Shown here: piece by piece, positions 1 through 45,093 of the stretch
Position numbering within the stretch: position 1 is the first letter of the stretch
Layout: each line of letters opens with the position of its first letter
DNA from: a virus
Taxonomy: Duplodnaviria > Caudoviricetes
Length of the DNA: 45,093 bases
IMG/VR virus record: IMGVR_UViG_3300033513_000281
Location: 1 to 45,093 of that record
Strand: one strand, 5' to 3'
Translations under genes and position numbers: made by a program
Notes under the pieces: generated by a model
Seen by the model: the letters and a program-made list of their open reading frames with translations, nothing else
What the model was told of the DNA's origin: nothing
Database searches by the model: none

Positions 1-149
1 CCATGAAACGCCTGCGCGTTTTACATCTGGCGGACACCCACTTATACCTGTCCGGGCCTCGGGCCGAAGAGTGTAGGAGGGTTATCGACTGGATAGCCCT
101 CCATGCCGCTGAGACGCATCCGGACGCGATCGTCATCGCAGGCGACGCC
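1..149 (+). repeat. Terminal direct repeat, copy 1 (circular overlap)
   Basis: Identical to 44945-45093 except position 23 (A) vs 44967 (G), i.e. TTA/TTG Leu. Confidence 0.97.
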
Positions 150-1163
150 TCCGAGCGGAGGATGTCCCCGCAGGAACAGATTTATCTCGCGGAGTTCCTT
201 CATGCCCTTTCCGACGTCGCTCCGGTTTATCTCATCAACGGGAATCACGACGACCGCGACGATCTCCGGCTGTTCCGCAAGGAGTACGGCTGGACGATGC
301 CCGTGGAAGTCATCCTCGAGCCCAAGGTCACGGGCCCCGCCGGCATGCATCTGGCTTTCCTGCCCTGGCCGAACCTGGGGCACCTGGCGAAGTCGATCGC
401 CACGGACTCTATCGCGCTCCGGCGCGAGGCTGCGAAGGCCGCCCTCCTCGACGTCATCCGAGGATTCAAGCTGCAGCTCCCCGAGGGCACCCCGTCGCTC
501 ATCGTCGCCCACCTGTCCGTGACCGGGGCCTCGATGGATTCTGGGCAGCCCGTCAGCGGGGGAGAGGAGATCGCCCTCATGTCCGACGAGCTGCTCGAGA
601 GCGGCGCCGCCGGCGTCGCCCTGGGACATATTCATCTCCGCCAGCAAATGGTTTCCGGAGACGGCCGGCCCGTGTGGTACGCCGGAGCTCCGTTCCGGGG
701 CTCGTTCGGCGAAGCCAAGGGGACCAAGGGCGGGCTGATTTGGGAGTGGAACGGAAAGGGATGGAAGGTCATGCCCTGGGAGGTTCCGGCCAGGTCCATG
801 GTTTTGATCGAGCGGACCTGGCTCCCGGCCGAGGAAGGCGCGCTCGAGGCCGCTCCCGAGCCGCTCGCGGATCCCGAAACCGTCAAGGACGCCGATGTGC
901 GCGTCCGGATCACGTTCCCAGCCGACGCCCGCGCGGCCATGCGGACCGCGATGGAGCCGGCGATCGAAGCGCTCCGGGCTTCCGCGCACTCTGTCATCGT
1001 CGAAGAAAGAACGATCGTCATTTCCCGGACGCGCTGTGTCGAGATCACCGCGGCCCGGACCACGATCGAAAAGCTCCAGACCTGGGCCCAGGCCGTCGGC
1101 GCCGAGATCCCGGAAGGGATCGAATCGAAACTCCAGATCTTGGAGTCGGGGGTGATGTCATGA
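3..1163 (+). CDS. sbcD: SbcD/Mre11-like metallophosphoesterase nuclease subunit
   Basis: Motifs LADTH, AGD, GNHD, AH, GHIH. Stop overlaps (ATGA) the start of the SbcC-like ATPase. Confidence 0.9.
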   Translation: MKRLRVLHLADTHLYLSGPRAEECRRVIDWIALHAAETHPDAIVIAGDASERRMSPQEQIYLAEFLHALSDVAPVYLINGNHDDRDDLRLFRKEYGWTMPVEVILEPKVTGPAGMHLAFLPWPNLGHLAKSIATDSIALRREAAKAALLDVIRGFKLQLPEGTPSLIVAHLSVTGASMDSGQPVSGGEEIALMSDELLESGAAGVALGHIHLRQQMVSGDGRPVWYAGAPFRGSFGEAKGTKGGLIWEWNGKGWKVMPWEVPARSMVLIERTWLPAEEGALEAAPEPLADPETVKDADVRVRITFPADARAAMRTAMEPAIEALRASAHSVIVEERTIVISRTRCVEITAARTTIEKLQTWAQAVGAEIPEGIESKLQILESGVMS

Positions 1164-3376
1164 GGATCGACAAGATTTCTCTCTCAGGATTCACGACCTA
1201 TGGCCAAGCCGCGACGCTTGACCTGGCCGCGCTCGGCCCGGGCATCATCGCGATCGCCGGCCCGAACGGCAGCGGGAAGACGACGCTCCTCGAGGCCGTC
1301 CCCGGAGCGGTCTATCGGCAAACCCCGAGCCGCGGCTCGATCGCGGCGCTCGCGACGTCGAGGGACGCCAGTATAGAGCTCTGCGGGGAGAACGGCGCCC
1401 CGTTCCAGATTCGTCTTTCTGCCGACGCCCACAACGGCAAGCAAGAAGCGATCATCCTCGACGGCGCCGGCGAGCCCAAGGCCGGGCCCAAAGTGCGCGA
1501 CTTCGACGCATACGTCGCGGCGCATTTTCCACCCCTCGATGTTTACCTCGCCTCGTTCTTCGCCTCGCAGACAGGCGCCGGCTCCATCTTCAAGATGGAC
1601 CGAAGCGCCCGCCGGGCCCTGTTCGGCCGGCTGCTCGGGATCGAGCGGCTCGAGCTCATGGCCACGGCGGCCCGCGAAAACGCCCGGGCCAAGGAGACGG
1701 AGCTCGCGGCTTCGAAGGCGGCGCTTGAAGCGCTGCGGGGCCAGGCCGAAGACGTCGCCGCGCTCGAACGGCAGCTCGAGTACGCGCGCGCGAACGCCGA
1801 GACCGCGAAGTCCCTCCAGGAAGAGACTCAGGCGAAGCTCGACGAGGTTCGCAAGGTCCTCGAGGAGCGGCAGAGCGCCGTGGCTGAAGCCGAGAAAGGC
1901 CGGGCCAGATACGCCGATGCGAACCGTCGAGTAAACCTCGCCGCTGGCGAAATCACCCGCCTGGACTCTAGGCTAACGGCCTTGGAAACCCTCCTGGCCA
2001 AGGCCGATGAGATCCGGGGCATCGCGGCCAGGATCCAAGGGCTCACAGCCGAGCTCGAAAAGAACCGAGCTGCCGGCGAGCTCGCGGCGGCCGAGGACCG
2101 GCGCCTCCAGGACACGGCATCCGAGACCGAACGCCGGCTCGTTGAGACCAACCTGGCGTCACGCAAGGCCCGCCAGGATATCGACGAAGCCGAGCGGAAG
2201 CACAAGGAGGCCGCGGCTGCGATCGCCCACGCCGAGACCTGCACGGGTTCCGTACCGTGCGCGGGGACCCTGGACGACGCCGCCCGCGGCCGTTGCCCGG
2301 CACTGTCCGGGCATTTCAAGAACCGCGACCAGGCCGAGCTGGTCATCAAGTGGTACACCGAGCAGATCGCCGGCCTCACCGACAAGCGCACCGTCGCGCG
2401 GCGAGCGGAGGCCGACGCCGAAGCCGCGGCACAGGATTCGAAGCTTGCGGCAATAAATTCCCGAGCCGCGATCGACAAGCTCCGTTCCGAATATCGCCGA
2501 CTCTCCGACGAGCTCGCGAAACTCAAGGCGATGGACCGGACGGCCGAGCTCGACAAAGCCGAGGCCGAAGCCGCGGCGCTGCGGGATTCCCTCGTCACCG
2601 CTGGCAAAAACCTGGACGCAGCCAAGACCGAGGCCTCCAAGATCCAGGCTGAGATCCCCGTGGTTGATCACTTGGGCATCCAAACGGCCGAGAAGGAGAT
2701 CCGGGACCTCACCGCATCGATCGGCACGCTGCGGATAGGCCATGAGAACGATACCGCAGAAGCGGTCAGGATCGAGACACGCTTGAAAACGGCCGCCCAG
2801 GTCAAAGCTCGGACCGAGGAGCTGCTCGTCAAGATTTCGCCGGCCGAGCGCGAGATCTCGGATTGGAAATTCCTGGCTCGCGGGCTCGGCCGCGAGGGCG
2901 TCCAGGCTCTTGAGCTCGATGCTGCCGGGCCCCGCGTGAGCGACCTGGCCAATGAGCTGCTCACGGACGCTTACGGCCCACGATTCCAGGTCCGGTTCGA
3001 GACCCAGGCCGCAAAGGCCGACGGCAAAGGCGTCAAAGAGACATTCGATATCATCGTTGTCGACAACGAGCGAGGCCGGGAGGGGAACGGCGAGGATCTG
3101 AGCGGAGGGGAGAAGGTCATCGTCGGCGAGGCGCTGGGCCTGGCCGTCGGCCTCTTCCACGCCCAGGCCGCCGGCGCGACGCTCGGGACGGTGATCCGGG
3201 ACGAGACAGTCGGCGCCTTGGATCCGGACAACGCTCAGCGCTACCTTGCGATGCTCCGGGCTTTCGTGCGGGTCGGGCGAGTCGACCAACTCCTCTTTGT
3301 CGCGCACCAGCCGGCGCTGATCGATCTCGCCGACGCGGTCGTCAGGGTCGATAACGGGAGAATCGAAATCGCATGA
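1160..3376 (+). CDS. sbcC: SbcC/Rad50-like ABC-ATPase with coiled coil (738 aa from ATG 1160)
   Basis: Walker A GPNGSGKTT, long Ala/Glu coiled coil, central Cys cluster, signature LSGGEK, Walker B/D-loop VIRDETVGALD, H-loop FVAH. Start MRIDKISLSGF is coupled to the sbcD stop. Confidence 0.92.
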   Translation: MRIDKISLSGFTTYGQAATLDLAALGPGIIAIAGPNGSGKTTLLEAVPGAVYRQTPSRGSIAALATSRDASIELCGENGAPFQIRLSADAHNGKQEAIILDGAGEPKAGPKVRDFDAYVAAHFPPLDVYLASFFASQTGAGSIFKMDRSARRALFGRLLGIERLELMATAARENARAKETELAASKAALEALRGQAEDVAALERQLEYARANAETAKSLQEETQAKLDEVRKVLEERQSAVAEAEKGRARYADANRRVNLAAGEITRLDSRLTALETLLAKADEIRGIAARIQGLTAELEKNRAAGELAAAEDRRLQDTASETERRLVETNLASRKARQDIDEAERKHKEAAAAIAHAETCTGSVPCAGTLDDAARGRCPALSGHFKNRDQAELVIKWYTEQIAGLTDKRTVARRAEADAEAAAQDSKLAAINSRAAIDKLRSEYRRLSDELAKLKAMDRTAELDKAEAEAAALRDSLVTAGKNLDAAKTEASKIQAEIPVVDHLGIQTAEKEIRDLTASIGTLRIGHENDTAEAVRIETRLKTAAQVKARTEELLVKISPAEREISDWKFLARGLGREGVQALELDAAGPRVSDLANELLTDAYGPRFQVRFETQAAKADGKGVKETFDIIVVDNERGREGNGEDLSGGEKVIVGEALGLAVGLFHAQAAGATLGTVIRDETVGALDPDNAQRYLAMLRAFVRVGRVDQLLFVAHQPALIDLADAVVRVDNGRIEIA

Positions 3377-3386
3377 TCCCCAAATC

Positions 3387-3535
3387 AGCCGGCCGAAAAA
3401 AGCGCCTTCCCTGGGCGTCGGGATATTCCCCATATCCCCGGCCGGCTTTTCTTCAAGCAGTCAACAAGCGCCGGGAGTCCGTGCCGATGAGTTGCGGCGG
3501 ATGGGTCTTGCCCGGCCCATCCCTCCCGGCCTTTT
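3387..3535 (+). promoter_or_regulatory. Two tandem GC-rich three-way-junction/terminator-like RNA structures
   Basis: Outer stems 3387-95/3439-47 and 3470-77/3523-30, each enclosing two hairpins and followed by a T-run. Confidence 0.55.
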
Positions 3536-3559
3536 CCCCAATGAAAGGCAAGTGAAACC

Positions 3560-4237
3560 ATGCCGAGATCTAGGATGATAAAGCCCGAGTTTTGGGACGA
3601 CGAGAAGCTCGCGAGTGTCTCGCGAGACGCTCGGCTGACATTCGCTGGGCTCTGGACATACTCGGACGACTATGGGGTTGTCAAAGGAAACCGCATTTGG
3701 CTGAAAAGTAAGATCTTCCCCTATGACGAAGACATAACAATCGAGACGTTTTCCGCATGGATTGATTCATTGGAGGGGAAAGGATTTGTAATCCCATTTG
3801 AAGCCGACAGAGAAAAATACTTCTACATCAAGAATTTTCAGAAACATCAAACTGTTGATCATCCATCAAAGCAGAGGAACCCAGCCCCACCTAAAGACAT
3901 ACTCTCGCGAACCATTCGCGAGTCCTCGCGAAAGAATCGCGTTGAAACTGAAACTGAAACAGAAACAGAAACTGAAACTATAAAGGCCGAATTCGCTCAA
4001 TTTTGGGAAGCATACCCCGAAAAGAAAAAGAAACAAGATGCCCTAAAAGCTTTTGAAATACTCCGTCGTACCGAATCGCTAGAGAAAATCAGGCAAGCTC
4101 ACAACGGCTATATGGATTTTCTCAAGCATCAGCGGGTAAAGGAGAACTTCGAACAGCGGCCGATGTATGCCGCGACGTTTTTACGCAACGGCAGATGGCG
4201 GGACTATTTGGATTTCAAATATACCCCGCCAATGTAA
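3560..4237 (+). CDS. Phage replication initiator (replisome-organiser type)
   Basis: N-terminal MPRSRMIKPEFWDDEKL...ARLTFAGLW, (ET)6 linker, C-terminal FAQFWEAYP-K-K helix bundle typical of phage O-like initiators. Confidence 0.85.
   Translation: MPRSRMIKPEFWDDEKLASVSRDARLTFAGLWTYSDDYGVVKGNRIWLKSKIFPYDEDITIETFSAWIDSLEGKGFVIPFEADREKYFYIKNFQKHQTVDHPSKQRNPAPPKDILSRTIRESSRKNRVETETETETETETIKAEFAQFWEAYPEKKKKQDALKAFEILRRTESLEKIRQAHNGYMDFLKHQRVKENFEQRPMYAATFLRNGRWRDYLDFKYTPPM
3905..3979 (+). repeat. Putative replication origin: phased iterons plus A-rich hexamer array
   Basis: TCGCG(A) at 3905, 3916, 3926, 3937 (10-11 bp period), then six GAAAC(T/A) copies at 3944-3979, inside the initiator gene. 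Confidence 0.65.
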
Positions 4238-4249
4238 AAGGGAGGGATC

Positions 4250-4312
4250 ATGACCGGAAAACAATTGCTCACCATAGCCTTCGCGGTCCTGGCCGCGCTG
4301 GGGATGACATAA
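4250..4312 (+). CDS. 20-aa signal-peptide-like mini ORF (MTGKQLLTIAFAVLAALGMT)
   Basis: GGAGG RBS. Its TAA overlaps the ATG of the RlpA-like ORF (TAATG). Confidence 0.45.
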   Translation: MTGKQLLTIAFAVLAALGMT

Positions 4313-4605
4313 TGGAAAATATATCTCGGGGGACAAAGTGCTTCGGGGCTTATGCCACTAATAAAAACGGATATTATTTCGGTCGATTCCCAATCGGTAC
4401 GATAGTCCGCGTCACAAACCTTCAAAACGGTCTTTCGATTATCGTTCCCATAATTGACCGAGGCCCGTATATCGGCGAGAGAATCATTGACCTATCCGAA
4501 GCGGCTTTCGCAAAGATCGCGCCATTGGAACAGGGGATTATCCCGGTGCAGATAGAAATACTGAGCGCAACCCCCGGCATCGGCAAGCCGGGGAAGGGGG
4601 AGTGA
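4312..4605 (+). CDS. RlpA-like (double-psi beta-barrel) lytic transglycosylase domain, N-terminally divergent or truncated
   Basis: PIGTIVRVTNLQNG...IDRGPY...RIIDLSEAAF...G-I-V matches the RlpA C-terminal consensus. The usual ASWYG/TAAH segment is absent. Confidence 0.75.
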   Translation: MENISRGTKCFGAYATNKNGYYFGRFPIGTIVRVTNLQNGLSIIVPIIDRGPYIGERIIDLSEAAFAKIAPLEQGIIPVQIEILSATPGIGKPGKGE

Positions 4606-4847
4606 TGATCGAAAGCAAGTATCTGGAATTTCACAAAATAGCATCGTTGACAAGGACGGAAATTTGGGCCGTCGATTCTCGGGCCTCGGGTTTTAATCTC
4701 GGTCTTATAAAATGGTTTTCTAAGTGGAGACAATATTGTTTTTTCCCAAATAGCCAAACAGTTTTTAATGTCGGTTGTATGAAGGATATTTCTTTGCAGA
4801 TTGAATGGCTCATGGGAATTCGAAGAAAAAAGGGAAAGGGGGAATAG
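4605..4847 (+). CDS. Hypothetical phage protein
   Basis: ORF with GGGGAG RBS, coupled to the upstream stop. Contains the motif IKWFSKWRQYCFFP. Confidence 0.7.
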   Translation: MIESKYLEFHKIASLTRTEIWAVDSRASGFNLGLIKWFSKWRQYCFFPNSQTVFNVGCMKDISLQIEWLMGIRRKKGKGE

Positions 4848-4848
4848 C

Positions 4849-5037
4849 ATGGGTAAGCGCTCAGGAATCGCGGCTTATTTGCCCTTTGTGTTTGCCGGAC
4901 TATTCCCGCCCGTGGTGCGGGTGGCGAACGTAGATTTCGAGACGGAGAAGGAGCGGATCATTTCCGCAGAAGAGGCCGACCGCAGGAACCGGGAGAAGTT
5001 TCCGTCCCGCAAAAAAAGACTTCGGACAAAGGAGTGA
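4849..5037 (+). CDS. Hypothetical protein
   Basis: ATG 2 nt after the previous stop, purine-rich RBS, packs into the operon. Confidence 0.6.
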   Translation: MGKRSGIAAYLPFVFAGLFPPVVRVANVDFETEKERIISAEEADRRNREKFPSRKKRLRTKE

Positions 5038-5807
5038 CCATGCCTGAACTGACGATAGCAGAACTGAGGGAATGGCTGGATGGGATGATTTGGAAAGTCA
5101 ATACGGGAGGTGTTCGGCTGACGAATGAAGACGCCGCCGCCCTAGCCGCCCTCCGCAAGATGCTGGACGCGCAGGACGTTAGATTGAGCTTGTCACGAAA
5201 GGCGGATGGCATATGGCTCATGTTAGACGGCGAAGGAAAGAACGGGATGCTATTTTGCGGGGATCCAAAAGGGGGGATCATAAACGATCTGATTGACCTA
5301 TCCATCGGGAACGTGGAGGACAAGCCGGAGCCATACGAAATAGGCCCGAACAAAATTATCGGCGAAGATGGAAACATCTACATACACGGCATAAGCGCGG
5401 GGCTGGACGCGCAGGGAGCGGACAACAAGGGCGGGATGCTCATCTGCCATGCTTGCGGGACGGCCCTTGGGATGATCGAGGGAACGGAATCAGAGGGTAG
5501 CGGCAAGGTTCCAGACGCGCAGGTTCCGGATGAGGAGCGGAAGGAATTGCTGGAATTTATAGACGACCTCATAAAGAGTCTCGGCTTACCAAAGCCAACA
5601 GGCAAGGCAAAACAACTTTATGACAAAATCTGCCTCATCCTCTCCGCGCCTCCCGCGCCGGTGGTGAGCATGGAGGAGATAGCCGGGTTAGCCAACACGA
5701 TATTCGTAATGTGCCATAGCTCGGGAGATTATCAGCCCATCGGTTTAATCGAAACGCTTGCCCATGCCTTCCGCTCCCACAGGATCGAGGTAAAGGAGAA
5801 GCCATGA
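5034..5807 (+). CDS. Modular hypothetical protein with repeated DAQ junctions and a CxxC segment
   Basis: 257-aa ORF, AAGGAG RBS (ATG 5040 probable), in-frame GACGCGCAGG repeats. Confidence 0.7.
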   Translation: MTMPELTIAELREWLDGMIWKVNTGGVRLTNEDAAALAALRKMLDAQDVRLSLSRKADGIWLMLDGEGKNGMLFCGDPKGGIINDLIDLSIGNVEDKPEPYEIGPNKIIGEDGNIYIHGISAGLDAQGADNKGGMLICHACGTALGMIEGTESEGSGKVPDAQVPDEERKELLEFIDDLIKSLGLPKPTGKAKQLYDKICLILSAPPAPVVSMEEIAGLANTIFVMCHSSGDYQPIGLIETLAHAFRSHRIEVKEKP

Positions 5808-6109
5808 AGCCGACGACGATAGAAATGCTGGAAGTTTTCCGTGACATGAAACACGCTTTATATGCACTAAGTAGTACGGTTAATTTGGATAAATACACCC
5901 CCGCCATAGACGAAATTTTCTCATTGATCTCCCGCTCCTCCGCCGTTGAAGCCCTGGCAGGCGCGGCGAGGCGGTTATGCCGCTCTGCTCATCCGTTTGA
6001 AAAGGCGGGCGAGGTCGTCATTGATTTTGATACTGCATTAGCCGAAACAGAAGCCGCCCTTGCCCTTTACAACGAGGCGGCAAAGGAGGCCCAGGATGAC
6101 CAAGATTGA
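5804..6109 (+). CDS. Hypothetical protein
   Basis: AAGGAG RBS, ATGA overlap with the upstream gene. Confidence 0.7.
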   Translation: MKPTTIEMLEVFRDMKHALYALSSTVNLDKYTPAIDEIFSLISRSSAVEALAGAARRLCRSAHPFEKAGEVVIDFDTALAETEAALALYNEAAKEAQDDQD

Positions 6110-6398
6110 AGCGCGGCGCTGGCTCCGCGCCGTAGAAAGCCTGATCGCCTATTATCAAGGCGAGAACAACGATTGGATAGGAGTTTGTCCTTTTTGTGAA
6201 ATCGTTGATAAATATTACTTCGATTGCCAGAACTGTCTGTGCCCACTTTTTGAGGGGATGCAGTGTGGGGATTATCTTGACGTAATAGAACGGGATACCC
6301 GTCCCCCTGAATGGTGCGCCATAGCCATCCCGCGTCTGCGGCGGTGGAAGCGAAGGCTGTTGAAGATCGCCGGAATTAGGAGGAGCCATGAAAAGTAA
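6096..6398 (+). CDS. Cys-rich hypothetical protein
   Basis: AAGGAGG RBS before ATG 6096. CPFC and CQNCLCP motifs. Confidence 0.7.
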   Translation: MTKIEARRWLRAVESLIAYYQGENNDWIGVCPFCEIVDKYYFDCQNCLCPLFEGMQCGDYLDVIERDTRPPEWCAIAIPRLRRWKRRLLKIAGIRRSHEK

Positions 6399-6552
6399 GC
6401 GGTGCGGGAACTGTAATAATTTTGAAAGGGCCTTGGGAACGATAGGGGACTGCATCATTCATCACGTAATCGTGCGCACCAATCAAACGTGCTGCTTCCC
6501 AAATGACTACAAGCCGCTAAAGGCAAAGGAGCGACGCCATGCCAAAGATTAG
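6388..6552 (+). CDS. Small Cys-rich protein (54 aa)
   Basis: AGGAGGAG RBS. MKSKRCGNC...GDC...TCC. Below the ORF-track length cutoff. Confidence 0.6.
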   Translation: MKSKRCGNCNNFERALGTIGDCIIHHVIVRTNQTCCFPNDYKPLKAKERRHAKD

Positions 6553-6727
6553 CGACAAGCCCGTCCTGTATGAATACACCTGGGGCAACAATGAAAAGAG
6601 GGAAGGCATGAAGGGCCGCAGGTGTGTCATCCTGAAACGGCTAAAAAGGAATAGTGCCTTGATCGAGTTTGTTGATGGCGGACAAAGGGAAGTCGTCAGC
6701 CGAAACGCGCTAAGGAGATTGGAATAG
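6539..6727 (+). CDS. Small hypothetical protein (possible SH3-like beta barrel)
   Basis: AAGGAG RBS, beta-rich 62-aa ORF. Confidence 0.65.
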   Translation: MPKISDKPVLYEYTWGNNEKREGMKGRRCVILKRLKRNSALIEFVDGGQREVVSRNALRRLE

Positions 6728-6759
6728 CCATGCTCCCCCGCGCAACGATAGGCAGATAG

Positions 6760-7116
6760 ATGAGAAAGCGTCTCCCTTCGGATATCGAAGAAGCGATTGT
6801 CGCCATTATTGAAACGATTCTACGTGAACACATCGGCAGGGAGAACGCTATTAAGGGAGCGCGGATACTCGAAATGCTCCGACGATACGAGCCAATACTG
6901 AGCGACCGGAAAATGCGTCAGCTAATCGAGGATCAACTGCCTTCTACCTGTTCATGCAACAAGGGATATTTCATAGCAAGGGACGACAAGGAAGCCCGGC
7001 CCGTCGTCAAATATTTAACCAGCTATATCATCGCGCTTTCAAAACGGCGGAGCGCAATCATAACGAAATACCCGGACGCGGGACAGATGAATTTTGACTT
7101 TAGGGGGCAACCATGA
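6760..7116 (+). CDS. Winged-helix DNA-binding protein
   Basis: HIGRENAI...SDRKMRQLIE...CS-NKGYFIA pattern seen in phage wHTH proteins. Confidence 0.65.
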   Translation: MRKRLPSDIEEAIVAIIETILREHIGRENAIKGARILEMLRRYEPILSDRKMRQLIEDQLPSTCSCNKGYFIARDDKEARPVVKYLTSYIIALSKRRSAIITKYPDAGQMNFDFRGQP

Positions 7117-7250
7117 ACCTCCTCCTCTCCTTTCTCCTTGGCCTAATCATCGCCTCATTCTACCGCCGCATACGACAGCACCTAAAGCGGCGAAGGGATG
7201 AGGAGAGGATTAGAAGGCACGTCAATCAGTATCGAGGAGCAATAGAATGA
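7113..7250 (+). CDS. Small single-TM membrane protein (45 aa)
   Basis: MNLLLSFLLGLIIASFYRR. ATGA overlaps at both ends. Confidence 0.6.
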   Translation: MNLLLSFLLGLIIASFYRRIRQHLKRRRDEERIRRHVNQYRGAIE

Positions 7251-7432
7251 GCGAAAAGGAACTGGCGGACATTATCGCGCAGTACTTCAAGCAATTCAGT
7301 TGCAGAATAGGTTGGGACGACAGCCCAACTAGTCAATACGATGTTGTCCGCAAGGTGGGGGCGGAAACTTACTTTATTGGGAACTGCCTGACCCTAGCGC
7401 GGCGCATACTGAAAAAGATGAAGGGTGTTTGA
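7247..7432 (+). CDS. Hypothetical protein
   Basis: GAGGAG RBS, coupled to neighbours. Confidence 0.65.
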   Translation: MSEKELADIIAQYFKQFSCRIGWDDSPTSQYDVVRKVGAETYFIGNCLTLARRILKKMKGV

Positions 7433-7734
7433 TGAACAAAGTCGCCAAGGGCTACCGCGTCGAAAAGCGTTGCGCCGATGAATTGAAGGCGCTCGGATAT
7501 ATAACCTGGAAAACTATCAGGGTCGCTTACTGCAAATTGGACCTCTTTGGCTTGTTCGATGTAGTCGGTCTTCACCCTCAAGGGGAACACCTGCTATTCA
7601 TCCAATGCAAGACGAACAGCATTGACAACACAATAAGGGATCAGATTCGCGCCCTCAAAATGCCCCTAGGTTGCCAGAAATGGATTTGGATCTGGAAGGA
7701 TAATCGAGGTTGGATCAAGGAATTTTACTCATAA
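7432..7734 (+). CDS. Hjc-like Holliday junction resolvase, PD-(D/E)xK fold
   Basis: KG-x2-E...L-x2-LGY...FDVV...LFIQCK pattern. Confidence 0.75.
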   Translation: MNKVAKGYRVEKRCADELKALGYITWKTIRVAYCKLDLFGLFDVVGLHPQGEHLLFIQCKTNSIDNTIRDQIRALKMPLGCQKWIWIWKDNRGWIKEFYS

Positions 7735-7773
7735 AAAATCTCCGGGCTCCGAGCTCGGGAAAGGAGACTAAAA

Positions 7774-8040
7774 ATGCAGTTCAATTTCGACCCGGCGGTT
7801 TTAGCCGCCATTCTCGGCCTCTTCGGAATCGGCCTGGTCTACGTCGTCACGCTGCTGAAAAATCTGCTCAAGCTCCAGAACAAGCCCGCCGTGCTGCTCG
7901 TGCTCATCGTGAGCGCGGCGGCAACGGCCGCGGTGCTTATCGCGACCGGCGCTTTCAGCTGGCTCGCCCTGCTCGTGTACACGGCGGCCGTGTTCGGCGA
8001 GATGACGGGCTGGTACAAGCTGACAAAAAGGACAACCTGA
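7774..8040 (+). CDS. Three-TM membrane protein, holin-like
   Basis: AAGGAG RBS, three hydrophobic helices, basic C-terminus. Confidence 0.6.
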   Translation: MQFNFDPAVLAAILGLFGIGLVYVVTLLKNLLKLQNKPAVLLVLIVSAAATAAVLIATGAFSWLALLVYTAAVFGEMTGWYKLTKRTT

Positions 8041-8050
8041 GAGGAAGGAA

Positions 8051-8086
8051 CCTGACCGGGGGCGTGCCCGCGGCGTCCCCGGCAGG
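8051..8086 (+). terminator. GC-rich hairpin after the membrane-protein gene (no U-tract)
   Basis: CCTG-A-CCGGGGGCG / CGTCCCCGG-CAGG inverted repeat. Confidence 0.35.
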
Positions 8087-8101
8087 CGGGAGAATAAGAA
8101 G

Positions 8102-8314
8102 ATGCCGGAAAATGATGAGCCGAAAGTAAGCATTGATTGTTTTCTCGGTGAAATCATGTCCATGACAGAACATCTCGGGGCTTGTTATTCATCCGTGAAA
8201 ATTCAAGATTTAACGATCCCTCAAAAATATTTTGTTTCCGGCGCTATCCAGAAAATAATCACTACTATTCTGCCGATCATCGAAGAATTGAAACAAGGCG
8301 GATATTTAAAATGA
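8102..8314 (+). CDS. Hypothetical protein
   Basis: GGGAG RBS, coupled to the next ORF. Confidence 0.6.
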   Translation: MPENDEPKVSIDCFLGEIMSMTEHLGACYSSVKIQDLTIPQKYFVSGAIQKIITTILPIIEELKQGGYLK

Positions 8315-8520
8315 TTTCCTCTTCCATCTCCGTCAACCCGGACAAACACAAGTCCGACATGCTCGGGCTCGCGCTTTCAATGTCCGTCGTCATGCACTCG
8401 AATTTCAAGAATTTTGGCATGCTTCCGATGTGTAGGAAATGCCCGGATAAAACCTGCGTTCAATACAATGCGCCGGGGCTGACGTTCTTTCAGTGTGAGA
8501 AAGGGATATGGCGGAAGTAA
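8311..8520 (+). CDS. Small Cys-containing hypothetical protein
   Basis: ATGA overlap. CRKCP-x3-C...C. Confidence 0.55.
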   Translation: MISSSISVNPDKHKSDMLGLALSMSVVMHSNFKNFGMLPMCRKCPDKTCVQYNAPGLTFFQCEKGIWRK

Positions 8521-8900
8521 AATTCATTGTGGTTGTCGATAAGATAAAGCCCGAAGATAAGATATATGGAGAATATCTTGAATTGAGGTGTCGCGTCAAT
8601 CCCGAGGTGTTAATTCGGGATATTGATAACCCGGAGAAAATATATAATTTTTCTCATTATAGCCCGTATATTTGCAAGTATATACGGAACAATAAAGAGG
8701 CACTTCTTTATTATTGCCGACAAGAATTACTACAGGCGGATAAGGAAATATCCATAAAAAAAAGAATCCGGAAAAAAAATAAATTAAAACGAAAAAGTAG
8801 AAAAATAACCGAAACTTTCCCGATATGCATAACTCATTATGGCCTGATTGAAGATATCGAAAAGGCTGAACGGATAACCGATGCCGGAACAGGCGATTAA
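8508..8900 (+). CDS. Hypothetical basic protein (AT-rich)
   Basis: 130-aa ORF overlapping its neighbours. Confidence 0.6.
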   Translation: MAEVKFIVVVDKIKPEDKIYGEYLELRCRVNPEVLIRDIDNPEKIYNFSHYSPYICKYIRNNKEALLYYCRQELLQADKEISIKKRIRKKNKLKRKSRKITETFPICITHYGLIEDIEKAERITDAGTGD

Positions 8901-9162
8901 GCGCCGGATGAGCCGGGCCAAGCAAAAGGCGGAAAAGGATTTGCAACGGCTCGGATTCAAGACCGTGCCGTCAAATAATAAACCCGTCTGCCTGGTCGCC
9001 ATAAACCGGGACGGCGTACAGGTCGATGTCCGGATCATCCGCATTTGCCTGGATGAGATAAAGCCGATCGACAAGAAATCCCTGTCAGGTTACGACGGCC
9101 TGCACCGTGAGCTCTGGATACGGAAAGAGGGCAGTGAGAATTTTGAGATACACAAGGTTTGA
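8881..9162 (+). CDS. Hypothetical protein, possibly a degenerate Hjc/PD-(D/E)xK fold
   Basis: A-x2-L-x2-LGF...LVAI...VRII...ELW pattern without the acidic catalytic residues. Confidence 0.55.
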   Translation: MPEQAIKRRMSRAKQKAEKDLQRLGFKTVPSNNKPVCLVAINRDGVQVDVRIIRICLDEIKPIDKKSLSGYDGLHRELWIRKEGSENFEIHKV

Positions 9163-9176
9163 GGTAGAATAAGATA

Positions 9177-9386
9177 ATGACTATCTTCAAATATCAGAAC
9201 AAGGTAGCTATTATAGACAGAACAGATGGTGAATATCAAATATTTTTTAGCTGCCCCCAGTGTTCATGTATGCTTATCGAAGCATGGCAGGCTGGCGAGA
9301 AAATATTTATATGCACAAATCATAATCCATTCCTAGAATTCGAGCTCGACACTCATTCCGCACTCATATTGCGTCATGAGGTATAA
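9177..9386 (+). CDS. Small zinc-ribbon-like protein
   Basis: CPQC...CTNH. AT-rich; TAGAAT at 9165-70 just upstream of the ATG. Confidence 0.55.
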   Translation: MTIFKYQNKVAIIDRTDGEYQIFFSCPQCSCMLIEAWQAGEKIFICTNHNPFLEFELDTHSALILRHEV

Positions 9387-9403
9387 TAGAAAAGGAGACG
9401 AAG

Positions 9404-9577
9404 ATGGGTGCCATTCGAATTAATGATATAGGGCCGCACTGGATATCTTGGCCGACGATCGAACAGCTAATATTCATGATTGATAGGTTGGACGAGGCGT
9501 CTTTCGAACTCGATGTGTGTATTGCTAGGGAGCGTGCCGTCCGGATCGCAAGGTCTATGTTCTCGGGGATAATCTGA
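9404..9577 (+). CDS. Hypothetical protein (57 aa)
   Basis: AAGGAG RBS before ATG 9404. Below the ORF-track cutoff. Confidence 0.55.
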   Translation: MGAIRINDIGPHWISWPTIEQLIFMIDRLDEASFELDVCIARERAVRIARSMFSGII

Positions 9578-9578
9578 G

Positions 9579-9839
9579 ATGAACCTTAAAAAAAGATTAG
9601 TGAAAAGATGGATGGATAATCTTGGCCGGTGGCGGGAAGGAACCTCTCGGTCAGAGGTCTCAAGAAATACGGGACGCGATTTGCGATATTTCTTTTCTGT
9701 GGTGAAAGACTTAGATAGGGCCAGGGTTTCACGAACGGCCGACACGAAAGAACTGATGATTACTTTGATCGATGCGAAAGGACGGGAATCAACAATTTGG
9801 CTTAGCGGCGATATCGTTAGAAGTATCACTCCCTATTAA
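9579..9839 (+). CDS. Hypothetical protein, last early/middle gene (possible late regulator)
   Basis: ORF directly upstream of the palindromic intergenic region and lysis genes. The function is positional inference only. Confidence 0.55.
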   Translation: MNLKKRLVKRWMDNLGRWREGTSRSEVSRNTGRDLRYFFSVVKDLDRARVSRTADTKELMITLIDAKGRESTIWLSGDIVRSITPY

Positions 9840-9861
9840 ACGAAACGAATCATAAAATAAA

Positions 9862-10012
9862 AACCTTGTCAAGAGGGCAATTCCCCCTAGTAAACGGTCC
9901 CTAGGGACCCTTTACCCGTCCAAAAGGACCGTCTAGCCCACCCCCCTAAAAAATCGCCCCTTATACTGGGGGCGTGACAAGGGTTGTGTTTCGTACGAGC
10001 TTAGTGGGGGTC
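9862..10012. promoter_or_regulatory. Palindrome-rich intergenic region, candidate late promoter or packaging signal
   Basis: Perfect palindrome GGTCCCTAGGGACC (9896-9909); CCTTGTCA/TGACAAGG (9864-71/9975-82); TATACT (9962-67) in the loop of CGCCCC/GGGGCG. Confidence 0.5.
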
Positions 10013-10024
10013 GTCTAAAACAAA

Positions 10025-10393
10025 ATGGCGACCTCCACACAAATTTCCACTACCGAGAAACAAGCTCGGTTCGAATACCTGACCGCGAAGCTCGTCATCG
10101 AGTGCTCACTCCAAGGCATTGTCATTATCTGCTACCGCTATCGATCAACGATGGCTGAGGACCTGGCCTATTACAGGGCGGGGCTTTCTGAAATCGATCC
10201 GACGAAAACGGCGACGAAGCATATGCTTGGCTTGGCTAAGGATTTCGCCATAGCCAAGGGCAATGCTTACGACTGGAACGACACCGAGGGCTATAAAAAA
10301 ATGGGCGAGATTGCGGAATCCCTGGGGCTGAAATGGGGCGGCCGCTGGAAAATTGGGGACTATGGCCACGTGGAATATCAGGAAGAGACATGA
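10025..10393 (+). CDS. Endolysin, peptidase M15 (L-Ala-D-Glu endopeptidase-like)
   Basis: YRS...TKHMLGLAKDF (H-x6-D)...GLKWGGRW...DYGHVE. Confidence 0.88.
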   Translation: MATSTQISTTEKQARFEYLTAKLVIECSLQGIVIICYRYRSTMAEDLAYYRAGLSEIDPTKTATKHMLGLAKDFAIAKGNAYDWNDTEGYKKMGEIAESLGLKWGGRWKIGDYGHVEYQEET

Positions 10394-10545
10394 AAAAGGT
10401 ATCCCTCAAGAAAGAAATGAAAAAATGGCTTAGATTTTGGTATCTGGGCGGCTGGTCATCTTATATGCGTTCCAGATTACATCCTGAGACGAAAAACTAT
10501 GAGCGGAAAATTTATCGCAAAATTCAAGACGTGATTAATTCATGA
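10390..10545 (+). CDS. Small hypothetical protein in the lysis cassette
   Basis: ATGA overlaps on both sides. Confidence 0.5.
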   Translation: MKKVSLKKEMKKWLRFWYLGGWSSYMRSRLHPETKNYERKIYRKIQDVINS

Positions 10546-10736
10546 GCGTACCCGAAATAATCCTGACCGCATTTTCGGCAATAAAAGAAATCCTCCAGGC
10601 CATGCACAAGGACCGGGAAGAGGAATTTTTAAAGGCATGGGAAAAAGATGAGCAAGATTTTCTCAAGGCGATGGTTGCGGGCGACGTCGGCGCTCTTAAT
10701 ACTTTTATCGCTAAGTATCGGCGCGGCCTGTTTTAA
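10542..10736 (+). CDS. Lysis-cassette protein, possible i-spanin-like partner
   Basis: Amphipathic N-terminus. Its 3' half is overlapped out of frame by a lipoprotein ORF (Rz/Rz1-like layout). Confidence 0.5.
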   Translation: MSVPEIILTAFSAIKEILQAMHKDREEEFLKAWEKDEQDFLKAMVAGDVGALNTFIAKYRRGLF

Positions 10737-10899
10737 GCGGCCCGAGCCCGTCATCATCCCCGTCGAAAAGGACATCGTCCAGCTCCTGCCGTCCGGAAAT
10801 TACGAGGTCCGCGCCGGACTGATTTATGACTATCTCCGCAACCTGGCCGAAGTGAAGTTACTGAGGATCCAGCTCGCCGAATATCGAAAGGGGAAATGA
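10648..10899 (+). CDS. Lipoprotein, o-spanin-like
   Basis: Basic N-region, hydrophobic core LLILLSLSI, lipobox GAAC, then Pro-rich RPEPVIIP. Confidence 0.65.
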   Translation: MSKIFSRRWLRATSALLILLSLSIGAACFKRPEPVIIPVEKDIVQLLPSGNYEVRAGLIYDYLRNLAEVKLLRIQLAEYRKGK

Positions 10900-10900
10900 C

Positions 10901-11326
10901 ATGCAGGACCTGGCCTCGGCCACTAAAGCCCTCAATGACATGATAGCCTCAATCAAGGCCGGTGGCTGGATGGCCGTCGTCGTCCTCATTGCCATCCTCG
11001 CTTTTTTAATCATCAAGCCCTTACTGAATCATCCGCGCAAGGCGACACAGGATATCAAGATCGACGTGGCCGGAAACAAAGGGGCCGGAGTTCCTTTAGA
11101 AAAATCCGTTTGCCCGCTTCATTCCGGCGTCGAAACCCAACTGGAAGAGTTCAAGGGCTATCGAAAAGAAAACCATGACGAGCATGTGAGGATATACGAC
11201 AAGCTGGATAATCTTTCAACCGCCGTGACGAACTCCGCGAACGCCGCGGCCCAAGCGGCAAATGCCGCCGCAGCCGCCGCCTCAGCCGCAGCCGCCGCCT
11301 CAGCTAAGGTCAGGATATCAAAATGA
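10901..11326 (+). CDS. Single-TM holin/spanin-like protein with poly-Ala tail
   Basis: TM WMAVVVLIAILAFLII, CPLH motif, coiled coil. Last gene of the lysis cassette. Confidence 0.6.
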   Translation: MQDLASATKALNDMIASIKAGGWMAVVVLIAILAFLIIKPLLNHPRKATQDIKIDVAGNKGAGVPLEKSVCPLHSGVETQLEEFKGYRKENHDEHVRIYDKLDNLSTAVTNSANAAAQAANAAAAAASAAAAASAKVRISK

Positions 11327-11346
11327 GCATGGGCGCTTGGGACATA

Positions 11347-11388
11347 GGGCCGGGGATTCGTCACTCCTTTCCCCCGGCCCGCTTTTTT
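11347..11388 (+). terminator. Rho-independent terminator after the lysis cassette
   Basis: GGGCCGGGG / CCCCGGCCC stem followed by GCTTTTTT. Confidence 0.7.
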
Positions 11389-11402
11389 CATCGAGGACAG
11401 AA

Positions 11403-12398
11403 ATGAAAGCCGCGATCCTTCTCGAACTCAATTCCCCGCTCGTCGTCGACGATGTCCAAGCTCCCACGCTCGAAACGGGCCAGGCGTTGGTCAAGATCAT
11501 GGCGAGCGGGATATGTGGCAAACAGATCGGAGAAATAGCCGGCCGTTACGGGCCGGACAAATATCTCCCTCACCTACTCGGACACGAGGGCGCGGGAATC
11601 GTGGAGGCCATCGGGCCCGGCGTGTCATTCGTCAAGCCCGGTAATCACGTTGTCGCGCACTGGCGAAAAGGAAAGGGCCTCGAGGGCGCGTGCCCGAAAT
11701 ACCAGTGGGGCGAAAAGGTAGCCGGCGGGGGATGGATCACGACTTTCAGCGAGTACGCCGTCATCAGCGAAAACCGACTGACGGCCATCGACAAGGATAT
11801 CCCCTTCGATATTGCTGCGCTCATGGGTTGCGCCGTGACGACAGGCCTGGGCGTGGTGTTCAACGACGCGAAGCTCCAGCCTGGGCAATCAATCGCGGTC
11901 ATCGGCTGCGGCGGCGTCGGGTTGAATGTCATCCAAGGGGCGAGGATTGCGGGGGCAAATATGATTCTGGCCATTGACGTCAATGCGGCCAAGAAAGAAA
12001 TGGCGCTTGAATTCGGGGCTGACGTTGCCGGATGGATTGAACAGATGTTCGATTTTGACATCATCGTCGATACGACGGGCCGGCCGGAACTGATAGCGAA
12101 AGCTTACGAGCTCGTCGCTCCGGGCGGAAAAGTCATCATGGTCGGACAACCGTCGGCGGGGGCGTCACTTGTCATCCCAAACGTCGCCGCAAATATGAAG
12201 GGGAAAACGCTTATGGATTCGACAGGCGGCGATATTGAGCCAAATGAGGATATACCGAAATACCTCGATCTCTGGCGGGAAAGATGGTTGAAACTCAGCG
12301 AGCTCATCACCCATCGATTCCCGCTCGAGCGGATCAATGAAGCCCTGGACGTCGTCCGGAGCGGAGAAGCAGGGCGCGTCATCCTGGAGATGTCGTGA
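11403..12398 (+). CDS. Zinc-dependent medium-chain dehydrogenase/reductase
   Basis: SGICG, LLGHEGAGIVEAIG, GCAVTTG, Rossmann VIGCGGVG. Start MKAAIL at 11403 with GAGGA RBS. Confidence 0.92.
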   Translation: MKAAILLELNSPLVVDDVQAPTLETGQALVKIMASGICGKQIGEIAGRYGPDKYLPHLLGHEGAGIVEAIGPGVSFVKPGNHVVAHWRKGKGLEGACPKYQWGEKVAGGGWITTFSEYAVISENRLTAIDKDIPFDIAALMGCAVTTGLGVVFNDAKLQPGQSIAVIGCGGVGLNVIQGARIAGANMILAIDVNAAKKEMALEFGADVAGWIEQMFDFDIIVDTTGRPELIAKAYELVAPGGKVIMVGQPSAGASLVIPNVAANMKGKTLMDSTGGDIEPNEDIPKYLDLWRERWLKLSELITHRFPLERINEALDVVRSGEAGRVILEMS

Positions 12399-13570
12399 AT
12401 AAAACCGAACTGATCGCATTCGAGAAGCGGATCGCCGATCGATACGACAACGGCGAGCTGCCCTACCTCGTCCACCTTTCGGGCGGGAACGAGGATCAAC
12501 TCATTGAGATCTTCGAGGACATCAATCGCGGCGATTACGTTTTCAGTACTCATAGAAATCACTATCATGCACTCCTTCATGGCATAGCCCCCGAAACGCT
12601 CGAGGCCAGGATCCTTTCCGGAAAGAGCATGTTCGTATTCGATCGGGCGCGGAATTTCTTTAGCTCCTCGATCGTGGCCGCGACGCCGGCGATCGCTGCG
12701 GGCGTGGCCTGGGCGCTCAAGCGGAAGGGGAGCGCGAAGAAGGTCTGGTGCTTCATCGGCGACGGCGCGGAAGATGAGGGCCATTTTTACGAGGCTGTCC
12801 GATACGTCGACGGCTGGGATCTGCCCTGCACGTTTATCATCGAGGACAATGATCGGAACGTTGTGGCGTCAAAGAGAGAAAGACGCGGGACCGTCGCCAA
12901 TCTGTCATGGCCTCTATGCGTTAGCCGCTACTACTACACGCCGACCTATCCCCACGGCGGGACCGGCACTCCGGGCTGGCTGAAATTTAAGAGCGAGGCG
13001 AAGGTCGTTGCTTCCCCTCGGAAACAAAGCTCGGAGATTCCTATCGTGGGCGGAGACATCAAATACCTCGACGCCGTGCGGCAGTCGAATGAAGAGCTGG
13101 CCAAGGACGGGGTGATCTTCATCGGCTATAACGTCCGCTGCGGCGGTCGGGCCTATGGGGCGTTCAAGAACATTCCCGATGACAACCTCCTTGAAACTCC
13201 GCTGGCAGAGAACCTTATGCTCGGGCTCGGCATGGGCGTGAGCCTCGAGGGATTCCGGCCCGTTGTGTTTTTCGAGCGGCATGAATTCCTGATGAACGCG
13301 ATGGACGCGATCGTCAACACCCTGGACGTCATCGAAAAGATAAGTGACGGCGAGTTCACGATGCCCGTCATTATCAAGACCGTGGCGGGATCGGTGAAGC
13401 CGTTCTATGCTGGCCTGACTCATACCCGGAACTTTGGCTATGCCTTTCAAAGCCTTGTGTCCTTTCCAGTCTATGAGCCGCAAACAGGGGCGGAAGTCCT
13501 TGCGGCCTACGAACTGGCGAAAGCAGCAACGGGGCCGACGATGATCAGCGAAATGAAGTCGAAATACTGA
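12395..13570 (+). CDS. Fused ThDP-dependent enzyme: E1-alpha-like domain plus E1-beta/transketolase pyrimidine-binding domain
   Basis: HLSGGNE, STHRNH and ThDP motif GDGAEDEG...EDN in the N-half. ETPLAEN-x2-GLGMG...RPVV in the C-half. The C-terminal E1-beta domain is absent. Confidence 0.88.
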   Translation: MNKTELIAFEKRIADRYDNGELPYLVHLSGGNEDQLIEIFEDINRGDYVFSTHRNHYHALLHGIAPETLEARILSGKSMFVFDRARNFFSSSIVAATPAIAAGVAWALKRKGSAKKVWCFIGDGAEDEGHFYEAVRYVDGWDLPCTFIIEDNDRNVVASKRERRGTVANLSWPLCVSRYYYTPTYPHGGTGTPGWLKFKSEAKVVASPRKQSSEIPIVGGDIKYLDAVRQSNEELAKDGVIFIGYNVRCGGRAYGAFKNIPDDNLLETPLAENLMLGLGMGVSLEGFRPVVFFERHEFLMNAMDAIVNTLDVIEKISDGEFTMPVIIKTVAGSVKPFYAGLTHTRNFGYAFQSLVSFPVYEPQTGAEVLAAYELAKAATGPTMISEMKSKY

Positions 13571-13571
13571 C

Positions 13572-14231
13572 ATGAATATTTTAATAACAGGCGCATCTCG
13601 CGGACTCGGGCGGTCGCTCGCGCTCGAGTTTGCCTACGCGGGCCATGCGCTCATCCTAAACGGAAGGGATAAAGCGCGGCTCGAAGAAGTCCGCCTCGAA
13701 GTTCTAAAAGACAGCCCCAACTGCCATGTTGTCGTCGACGATATCCGCGATGATTCAACGATGGAAGCGCTCGGATTCGTGATGCGACTGATGGGAAACG
13801 GGCTCGACATCCTGGTCAATAACGCCGGGGTTTACGAGGGCGATCCCCAAGACATCATCGACACGAACCTCACGGCGCCGATCCTGCTCACACTCGCGAT
13901 CTATCCTAGAATGGCCGAGAGGGGAAGCGGCCTCATCGTCAATATCAACTCCCTAGCCGGGAAAACCTTCAATGACCAAGAGGCCGTTTATTGCGCCTCC
14001 AAATGGGGACTTCGCGGATTCATGGGCTCGTTCAAATACGAGGCCCGGAAGCACGGCGTGAACGTCCTCGATGTTTATCTCGGAGCCATGAGAACAGAGG
14101 CAACGAAGGGCCGCGTGGGTTGGGATAGTTTCATCAGCCCCGTAGACGCGGCGCGGCAGATCGTCCAGCTATGCGGCAACGGCAAGAGCCTGGCCATATC
14201 GGAGATTGAGATTGTGAGGGCGGGGAAGTGA
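13572..14231 (+). CDS. Classical short-chain dehydrogenase/reductase
   Basis: ITGASRGLG, LVNNAG, INS, catalytic YCASK. Confidence 0.93.
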   Translation: MNILITGASRGLGRSLALEFAYAGHALILNGRDKARLEEVRLEVLKDSPNCHVVVDDIRDDSTMEALGFVMRLMGNGLDILVNNAGVYEGDPQDIIDTNLTAPILLTLAIYPRMAERGSGLIVNINSLAGKTFNDQEAVYCASKWGLRGFMGSFKYEARKHGVNVLDVYLGAMRTEATKGRVGWDSFISPVDAARQIVQLCGNGKSLAISEIEIVRAGK

Positions 14232-14416
14232 AGGAAAAGCGCGTTGCGTTCCAGGGCATTATCAAATCGGTCAAGACGGCCATCGACGGCGTTGGCGATA
14301 AGGTCGGCACGCTCACCGTCACATTTCGTCCCGAAGGGAATGTCATCGCGGACCTGGACGCACTCCATAAGCCGGACTCAGAAATTTTCGTTGTAATAGC
14401 GGCCAAAGCAGAATGA
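14228..14416 (+). CDS. Hypothetical protein
   Basis: GTGA and ATGA overlaps with the SDR and terS. Confidence 0.6.
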   Translation: MKEKRVAFQGIIKSVKTAIDGVGDKVGTLTVTFRPEGNVIADLDALHKPDSEIFVVIAAKAE

Positions 14417-14775
14417 CCAAGAAAAAGACGACCCGAAAGAATAAGCCCGGCGCTGGCCGCCCGCACGTCGCCCTGGACGTAAAACAAATTGAACAGTTGG
14501 CTTATGACGGGTGCAAGAATAGCGAAATCGCTTTTATCCTTGGATGTGATGACCAAACCCTAACAGATAATTATTCTCGAATATTAGATAAAAAGCGGGC
14601 CGAACGGAAAGCGGCGTTCCGTAAAAGGCAGACTTTCCAGGCGCTTCACGGCGACACGACAATGCTGATCTGGCTCGGCAAGAATGAGCTTGAGCAGATG
14701 GACAAGCAGGCCGTTGAGCACTCTGGCCCAAACGGCGGGCCGATGGTGATGATCATGTCGAGGCCGGGGAAATGA
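14413..14775 (+). CDS. terS: Terminase small subunit
   Basis: GRP + HTH (IEQLA-x2-GC-x3-EIA-x2-LG), MLIWLGKN, EHSGPNGGP. Directly upstream of terL. Confidence 0.82.
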   Translation: MTKKKTTRKNKPGAGRPHVALDVKQIEQLAYDGCKNSEIAFILGCDDQTLTDNYSRILDKKRAERKAAFRKRQTFQALHGDTTMLIWLGKNELEQMDKQAVEHSGPNGGPMVMIMSRPGK

Positions 14776-16052
14776 GCGCCGCAAATATCCTCTACGAGGC
14801 AACGGATCGGCAGGACGTTTTCCATCATGCGCCGGAGATGTTCAAGCTCTACGGGGGCGCGATGGGCGGGGGAAAGACCGTTGCCCTTTGCGCCGAAGGA
14901 CTGGGGCTTTCCAATGATTATCCCGGCAATCGCGGATATCTATGTCGGCATACCTTGACCAGCTTCAAAAAGACGACCGGCCTTGTGCTGGATGAAATGC
15001 TCCAGCGGTCCAGGCTCATCGTCAAGCATCATCAGTCCGATAATTTTTATCTGCTTCGAAATAGATCAACGATTTATTACGGCGGCCTTGGAGACGATAT
15101 CAACGCCATTGAACGCTTGAAGTCAATGGAGCTGGGCTGGTTCGGAATCGATGAAGCCTCGGAAACATCGGAGAAGTTTTTCCTCATGCTGGCCTCACGT
15201 CTGCGCTTGAAACTCCCCGGCATTAAATATTTTGGGATCATGGCGACGAACCCCGACCCCGGTTGGCTCAAGCAGAGATTCATCGACAGGCACGATCCGA
15301 ATCACGTCTTCATCCCGGCGCTTCCCAAGGACAATCCGCATTTGCCGAAGGATTACGTCGACCGATTGAGGGAAGTTTTTCCCGATGACTGGCAGGCCAG
15401 ATTTATCGAGGGCGATTGGTCAGCCTTCGAAGGCACAAGCAACGTCTTTCCTTATCAGGCAATCCAGGCGGCGGTCGAGAGAGAATTGCCCGAAGGGAAG
15501 CCAATAGAGTTGGGCGTCGACGTGGCCCGCTATGGCGACGACGAAAGCGTTATTGCCGTTCACAAGGGACCGGTTGGCCGGATCAAAAAGACGTTTAAGA
15601 AAAATGACCTTATGCAGTTGACGGGTGAAACGATCCAGGCCAAGGCCGAGGATAAAGCCGAGGCGTTGAAGGTCGACGCCGACGGCATGGGCGGGGGCGT
15701 TGTGGATCGGCTACGGGAGCAGGGGCATAGCGTCGTCGAAATTCACGGAGGGGGCAAGGCGGTCAATTCAGAGAAGTTCAAAAACATGAAAGCCGAAATC
15801 CATTGGGCGTTCCGGGAGCGGCTACTGTCCGGCGACATTGACCTCCCCGACGACCTTGAATTGAAGGCGCAGCTTACATCAATCACCTATCGCGTCGCCT
15901 CTTCCGGGCAATTGGAAATAACGCCCAAGGAAGAGATGAAGCGCAAGGGATTGAAAAGCCCGGACCGTGCCGAAGCGATGATCTATGCGTTCGCCCAGGA
16001 CAATAGTCCGAAGGCGGGCGTGTTCTTTAGCAAAGAATCAGTCTACATCTGA
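14772..16052 (+). CDS. terL: Terminase large subunit
   Basis: Walker A GGAMGGGKT, Walker B FGIDEA, ATNP, nuclease LGVDVARYGDD and SPDRAEA. Confidence 0.95.
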   Translation: MSAANILYEATDRQDVFHHAPEMFKLYGGAMGGGKTVALCAEGLGLSNDYPGNRGYLCRHTLTSFKKTTGLVLDEMLQRSRLIVKHHQSDNFYLLRNRSTIYYGGLGDDINAIERLKSMELGWFGIDEASETSEKFFLMLASRLRLKLPGIKYFGIMATNPDPGWLKQRFIDRHDPNHVFIPALPKDNPHLPKDYVDRLREVFPDDWQARFIEGDWSAFEGTSNVFPYQAIQAAVERELPEGKPIELGVDVARYGDDESVIAVHKGPVGRIKKTFKKNDLMQLTGETIQAKAEDKAEALKVDADGMGGGVVDRLREQGHSVVEIHGGGKAVNSEKFKNMKAEIHWAFRERLLSGDIDLPDDLELKAQLTSITYRVASSGQLEITPKEEMKRKGLKSPDRAEAMIYAFAQDNSPKAGVFFSKESVYI

Positions 16053-16060
16053 GGCGATAG

Positions 16061-17476
16061 ATGAGAATACAAACGCGACGACAACAGATCCAGGAATTGC
16101 AGACCGAGAATAAGCGTTTGGCCCAGATTCAAGAATTACTGGTCGATAACATACTCGCCGTCCAGGAGAGCGACGTCACATGGACGGGGAATCGATACAA
16201 GACCTACGCCGGGGCCGTTGAGGAAGTCGCCAAGAAGTACGCCGGTACGGCGGATTGGGGCGTCCTCCAGGTCGGGAACATCGTCGGCCTTCGCGCCGCC
16301 TATATCATCGGCCAGGGGCTGAAGGTCAGTAAGGTCGAAGCGGAGGGCGAGGACGCAGCTCCGGAATATAAGTTCGCCCAGCGGTTTATCGAAAAGAACG
16401 AGCTGGATCACGAGCTCGCGCAGGACCTGGCCCGGGAGGGCGAGATCGAGGGAAAGACGCTCATCAAGCTTTTCCCGATGAAGGTGGAAGATGAGGACGC
16501 GATTGAGGGCGTCGATATCGCCATTCGATGGGTAAGCTGGACGACAAACAAATATACGGTCAAGGTCAGTCCCAGCGATTATCTTCAGCTCGAAAGCGTG
16601 ACATGGACCCCGCCCGCCGGCACGGCAGTTTCACTTAAACCGGAGGAGTGCGTTTATAAGCGATTCGCCGGGCGGTTGGATGTGCCCAACGAGACCATGC
16701 CGCGCGTGGCGAAGTGCCTAACGCAAATCGAGGATTTGGACAAATCATTAAGAGACTGGAAAAGGATCAATGAACTCTTCGCGTCTCCTGTTCCGGATTT
16801 TGAATGTGATACGGCAGAGCAAGCGAAAAAAATAAACGAAGATATAAAAAATCTTAATTGGAAAATCGGAAAAGCGTTTGCCCATACGGGCCGATTTAAT
16901 TTTAAGCAACCATCGCCTGAAGGTCAAAAGGCCATTGAAACTTTAATCATAACGCTCATGAAGGTGATCTCGGGCACGACGGGAATCCCGATCAACGCCC
17001 TTGGATGTCCCGAACTCACCACAAAATACGGCGCCGACAGCCAGGGGATGCTTGATCTCATCGCCATGAGCACGTCGATGGAGCGCGAAGTCTGGCGCGC
17101 CGCGTATCAGGAGATGATCGAAAAAGCCATGCTGATGTGGAATCGGGAGACGGGAAAGACCCCCCTCCGGCCCAAGATGATCAAGGTGGAAATCCCGGTC
17201 ATCACAGCGGAACAATGGGCGCGGCTTGTCGATATATGGTTGCCGATCAGGACTTCAAAGGAAATAACGAGCAAGACGTTCCTTTCGCAGGTGCCCGGGC
17301 TGGACGTGGAAGCGGAGGCTAAGGCGCTTGAGGAAGAGGACGCCGCGGGCCTGGAGAAATTCACGGACAATAGCGACGGGATGACGCCCGAAGAAGTGGC
17401 CCAGGCCAAGGCGGACAAGGCTGCCGCCGACAGGCAGGACAATCCCGGCGCATTTATGAAAAAAGGAGCGAGATAA
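16061..17476 (+). CDS. Portal protein
   Basis: 471 aa immediately after terL, helical, ISGTTGIP-x3-LG motif, acidic C-terminus. Confidence 0.82.
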   Translation: MRIQTRRQQIQELQTENKRLAQIQELLVDNILAVQESDVTWTGNRYKTYAGAVEEVAKKYAGTADWGVLQVGNIVGLRAAYIIGQGLKVSKVEAEGEDAAPEYKFAQRFIEKNELDHELAQDLAREGEIEGKTLIKLFPMKVEDEDAIEGVDIAIRWVSWTTNKYTVKVSPSDYLQLESVTWTPPAGTAVSLKPEECVYKRFAGRLDVPNETMPRVAKCLTQIEDLDKSLRDWKRINELFASPVPDFECDTAEQAKKINEDIKNLNWKIGKAFAHTGRFNFKQPSPEGQKAIETLIITLMKVISGTTGIPINALGCPELTTKYGADSQGMLDLIAMSTSMEREVWRAAYQEMIEKAMLMWNRETGKTPLRPKMIKVEIPVITAEQWARLVDIWLPIRTSKEITSKTFLSQVPGLDVEAEAKALEEEDAAGLEKFTDNSDGMTPEEVAQAKADKAAADRQDNPGAFMKKGAR

Positions 17477-17622
17477 TGCCATTCTTTTCAGCGGCTATTA
17501 ACAACGCCCTGACACGTGACCAGCTTATATTTACCCCTTGGTCCGTAGCCATCATGGGGGCAATTTTATTGGTCTATATAGGCTGGCGCATTTTCGATAA
17601 GTATCGGACCCATAGGAGATGA
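17476..17622 (+). CDS. Small single-TM protein (48 aa)
   Basis: AAGGAG RBS, TAATG overlap with the portal stop, TM WSVAIMGAILLVYIGW. Confidence 0.55.
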   Translation: MPFFSAAINNALTRDQLIFTPWSVAIMGAILLVYIGWRIFDKYRTHRR

Positions 17623-17624
17623 CC

Positions 17625-17978
17625 ATGAGAAAAGGTCTATTCACAACCAATGATCAACCGCCCGCGGCTCCGGTCGAGCCGAAGCCGCTGAACCATATCA
17701 CCACGGCGATCATCCCTGGGGCAAAGCCCGCACCTGAACCCAAGCCGCTGGACCTGAGCAAGATCATCACCACCCATGATCCGGACACGGCATCCGATAT
17801 CATCATCGACGAGATCCGCAGACGCGAGGAACAAGGGGATGACAAAGTCGCCGTGAAGCTTGGCGAACCGATTAATATGGGGGCCGACGCTGTCCCGGAT
17901 CATGAACCGGGAACGCCTGGCGACGAAAACGCCGCGGCCCCTTCTCATAAAAAGCCGGGAAGGAAAAAAAAGGCATAA
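17625..17978 (+). CDS. Pro-rich low-complexity head-region protein with EPKPL..ITT repeats
   Basis: AGGAG RBS best fits ATG 17625. Begins MRKGLFTTND and ends KKPGRKKKA. Confidence 0.7.
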   Translation: MRKGLFTTNDQPPAAPVEPKPLNHITTAIIPGAKPAPEPKPLDLSKIITTHDPDTASDIIIDEIRRREEQGDDKVAVKLGEPINMGADAVPDHEPGTPGDENAAAPSHKKPGRKKKA

Positions 17979-17980
17979 CC

Positions 17981-18415
17981 ATGCTGGACATGTTCATCGG
18001 GAATGAATTTACCAAAATAGTTCATTCCCCCTATTGTGAGTGGGTGGATAAAATTGGCTCCGAAAATTGGGTGATGTTCGAGATGCTTGCCGATGCCCTA
18101 CTCCAAGAATATACGGAATGTAAGTGTTGTCTTGGAGAGCCTAGCGAATTTTGGAAGAGAAAAGAGCAGAGAGATCGGGACATAGAAAGAATTAACTCCA
18201 AATTCTTTGGCGAATGTATTTGTTGCGGAGAAACTCGCGGGATTCAGAGGGCTCATATCATCCCCAAATTATCATCTCCGGATGGCCGTGTAATGCCCCT
18301 TTGCCCTCGGTGCCACTGGAATTATGACCACGACTTATTGGATGGCCCTGAGTGGGCGACCATTGACCATTGGATAAAAAGGCATGTCCAGGATGTTTGC
18401 GAGATGAGGTCTTAA
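17981..18415 (+). CDS. HNH endonuclease with N-terminal Ada-like Zn-binding domain
   Basis: FIGN...H-x3-C...F...A...Y-x2-CKCC, then CICCG...RAHIIP...LCPRCH-x3-D. Confidence 0.75.
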   Translation: MLDMFIGNEFTKIVHSPYCEWVDKIGSENWVMFEMLADALLQEYTECKCCLGEPSEFWKRKEQRDRDIERINSKFFGECICCGETRGIQRAHIIPKLSSPDGRVMPLCPRCHWNYDHDLLDGPEWATIDHWIKRHVQDVCEMRS

Positions 18416-18417
18416 CC

Positions 18418-18612
18418 ATGCGGCATTGGTGGAGGCGGCTCATTCTCCGTCGCCGGATCAGGAGGGCTCAATCCCTGATCCTCAAGATCGAAGCTACCCT
18501 TTGCGATATGAACGCGCCGCGGTGGAAACGGAAGCAGATCTGGCGTGACTTCATCAAGACGAATTCCGGCAGGGCGGCTATCCTGAATATTTTGGATGGG
18601 GCGAAAACATGA
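18418..18612 (+). CDS. Small basic hypothetical protein
   Basis: GAGGT RBS, ATGA overlap with the protease gene. Confidence 0.55.
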   Translation: MRHWWRRLILRRRIRRAQSLILKIEATLCDMNAPRWKRKQIWRDFIKTNSGRAAILNILDGAKT

Positions 18613-19757
18613 AATTCAAAATCGCGGGCGAGCAGATCCAGGAAATGGCGGCCGATGAAATCTTGGACCACGTCTCCGCGTCTGCGTACAAGCGAATCAA
18701 AGCCGCCGATCCCAAGGCTTCATTCCGCGCCTATGTAATCGGGCACGAGGGCGAGTCCACCGGCAAGGTCGTCGGCATGGGCCGAGTCATCAAGAAGTGG
18801 GCGCACTCCGCCGTAGAGAACATCAATAAGAAGCTGGCCATCGGGACCAAGATATTCCACATGCATGGCCAGACGAACGAACATGATGGGCGCAAGCCGA
18901 TCGGTGAAGTCGTGGGCAAGACGCTATCCGATATCGCCGGCCGACTCTCATCCATCGCCATCGCCTATATCTTCCCTGAATTCAGGGACGTTCCGCTCGA
19001 TGTGGCGTCGATCGAAGCCGATATCAATATGCCCGAAACAGTCAACCCCAACGCGCGGGCGGTGGACGTTGACGTCGAGGAAATAACCGGAATCGCCCTA
19101 GGCAATTCCGAGATCGTCAAACCCGGGTTCGCAGGCGCGCAGCTCTTGGCCTCACTCCAAGAGTTTGCCGACAATGCGAGCCACGAGAAACCCCCAAAGG
19201 AGGGAGAAAAACCGATGACCAAAGAAGAAATTCGCCAGGCCATTCGAGACCTCAAACTGAACCCTTCGGACCTGTTCGGCTCGAAGGAGATGTCCGATGA
19301 CCCCATCGTCCAGGAGGTCATTCGAGAGAAGCGTCGGAACGAGGAAGGATTCGAAGGGCGGCAGTCCGCGAAGCTGGAGGGGCAGGTCAAGCAGCTGGAG
19401 CAGGAAAAGAAAGACCTGCAAGCCAAGCTCGACACCTACGGCAAAAGCCTGCTCAAGACCAGGGCGGCCGAGGCCATCAAGCCCGCTATCGAAAAGCGCA
19501 AGCTCGACGAAAAGCAGGCGGCCTTCGTGCTCAAGAACGCGGCCAAGTTCACGCCCGCGAGCGAGGAATCGCTGGCTGGCGACTTGGACAAGTTCCTCGA
19601 CACACAGCTCGACGAGCTCAAGGCGTTCCATGAACTCTACGGGATCAAACCCGGCGAGACTGGAAAGGCCGGAGTGGGCGCGGGCAAGGCCGGCGACACG
19701 TCCGTCGAAGATTTACTCACCCCTGACGCGTTGAAGGACGAAGTCAAAAAACCATAG
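18609..19757 (+). CDS. Prohead protease-scaffold fusion (probable internal scaffold start at 19215)
   Basis: Protease-like N-half (FHMH...PIGEV...ASIE...GIAL...PGF-x2-A) and coiled-coil C-half. In-frame ATG 19215 with GGAG-rich RBS. Lies between portal and capsid. Confidence 0.75.
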   Translation: MKFKIAGEQIQEMAADEILDHVSASAYKRIKAADPKASFRAYVIGHEGESTGKVVGMGRVIKKWAHSAVENINKKLAIGTKIFHMHGQTNEHDGRKPIGEVVGKTLSDIAGRLSSIAIAYIFPEFRDVPLDVASIEADINMPETVNPNARAVDVDVEEITGIALGNSEIVKPGFAGAQLLASLQEFADNASHEKPPKEGEKPMTKEEIRQAIRDLKLNPSDLFGSKEMSDDPIVQEVIREKRRNEEGFEGRQSAKLEGQVKQLEQEKKDLQAKLDTYGKSLLKTRAAEAIKPAIEKRKLDEKQAAFVLKNAAKFTPASEESLAGDLDKFLDTQLDELKAFHELYGIKPGETGKAGVGAGKAGDTSVEDLLTPDALKDEVKKP

Positions 19758-19769
19758 GAGAAAAACATC

Positions 19770-20153
19770 ATGGCCGAAACAGGCATGAAACTGAGGACCG
19801 CCGCCCCCAATGCGGACTGGCGATCCTTCAAGGTGACCGTTTCCACGCCCGGCGTAACCGCCGGGCAATGGGATCTCATCCACGACACGGTGGGATTCTA
19901 TATGCAGGACGCCGACGCCGGCGAAGAGGTGGCTTTCTGCTACCACGCCGAAAAGGTCATGGCGCCCAAAAGCGTCGTGAGCGGAGCCGGGGAATTCGAA
20001 GTGGGCGACAAGGTCTATTTCGATCACGCCGACGCGGAGATGAACAACGACTCCGGCGGAAACTACATGTGCGGCATCTGCGTGAAGGCATCCGCGCTGG
20101 CCGATACCGAGGTCTTGATCGACCTCGACGGCGCTCACGTGACGGTGAGCTGA
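19770..20153 (+). CDS. Capsid cement/decoration protein (DUF2190-like)
   Basis: GVTAG...GF-x3-DA-x-AGE...F-x2-GDKVYFD...G pattern. Sits just before the major capsid gene. Confidence 0.75.
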   Translation: MAETGMKLRTAAPNADWRSFKVTVSTPGVTAGQWDLIHDTVGFYMQDADAGEEVAFCYHAEKVMAPKSVVSGAGEFEVGDKVYFDHADAEMNNDSGGNYMCGICVKASALADTEVLIDLDGAHVTVS

Positions 20154-20163
20154 GGAGGATGAT

Positions 20164-21165
20164 ATGGGAATTCTAATCAAAGACTGGTCGAAGTTCGAGT
20201 GGAAGAATCCCACTCACATCCAGGTCCTCTACAGGAACACCGGAAAGTTCCTCGCCGGACCGTCGAGCGAAGAGTACCGCCGAGTCACCAAACAGATCCA
20301 GGAGTTCGGCACCCCGCAGGATTTCCCGACGTCCGTCCTCCAGGTCTTGGACAAGTACCATCTGACCACGCCCTATGATACGGGCTGGCAGCAGATCTAC
20401 AAATTCATCGACCTGACCAATTCGAGGCGCAACGGCTGGGATATCACTAACGTGCAGAGCGGCCTGACCTTCGATAAGAAGCTTATCGGGGAAAAGCTCG
20501 AAGTCAAGAAGATGTGGGGCGACAAAGAACACGTCTACTGCGACTTCTACGGCGGGGCGCTCGGCTGGCATCAGTCCCTGTTCGACGACGAGGAATACTG
20601 GACCATCGAGGACAACGCCATCGAGTTCCGGGCCGCGGCTTATTACAGGCAGGCGCAGGTCTACTACGCCCTGGTCGAGGCCGTGGGCGCGACGGGCGCC
20701 GTGGCGTGGCAGCCCCCCATTCCGGCGGCTCTGCCCGTTACGGATTCGACTTACAACGCCAGGCGCGACATCCGGACGATGAATGCGGCCGCCCTCCAGA
20801 TCTTTCAGGCCGTCGAGGGCAAGGGCTATAACGTCAGTCCGCAGGGCGTTTCCTTCATCGTTCTCACCCCGCTCGAACTCCAGGACCGGGTCAAGCAGGC
20901 CCTTTCCGTCCAGCTCCAGGCGTATGTCGGGAGCCAAGGGCTGGCCAACTTCTCGTTCCGGCCGCTCTACACGAACATGCTCACGGACAAAACGCATGCC
21001 TGGGTGATCCTTCCCGGCAATAAGCTCCAGTGGGGGCTTCGGATGGACCTCGCCATGTTCGAATCCTTCGACATGCTGTCCTACACCAAGGCGGCTGCCG
21101 GCTGGATGAGGTACGGCGGGGCGATCGGCGACACGGATCAAGTCGCGCGCATCGCTTTCGCGTGA
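20164..21165 (+). CDS. Major capsid protein (HK97 fold, Mu gpT-like)
   Basis: GAGGAGG RBS, 333 aa, T-x2-DFP near the N-terminus, LTPLEL, C-terminal RYGGAIGD, followed by a terminator. Confidence 0.8.
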   Translation: MGILIKDWSKFEWKNPTHIQVLYRNTGKFLAGPSSEEYRRVTKQIQEFGTPQDFPTSVLQVLDKYHLTTPYDTGWQQIYKFIDLTNSRRNGWDITNVQSGLTFDKKLIGEKLEVKKMWGDKEHVYCDFYGGALGWHQSLFDDEEYWTIEDNAIEFRAAAYYRQAQVYYALVEAVGATGAVAWQPPIPAALPVTDSTYNARRDIRTMNAAALQIFQAVEGKGYNVSPQGVSFIVLTPLELQDRVKQALSVQLQAYVGSQGLANFSFRPLYTNMLTDKTHAWVILPGNKLQWGLRMDLAMFESFDMLSYTKAAAGWMRYGGAIGDTDQVARIAFA

Positions 21166-21201
21166 TTTTAGGCTAGGGGAGGCGCGATCCTGAGACAACG
21201 C

Positions 21202-21238
21202 AAGATGGGGGCGGGGCCGACTTCGCCCCCGTCTTTTT
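21202..21238 (+). terminator. Rho-independent terminator after the major capsid gene
   Basis: AAGATGGGGGCG / CGCCCCCGTCTT stem plus T-run. Confidence 0.8.
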
Positions 21239-21253
21239 AACCGAAAATGATCG

Positions 21254-23896
21254 ATGAGAAAAGGCTTATTTCCGGAACGTGAAATAATGGGAAGGATAAC
21301 AACTCGGGACCTTCGCGTCAAGCAGGTCACGGCGACGCAACAGCAAGGAAGAGTCCGGACCTACCGGAATATCGCGCCGGCTGCCGGTGCTGGATCACTA
21401 TCATTCTCGGATCGATTCCCCGACGGCGCATGGCGCGGCCGGCGGTGTTTTATCGTCGGCGGCGGGCCATCGCTCAAGGGATTCGATTTCAACCGGCTCA
21501 AGGGCGAGAAGGTCATCGCCGTGAACAAGGCTTATTTTGACGTGCCGTTCGCGGACATCATGTTTGCAATGGACAGACCTCTTCTCAATCTCATTACGGA
21601 AGGGAAACTGAATAAGGACGGAAAGGACTATCGCGCCGCCTTCGCGTCATTCGCGGGCGCGAAGCTCTGGCTGGACCTTTCGGGCTATTCCTATCCCCCG
21701 GGCATTTACTCAGTCCGATCTGCCGGAGAGATCGGATGGACTAAAAGCTTTGCGGAAGGCTTGTATCATGGCCAGAATAGCGGCTACGGAGCCCTGGGCC
21801 TGGCGATCGTCCTGGGGGCCGATCCGATTTATTTGCTCGGCTATGACTGTTCGAATGGGCCAGACGGCGAAAAGCACTACCATGACGGCTATCCTGGCGC
21901 GGGGAATCCAAACGCCAACGGAAGATTCCTTAAGTCTTTCAACGCCGGCGCCGAGTTGCTCAAGGACGGGCCGAGGATCATCAACCTCAATCCCTATTCG
22001 GCACTCCGGGCGTTTCCGTTCGGAGACGTCGACGAAGTTGTCGCCAAACGCGATGACGAGCTCTTTTTCGACGGCTGCCTCGGATTTGGAGACAACTTCC
22101 AGGAGCGGCCGCTCATCAGGCATTTCCTAAAGAAGTATAAGGCGGTCTATGTCAAGACCGCCCTGCCTGAAGTGTTTTGGGACCTGGGGCCCAACGTCAA
22201 ATTCGTCAACCCCGGACAAATAAATCTCAGGACGCAAAAAAAGCACATGGCCTCTCTCCCGCCCGAGACCTGGTCGCCGGCGCCGCCGGCAGCCAGAAAG
22301 GCGCGCTGGGCCATCTATCCCCCGAACGGAATTTCTTTTCCCAAGGTCGATCCGCATCCGAACGAATTGACGGGGTCGCGGCCTTTGAGTGTGGCGGGGA
22401 ATATTAAACAGATGGCAGGGATCGATGATTACGATTTCTCCTTCCCGGTCAGAAACGCCTGGATCAAGGCGGCGCGCGAAGTGACGGGCGCCCTTCCTAT
22501 CAAGTGGAAGAAGATCTGTATCGTCCGCCCGCCGACGAATCGAAAGGAATGGAACTGCCCTTCGCGGAATCCGAAGATCGAATACATGCAGCTCCTCATC
22601 GACCGCTATAAAGACGAGTATTTCTTCATCAGTATCGCCGACGTGGACGGGGAAGTCGAGACTTGGGATGGTCGGCTCACCGGCATCGATGCCGAATTCC
22701 ATCATGGCGAGATCCCGCTCACAACGATATTCGGACTGATGAAGATCGCCGACATGTCGATTATCTATCCCGGCTTCTTTATGCCGGCGGCGATAGCGAT
22801 GCGGGCCAAGTGTTTCACGATCTTCGGCGGAAATGCCGGGCCCCAGGTGCACGTCGACCCCATCATGGGGCTGGACAATTTCGGATGGATCGCCCCGGAA
22901 CCGTTTTGCCAGTGCATCGACAATAATCATGACTGCAAAAAGGACATCCCTCCGGGAAAGGTCATCGCCGCTTTCGAGGAATTAAAGAACAGGCCGCTGA
23001 AGATCAAGGAGGCATCCATCGGGATCCCGCCGGGGATCGGCGACGCGCACTGGCCGCTTCTTATCCTGGAATCGTTCAAGGAGCGTCACGGCCTTGACCG
23101 GGTGACGATCAAGTTCTTTGAGCTCTGGGAATATACGTCCGAATTTTTGAGGAATGTCCCGTTCGTCGACGATGTTCAGAAATGCCCCCCGCTCGCGTTT
23201 TCGTTCCACCTCGCCGGCGGGCACGGCAAGCCGCTCTATAAGGGCGAGCAACACGGCCTGGATTACATGATCGAATACGGATCGCAGCTCGAGCAGGGCG
23301 TCCCGCTCGAGAAGATACTCCCCGAGTATGAGGTGAATTGGAGCTACCCAATCCTTAACCTCGAGAAACACGACGAGTTTGTCGCCGACCTGCGGAAACA
23401 GGCCGGCGGGCGGCTCGTCATCATCTACACCTCGAGCAAGGGCGGAAATCGCGCCTGGGCCAAGAACGACTGGACGCTCAAGGACTGGATGACGCTCGTC
23501 GAAATGTTCAACCAGGCGAACGGCTGCAAGGTCGTGCTGATCGGCGCCGCGTTCGATAAGGACTATGCCGCGGAGCTCAAGGCACTCGACAAGGGCGGGA
23601 TCATCATTGACCTCGTTGGCCAGCTCTCCATCATGAAATCTCTCGCGGTGATCAAGGCCGCGGATTTCTTTATCGGCTTCTCCTGCGGGCTCGAGCTCAT
23701 GGCCTGCCATTTCCATACCCCGTGCGCGGAGTTTTGGCCCATACGCAAGGTGTCCCAGGGCGGCGTCTACGGCTCCGGCTTCATGACGTCGTGGCTTCCG
23801 CCGTGGTCCCGGGACTCGGACACCTATCTGCCTATCCCGTACGGCCCGGAATCGAGGCCGGAACTGATCTTCCCGAAGGTGAGGAAATTCCTATGA
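21254..23896 (+). CDS. Tri-domain glycosyltransferase: DUF115/MptE/Maf-like domain plus two GT-B (GT9-like) modules
   Basis: Domain 1: CFIVGGGPSL...IAVN...NSG-x2-AL-x-LA-x2-LGA-x2-IYLLGYD. Domain 2: LGFGD...RNP...CQC-x5-DC-x2-DI. Domain 3: GIGD...W-x4-W...VVLIG...DLVGQLS...ADFFIG. Confidence 0.82.
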   Translation: MRKGLFPEREIMGRITTRDLRVKQVTATQQQGRVRTYRNIAPAAGAGSLSFSDRFPDGAWRGRRCFIVGGGPSLKGFDFNRLKGEKVIAVNKAYFDVPFADIMFAMDRPLLNLITEGKLNKDGKDYRAAFASFAGAKLWLDLSGYSYPPGIYSVRSAGEIGWTKSFAEGLYHGQNSGYGALGLAIVLGADPIYLLGYDCSNGPDGEKHYHDGYPGAGNPNANGRFLKSFNAGAELLKDGPRIINLNPYSALRAFPFGDVDEVVAKRDDELFFDGCLGFGDNFQERPLIRHFLKKYKAVYVKTALPEVFWDLGPNVKFVNPGQINLRTQKKHMASLPPETWSPAPPAARKARWAIYPPNGISFPKVDPHPNELTGSRPLSVAGNIKQMAGIDDYDFSFPVRNAWIKAAREVTGALPIKWKKICIVRPPTNRKEWNCPSRNPKIEYMQLLIDRYKDEYFFISIADVDGEVETWDGRLTGIDAEFHHGEIPLTTIFGLMKIADMSIIYPGFFMPAAIAMRAKCFTIFGGNAGPQVHVDPIMGLDNFGWIAPEPFCQCIDNNHDCKKDIPPGKVIAAFEELKNRPLKIKEASIGIPPGIGDAHWPLLILESFKERHGLDRVTIKFFELWEYTSEFLRNVPFVDDVQKCPPLAFSFHLAGGHGKPLYKGEQHGLDYMIEYGSQLEQGVPLEKILPEYEVNWSYPILNLEKHDEFVADLRKQAGGRLVIIYTSSKGGNRAWAKNDWTLKDWMTLVEMFNQANGCKVVLIGAAFDKDYAAELKALDKGGIIIDLVGQLSIMKSLAVIKAADFFIGFSCGLELMACHFHTPCAEFWPIRKVSQGGVYGSGFMTSWLPPWSRDSDTYLPIPYGPESRPELIFPKVRKFL

Positions 23897-24486
23897 AACG
23901 CGATCTGACGGGATTCGGAATGTACGGGACGGAAAATGCCCGCATGTATAACGAGGAACTGTTCCACTATCTCGAGAAGCGCGACCAGGAGCCCATCAGC
24001 GTGGCACTCAATCAATTCCGCCTAGAGCTGGTGCGCCGGTATTCCAACGGCGGGCGGTTGCTTGATATCGGCCCGGGCGCTTGCACATTCCTCAAGCTGC
24101 ATGGCGATTGCCTGGGCTTCGACATCAACCCCTACGCGGAAAAGAAACTCAAGGAATGGGGCCTCTGGTTCAATCCCTACGTGGACTCGTTCCGCCGGGC
24201 GCGTATCGGCGGCGTCACGTTCTTCGATTCCTTCGAGCACATCGACAATCCGCTGAGGATATTGAATCGGCTGTCAAATCAATTCGTATTTGTTTCAATC
24301 CCCATATTCATAGACAAAGAACACATGCTGAAATCGAAGCACTTCAAACCGGGCGAGCACGTCTGGCATTTCACGAGGCGGCAGTTCATGGCATACGTCG
24401 ATGACTTTAAGATTATTGAGGAGCTGGACGACGAAACGACGCTCGGGCGCGAGGACATAAAGACGTTCGTCATGCGGAGGAAATAA
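23893..24486 (+). CDS. Class I SAM-dependent methyltransferase
   Basis: LLDIGPGAC, GFDIN, TFFDSFEHI-x-NP, EHVWHF. ATGA-coupled to the glycosyltransferase. Confidence 0.88.
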   Translation: MKRDLTGFGMYGTENARMYNEELFHYLEKRDQEPISVALNQFRLELVRRYSNGGRLLDIGPGACTFLKLHGDCLGFDINPYAEKKLKEWGLWFNPYVDSFRRARIGGVTFFDSFEHIDNPLRILNRLSNQFVFVSIPIFIDKEHMLKSKHFKPGEHVWHFTRRQFMAYVDDFKIIEELDDETTLGREDIKTFVMRRK

Positions 24487-24487
24487 C

Positions 24488-24937
24488 ATGCCGGGAGAAA
24501 TTGGATATATCACTCTGGCGGAGGCGACGGCTTACTTTTTGACCCGGCTTTCCTCGTCCCTGTGGACGGGGACAGATGCGGTGAAGACGGCCGCGCTGAC
24601 GACGGCCTATGACCGGCTCTTCTATTCGGGACTATTCAATCCGCCGGCGCTTGCGGATGCGACGGCGGCCCAGCTCATCATCCTCAAAAAGGCACAGGCA
24701 GAAATGGCCTATTATCTTCTTGGTCATTTGGCCGACGAGGATCGGCGCAAAGGGCTCCAGGCCCAGGGCGTAACCCAGGCGGGGATCGTCAAGGAGACCT
24801 ATGCAGAGGCGGACTTGATGAAGCTCCCGATCCCACCATTCGTAGAAGCGCTCCTCGAGGATTTCTCCACGGCTGCCTCGGAAATGTATATCAGCTCCGT
24901 CGACCGGGACGAAGACGAAGAGGACATGACGCTTTAA
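24488..24937 (+). CDS. Head-tail connector/adaptor protein
   Basis: YITLAEATAYF...K-x2-AL-x2-A...KKAQAEMA pattern. First neck gene. Confidence 0.7.
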   Translation: MPGEIGYITLAEATAYFLTRLSSSLWTGTDAVKTAALTTAYDRLFYSGLFNPPALADATAAQLIILKKAQAEMAYYLLGHLADEDRRKGLQAQGVTQAGIVKETYAEADLMKLPIPPFVEALLEDFSTAASEMYISSVDRDEDEEDMTL

Positions 24938-24939
24938 CC

Positions 24940-25864
24940 ATGCCTAAAAAACTTCCCTTGATTCCAATGAAAACGCGGATCGCGGAGATTCGATCCGTCT
25001 ACGCGAACACGGCGGAGCGGATCGTCGCGCTTCTATCTTCATTAGACCCGGCCACTTACACGGCGGCGGAATCGGGGAACGTGCTGAGCGATATCAAGCT
25101 CATTATCGCCGGCCTGGACATGAACGTCCGTATATGGGCTCCGGGCGCGATCAGGGCGGCGTATGAGGAAAGTGCCAGTGTGGCCAGGACGCGGCTCGAG
25201 ATGATCGGAGCGAAGCTCAACAAGAGATATAACCCGGCTCGGCACGATAAGAAGATCGCCGCGTTGACCAAGACTGTCATGCGCGATTATTGGAAGGCGA
25301 ACCGCACGATCGAAAAGACGGCGCGGCAATACCTCAGCGTCATGATGCAGGCGGCGGCGGGGATCGCCAAGGTCGAGGCCCAAGTCCAGGAATTTGATTC
25401 GGCCACGGTCAAGAGCTTCATCAATCGTACGGTCGCGGGCTCATTGAGGGCGGCGACCAAATACAACGCGGGCATGGCACACCTGACGAGCAAGGATATC
25501 GCCGCGAAGATCCGGGCGAAGCTCCTGGGAAAGCTCAGCGACGAAGGATTCATCGTTGTGAATGGCAGGAACTATAACCTGAAATCCTACGCCGAGCTCG
25601 TCGCCCGGACGCGCATGAGAGAGAGCCAAACGGAGGCCGTCAAAGAGAGTATGAAGCAATTCGATGAGGACCTCGTCGAAATCCCGCGCCATGATAATCC
25701 CTGCGCGGAGATCTGCGCGGCCTATCAGGGGAAGATTTATTCCGTATCAGGAAGGACGCCAGGGTATGAATTGCTGCCGGACGGCGGCCCGCCCTGGCAT
25801 CCCTAACTGCGAGGACGTGATGAATCCTGTTTCGGAGAACGCCTTGCGCTGGAGAAACGCATGA
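24940..25864 (+). CDS. Minor head protein (MuF/phage minor capsid-like): 288 aa to stop 25806, 307 aa via +1 shift at CCC_TAA
   Basis: GR-x-Y-x-L-x-SYAELVART, C-x3-C-x3-QGKIYS, PPWHP|NC. The +1 frame ends in an ATGA overlap with the next gene. Confidence 0.8.
25801..25806 (+). other. Candidate +1 ribosomal frameshift site CCC_TAA
   Basis: Shifting CCC to CCT restores the conserved HPNC motif. A one-base sequencing error cannot be excluded. Confidence 0.55.
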
Positions 25865-26160
25865 TCTCCGCCTATTTGATCGACGATATCTCCATTAAAT
25901 ATTTAACGGCTCTGGACCAATGGCAAGAGCCGACGTGGTCGACCGTGGCCGTTAAAGCCAAAGTGGAATGGCAAGACAAGCTCATCCGCAACGCCCAGGG
26001 CGAACAGGTCGTCTCCGCCGCGCTGGTTTATCTGGCCGGGGATATCACGGCGCCGACGAACGCGGACCGGATCGTTATCGACGGCGTCGAACATGCCATC
26101 ATGCGCGTCGACAAAAAGACGGACTTTTCAACGTCTCATTATGAAGCGTGGATTCAATGA
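25861..26160 (+). CDS. Head closure/stopper protein
   Basis: D-x-W-x-EP...LIRNAQGEQVVS-x-A-x-VY...DRI-x-IDG. Neck position. Confidence 0.72.
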   Translation: MISAYLIDDISIKYLTALDQWQEPTWSTVAVKAKVEWQDKLIRNAQGEQVVSAALVYLAGDITAPTNADRIVIDGVEHAIMRVDKKTDFSTSHYEAWIQ

Positions 26161-26651
26161 GCGGGCCAATGAAAGACGGAGGATTCGAATTCGATTTCAG
26201 CGAATTCAATCGCCGTTTTTTCGAGTACGCCCTGAAGGATGCCCCGGAAGCAGCCGAGAAAGGAATGTGGGAAGCGCTCCGCGAATTAAAGGCCGATTGC
26301 GATAACGTCATTCCGAAAACGCCGCTCCTCGAGGGGAATCTACGGGGAGATCATACGTTGATCCTTGAGGGGATAACGACAAGCAAAGTTGAGGAAAAAA
26401 CGGGCGGCAAGGGCAAGGATCATGCAAAGGGCGGGAGTGGTCCAGTCGAACGCTTCGGCGCGAAAGACATCATCACCAAGCTGGTATTCCGAATGCCCTA
26501 TGCCGCGAAGTGGCATGAGGCCGTGAATCGGAAAGTGAATTGGTCGGAGGGCGGGGCGGGGGCGAAATACTGCGAATCAAAATTAATGATGTTCGCCAGG
26601 AAATATTTCAACATCGTCGCCTCCACGATCAAGGCCGCGACCGGGGGATGA
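26157..26651 (+). CDS. Neck protein (HK97 gp10-like)
   Basis: TP-x3-GNLR...PYAAKWHE...GAKY. Confidence 0.72.
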   Translation: MSGPMKDGGFEFDFSEFNRRFFEYALKDAPEAAEKGMWEALRELKADCDNVIPKTPLLEGNLRGDHTLILEGITTSKVEEKTGGKGKDHAKGGSGPVERFGAKDIITKLVFRMPYAAKWHEAVNRKVNWSEGGAGAKYCESKLMMFARKYFNIVASTIKAATGG

Positions 26652-26652
26652 C

Positions 26653-27075
26653 ATGTTAAAGGAACTTTCCACCTGGATCGTTCAGCGCGTGAACGCCGTA
26701 ACCGGACCGCCGGACCTCGTTATCGGGACCAATGTCCAGGTCGGATTCCGGGCCCAGGATGCCCCGGTCCGGTGCCATACGTTCATGGAGAGCGGCGGCG
26801 GGCTCCCGGTTTTTGAATTGGTCGATAGAATAGACTATATGGTCCAAATAACGACCCGTGCCGAAACGTATCAGACCGCGCGCGCGGATGCCTGGGCGAT
26901 ATTCGACGCCATAAACGGAACGGCGGGCTGGCAGATTGCGGCCGTCGCGCCAAGCACGCAGAAATATGAGGCGCAAGTTATCGAGGCGCTGGCCGCGCCG
27001 CAGTACATCGGAATCGAAGAACAAGGCGGATTTTCCTTTTCGACGAATTACATGTTTCGGATGATCAAGAAATGA
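26653..27075 (+). CDS. Tail terminator/completion protein
   Basis: VQITTRA-x2-Y-x2-A...PQYIG...FSTNY. Immediately before the tail tube. Confidence 0.72.
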   Translation: MLKELSTWIVQRVNAVTGPPDLVIGTNVQVGFRAQDAPVRCHTFMESGGGLPVFELVDRIDYMVQITTRAETYQTARADAWAIFDAINGTAGWQIAAVAPSTQKYEAQVIEALAAPQYIGIEEQGGFSFSTNYMFRMIKK

Positions 27076-27127
27076 ACGCTAGAAAAGGGAGTAATCCCGT
27101 TCTAAATATTTCTTTAGGAGGTGCCTA

Positions 27128-27637
27128 ATGGGCGCACTCAATATCAAGGACTTGGGACCGTGCCAGGTATTATGGAACAACATCAATCTCGGTCCCACTC
27201 TCGGCGGCGTGACGTTCAAGGAAGAACAGCATTCCGTCGACATCAAAGAAGATGGTCACGGCGACACGCCCGTCGATGCGATCACTACGGGGAAGATCAC
27301 GACGGTCGAGGCGAACTTCACCCGCTCCTCGCTCACCCAGCTCGAGCTCATGATCGAGAGCGCGACGAAGAGCGCGACCAATCTCAAGGTTGTGAACAGC
27401 GTCGGGAACGCCATGTTCGCCGCGGCCGAGGAGCTCATCCTCAAGCCGCTGGTGGACAACGTGGCCAGCGTTACGACGTCCGAATGGCTGCATGTTCACC
27501 GGACCTATCCGCTCGGAGCCCCGGAGTTCAAGTTCGACAACTCCGGCCAGCGGGTGATCAAGGTCGTGTTCAAGTGCTTCCCGGATGACCTCTCGACTCA
27601 GGTCGGAGAGATCTGGCGCATGGGCCCGGCGTCCTGA
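27128..27637 (+). CDS. Major tail tube protein
   Basis: AGGAGGT RBS. LGP-x2-V...LG-x-T-x-GGV, beta-rich, before the chaperone and tape measure. Confidence 0.8.
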   Translation: MGALNIKDLGPCQVLWNNINLGPTLGGVTFKEEQHSVDIKEDGHGDTPVDAITTGKITTVEANFTRSSLTQLELMIESATKSATNLKVVNSVGNAMFAAAEELILKPLVDNVASVTTSEWLHVHRTYPLGAPEFKFDNSGQRVIKVVFKCFPDDLSTQVGEIWRMGPAS

Positions 27638-27651
27638 TAGGACGGTGAGCC

Positions 27652-28032
27652 ATGCCGCGCTTTAGGATCGAAGAGAGTCTGTTCGATCCGCTGGTGATTG
27701 AGCTCGGGGGAAGGGTCTTCACCTCTGTCCCCCGCTCAGTCCAACTGGTGGAAACGGTACAGGCGCTCGATGGCCGCCGAAAGGCCAAAGAGATCAGCGA
27801 TACGGATTTCATGATCCAGTTCTTGGGCTTGATGTTCGATGTCAATCCCCAGGAATTCAAGGTCCTGGATAAAGCCATCATAGAGGCGATCGCCGACCGC
27901 GCTTTGGAATATGTGCATCCGGCGACCTCGAAAATTTCCCCTGCCGCTGATGAAAAGAAAATCGCGGAGGCCATCGAGGAGGCGAAGGACCCAAAAAACG
28001 AGAAGAAGCCCGAGCAGACACCCTTGACCTGA
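27652..28032 (+). CDS. Tail assembly chaperone (gpG-like)
   Basis: Between tail tube and tape measure, with a slippery heptamer near the 3' end. Confidence 0.8.
   Translation: MPRFRIEESLFDPLVIELGGRVFTSVPRSVQLVETVQALDGRRKAKEISDTDFMIQFLGLMFDVNPQEFKVLDKAIIEAIADRALEYVHPATSKISPAADEKKIAEAIEEAKDPKNEKKPEQTPLT
27993..27999 (+). other. -1 programmed frameshift slippery site A_AAA_AAC
   Basis: X_XXY_YYZ in the correct phase. The -1 frame is open to 28325. Confidence 0.85.
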
Positions 28033-28325
28033 TTTGGTCTGTCTACCCGGGCTTCTCGTACGGCGAACTTCTGAACCTGGACGTCCGGGATTTGAGTCTA
28101 TGGGCAAAGAGAGCGCAGAAGAGGACGCTGGAGAAAAAGATCCGCGAGATCCACCTTTCCCGGATGCCGTGGATGGAGGCGAAGGACCTGAATGATGAAC
28201 TCGCCATATATCAATCACAACTGGAAATGCTTAAAAGCCCGGACGAAAAGTTGGCGGAGCGGAAGATTGCCCAAGCGGTCATTGACCAGAATTGGGAAGA
28301 GATGAAACGCAAAGGCAAAGGATAA
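27999..28325 (+). CDS. Tail assembly chaperone frameshift extension (gpT-like; fused product about 224 aa)
   Basis: The -1 frame reads REEARADTLDLIWSVYPGFSYGELLNLDVRDLSLWAKRA... and ends 6 nt before the tape measure gene. Confidence 0.8.
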   Translation, partial: REEARADTLDLIWSVYPGFSYGELLNLDVRDLSLWAKRAQKRTLEKKIREIHLSRMPWMEAKDLNDELAIYQSQLEMLKSPDEKLAERKIAQAVIDQNWEEMKRKGKG

Positions 28326-28331
28326 CCTGAA

Positions 28332-31010
28332 ATGGCGTTCGACGCCGGCGCTGTAGTTGGCCGCCTCGAGATGGCGCTTGAGGGCTGGAAGAAGTCTGTC
28401 GAGACCGTAAAGAAAGACCAGCAAAGCATGGCCGGGTTTGCGATCCGGCATAAGGAGGAGATAGAAAAACTCGGGAAGACGTTCACGATTGTCGGCGGAG
28501 CGATAGTTGGGGCCTTCGGGTTGATGATCAAGGGGGGCGCAGACTACGGCGATAAGATGGACGAACTGGCGCAGCGAACCGGCGCCGGCATTGAGATCCT
28601 GACCGGGCTCGACGGCACCTTGAGGAAAAACGGGGCATCCGTTGAAGATCTCGGGTTAGGGATGAAAACCCTTTCCGGGAGAATGGTTGACGCGAACAAC
28701 GGGAATAAGGACGCCATCGCTTTATTCGATTCTCTAGGGATCAAGATCACGGATGCCAACGGAAAACTGAGATCAACGACCGATGTTCTCTTTGACGTGG
28801 CCGACCGATTCAAGGGAGCGCGGGATGGGGCTGAAAAGACGACGGCTGCGGTTGACCTCCTCGGCAAAGGGGGAATGTCTTTAATCCCGACGCTGAACCT
28901 TGGGGCAGATGGACTGAGGCGAGAAGCGGACGAAGCGCAACGGCTCGGGAAGGTATTATCGAAAGAGGCGGGGAAAGCGGCCTCTGACTTCAACGACGCC
29001 CTCCAAAACACGAAGGACGCGGTCGCCGGCGCGACAATGTCGATCGGACAATTGCTCATGCCGGCTGCTCAGAAAATCGCGGAGACAGTTAAAGACGTCG
29101 TCGTTAAATTCAAGGACTGGGTAAAAGAGAATCCGGTACTCGCCGGAGCCTTGGCGAAGGTCGCCGGGGCCGCGGGCGGACTCATGTTGGCGCTTGGACC
29201 GATCCTCATCATACTTCCGAAGTTGGCCGCGGGGTTCACTTTATTGGCGGCCCATCCTGTCGTGGCGGCGTTTATTGCACTCGGCGTGGCGGCTACCGCG
29301 GCGGCTGCCGCTATGTCAAAAATGAGTTCTGCCGGTGATCGTCAATTGGACATGGATCTTCAAATTATTGCTTCTCAAACCGCCCTCTATAAACAACTTT
29401 CCTTAGCCGCAAGGCAGTGCGGAATCACGGGCCAAGCGTGGGATGATTTAAAGGAAAAATATAAGGGCAATACTTCGGAGATGGCGGCGGCTATCCTCGC
29501 GGGCAATGAGGGCACTGAGATGCAAAAGGCCCTCAATTCCGAAATGACAAACGCCAGAAAGGTCATGGAGGAAAAGAAAGCCGCGGCTGAAAAATTGGCG
29601 GCCGCGAATAAGGATGAGCTTCTCCCCGCGCTTGGCACGGTGAAGACGGCGGCGAAAACGCTCAAGGAAGAATTCGACCTGCTCTTCCTTTCCGACCTTC
29701 GGGAAAAAATAAAAAAAACAGAAGAAGCGCTTAGATTATATAAGGGTCAGCTCTCGCCGGAATCAGAAAAGAAACTCCGCGATGAACTCGCCCAGCTCCG
29801 GGCCCAATTCCTGACCGCCGTTCCGCCGGGCCGCGATATGGGAAAAATGTTGGATGGCGTTTCCGGTCAGATGGACCGCACGGCCTATTATTCTCATGAT
29901 CTTGAGGGCGAGATCGAAAAACTGTCGGATAAGATGGGCGTCAGTATAAACACGATCCGGATAGTCGCCTATGAGATCGCCCGTCTCCAACTGGGATTCG
30001 CGGGGATTAAACTTCCGGATCTTAGAATTCCGGAAGAGCCGGTAAAAGAGAGCGTCGGAAAATTCAGCGACGAATGGGCGGGCGCGTTCTCCCATCTCTC
30101 CCAGGCTTTCGGCCAGACCTTCCAATCATTCGTCGAAACATGGTCCTGGGATAAACTCATAAACAGCAAGATCAATTTCAAGGCTTTCTTCAAGGACATC
30201 TGGGGGAACATCAAGGAAACGTTTTTTACGCTCATCGGCGACCTTGCCGCGAAATGGGTTAAGACATTTTTAGAGGAAACACTATTAAAGAAAACTGCGG
30301 AGGCAGCGGCCGGAGCCGCTAAATCCGTCATGGGCAATATCGGCGACGTCGCCGGGGCCGGCGCGAAAGCCCTTACAGGCGTGGCCACAAGCACGATCGA
30401 CACGATCTCGGGAGTAGTAACGGCGATAACCGGAGTGCTTGAACTTTTCAAAGGTCCGGAGAAACAAACCGACGTCACCTACTGGCTAAAGCTCCTAAAG
30501 GACTTGACTCAGGAAATCCACGACTCATGGCTTGAAGTTTATCGGTGGCTCCTAACGGAAGCCTGGCCGAAAATCTATACGATCTCAGACGGCATTGTCG
30601 ACGGTGTCGGCATATGGCGCGGCATCGAATCCCGGCTGTTTGAAATCCTGGACGCCATAGCGCCGTATAAAGTAATCCTCGAGGACCTAGTGAACAAGGT
30701 CCGGGACGTCTCCGGGGCCATAGCGGGCATAGGCGGAGCTCAGGCCGGGGCCGTCCTGACATCGCCCCAGCTCGTCATGACGCATGGCACGCCCTCAGCG
30801 CCGGAATATATCATCCCATCGTCCTGGGCAAACGCGGCTCCGGCGCGGAGCGTGGGCGGGGGGCCTCCACTTACGCTCCATTTCCACGGTCCATTCGTTT
30901 CAACGTCGGGGGCCATTTCAAGGTCGGATATTCAAAAGTCTGGTGAAGATATGTTTAAAGAAATTGAATTTCAGGCTAATCGCCATTCTAAGAGATTTGC
31001 CCATGCCTGA
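28332..31010 (+). CDS. Tail tape measure protein
   Basis: 892 aa, Ala/Gly-rich helical, LGI-x-ITDANGKLRS-x2-DVL motif, hydrophobic central segment, follows the G/T chaperones. Confidence 0.92.
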   Translation: MAFDAGAVVGRLEMALEGWKKSVETVKKDQQSMAGFAIRHKEEIEKLGKTFTIVGGAIVGAFGLMIKGGADYGDKMDELAQRTGAGIEILTGLDGTLRKNGASVEDLGLGMKTLSGRMVDANNGNKDAIALFDSLGIKITDANGKLRSTTDVLFDVADRFKGARDGAEKTTAAVDLLGKGGMSLIPTLNLGADGLRREADEAQRLGKVLSKEAGKAASDFNDALQNTKDAVAGATMSIGQLLMPAAQKIAETVKDVVVKFKDWVKENPVLAGALAKVAGAAGGLMLALGPILIILPKLAAGFTLLAAHPVVAAFIALGVAATAAAAAMSKMSSAGDRQLDMDLQIIASQTALYKQLSLAARQCGITGQAWDDLKEKYKGNTSEMAAAILAGNEGTEMQKALNSEMTNARKVMEEKKAAAEKLAAANKDELLPALGTVKTAAKTLKEEFDLLFLSDLREKIKKTEEALRLYKGQLSPESEKKLRDELAQLRAQFLTAVPPGRDMGKMLDGVSGQMDRTAYYSHDLEGEIEKLSDKMGVSINTIRIVAYEIARLQLGFAGIKLPDLRIPEEPVKESVGKFSDEWAGAFSHLSQAFGQTFQSFVETWSWDKLINSKINFKAFFKDIWGNIKETFFTLIGDLAAKWVKTFLEETLLKKTAEAAAGAAKSVMGNIGDVAGAGAKALTGVATSTIDTISGVVTAITGVLELFKGPEKQTDVTYWLKLLKDLTQEIHDSWLEVYRWLLTEAWPKIYTISDGIVDGVGIWRGIESRLFEILDAIAPYKVILEDLVNKVRDVSGAIAGIGGAQAGAVLTSPQLVMTHGTPSAPEYIIPSSWANAAPARSVGGGPPLTLHFHGPFVSTSGAISRSDIQKSGEDMFKEIEFQANRHSKRFAHA

Positions 31011-31380
31011 CATTAAGCTCGGATTGACAGGCGCGGAAACGACGCTCCCGAAAATCAGGTGGATGGGGAGCGCGCCGAATAACGCGATACCTCAAAATAA
31101 ACAGCTTCAGCGGGCCGTGATGTCTGACGGCTCAAAACGATTCGGCGAATTTGCGATTAAGAGGGAATGGAGCTTCGTTTGGGTTCCCGTAAGTGCGGCG
31201 GATAAGCTCACCTTCGATACGATCCATAATCTTGAGGGCGTACTTCACTTTCAAAATAATTGGGAAAGCGCCGCCTGGCATGATGTCGTCATTGTCTCAT
31301 TCGCGGCGACTCCCTTGATCGATCTATACGGCGGCGCGGATATCCGTTACATCGTAACGATGAGTCTAGAAGAGGTCTAA
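31003..31380 (+). CDS. Distal tail (Dit-like) protein
   Basis: RAVMSDG...KREWSFVW...MSLEEV. Directly after the tape measure. Confidence 0.65.
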   Translation: MPDIKLGLTGAETTLPKIRWMGSAPNNAIPQNKQLQRAVMSDGSKRFGEFAIKREWSFVWVPVSAADKLTFDTIHNLEGVLHFQNNWESAAWHDVVIVSFAATPLIDLYGGADIRYIVTMSLEEV

Positions 31381-34300
31381 TTGCAATCACTTGGGACGCT
31401 CGTTCTCGCCGATTTAACGACGCCCCTGATATCACCACTCCAAAAGCTGGAGGTTTTTTACGAAAGCCTTTGGCAGGAGCCCCATGAAATCATCGGCGAA
31501 ACTCAAACCTGCCTTATCAGCGTAAATACAAGTATGGCCGGCGCGGACCCTAAGCTGTCCGTTGTCGCCGGCTCATGGTCCGCTCGAATCCATAATCCGG
31601 AAAATATCTTTCATCCCCTCGATCCGACAAGCGCCGGCCGGCCCGATGTCTTTGTCGTTGGCACGCCGGTCCGGATCAGCCAAGGCTTGCGGCGGCGGTC
31701 GGCCGCAGTGGATACGCTTCATCGGGCGGTGGCTGCGAACATAGCCACGATCGGGACGAACGGAGCTCATGGCCTCGTGGCCGGGAACATGGTTTTCGTC
31801 AACGGCATGGCAGACCCGGCTTATAACGGGCTCCATACGGTCGTCGCCGCTATCGATGGTACGCACTTCACATTCGACCTGACGCACGCGAATGAAGCAG
31901 AGACGGTTGACGCCGGCGGGACGACGCAGAAAGTGACGGATCACTACTGGGAAGTCATGCGCGGGCTTATCTCTGAGGCGCGGTATTCGATCGGCGATCA
32001 ATCGATTGAAATCTCCGGAATGGACTATAGCCAAGTCCTGGCCGACTATAAACTGCGGCCGCTGCTGGATCTTCAATTCGGGGACTATGTCGATTTCGTC
32101 CTGGCGGCCGGGGCTGAGCTCGTCACGAATGGCGATTTCGACGTCAATACGAACGGCTGGACGACGGGGAACTGGTGCACGCTCACGAGCGTCGCCGGCG
32201 GCGTCGGCGGGGGGAATTGCTGCCAGATCGACTGGCTGGGCGACAACTACGTCCAAGGCCGGCAGCAGATCAACGGACTCACCGTAGGGCAACTCTATAC
32301 CTTTTCCGGCTACGTGAAATCCGGAACGTCCGGAAATGAATGGTTCCGGCTGAATGTCGGCGTGATCCCCGGCGCTAGTAATTATGCCCGCATAGAGGAT
32401 CAGACGACTGGGGCCTGGGTTCAATGGTCGATCGACTTTGTCGCCCAGGATACGACTGTCCATGTCTCATTCGAAAAAATGAGCTCAATTCCCGGCAATA
32501 TGCTGTTTGATAAAATCTCGCTCAAGGCCGGGGTGCAGCGGAGTTATTTTGTCGGAAGCGCGGCTACGGGCGCATGGCTACTGCGGCAAGACCTGGGCGG
32601 CGGCGTTTGGGGCGACTTCTATGAGAATGAGGATTGGACCTTCGATAATGCCACGGGGATCCTGACCTTTGCCCCGGATTGGACGCTGCCGGCGGCGGGG
32701 ACGGCCTTCCGCCTTTACTTCTATGAGGCTTATGCCCCCGAAGAAATCCTGTTCACGCTCTTGTATAATGCCGGGCTTTACGCGAGCTACGCGGCGGCGG
32801 AAGCGGACGCCATTTACACGCCAACAGGAATCGTGATCGAGCGGCCCGCGTTCGCCGATGGCACGACGGGGCTTGAGGCGGTCCGGCTGCTGGCGGAGCG
32901 GGCGGATTATATTTTCTATTTCCAATACGATGGACGGCCCGTATTCATCCCGAAGCCTGCGATCAAAGCGCCTGGGGCTGAGGACTTGGCGCTACTCAAA
33001 AATCAGGTTGCCAAGCCCGAGCACGCGAAAAACGATCTCGAATTTTACAACCGCATAAAGATCACCGGCGAAACTCAATCCCATCCCGTCTCTATCGGGG
33101 AAATGGAATCGGCTCCGATCGTCTCCTCAGCGAGTCATGGAAACTCAATCGCTTCCTTCGGGGAAAAGAATCTCGATATCTCAAACACGCTTTGGCAGTC
33201 CCAGGCGGACGCGGATGCGAGTGTGCTGGCGAAACTCGCGGACCTGAAAGACCCTAAGGATTATTTGAGGCTGGATCTTGCCTTTTGTCCCATTCCGGTT
33301 GAATGGGGCGACACGGTAAAGGTTGAGGTCCGGCTAAGCTCCGGGCTTGACGTGGATACCTATGGGCTTGTCCGGGATATCAAGGTCAGCGATTTCGTGC
33401 AGACCGTAACCTTGGAGCTCAATCCCCTGACCGTCATCGCCGGCCCCATCACCCTGGACCTGGATTTGAATCCCGGTACGCGAACAAAGCGGACCGGGCT
33501 CTATACGGGGGACATCGGGGGTGTAGAGGGCGGAAGCGGAGAGGCCGGATCGATGATCCGGACTTTTCTTGACCTGACCGATACCCCGGCGACATATGCG
33601 GGCCAGGGGGCAAAGCGGCTCCAGGTGAACGTCACCGAATCGGGCATTGAATTTACAAATTACGCTCAGATCATCACCGTCGCTAAAAGCGGCGGGGAAT
33701 ATACGACGGTCCAGGCCGCCATCAATTCCATTTTGGATGCCACGAGCGCAAAGCGCTATTTGGTCCGCGTCATGCCCGGGACCTGGGCGGAACAGATAAC
33801 TATGAAATCCTGGGTTGACGTGCGCGGGGCCGGGAAGCACGCAACGCGGCTGGATTTCGCAGCGGACGCCGGGACCGTCATCCTGGCCGACTATTGTCAG
33901 ATCGAGGACGTCATTATCGAGGGCCAGGCGGCGGCTACCAACTGGGCGATCGTCGGAACGAATGTCTCTAACTGGCACATCAGGAATGTTGATATCCTAA
34001 ATCCTTTGGGTTCCACAAACCGGAGTCAAGGAATCAAGGCTACGGGAAATACCTGGTCGACCGGCTTTATCGAGCACTGCGTCATTAATCTATATACCCA
34101 GACCGGCTACGGCCTTTACATAACGGGCAATGCCGCGGCTCCCCAACTTTGCGATCTGACGATTAACGATATCAACCTCGATACTTTCGCGGCCACTTCG
34201 GGCGGCGGCGTTTATTTCAGCGCCGTGGACGATGTTCAGATTCGGAACTCATCGCTCCGTACTTCGGCGGCGGGATTCGATATTTCCGTCAACGGGAATT

Positions 34301-36453
34301 CCGCCATCGATCTACAAAACGTGTTCGCCGAATTCGGAACCTCAAGTATTGAAATAGCGGCGGGCTCAACCGTCCGCGCCGAATACGTGAGCGCGCCATC
34401 CGTCTCTAACTCGGGAACGCTTTCGGGCATTATCTCCAATCTGGCCGGCAATATGACGGTTACAGGCTTGACGACAGGATATCTGCCTTATAAAACGGCG
34501 ACTATTTTTGGCAATAGTCCGCTCATCACAGACGGAACGAGTGTCGGCCTCGGGACGTCCACTTATGATGGGCTCTTTACTGTTCTGAGGACGACATACC
34601 CGGTATCAAAATTCATCCGCTCAACCGATGTTCTAAATGATACCCGTTCTGTAATAGCCCTACAACACCGAACTAGCGGAGACATGGCTGATGGCTTTGG
34701 TTGCCAGTTTACTTTCGATATACGAGACAATGCCGGCGTAGATAATATGATCGCGGGGATTAGCGCCGTAAGGGACGGCGCGGATAACTCTGGGAAAATC
34801 AGTTTTGATGTTTATAAAGCTGGCGTCCAAGCCAAGGGCGTCATGAATATAGATAGTGACGGCGTCGTTCTCGTTGGTGTGAATGCCCAGGTATACAATG
34901 AAAAACTGGCCGTCGTTCATACAGACGCTACCCGCGCCGGCATTCACATCAGCGACCAGGCGCCAACGACAAAGACGGAGACGCTCTATAATTCCGGAGG
35001 AAACCTCTACTGGCCAGGAAGCTTATATCTGACGCATACCGTGATTTGCTCAGATTTGACGGCCGGAAGAATAGTATTATCTGGCACAGGTGGGATATTA
35101 CAGGACGTCCCAACCCTGCTTTATGACAGCGTTCTCAATCAGATGATTATCAATGAGAACGCAGTGGCCGGAGCCGCCAGCTTAGCCGGGACAGCATTAA
35201 GCATCAGAGGAGTAGATGCCGGACAAGTGAGATTTAATGTGGCCTCTTTCGGAGTGGCGGGAATGGGGGCTTACGCTCAAAGCCATGCAAGGGGGACGGC
35301 GGCGATCCCGGCGGCCGTACAATCCGGCGACGTCCTTTTCTCCATCGAGGGCTGGGGCTACGGCGCAACTGGATACTCGGTAGCGCCGCGAGCTTTCATC
35401 CGGGCGTATGCGGGGCAAACTTGGACGGATGCAAAGCAAGAAGCATACATGTCTTTCTGGACGACGCCTATTGACATAATCGTTCCGGTCAGACAATGGA
35501 CGATTTTATCGAATGGAAATTTAGTATCAGGATTGGATGGAACGGCCGCAAAGAATATAACAACAGCCGGAACTATATCCGCTGCCGGCCTCGACCTGAC
35601 AGGCCTCACCGACCGCTACGTTCCCTACGTCGGCGTGGGGGCGCTGGCGAATAGCGTCATCTATCAAGCCTCCTCGAAAATAGGCATTGGAACCGAAAGC
35701 CCAACCTATAAATTTGTCGTCTCTAACGCAGGAAATGCGGGTATGGAAGTTGACCCCGTAACACCGACGATAGCTGGAGGCGTTGACCTCCTTTTTTACG
35801 ATAGAGCCATAAGTGTCTATAAGGGAGTAACTTTTTGGGCGAGTTCTTTTTATTTTGGGCTAGGCACCGTCCTCATCGGCGCGACAGCGCCGGTGGGGGC
35901 GGAGATATGCCGGATCAACGGCGACCTCTATGGTGACGCAAATTGCTCCATGCTTTCCTACACAGATCGTAGTGAGTTTTACAACGGCGACGCCCTTGCG
36001 GAACTGCGGGCGATAAAGGGCGTTGGCGGTAAGATAGACCATTCAAGCTTGCCGCTCTTTGTGCAAGCTTCAAAAAAACGAAACATTTATGAGACGCGGC
36101 CCGTCACGCGCACGCGGCAGGAAACGCAAAAAGTTATAAAGCAAATTCCCGTCGAATCGGTCGAATTAATCAACGGAAAATATACCAAGATCGTCACGGT
36201 CACGCCCAAGGAAGAGGACGAAGGAATATTCGACGAGTTTGATTTATACGATGAGGCGGGGGGAATAATCGTTGACAGAAAGGGGCAACCCGTCAAGCAT
36301 CGCGTCCCCGTCATGGAAGAGTATCAGGACACGGAGACGGTCAAGACGGGAGAGGAAGATGTCATCGAGCGGAACTTAGGGGCCATGATCTCGATGCTGA
36401 CGGTCGCCGTCCAGCAATTAGCGGCCAGGATTGAAATACTCGAAAATAAATAA
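31381..36453 (+). CDS. Tail tip/fibre fusion (hub plus carbohydrate-binding and beta-helix domains plus C-terminal chaperone-like region)
   Basis: ELVTNGDFD...W (CBM4/9-like); ITVAKSGGEYTTVQAAI...PGTW-x-E (pectin-lyase-like beta-helix start); IGIGT repeats; C-terminal LTVAVQQLAARIEILE coiled coil. Confidence 0.85.
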   Translation: MQSLGTLVLADLTTPLISPLQKLEVFYESLWQEPHEIIGETQTCLISVNTSMAGADPKLSVVAGSWSARIHNPENIFHPLDPTSAGRPDVFVVGTPVRISQGLRRRSAAVDTLHRAVAANIATIGTNGAHGLVAGNMVFVNGMADPAYNGLHTVVAAIDGTHFTFDLTHANEAETVDAGGTTQKVTDHYWEVMRGLISEARYSIGDQSIEISGMDYSQVLADYKLRPLLDLQFGDYVDFVLAAGAELVTNGDFDVNTNGWTTGNWCTLTSVAGGVGGGNCCQIDWLGDNYVQGRQQINGLTVGQLYTFSGYVKSGTSGNEWFRLNVGVIPGASNYARIEDQTTGAWVQWSIDFVAQDTTVHVSFEKMSSIPGNMLFDKISLKAGVQRSYFVGSAATGAWLLRQDLGGGVWGDFYENEDWTFDNATGILTFAPDWTLPAAGTAFRLYFYEAYAPEEILFTLLYNAGLYASYAAAEADAIYTPTGIVIERPAFADGTTGLEAVRLLAERADYIFYFQYDGRPVFIPKPAIKAPGAEDLALLKNQVAKPEHAKNDLEFYNRIKITGETQSHPVSIGEMESAPIVSSASHGNSIASFGEKNLDISNTLWQSQADADASVLAKLADLKDPKDYLRLDLAFCPIPVEWGDTVKVEVRLSSGLDVDTYGLVRDIKVSDFVQTVTLELNPLTVIAGPITLDLDLNPGTRTKRTGLYTGDIGGVEGGSGEAGSMIRTFLDLTDTPATYAGQGAKRLQVNVTESGIEFTNYAQIITVAKSGGEYTTVQAAINSILDATSAKRYLVRVMPGTWAEQITMKSWVDVRGAGKHATRLDFAADAGTVILADYCQIEDVIIEGQAAATNWAIVGTNVSNWHIRNVDILNPLGSTNRSQGIKATGNTWSTGFIEHCVINLYTQTGYGLYITGNAAAPQLCDLTINDINLDTFAATSGGGVYFSAVDDVQIRNSSLRTSAAGFDISVNGNSAIDLQNVFAEFGTSSIEIAAGSTVRAEYVSAPSVSNSGTLSGIISNLAGNMTVTGLTTGYLPYKTATIFGNSPLITDGTSVGLGTSTYDGLFTVLRTTYPVSKFIRSTDVLNDTRSVIALQHRTSGDMADGFGCQFTFDIRDNAGVDNMIAGISAVRDGADNSGKISFDVYKAGVQAKGVMNIDSDGVVLVGVNAQVYNEKLAVVHTDATRAGIHISDQAPTTKTETLYNSGGNLYWPGSLYLTHTVICSDLTAGRIVLSGTGGILQDVPTLLYDSVLNQMIINENAVAGAASLAGTALSIRGVDAGQVRFNVASFGVAGMGAYAQSHARGTAAIPAAVQSGDVLFSIEGWGYGATGYSVAPRAFIRAYAGQTWTDAKQEAYMSFWTTPIDIIVPVRQWTILSNGNLVSGLDGTAAKNITTAGTISAAGLDLTGLTDRYVPYVGVGALANSVIYQASSKIGIGTESPTYKFVVSNAGNAGMEVDPVTPTIAGGVDLLFYDRAISVYKGVTFWASSFYFGLGTVLIGATAPVGAEICRINGDLYGDANCSMLSYTDRSEFYNGDALAELRAIKGVGGKIDHSSLPLFVQASKKRNIYETRPVTRTRQETQKVIKQIPVESVELINGKYTKIVTVTPKEEDEGIFDEFDLYDEAGGIIVDRKGQPVKHRVPVMEEYQDTETVKTGEEDVIERNLGAMISMLTVAVQQLAARIEILENK

Positions 36454-36463
36454 AGGAGGAAGC

Positions 36464-36748
36464 ATGGAAAAAATAACGCTTTCCAAAGTCGAACGGTTCG
36501 CGCTCGCGGCGGCGCAAGGGCAACTCGCCCAGGCTCAGGTCGCTTTCAACGAGCTAATCAACGATGTCGTATCGTCTCACGGCATCGATGAAAAGGACGC
36601 CGGAAACTGGGCGTTCTCGCGGGATTTCTCAAACCTCATGCGGGTGAAAAAAGTGGTTCCCGATAAACCGGAGCCGGATAAAAAGACGGATGCCCCGGCC
36701 GATCCGCCCGTGCCACCCGCAGCCGAAGGCGATACGCCGAAGAAATAA
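36464..36748 (+). CDS. Small coiled-coil protein, possible fibre chaperone
   Basis: AAGGAGG RBS, follows the fibre gene. Confidence 0.65.
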   Translation: MEKITLSKVERFALAAAQGQLAQAQVAFNELINDVVSSHGIDEKDAGNWAFSRDFSNLMRVKKVVPDKPEPDKKTDAPADPPVPPAAEGDTPKK

Positions 36749-36750
36749 AG

Positions 36751-38340
36751 ATGGATTTTCGGCGCCGCTTCTATTTATTCGCGCTCATCCTGCTTTTCCT
36801 TGCCCCGGCGTGTCCTCCGCATCCTCAAGAGAAAGTTTGGGCTGACGTCTGTAACGAGAGCCTTATTCTTTTTACGCCCTATTGTCCCGGTCATCATCTG
36901 GCCCAGTATATCAAAGGCCAGGAGCCGAAAGAAAAATGCGGAATCCATGGACCTATTTCAGTTGAGATCTGCAGGGCCAGCGAGCTTCTGGCCGGGGAGT
37001 GTTGCCGGGAGCGAGAAATCCGGGAATACACGCCCGGCGATGAACCTACCGAAAAATGCGGAATACACATCAAAGCGGCGATCGAGGTCTGTCGATCAAC
37101 GGGACTCTTGCCGAACGCAGCTTGTCCGGAGCGAGAGGTCCGGCAGTACTGCCCGGATGAGAAGCCGGCGGCGGTCTGCTCACTGCACCAGCGCAAGCCC
37201 ATCCCGGACGATCGGGCGCTTATCGTCTATGGCCTCCTGGGGGCTCTGGACGATACCCGATGGATCAACTATGACGGGACGGCCTGGCGGCTCGATCGAG
37301 CGGCATTACAGGCCCATTTAACAGCTATCTCTGATGCCGGCGCAAACGCGGTCCGGATCTTCGCCTGGGGCGTCTGGGGTCCGCGGCCATTCGGGAAGGC
37401 GAGTCAATTCCAGGCGTTTATCCTGGACGGCGATCGATGGGATGTCAGTCGATTCAACAATTATTATTTCCCGCTTGCACGTCAGGTCATAGAGACGGCG
37501 AACGTCTGCGGCCTCTCCGTCCTTTGGGATTGGCTCGATCAATGCGAGATCCAGCCCGGGCCGTGGCGACAATATTCGCCCTGGTGCAATAATGTCCAGG
37601 GCGGCCATGACTTCTATGACGCGGCGATCTGGCCCCAGGTTCAAAGGTATATGCTCCGTTGCGTCGACGCGTTCGCCGGGCTCGACGTCAACTGGGGATT
37701 CAACGAAACGGCATGGTCACAATTCCGCGATTTCGCCCGGGCTGTGTATTTCCCGGTGATCAAGGCGCGATCGCTCGATTTCAAGCGGCTCCGGAACGGC
37801 GCTCAAGCCATGATGCCCGGGTACGCGGGCGGCGCGTACGCGTGGGACATCGACATCCAACATTGGGTAAGATCGGACGCCGAGACGGAGTTCGGCGAGT
37901 TCAACGTCCTGAGCTGGATCCGGGAGGTCCATGGAACGCGGGATATAAATCGCCCCGGCTATTTGGATGCCTTTTTAGAAGCCTGGGGCAATCATCCGAT
38001 CCGGATCCTTTTCTCGGACGATGGCGTTTGGGACGGCGACAGCCTTTGCGATTCCGTCAAGCCCGGCGCGAATCCGATCAGGCTGTTGACCGGCCCGCAA
38101 GCGTTGGCCGCGGCGATCGTACTCCAGATCCGGCCCTCCGCGCAGATGTGGCATGCCATCGTAGATCGGGCGCTTGAGTATCAGACAGAGAGCAGCTTCG
38201 AGGGCAAGCCGATCCGGCGACTTCTATCGTTCGAGCACTGCCTGAAAAATCCGGACGTGGCTTGCCAGGCGCAGACGTTCCGAGCGATCTCTGAGGCTTA
38301 TAAGGAGCGGTTCGGTGCCTATCCTGGAAATTGGAGGTAA
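36751..38340 (+). CDS. Lipoprotein with three Cys3His repeats and a clan GH-A-like TIM-barrel glycosidase domain
   Basis: Signal FYLFALILLFLAPAC; three C-x10-C-x17-C-x2-H repeats; GANAVRIF, GL-x-V, GFNE, VHG, ILFSDDG. Confidence 0.7.
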   Translation: MDFRRRFYLFALILLFLAPACPPHPQEKVWADVCNESLILFTPYCPGHHLAQYIKGQEPKEKCGIHGPISVEICRASELLAGECCREREIREYTPGDEPTEKCGIHIKAAIEVCRSTGLLPNAACPEREVRQYCPDEKPAAVCSLHQRKPIPDDRALIVYGLLGALDDTRWINYDGTAWRLDRAALQAHLTAISDAGANAVRIFAWGVWGPRPFGKASQFQAFILDGDRWDVSRFNNYYFPLARQVIETANVCGLSVLWDWLDQCEIQPGPWRQYSPWCNNVQGGHDFYDAAIWPQVQRYMLRCVDAFAGLDVNWGFNETAWSQFRDFARAVYFPVIKARSLDFKRLRNGAQAMMPGYAGGAYAWDIDIQHWVRSDAETEFGEFNVLSWIREVHGTRDINRPGYLDAFLEAWGNHPIRILFSDDGVWDGDSLCDSVKPGANPIRLLTGPQALAAAIVLQIRPSAQMWHAIVDRALEYQTESSFEGKPIRRLLSFEHCLKNPDVACQAQTFRAISEAYKERFGAYPGNWR

Positions 38341-38343
38341 TCT

Positions 38344-38793
38344 ATGCCATCTATAGAAGAAAGAATTAAGTCCTGTATCGAGCGTCATCCGGACTGGCCG
38401 AATAGGAAAATCCGGAATTCACTCGGAGTCCGTGACGCAGAGATTGATGCGGCCCGGGGCGGCGGTCCAATGTCAACGGGAGCGGCGGGGCCGTCATCAT
38501 TGCCGCTCAAAACGCCGGAGCTTGCGCCGGGGCCAATTCCACCCGGCGGAGGCTTTAGCTTGCGGGGCATTCGGCTCCTATCGAAGAAGCCGACTGACTT
38601 TATGAAGGCCCGTATCTATAGTTTGCGCCGGGGCATGGGCTACAAAATCGAGGACCTATCGAAACAATGGGGCGTATCGACGGAGACCCTTCGCAAGCAC
38701 GCCAAGGATCATAAGGCCCTCGTCTACGTCGAGGCAACGCCCGGAGAATATGTCGCCTGTATCGTCCATCCCGAGACGCCCAAAGGAGAATAA
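38344..38793 (+). CDS. Hypothetical protein with HTH-like segments
   Basis: HPDW-x-NRKI and LSKQWGVSTETLRK helices. Confidence 0.6.
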   Translation: MPSIEERIKSCIERHPDWPNRKIRNSLGVRDAEIDAARGGGPMSTGAAGPSSLPLKTPELAPGPIPPGGGFSLRGIRLLSKKPTDFMKARIYSLRRGMGYKIEDLSKQWGVSTETLRKHAKDHKALVYVEATPGEYVACIVHPETPKGE

Positions 38794-38795
38794 GC

Positions 38796-39803
38796 ATGAC
38801 CGATAAAAAGGTTGTAAATCTCAAGGGCAAGCATGTCACCGCCGATCCGGCGATGGAGAAAGTCCTTTCTGCCCAAGCCCAGGTCCGAGAACTCCAGCGA
38901 GTCAATGCCGCGCTTCTTGCCGATAGAAAGGCATTGCTCGACGAATATACGGATGCACGAAACGCCCGGCCCGTCCCGCAGGCGAAGGCGCGTTCTGCCG
39001 CGCCCGCAAAGAGCGAGCTCGTTCGCGTATCCGCCGGCGATGTTCACGGCATGATGATGGACCGGGCCGCCGTCGACGCTTTTCTCCGCGATGTCCGGAC
39101 GCTCAATCCCGATGAGATCGTCTTGGGCGGAGACATCGTCGAATGCGGCGGATGGCTGGCCAAGCATCTTCCGATCGGCTTTATTGCCACGTGCGATTAC
39201 TCCTATCAGGAGGATATCAATGCCGCCTCCTGGTTCTTGGATGAGCTGCAAAAGGCGGCTCCGCGTGCGGAGTTTCACTACCTCGAAGGCAATCACGAGG
39301 ACCGCGTCGAGCGATGGTGCGTCGATCAAACAATGGCTCATGGCAGGGATGCTGAATTCTTGCGCTCCGCCTTTTCGCCGATGGCCCTACTGAGGCTGAA
39401 AGAGCGCGGCATTCCATACTACCGGCGCACGGAAATTTACGGGACCGGACTCCCCCCGGGCTGGATACAACGCGGCAAAATGTTCTTCACTCATGCCCTG
39501 GCCTATTCGAAGAACGCCGCGCATGACGCCGCTATCAAGACAGCCGGCAACGTGACTTTCTTCTGTACCCATCGCGAGGATACGGCCACGGTTGTATTCC
39601 CGGGGATCGGCATCGTCAAGGCTTTCAATCCCGGGTGCCTCTCGCAGATGCAACCGATCTGGAAACATTCAGATCCGACGTCATGGTCCCAGGGCTATGC
39701 AATAGACTTCATCGCCAAGAGCGGAAACTTCCAGCGGATTCATGTCCCGATCTGGAGAGGCGAATCCCTGGCCGGATCGATGGTTGAAAGGTTCCGCTCA
39801 TGA
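38796..39803 (+). CDS. Calcineurin-like metallophosphoesterase
   Basis: GDVHG, GGDIVE, EGNHE, FTH, THR motifs. Confidence 0.87.
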   Translation: MTDKKVVNLKGKHVTADPAMEKVLSAQAQVRELQRVNAALLADRKALLDEYTDARNARPVPQAKARSAAPAKSELVRVSAGDVHGMMMDRAAVDAFLRDVRTLNPDEIVLGGDIVECGGWLAKHLPIGFIATCDYSYQEDINAASWFLDELQKAAPRAEFHYLEGNHEDRVERWCVDQTMAHGRDAEFLRSAFSPMALLRLKERGIPYYRRTEIYGTGLPPGWIQRGKMFFTHALAYSKNAAHDAAIKTAGNVTFFCTHREDTATVVFPGIGIVKAFNPGCLSQMQPIWKHSDPTSWSQGYAIDFIAKSGNFQRIHVPIWRGESLAGSMVERFRS

Positions 39804-40111
39804 CCCCAGAAACACGCGATAAGCTCATCAGGATTCAACAGTCCCAGGACTTGGAGTTACTTGCAGCCAAGGGCGCGGACTATACCGGAGACGACGCACT
39901 TTCCAATTTACGCGAATATGGAACGCTCGGGATCATGGTCCGGCTATCGGACAAGATGGCCCGGCTCAAGCAGCTCATCGGGACCGGGAAGGAGCCCAGC
40001 GTCAAGATCGAAAGTATCATCGACACTGTACGCGATGCCCGGAATTACCTGCACTTGCTCCAAGTGATGCTCGATGAGAAGTGGCCCGGCCAAGGGACGG
40101 AAGAAAAATAG
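39800..40111 (+). CDS. DUF1599/Nmad1-like nucleotide-modification-associated protein
   Basis: K-x2-DY...N...G-x2-VRLSDK-x2-RL...ES-x2-DT-x2-D-x2-NY. Confidence 0.78.
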   Translation: MTPETRDKLIRIQQSQDLELLAAKGADYTGDDALSNLREYGTLGIMVRLSDKMARLKQLIGTGKEPSVKIESIIDTVRDARNYLHLLQVMLDEKWPGQGTEEK

Positions 40112-40150
40112 GGAGGGGAACTGGCGTTGATCGAGTGCCCGTAGTTTGTC

Positions 40151-40456
40151 TTATCCATAAATAATTTCCAGCCCTAGCCGCCGCGCCTCTTTTATCTCCG
40201 CTCTCGCCCCTTCGCTTTTTTCCCATCCCGGCATAACAAAGAGGGTATCGCAACGGCCAAGGATTTCGAGGTATCCATTAAGGAAATTTTCCTCTGGTAT
40301 TGCGCCGCCCATCATGGACGAATTTTTATGAGGGCAGATAACAGCTGCGCCATCAGCCCAAAATCTCCTCGCCCACGCTTCGGCGCGTGAGATATTTTCC
40401 AATATACCCGCTTCGGTATCGGCGCGGTATGGACCGCAAATAAATATGACGTTCAT
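40151..40456 (-). CDS. DUF4406/nucleoside 2-deoxyribosyltransferase-like protein
   Basis: IFICGPY...VICPH...L-x-RCD-x4-MPGWEKSEGARAE. GGAGG RBS before ATG 40456. Confidence 0.8.
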   Translation of the reverse strand: MNVIFICGPYRADTEAGILENISRAEAWARRFWADGAAVICPHKNSSMMGGAIPEENFLNGYLEILGRCDTLFVMPGWEKSEGARAEIKEARRLGLEIIYG

Positions 40457-40457
40457 T

Positions 40458-41849
40458 TCAAAGCCTCCCAACTGGGACATAAAGGTCTTTGATTTTCGAG
40501 ATATCGCCTTTATAGGCAACGATGATTTTCTGTTCACGCTTCGGAAACTTCCGCATATTCAAGGTTTTCTTGGCCTGGGCAAGGCGGGTGAATTCACATT
40601 CGAGATAGACGATCTTGTCATAAACAGATAATCCACTTTCCTTGAAAAATAATTCCGTCTCAGACTCCGAACAATGATACGCGCCTTTGCTATCCCTGCT
40701 ATCGCCAGTCATGACAACGAAAAAGCAATTATCTTTCAAGTGATCTATGGCGATTTTGTAACCCGCGAAAAGTGTATCGCGGAATTTCTCATAAGTATTC
40801 AGGGAGTTGATTTCGCCGTCCGGCGACTTCCCATCATAGTCAATGTATTTTTCAACCCTATAATACGGTGGGCAAGTAAAAATCAAATCGAACATTCCAT
40901 CCGGTTCATAAATCGAGCTGTCGCTTTTTATCCATTGAACGCCCGGAAAGTCTCCACATAATTTATTGTTCGCATCGCATTGATTCTGGCGGATTTCGCT
41001 TGCCATATATTCGTAGCCATAGGAGCCCGCAACATATCCGAATTGAACGCCTCCGCCGAATGGATTATAAATCCGCTTGCCGCTTTTGGGAACAAAAAAA
41101 CGAAGGATCACCTCACAGGCCGTTGGATCGAGGACCGAAGCGTTGCCATTGTGGGAATGCCCCGTCACTACATTGGCGAATCCACTTTCACCTTGCCAGC
41201 ATCCTTCCCGCGTTGCAAATGCCGGATTAGGAATAGAATATTTTATCCCGGCCTCTTCGATTCGAGCGTTCCATTCATCTTTTATTTTCAGCCATTCACC
41301 CTTAACGGAATCCCATACGTTTGTCATCGTAATATGGGCCAGGAGTTTCATGCGAACGTCCGAAAGTTTGCCGTGAACCATATAGCAAAAGCCGGACATC
41401 GGGAGATACGTTTTGAATCCAAGACTCTCGAAAAGCTCCGGAGTCTCGAATTTACTTTTGGGATCGGTGGTCATAATGGCCGGATAATGCTTTTTGTTTT
41501 GCGCGATTACTGCAAGGACCATTTCCCGGTATAGGTCGTCGCTATACCATTCCGGGCGAATGACAGACTGTAGAAGGCAGAATTCCCTGCAAACATCATT
41601 ATTCTGAAAGGTCATAAATCCGGCGAATTCGTCATTGATTTTTAGAATGATTGCGGAATGTATCTGCATATTCTTTCTTGCGGCCCGGTGCGCAATGCCA
41701 TCTTCTAGGGCTAATTTCGACACGTCTTTTTCGTATCCCGAGCCGATGACACTTTTTACATAAACAAATTCCTTTTTAGAAACGAATAGCGAGGATTGCT
41801 TGGCCTCAATGGTAGAAAAGAGGGGAGTTTGTTCTGCGTTCATTTTCAT
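40458..41849 (-). CDS. GNAT-like domain fused to an amino (N4C/N6A-type) DNA methyltransferase
   Basis: N-half: FAGFMTF...QSVIRPEW...FESLGF. C-half: NPFGGG (motif I), SEI, DS, DLIFTCPPY (motif IV). ATG 41843 is an alternative start. Confidence 0.78.
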   Translation of the reverse strand: MKMNAEQTPLFSTIEAKQSSLFVSKKEFVYVKSVIGSGYEKDVSKLALEDGIAHRAARKNMQIHSAIILKINDEFAGFMTFQNNDVCREFCLLQSVIRPEWYSDDLYREMVLAVIAQNKKHYPAIMTTDPKSKFETPELFESLGFKTYLPMSGFCYMVHGKLSDVRMKLLAHITMTNVWDSVKGEWLKIKDEWNARIEEAGIKYSIPNPAFATREGCWQGESGFANVVTGHSHNGNASVLDPTACEVILRFFVPKSGKRIYNPFGGGVQFGYVAGSYGYEYMASEIRQNQCDANNKLCGDFPGVQWIKSDSSIYEPDGMFDLIFTCPPYYRVEKYIDYDGKSPDGEINSLNTYEKFRDTLFAGYKIAIDHLKDNCFFVVMTGDSRDSKGAYHCSESETELFFKESGLSVYDKIVYLECEFTRLAQAKKTLNMRKFPKREQKIIVAYKGDISKIKDLYVPVGRL

Positions 41850-42687
41850 ATTCCTTCCATGTTTGATCTAGGGATGGATCGACCCCGCATTGATCGGGAC
41901 AATCCCGGCATGTTCCCAAATATGCGGACGGGGAATTTAGCGAAACGTATTTCCCGCCGCCGATTGATTCATTCTTTCTTATTAAAAAAATATCGCCATT
42001 CAAGACATGCGGATTTAATTTCCTGGCCCGCAGCGGATTGTCAATAATGGGCGTGAGAGATAAAAGATAATCCTGTTTTTCCTGGCATTCCCGCGCCCAT
42101 GCGGATGATCCGTATTTGCAGGTGACGATCCGCAAAACGCTTTTCAGGCCCGCCGATTTGAGCCGTGAAAATTGGACGATACGATGCCTCATTTCGTCGT
42201 TAGTATCGATGCCGCTAACGGACGTATTCACGACGGCCCGAAGGTGGCGCAACTTTTCAATCATCCAATCTTCCAACATTTCCCAATGCTTAGTGATAAT
42301 GACGGGAATCTTATGCGTATGCCATAGGGCCCAGCAAATCGCGACGGTATGTTTCCAATCATGGCACGGATCGCCCGCTGTTCCAATTCGATACCAGCCG
42401 ACCGGATAAGTATTCATTATTTTTATAATCGTTCCCTTGTGTTCGCGGCCCATAAATTGACGGCTTACGCTTTTAGTAAAATCGAATCCATAGGTCCGGG
42501 CATTTTTATATGCGTAGCATTCGCCATAGCAACCCCCCCTTGGATACGCTTTCATCCCCATTGTGCAGCCCTTAACCGTATCGATATCCAACACGCCTTT
42601 CCTGTTTACGGAAACTGTTATGACGTTGGAATATTGCCGGGGAATAGACGGATATTCCATTAAATTAAATAGGTCAATTTGTTTCAA
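41806..42687 (-). CDS. Radical SAM protein with atypical Cys spacing and a C-terminal Cys cluster
   Basis: GC-x11-C-x3-CYA, RIGTAGDP, IITK, NTSVS, LRI, C-terminal CRDCPDQC. Confidence 0.72.
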   Translation of the reverse strand: MKQIDLFNLMEYPSIPRQYSNVITVSVNRKGVLDIDTVKGCTMGMKAYPRGGCYGECYAYKNARTYGFDFTKSVSRQFMGREHKGTIIKIMNTYPVGWYRIGTAGDPCHDWKHTVAICWALWHTHKIPVIITKHWEMLEDWMIEKLRHLRAVVNTSVSGIDTNDEMRHRIVQFSRLKSAGLKSVLRIVTCKYGSSAWARECQEKQDYLLSLTPIIDNPLRARKLNPHVLNGDIFLIRKNESIGGGKYVSLNSPSAYLGTCRDCPDQCGVDPSLDQTWKEYENERRTNSPLFYH

Positions 42688-42715
42688 TTTAAAAACCCCG
42701 ATATTCCATGTTCCA

Positions 42716-42795
42716 TATATAAACTAATAATAATGACTTGTCAAGAAAAAAAATTAAAAAAATATCTTGACAAGTAAAAATAAAAGGATTATATA
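42716..42795. promoter_or_regulatory. Symmetric back-to-back sigma70 promoters sharing an 11-bp inverted repeat
   Basis: Plus strand: TTGACA 42767-72, 17 bp, TATATA 42790-95. Minus strand: TTGACA 42744-39, 17 bp, TATATA 42721-16. ACTTGTCAAGA/TCTTGACAAGT flank an A-tract. Confidence 0.82.
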
Positions 42796-42801
42796 TTAAG
42801 C

Positions 42802-43053
42802 ATGAAACGGGAACGAATCACAAAACGAGAGATTGAGGCCGTCCGGCGTATCTATCGCAACGGCGACATCCCGGCCCGAATCCTGGCGGCTGAAATCGGG
42901 GTATCGGAGAACATCTTTTATCGCTGGTTAAGCGGTAGCCGAAACCCCGGATATTTGGTCACGGCAAGGATTCGCCAATTCATCAAACGCCATACCATCG
43001 AGCGCAAGGCTCGGGAGGTTTCGGAAGTAATGAAGGCGGAGGTCGGGAAATGA
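42802..43053 (+). CDS. Cro/XRE-like HTH regulator, probably leaderless
   Basis: LAAEIGVSENIFYRWLSG-x-R-x-P. ATG directly after the -10 region with no SD. Confidence 0.8.
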   Translation: MKRERITKREIEAVRRIYRNGDIPARILAAEIGVSENIFYRWLSGSRNPGYLVTARIRQFIKRHTIERKAREVSEVMKAEVGK

Positions 43054-43340
43054 GAAATCCGACTTCCGTAGAAACAGAAAAAGGCCGTAAAGAAACTCGT
43101 TATACGAGGCAAGGCGCAACGATTCCGGCCAAAAACCCCGAAATCGGGCAACTGGTCAAGTGCCGTCTTCCAGGCTGTGAAATCGAGTTTATCAAAAAGT
43201 ATTCCTGGCACCTGTATTGCTCCACCAAATGCCGCGTCTATGCGTGGCAGAAATCTCACTTAACCGAAGACGGCCACGCCGATATTCTGCGCCGCATTAG
43301 CCGGATTGAATCTCAGCTCGGAATAAAGGAGTCAACATGA
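43050..43340 (+). CDS. Zinc-finger (CxxxxC...CSxxC) hypothetical protein
   Basis: CRLPGC-x3-F...YCSTKCR. Confidence 0.68.
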   Translation: MRNPTSVETEKGRKETRYTRQGATIPAKNPEIGQLVKCRLPGCEIEFIKKYSWHLYCSTKCRVYAWQKSHLTEDGHADILRRISRIESQLGIKEST

Positions 43341-43495
43341 AAGAGAAAGAGATTTATCGCGGCCGCGGCTTCAGGAACGCCAACATCATCGTCATTTGTG
43401 ACGGCGAAAAGCATTGGCAGAAATTGAGTGACGGCTCCCGGCGGTATGACGGCAAGTGCCGGGACGCCAAGAGTTGCCCGAATAAAGAATCATGA
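43337..43495 (+). CDS. Small hypothetical protein (52 aa)
   Basis: AAGGAG RBS, ATGA overlaps on both sides. Confidence 0.6.
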   Translation: MKEKEIYRGRGFRNANIIVICDGEKHWQKLSDGSRRYDGKCRDAKSCPNKES

Positions 43496-43734
43496 TCGCC
43501 GCCACGCGCTGTGTCTGCTGCGGAAATGTCGTCCTCAAGAAGGACGTCGATCCGATCACGGGCTTCGGGCCATGCTGCCCGACCCGGACTCGGAAGATCC
43601 GCGCTGATAAAAAAACGGGAGGAGGTGAGAACGACCAGAAAGACGCGCAAAATCTCGGGTCTCAAGTTCAGGAAGGGGAGGCCGGTCCGGTCTCCCTTAA
43701 ATTTCCCAAGCAACTAAAGCTCGGTTTTTTGTAA
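43492..43734 (+). CDS. Small zinc-finger-like protein
   Basis: CVCCG...GFGPCC. C-terminal QLKLGF. Confidence 0.6.
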   Translation: MIAATRCVCCGNVVLKKDVDPITGFGPCCPTRTRKIRADKKTGGGENDQKDAQNLGSQVQEGEAGPVSLKFPKQLKLGFL

Positions 43735-43744
43735 AGGAGGAAAC

Positions 43745-44938
43745 ATGAGCAATGGAACATTACCCGCAAAGACGGGCGGCGTAGGCGAGGACCTCTGCCT
43801 TCAAACGGGCGGAGTGTTCGAAAACGTGGACCGGCTCGCACAAGCCATCAAGGTCCTGGGCGAGAAATTCAATCTCGTCATGCCCGGCGGCGCCGTCGGG
43901 ACCAAATTGCCCCCCTGCTATGCCGTCGGAGTCTCATTCGTCTTTGTCGATGTCAAACACGAAACCTACCAAATTGCCGGACGGCCAGAGCTCGGGATGG
44001 GCAAGGCAAGCCTCGAGCGTATCGCGGCCGCGGCAGGCATCCGCTGGAATCCGTCTCTCTGCGGCCGCGTGGATGACGGGTCCAGCTCAAACTTTGTCGA
44101 GTACCAAGTTGCCGGTTCGGTGCTGCAGCTTGACGGCACGGAACGCATGCTCTCCGCGACCAAGAGGATTGATCTTCGCGCCGAGGAGAAGTCCGATCCG
44201 TCGACGTGGGGTGCCGACGCTCGGGAGATCGCGTGGCAAGCCGAAAATGCGAGTCCTCGCCGTGAGCCTTGGCCGCAGATCCTCCAAATGCGCCAACATA
44301 TTCTCAGCCTGGCCGAGACCAAGGCCAAGAATCGGGCGATTCGCAGCCTCGGGATCCGAGCCTCATACTCGGAGGCGGAGCTCGCTAAGGGCTTCGCGAT
44401 CGCGAAGCTCCAATTCACCGGCGACTCCGACGATCCGGAAACCAAGCACGAATTATCGATTATGATCGGCCGCCGGGCGCTGGAATCGGGCTCCATGCTT
44501 TATGGCCAGGTTCCGCAGTTGCCTCAGCGGGCCGTTCCGCGGATCATCACGGCCAAGGCCTGCGCCAAAGACGACGAGCCCGAGGAGGAAGAAGCTCCGG
44601 ATCCGGCCGGATCTTCGTCCGCGGCGGCGGCGCCCGCGGAAAATCCCCAGGCCCAGGCGCCCGTCCCCCCGAAGGAGAATCCCGAGCTCATCTGCGGTAA
44701 CAGGGATGGGGAGGGGAACTGGCCCAGGAAGCCGTGCTCGGAATTCACGGTCACGGACCTCAAGGCCAAGATCGCCTCGTATGAGAAAAAGCGCCCGGAA
44801 TGGAAGCCGAAATGGGCGGCCAAGAATGAGGCCGAGCTCGCGGCCATGAAAGCCTGGCTCGCGTTCAGGGAGCTCGATCCGCGGCAGGGCACGCTCGACA
44901 TGAATAAGCCCGCCGCGGCCGACAAGGTCCCGTACTGA
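43745..44938 (+). CDS. Putative single-strand annealing/recombination protein
   Basis: AAGGAGG RBS, AETKAKNRAIR-x-LGI motif reminiscent of Rad52/Erf-type annealases, acidic Pro-rich linker. Directly precedes sbcD-sbcC on the circle. Confidence 0.55.
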   Translation: MSNGTLPAKTGGVGEDLCLQTGGVFENVDRLAQAIKVLGEKFNLVMPGGAVGTKLPPCYAVGVSFVFVDVKHETYQIAGRPELGMGKASLERIAAAAGIRWNPSLCGRVDDGSSSNFVEYQVAGSVLQLDGTERMLSATKRIDLRAEEKSDPSTWGADAREIAWQAENASPRREPWPQILQMRQHILSLAETKAKNRAIRSLGIRASYSEAELAKGFAIAKLQFTGDSDDPETKHELSIMIGRRALESGSMLYGQVPQLPQRAVPRIITAKACAKDDEPEEEEAPDPAGSSSAAAAPAENPQAQAPVPPKENPELICGNRDGEGNWPRKPCSEFTVTDLKAKIASYEKKRPEWKPKWAAKNEAELAAMKAWLAFRELDPRQGTLDMNKPAAADKVPY

Positions 44939-44944
44939 GGCCCG

Positions 44945-45093
44945 CCATGAAACGCCTGCGCGTTTTGCATCTGGCGGACACCCACTTATACCTGTCCGGG
45001 CCTCGGGCCGAAGAGTGTAGGAGGGTTATCGACTGGATAGCCCTCCATGCCGCTGAGACGCATCCGGACGCGATCGTCATCGCAGGCGACGCC
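44945..45093 (+). repeat. Terminal direct repeat, copy 2 (restart of sbcD)
   Basis: Matches 1-149 with one mismatch. Confidence 0.97.

Follow-up and report, generated by a model that had tools for sequence, protein, structure and literature searches.

A minus-strand block in a tailed-phage genome

The window, by which we mean the whole stretch of 45,093 nucleotides that was analysed, is a tailed-phage genome, with terminase, head, connector and tape-measure genes recognised across it. The record itself is labelled linear, with a completeness of 53%. Despite that label, the window is probably a complete genome, because 149 bases at one end recur at the other with a single mismatch. The three minus-strand open reading frames reported in the initial annotation at 40151..42687 are present as claimed, and they make up the sole minus-strand operon: minus-strand genes are confined to 40.1 to 42.7 kb, and plus-strand open reading frames tile the rest. 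The genes and predicted promoters in and beside this block are the following.

41806..42687, minus strand: gene 1, radical-SAM-fold protein of clade A, SPL/GP88-like (fold model, alignment)
40458..41843, minus strand: gene 2, GNAT fold plus amino-methyltransferase, 461 aa; its start overlaps the end of gene 1
40151..40456, minus strand: gene 3, DUF4406/DUF7768, nucleoside deoxyribosyltransferase-like (profile matches)
42716..42744, minus strand: predicted promoter of the block, TTGACA-17-TATATA
42767..42795, plus strand: predicted promoter of the rightward genes, mirror image of the preceding site, TTGACA-17-TATATA (sequence pattern)
42802..43053, plus strand: small HTH gene, cro-like by position (family matches with E of 0.003 to 0.03)

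The block was described as AT-richer than the structural genes, and it is (45.9% GC versus 55.6% in the structural region), but the region at 7.2 to 8.3 kb is about equally GC-poor (0.46 to 0.47). The GC3 values of the block (0.50 to 0.51) are also below those of six other genes (0.63 to 0.84), which suggests that the cassette was acquired recently. Six-bp palindromes are still under-used in the phage genome, with z-scores that are inflated by the counting of both strands; this does not point to blanket protection over a long time, but the cassette seems to be a recent arrival. The oligomer bias of the genome revealed no target motif.

The consensus promoter proposed earlier is partly supported: its -35 element is perfect, but the -10 element matches at 4 of 6 positions and a promoter scanner called neither of the two TTGACA-17-TATATA sites. 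The first nine and last seven bases of the opposed sites are identical, and from these two mirror sites alone we infer that the block would be expressed early. The divergent gene at 42802, which had been called cro, has only weak HTH matches. No tyrosine integrase was found in the window, and no other open reading frame scanned in it matched a repressor family.

Gene 1 is modelled as a radical SAM enzyme

Gene 1 likely starts at the TTG codon at the 42687 end, with an alternative ATG at 42660. It has 529 relatives among metagenome proteins, and the search tool estimates that about 1100 metagenome stretches match the patterns of the module formed by genes 1 and 2. No relative of gene 1 was found among 50,697 cultured-phage records. 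The protein has no family match in Pfam (including PF04055), PHROG, NCBIfam or PADLOC, and sequence searches against solved structures gave nothing useful, one of them yielding a single match (E = 8.1) of the kind expected by chance.

The fold is more informative. The model of gene 1 (284 aa, pLDDT 94.7) shows the partial TIM barrel of the radical SAM superfamily; all of the best 38 VIA rows are radical SAM enzymes, as is every listed Foldseek match with E < 0.001. Spore photoproduct lyase (SPL) is the best VIA match (Z = 11.9, rmsd 4.5, 229 residues aligned), with a lead of only 1.1 Z units over the second match (Z = 10.8), and it also has the highest Foldseek TM-score (0.51). At E 0.1, the gene 1 protein matched no SPL family model in NCBIfam, and by its structure model it is SPL-like in fold only. 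A possible affinity to GP88 is suggested by an Atlas feature score of 0.95 to a cluster with 77% GP88; the Foldseek match to GP88 is weak (E = 0.014), and none of 31 members of the gene 1 family matched GP88 (PF17338) in Pfam. Elp3 is absent among the VIA and Foldseek matches listed.

Two groups of cysteines stand out in the alignment.

42517..42567, minus strand: C32-x11-C44-x3-C48 triad (alignment of 125 rows)
41887..41910, minus strand: C251-x2-C254-x3-C258, invariant (125 of 125)

Both the stretched C-x11-C-x3-C motif and the C-terminal CxxCxxxC had been noted before, and both are conserved in the 125 relatives: C32, C48, C251, C254 and C258 are found in all of them, C44 in 124 and C181 in 113. 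The canonical CxxxCxxC is absent from gene 1, and the spacing in the family is C-x9..12-C-x3-C, the first interval being 11 residues in 93 rows, 10 in 25, 9 in 5, 12 in one and unread in one. Variant radical SAM families such as GP88 likewise keep three cysteines in the expected region. We predict that the triad holds the SAM-cleaving [4Fe-4S] cluster, and the C-terminal cysteines may form a second metal or Fe-S site. Gene 1 thus models as a radical SAM enzyme, with predicted cluster binding and SAM cleavage.

Gene 2 joins a GNAT fold that has lost its CoA loop to an amino-methyltransferase

The two halves of gene 2 and the methyltransferase motifs are placed as follows.

41349..41810, minus strand: GNAT-fold domain, CoA glycine loop lost (fold model, alignment)
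40461..41330, minus strand: methyltransferase domain, phage ParB-fusion family (profiles, alignment)
41049-41069, minus strand: YNPFGGG, methyltransferase motif
40863-40874, minus strand: CPPY, methyltransferase motif

A frameshift artefact that split one gene into genes 1 and 2 is unlikely: relatives at 75 to 88% identity also carry them separately, as proteins of 290 and 450 aa. Logan contigs from one DNA run contributed a single 905-base contig, which covers 40794-41698 only.

The initial annotation had described a GNAT-like N-terminal domain with a degenerate acetyl-CoA loop and had suggested structure prediction for the fusion. The model of this half is indeed a GNAT fold (pLDDT 90.2; best match Z = 15.3, rmsd 2.2, 131 residues aligned), and both glycines of the loop are lost. 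Acyl-CoA GNATs are among the fold matches, the top ones being protein N-terminal acetyltransferases; no Mom profile or structure was found for gene 2 among the matches listed. A profile search with the GNAT domain across 1.84 billion representatives retrieved 81 proteins. Most of them are fragments belonging to the clade of gene 2; the others include distant fusions of a GNAT domain with a methyltransferase, in which the CoA glycine loop is intact and which match Acetyltransf_1. The loop is missing from all 178 copies of the clade to which the window belongs: the two glycines are mostly replaced by D/T and E/D, and tyrosine occupies the last position in 178 of 178. Because the loss extends to every copy, ordinary acyl-CoA acylation by this clade is doubtful. 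Cys89, Ser93 and Tyr105 are each kept in 178 of 178 copies, and a RAARKNMQ segment is invariant.

The C-terminal 290 residues match phrog_498 (E = 9e-33), and a match to PF01555 falls below the cut-off (E = 3e-4). The PFGGG...TCPPY signature recorded earlier is found in gene 2 as YNPFGGG and TCPPY; YNPFGGG is kept in all 198 methyltransferase copies and CPPY in nearly all. On these profiles and motifs, we assign the domain to the amino-methyltransferases of the phage ParB-fusion family. Listeria B054 gp77 and Enterococcus phiFL3A gp36 carry the same domain at about 30 to 35% identity, with the same CPPY; among four cultured-phage relatives inspected, three have CPPY and the fourth SPPY, and no annotated radical SAM gene lies within 2.5 kb in these four loci. 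Because ParB fusions normally carry CPPY even without a radical SAM gene in the vicinity, the motif is uninformative here, and we rejected an RlmN-like methyl-cysteine mechanism on its cysteine. ParB-terminase loci are treated in PMC4738411. The module differs from the phage ParB-methyltransferase fusions in that the N-terminal ParB domain is absent from gene 2, with the GNAT fold in its place, and in having a radical SAM protein in addition. Across the family, the N-terminal partner of the methyltransferase varies: it is ParB, a CoA-type GNAT, a possible MprF-type domain, or none.

Genes 1 and 2 form a conserved unit

Gene 1 is fused N-terminally to gene 2 in 78 of the 119 best gene 2 homologues. 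Among 80 viral loci found with gene 2, the two are fused in 27 and adjacent in 36, in both gene orders; 13 lack clade A and 4 are cut. In 12 of the 13 loci without clade A, a second type of radical SAM gene, clade B, lies directly downstream. The search from the methyltransferase side gave 164 distinct copies, of which 87 have the Cys-type GNAT domain and at least 900 nt on each flank, and a radical SAM gene stands alongside 85 of these 87: clade A is fused in 38 and separate in 34, and clade B is present in 13, including one remnant (L163). This count leaves out loci L081-L153, which were found with the radical-SAM query, and supersedes one of 110/112 that included radical-SAM-query loci. Of the two copies with neither partner, L240 has no radical SAM gene and L256 has a decayed N-terminal piece; the methyltransferase persists in both, as it does in L163. 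In the search from the radical SAM side, the GNAT domain and the methyltransferase are both present at 77 of 80 clade A loci; two of the three misses (L122, L147) stop at a contig edge and one (L143) is a true exception. These counts strongly support genes 1 and 2 as one conserved two-gene phage unit.

We counted changes of partner on a quick tree whose 79 rows comprise 22 of 89 fused copies, 14 of 24 with the radical SAM upstream plus the window, 18 of 44 with it downstream, 14 of 21 with clade B, 5 with the CoA loop, 3 partnerless and 2 outgroups. Fusion requires 11 changes, at least 7 of them forced by well-supported branches, and clade B requires 8, at least 5 of them forced. The radical-SAM partner slot therefore appears, on this tree, to have been refilled several times.

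Clade B and a sister clade that keeps the CoA loop

Clade B is a distant SPL-like radical SAM group with the canonical CxxxCxxC. Its matches to the PA0069, Rv2578c and SPL models are all below cut-off, and 4 of 12 members have a weak match to TIGR04070. Clades A and B match each other only weakly when their profiles are compared (probability 9%, P = 0.0035), with collinear motifs, and the case for their homology is a weak one that rests on the shared fold class. The C-terminus of clade B has only a CC pair, for which reason MiaB-like methylthiolation through the C-terminal cysteine triad was set aside.

This methyltransferase is missing from 43 of the 58 distinct viral loci that carry clade B, and clade B may thus have its own substrate, separate from the product of the methyltransferase. 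Within 4 kb of these 43 loci lie genes for ParB (24), ABC-ATPase-GNAT proteins (12), formyltransferases (11), C5-methyltransferase-like proteins (5), proteins that we take from their motif to be TGT-like, with no match in Pfam (4), and TET-associated glycosyltransferases (3). These neighbours tie the SPL-like radical SAM class to DNA-modification loci.

The sister clade that keeps the CoA loop comprises six distinct copies, all with KGxG. In L174, a gene for an SNF2 ATPase lies upstream of the loop-bearing copy; the same upstream reading frame is found in L180, L183, L184, L186, L199 and L206 and in part in L179, and L185 has a different gene there. We found no radical SAM gene beside the L174-type copies, of which only two have full flanks. 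In L187 clade B lies downstream, and in both L187 and L029 a Cys-type copy is followed in tandem by the loop-bearing one. The lost CoA loop and the gained Cys, Ser and Tyr seem to track the radical-SAM partner, judged against a control set that is small and closely related.

Clamp-like peptides lie near the N-termini of both proteins

Short peptides that resemble the binding motif of the beta-clamp are found near the N-termini of both gene products.

42667..42681, minus strand: QIDLF, a match to the binding motif of the beta-clamp; lost if translation starts at the ATG instead of the TTG
41784..41831, minus strand: QTPLF and QSSLF, looser clamp-like motifs of gene 2

QIDLF fits the clamp motif as defined in PMC11139829. 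Of 105 radical-SAM N-termini, 56 contain a QxxLF peptide, and 35 of 60 distinct GNAT copies have one ahead of the domain. The background is 25 of 6372 windows and 4 of 894 other N-termini, which amounts to an enrichment of about 100-fold; the aliphatic second residue is missing from many of the copies. We regard these clamp-like peptides as putative beta-clamp binders.

A candidate pathway to a hypermodified base

The module most likely serves to make a hypermodified DNA base by a new route. Its substrate is likely DNA, because of the SPL-like fold, the family of the methyltransferase and the clamp-like motifs. We hypothesize a single post-replicative pathway of amine methylation on adenine or cytosine, radical elaboration, and completion by a GNAT fold that has given up the usual use of acyl-CoA, and we give it a probability of roughly 0.55. 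Both proteins would dock on the host beta-clamp through QxxLF and act on newly made phage DNA. The methyltransferase would methylate an exocyclic amine, at N6 of adenine or N4 of cytosine, and the SPL-like domain would generate a 5'-deoxyadenosyl radical that abstracts a hydrogen, either one of that methyl group or one on a bound co-substrate. The GNAT fold would have ceased to be an ordinary acetyl-CoA transferase and might instead hold the co-substrate or quench the radical through its invariant cysteine. The outcome would be a larger N-substituent, and the modified product would shield phage DNA from restriction. The order of the methylation, radical and GNAT steps, the target base and the co-substrate are guesses. 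Methylation followed by radical or acyl elaboration had been suggested in the initial annotation; the linkage of radical SAM, GNAT and methyltransferase is strongly supported, and the loss of the CoA loop makes ordinary acyl-CoA acylation doubtful. A more specific version, in which the new base is built on the clamp, the N-methyl group itself is turned into a radical and the Cys-bearing GNAT completes a C-C or C-S bond, is offered tentatively and is rather less than an even bet. If true, it would mean that two interchangeable radical-SAM clades use radical chemistry to build on base amines in DNA once these carry a methyl group.

Several observations run against the single pathway, among them the small lead of SPL over the next fold match and the under-use of palindromes. 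Clade B lacks the methyltransferase in 43 of 58 loci, clade A lacks it in L143, and the methyltransferase is kept in L240, L256 and L163, where the radical SAM is absent or decayed. The clade B loci and L240, L256 and L163 also favour an unlikely alternative. In it, the methyltransferase would form nothing beyond m6A or m4C, a catalytically inactive GNAT fold would have taken over from ParB to bind DNA or to serve as a scaffold, and the radical SAM protein would have a separate job on the same DNA, at another base or in repair, and be fused for co-delivery to the clamp. The lost CoA loop and the several N-terminal partners that the methyltransferase accepts fit this explanation as well. It does not account for the presence of the methyltransferase in 77 of 80 clade A loci or for the way in which loop loss and the gain of Cys, Ser and Tyr follow the radical SAM, with lone loop-bearing copies found beside SNF2; the gain of a fully conserved cysteine is unexpected in a dead domain.

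Elp3, which carboxymethylates U34 of tRNA (PMC7261163), also combines radical SAM and GNAT domains in one polypeptide and acts on a nucleic-acid base. By analogy, a radical derived from acetyl-CoA could carboxymethylate a base carbon of the phage DNA, with the methyltransferase flipping the base or methylating the product. The fused members of our family are ordered radical SAM then GNAT (78 of 119 homologues are joined in this way; the window has two genes), the fold matches include acyl-CoA GNATs, and distant relatives keep the CoA motif. Elp3, however, uses acetyl-CoA and tRNA, whereas in the radical-SAM-linked clade the CoA loop is replaced by acidic residues and tyrosine, and the clade that bears the loop is mostly without a radical SAM. 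The barrel of gene 1 is nearest SPL, and its partner carries the motifs of a DNA amino-methyltransferase. We consider an Elp3-like reaction quite improbable.

Slightly less probable again is a substrate other than DNA, with the two proteins acting as early host-takeover enzymes on RNA, protein or a metabolite. The block has a promoter of host type and faces the first early gene, the best GNAT fold matches are protein N-terminal acetyltransferases, and PMC7824862 describes GNATs with which phages modify the RNA polymerase of the host. Against this stand the matches of the methyltransferase to DNA methylase families, the SPL-like radical SAM, the enriched clamp-like motifs and the occurrence of related genes in ParB-terminase loci.

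The initial annotation had treated all three genes as a linked pathway, and the linkage holds for radical SAM, GNAT and methyltransferase but not for the deoxyribosyltransferase-like gene 3. Gene 3 matches PF24963 and PF14359 above cut-off and phrog_355 with E = 5e-21. A pathway in which it supplies or removes a nucleotide is very improbable: gene 3 is adjacent and co-oriented in the window, but among the 134 loci with enough downstream sequence its family lies directly downstream of the module in 2 (L043, L197) and upstream within 2 kb in 2 others, and it is found in 152 cultured-phage records, none of which matches the radical SAM. By this distribution, gene 3 appears to be a passenger in the block and not a conserved part of the module.

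Relation to known DNA-modification systems

A full-text literature search found no paper on this trio, and the two-gene module is apparently unstudied so far; Iyer et al. 2013 (NAR 41:7635), which lay outside the scope of the search, may list the architecture. A close precedent for the hypothesized pathway is gp53 of Pseudomonas phage M6, a glycinyl-thymine isomerase presented in PMC8989533 (2021) as the first radical SAM enzyme to install a DNA modification, with SPL as the sole earlier DNA-acting member. As is proposed for gene 1, gp53 is an SPL-like radical SAM in a multi-enzyme phage pathway that acts post-replicatively on DNA. In contrast to the C-x11-C-x3-C of the module, gp53 has CxxxCxxC, and its partners are a 5-hmU kinase, an amino-acid transferase and a PLP decarboxylase instead of a GNAT fold and an amino-methyltransferase. 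The module would therefore add a DNA-modifying radical SAM pathway that is unrelated to that of M6 and common in uncultured phages.

Mom of phage Mu (PMC13219725) shares with the module a GNAT fold and, with the chemistry proposed for the module, a DNA base amine as target and a donor that is not acyl-CoA. Mom is described there as a single enzyme for glycyl-tRNA-dependent adenine modification, without a radical SAM or a methyltransferase. The ABC-ATPase-GNAT system for DNA acylation, itself a prediction (PMC7824862), is linked to our family through clade B, which lies near ABC-GNAT genes in 12 of 43 loci; its GNAT keeps the CoA loop and is fused to the ATPase. For comparisons within the family, the sister clade with the CoA loop and SNF2 and the clade B partner are ready at hand, and a single synthetic gene would suffice to test the chemistry, since the fused form occurs naturally as one chain of about 735 aa.

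Genome ends and other genes of the window

Apart from a single mismatch, the first 149 bases of the window (1-149) recur at its other end (44945-45093), and the genome is therefore probably circular and complete, in contrast to its record, which classes it as linear and 53% complete. Several gene groups lie outside the radical SAM-methyltransferase module.

Other genes of the window
43745-44938 and 3-3376: phrog_13782 protein with SbcD-like nuclease and SbcC-like ATPase
11262-14231: Zn-dependent dehydrogenase, TPP-dependent E1/transketolase-like and short-chain reductase genes, immediately upstream of terminase
21254-24486: 880-amino-acid protein, then methyltransferase, with capsid and adaptor genes on either side
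36751-38340: 529-amino-acid protein with Cys-rich repeats and a likely signal peptide
38796-40111: metallophosphoesterase and phrog_1485 protein, convergent with the deoxyribosyltransferase-like gene

Across the circular join, the phrog_13782 protein (397 amino acids, of unknown function) precedes the SbcD-like and SbcC-like genes. Family-profile searches returned no matches for the Cys-rich protein. The metallophosphoesterase, which has a similar phosphoesterase in locus L018, may form a nucleotide-handling group with the phrog_1485 and deoxyribosyltransferase-like genes. The genes upstream of terminase possibly function in sugar synthesis. The 880-amino-acid protein matches glycosyltransferase 9, MptE-like and sialyltransferase-like families, and this locus, which includes the adjacent methyltransferase gene, possibly serves virion glycosylation.

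Relatives of the module genes in other contexts

Both module genes have relatives in other arrangements.

Relatives in compared loci
L029:3770-5871 and L187:1-2936: tandem GNAT-methyltransferases, Cys-type (CoA loop lost) and CoA-loop-type
L176:5287-6927: module-type methyltransferase with a different N-terminal domain, downstream of an SNF2 gene
L345:1982-3623: methyltransferase relative, then SAM decarboxylase gene (Croceibacter phage P2559S)
L143:142-5651: window-type (clade A) radical SAM without methyltransferase
L281:2262-4807 and L314:4001-7069: distant SPL-like (clade B) radical SAM, ABC-ATPase-GNAT and formyltransferase genes

The tandem occurrence of the two GNAT-methyltransferase types suggests that they make different products. 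The L176 N-terminal domain weakly resembles the C-terminus of aminoacyl-tRNA-using LPG synthase (E 0.011), and the SAM decarboxylase gene of P2559S hints that some members of the methyltransferase family transfer aminopropyl instead of methyl groups.

In L143, the clade A gene neighbors genes for a Vut_1 transporter, a nitrilase-like protein, ParB, terminase and a protein that we take to be TGT-like. The clade B grouping, often accompanied by ParB, recurs in many viral contigs and is a candidate for a separate modification system.
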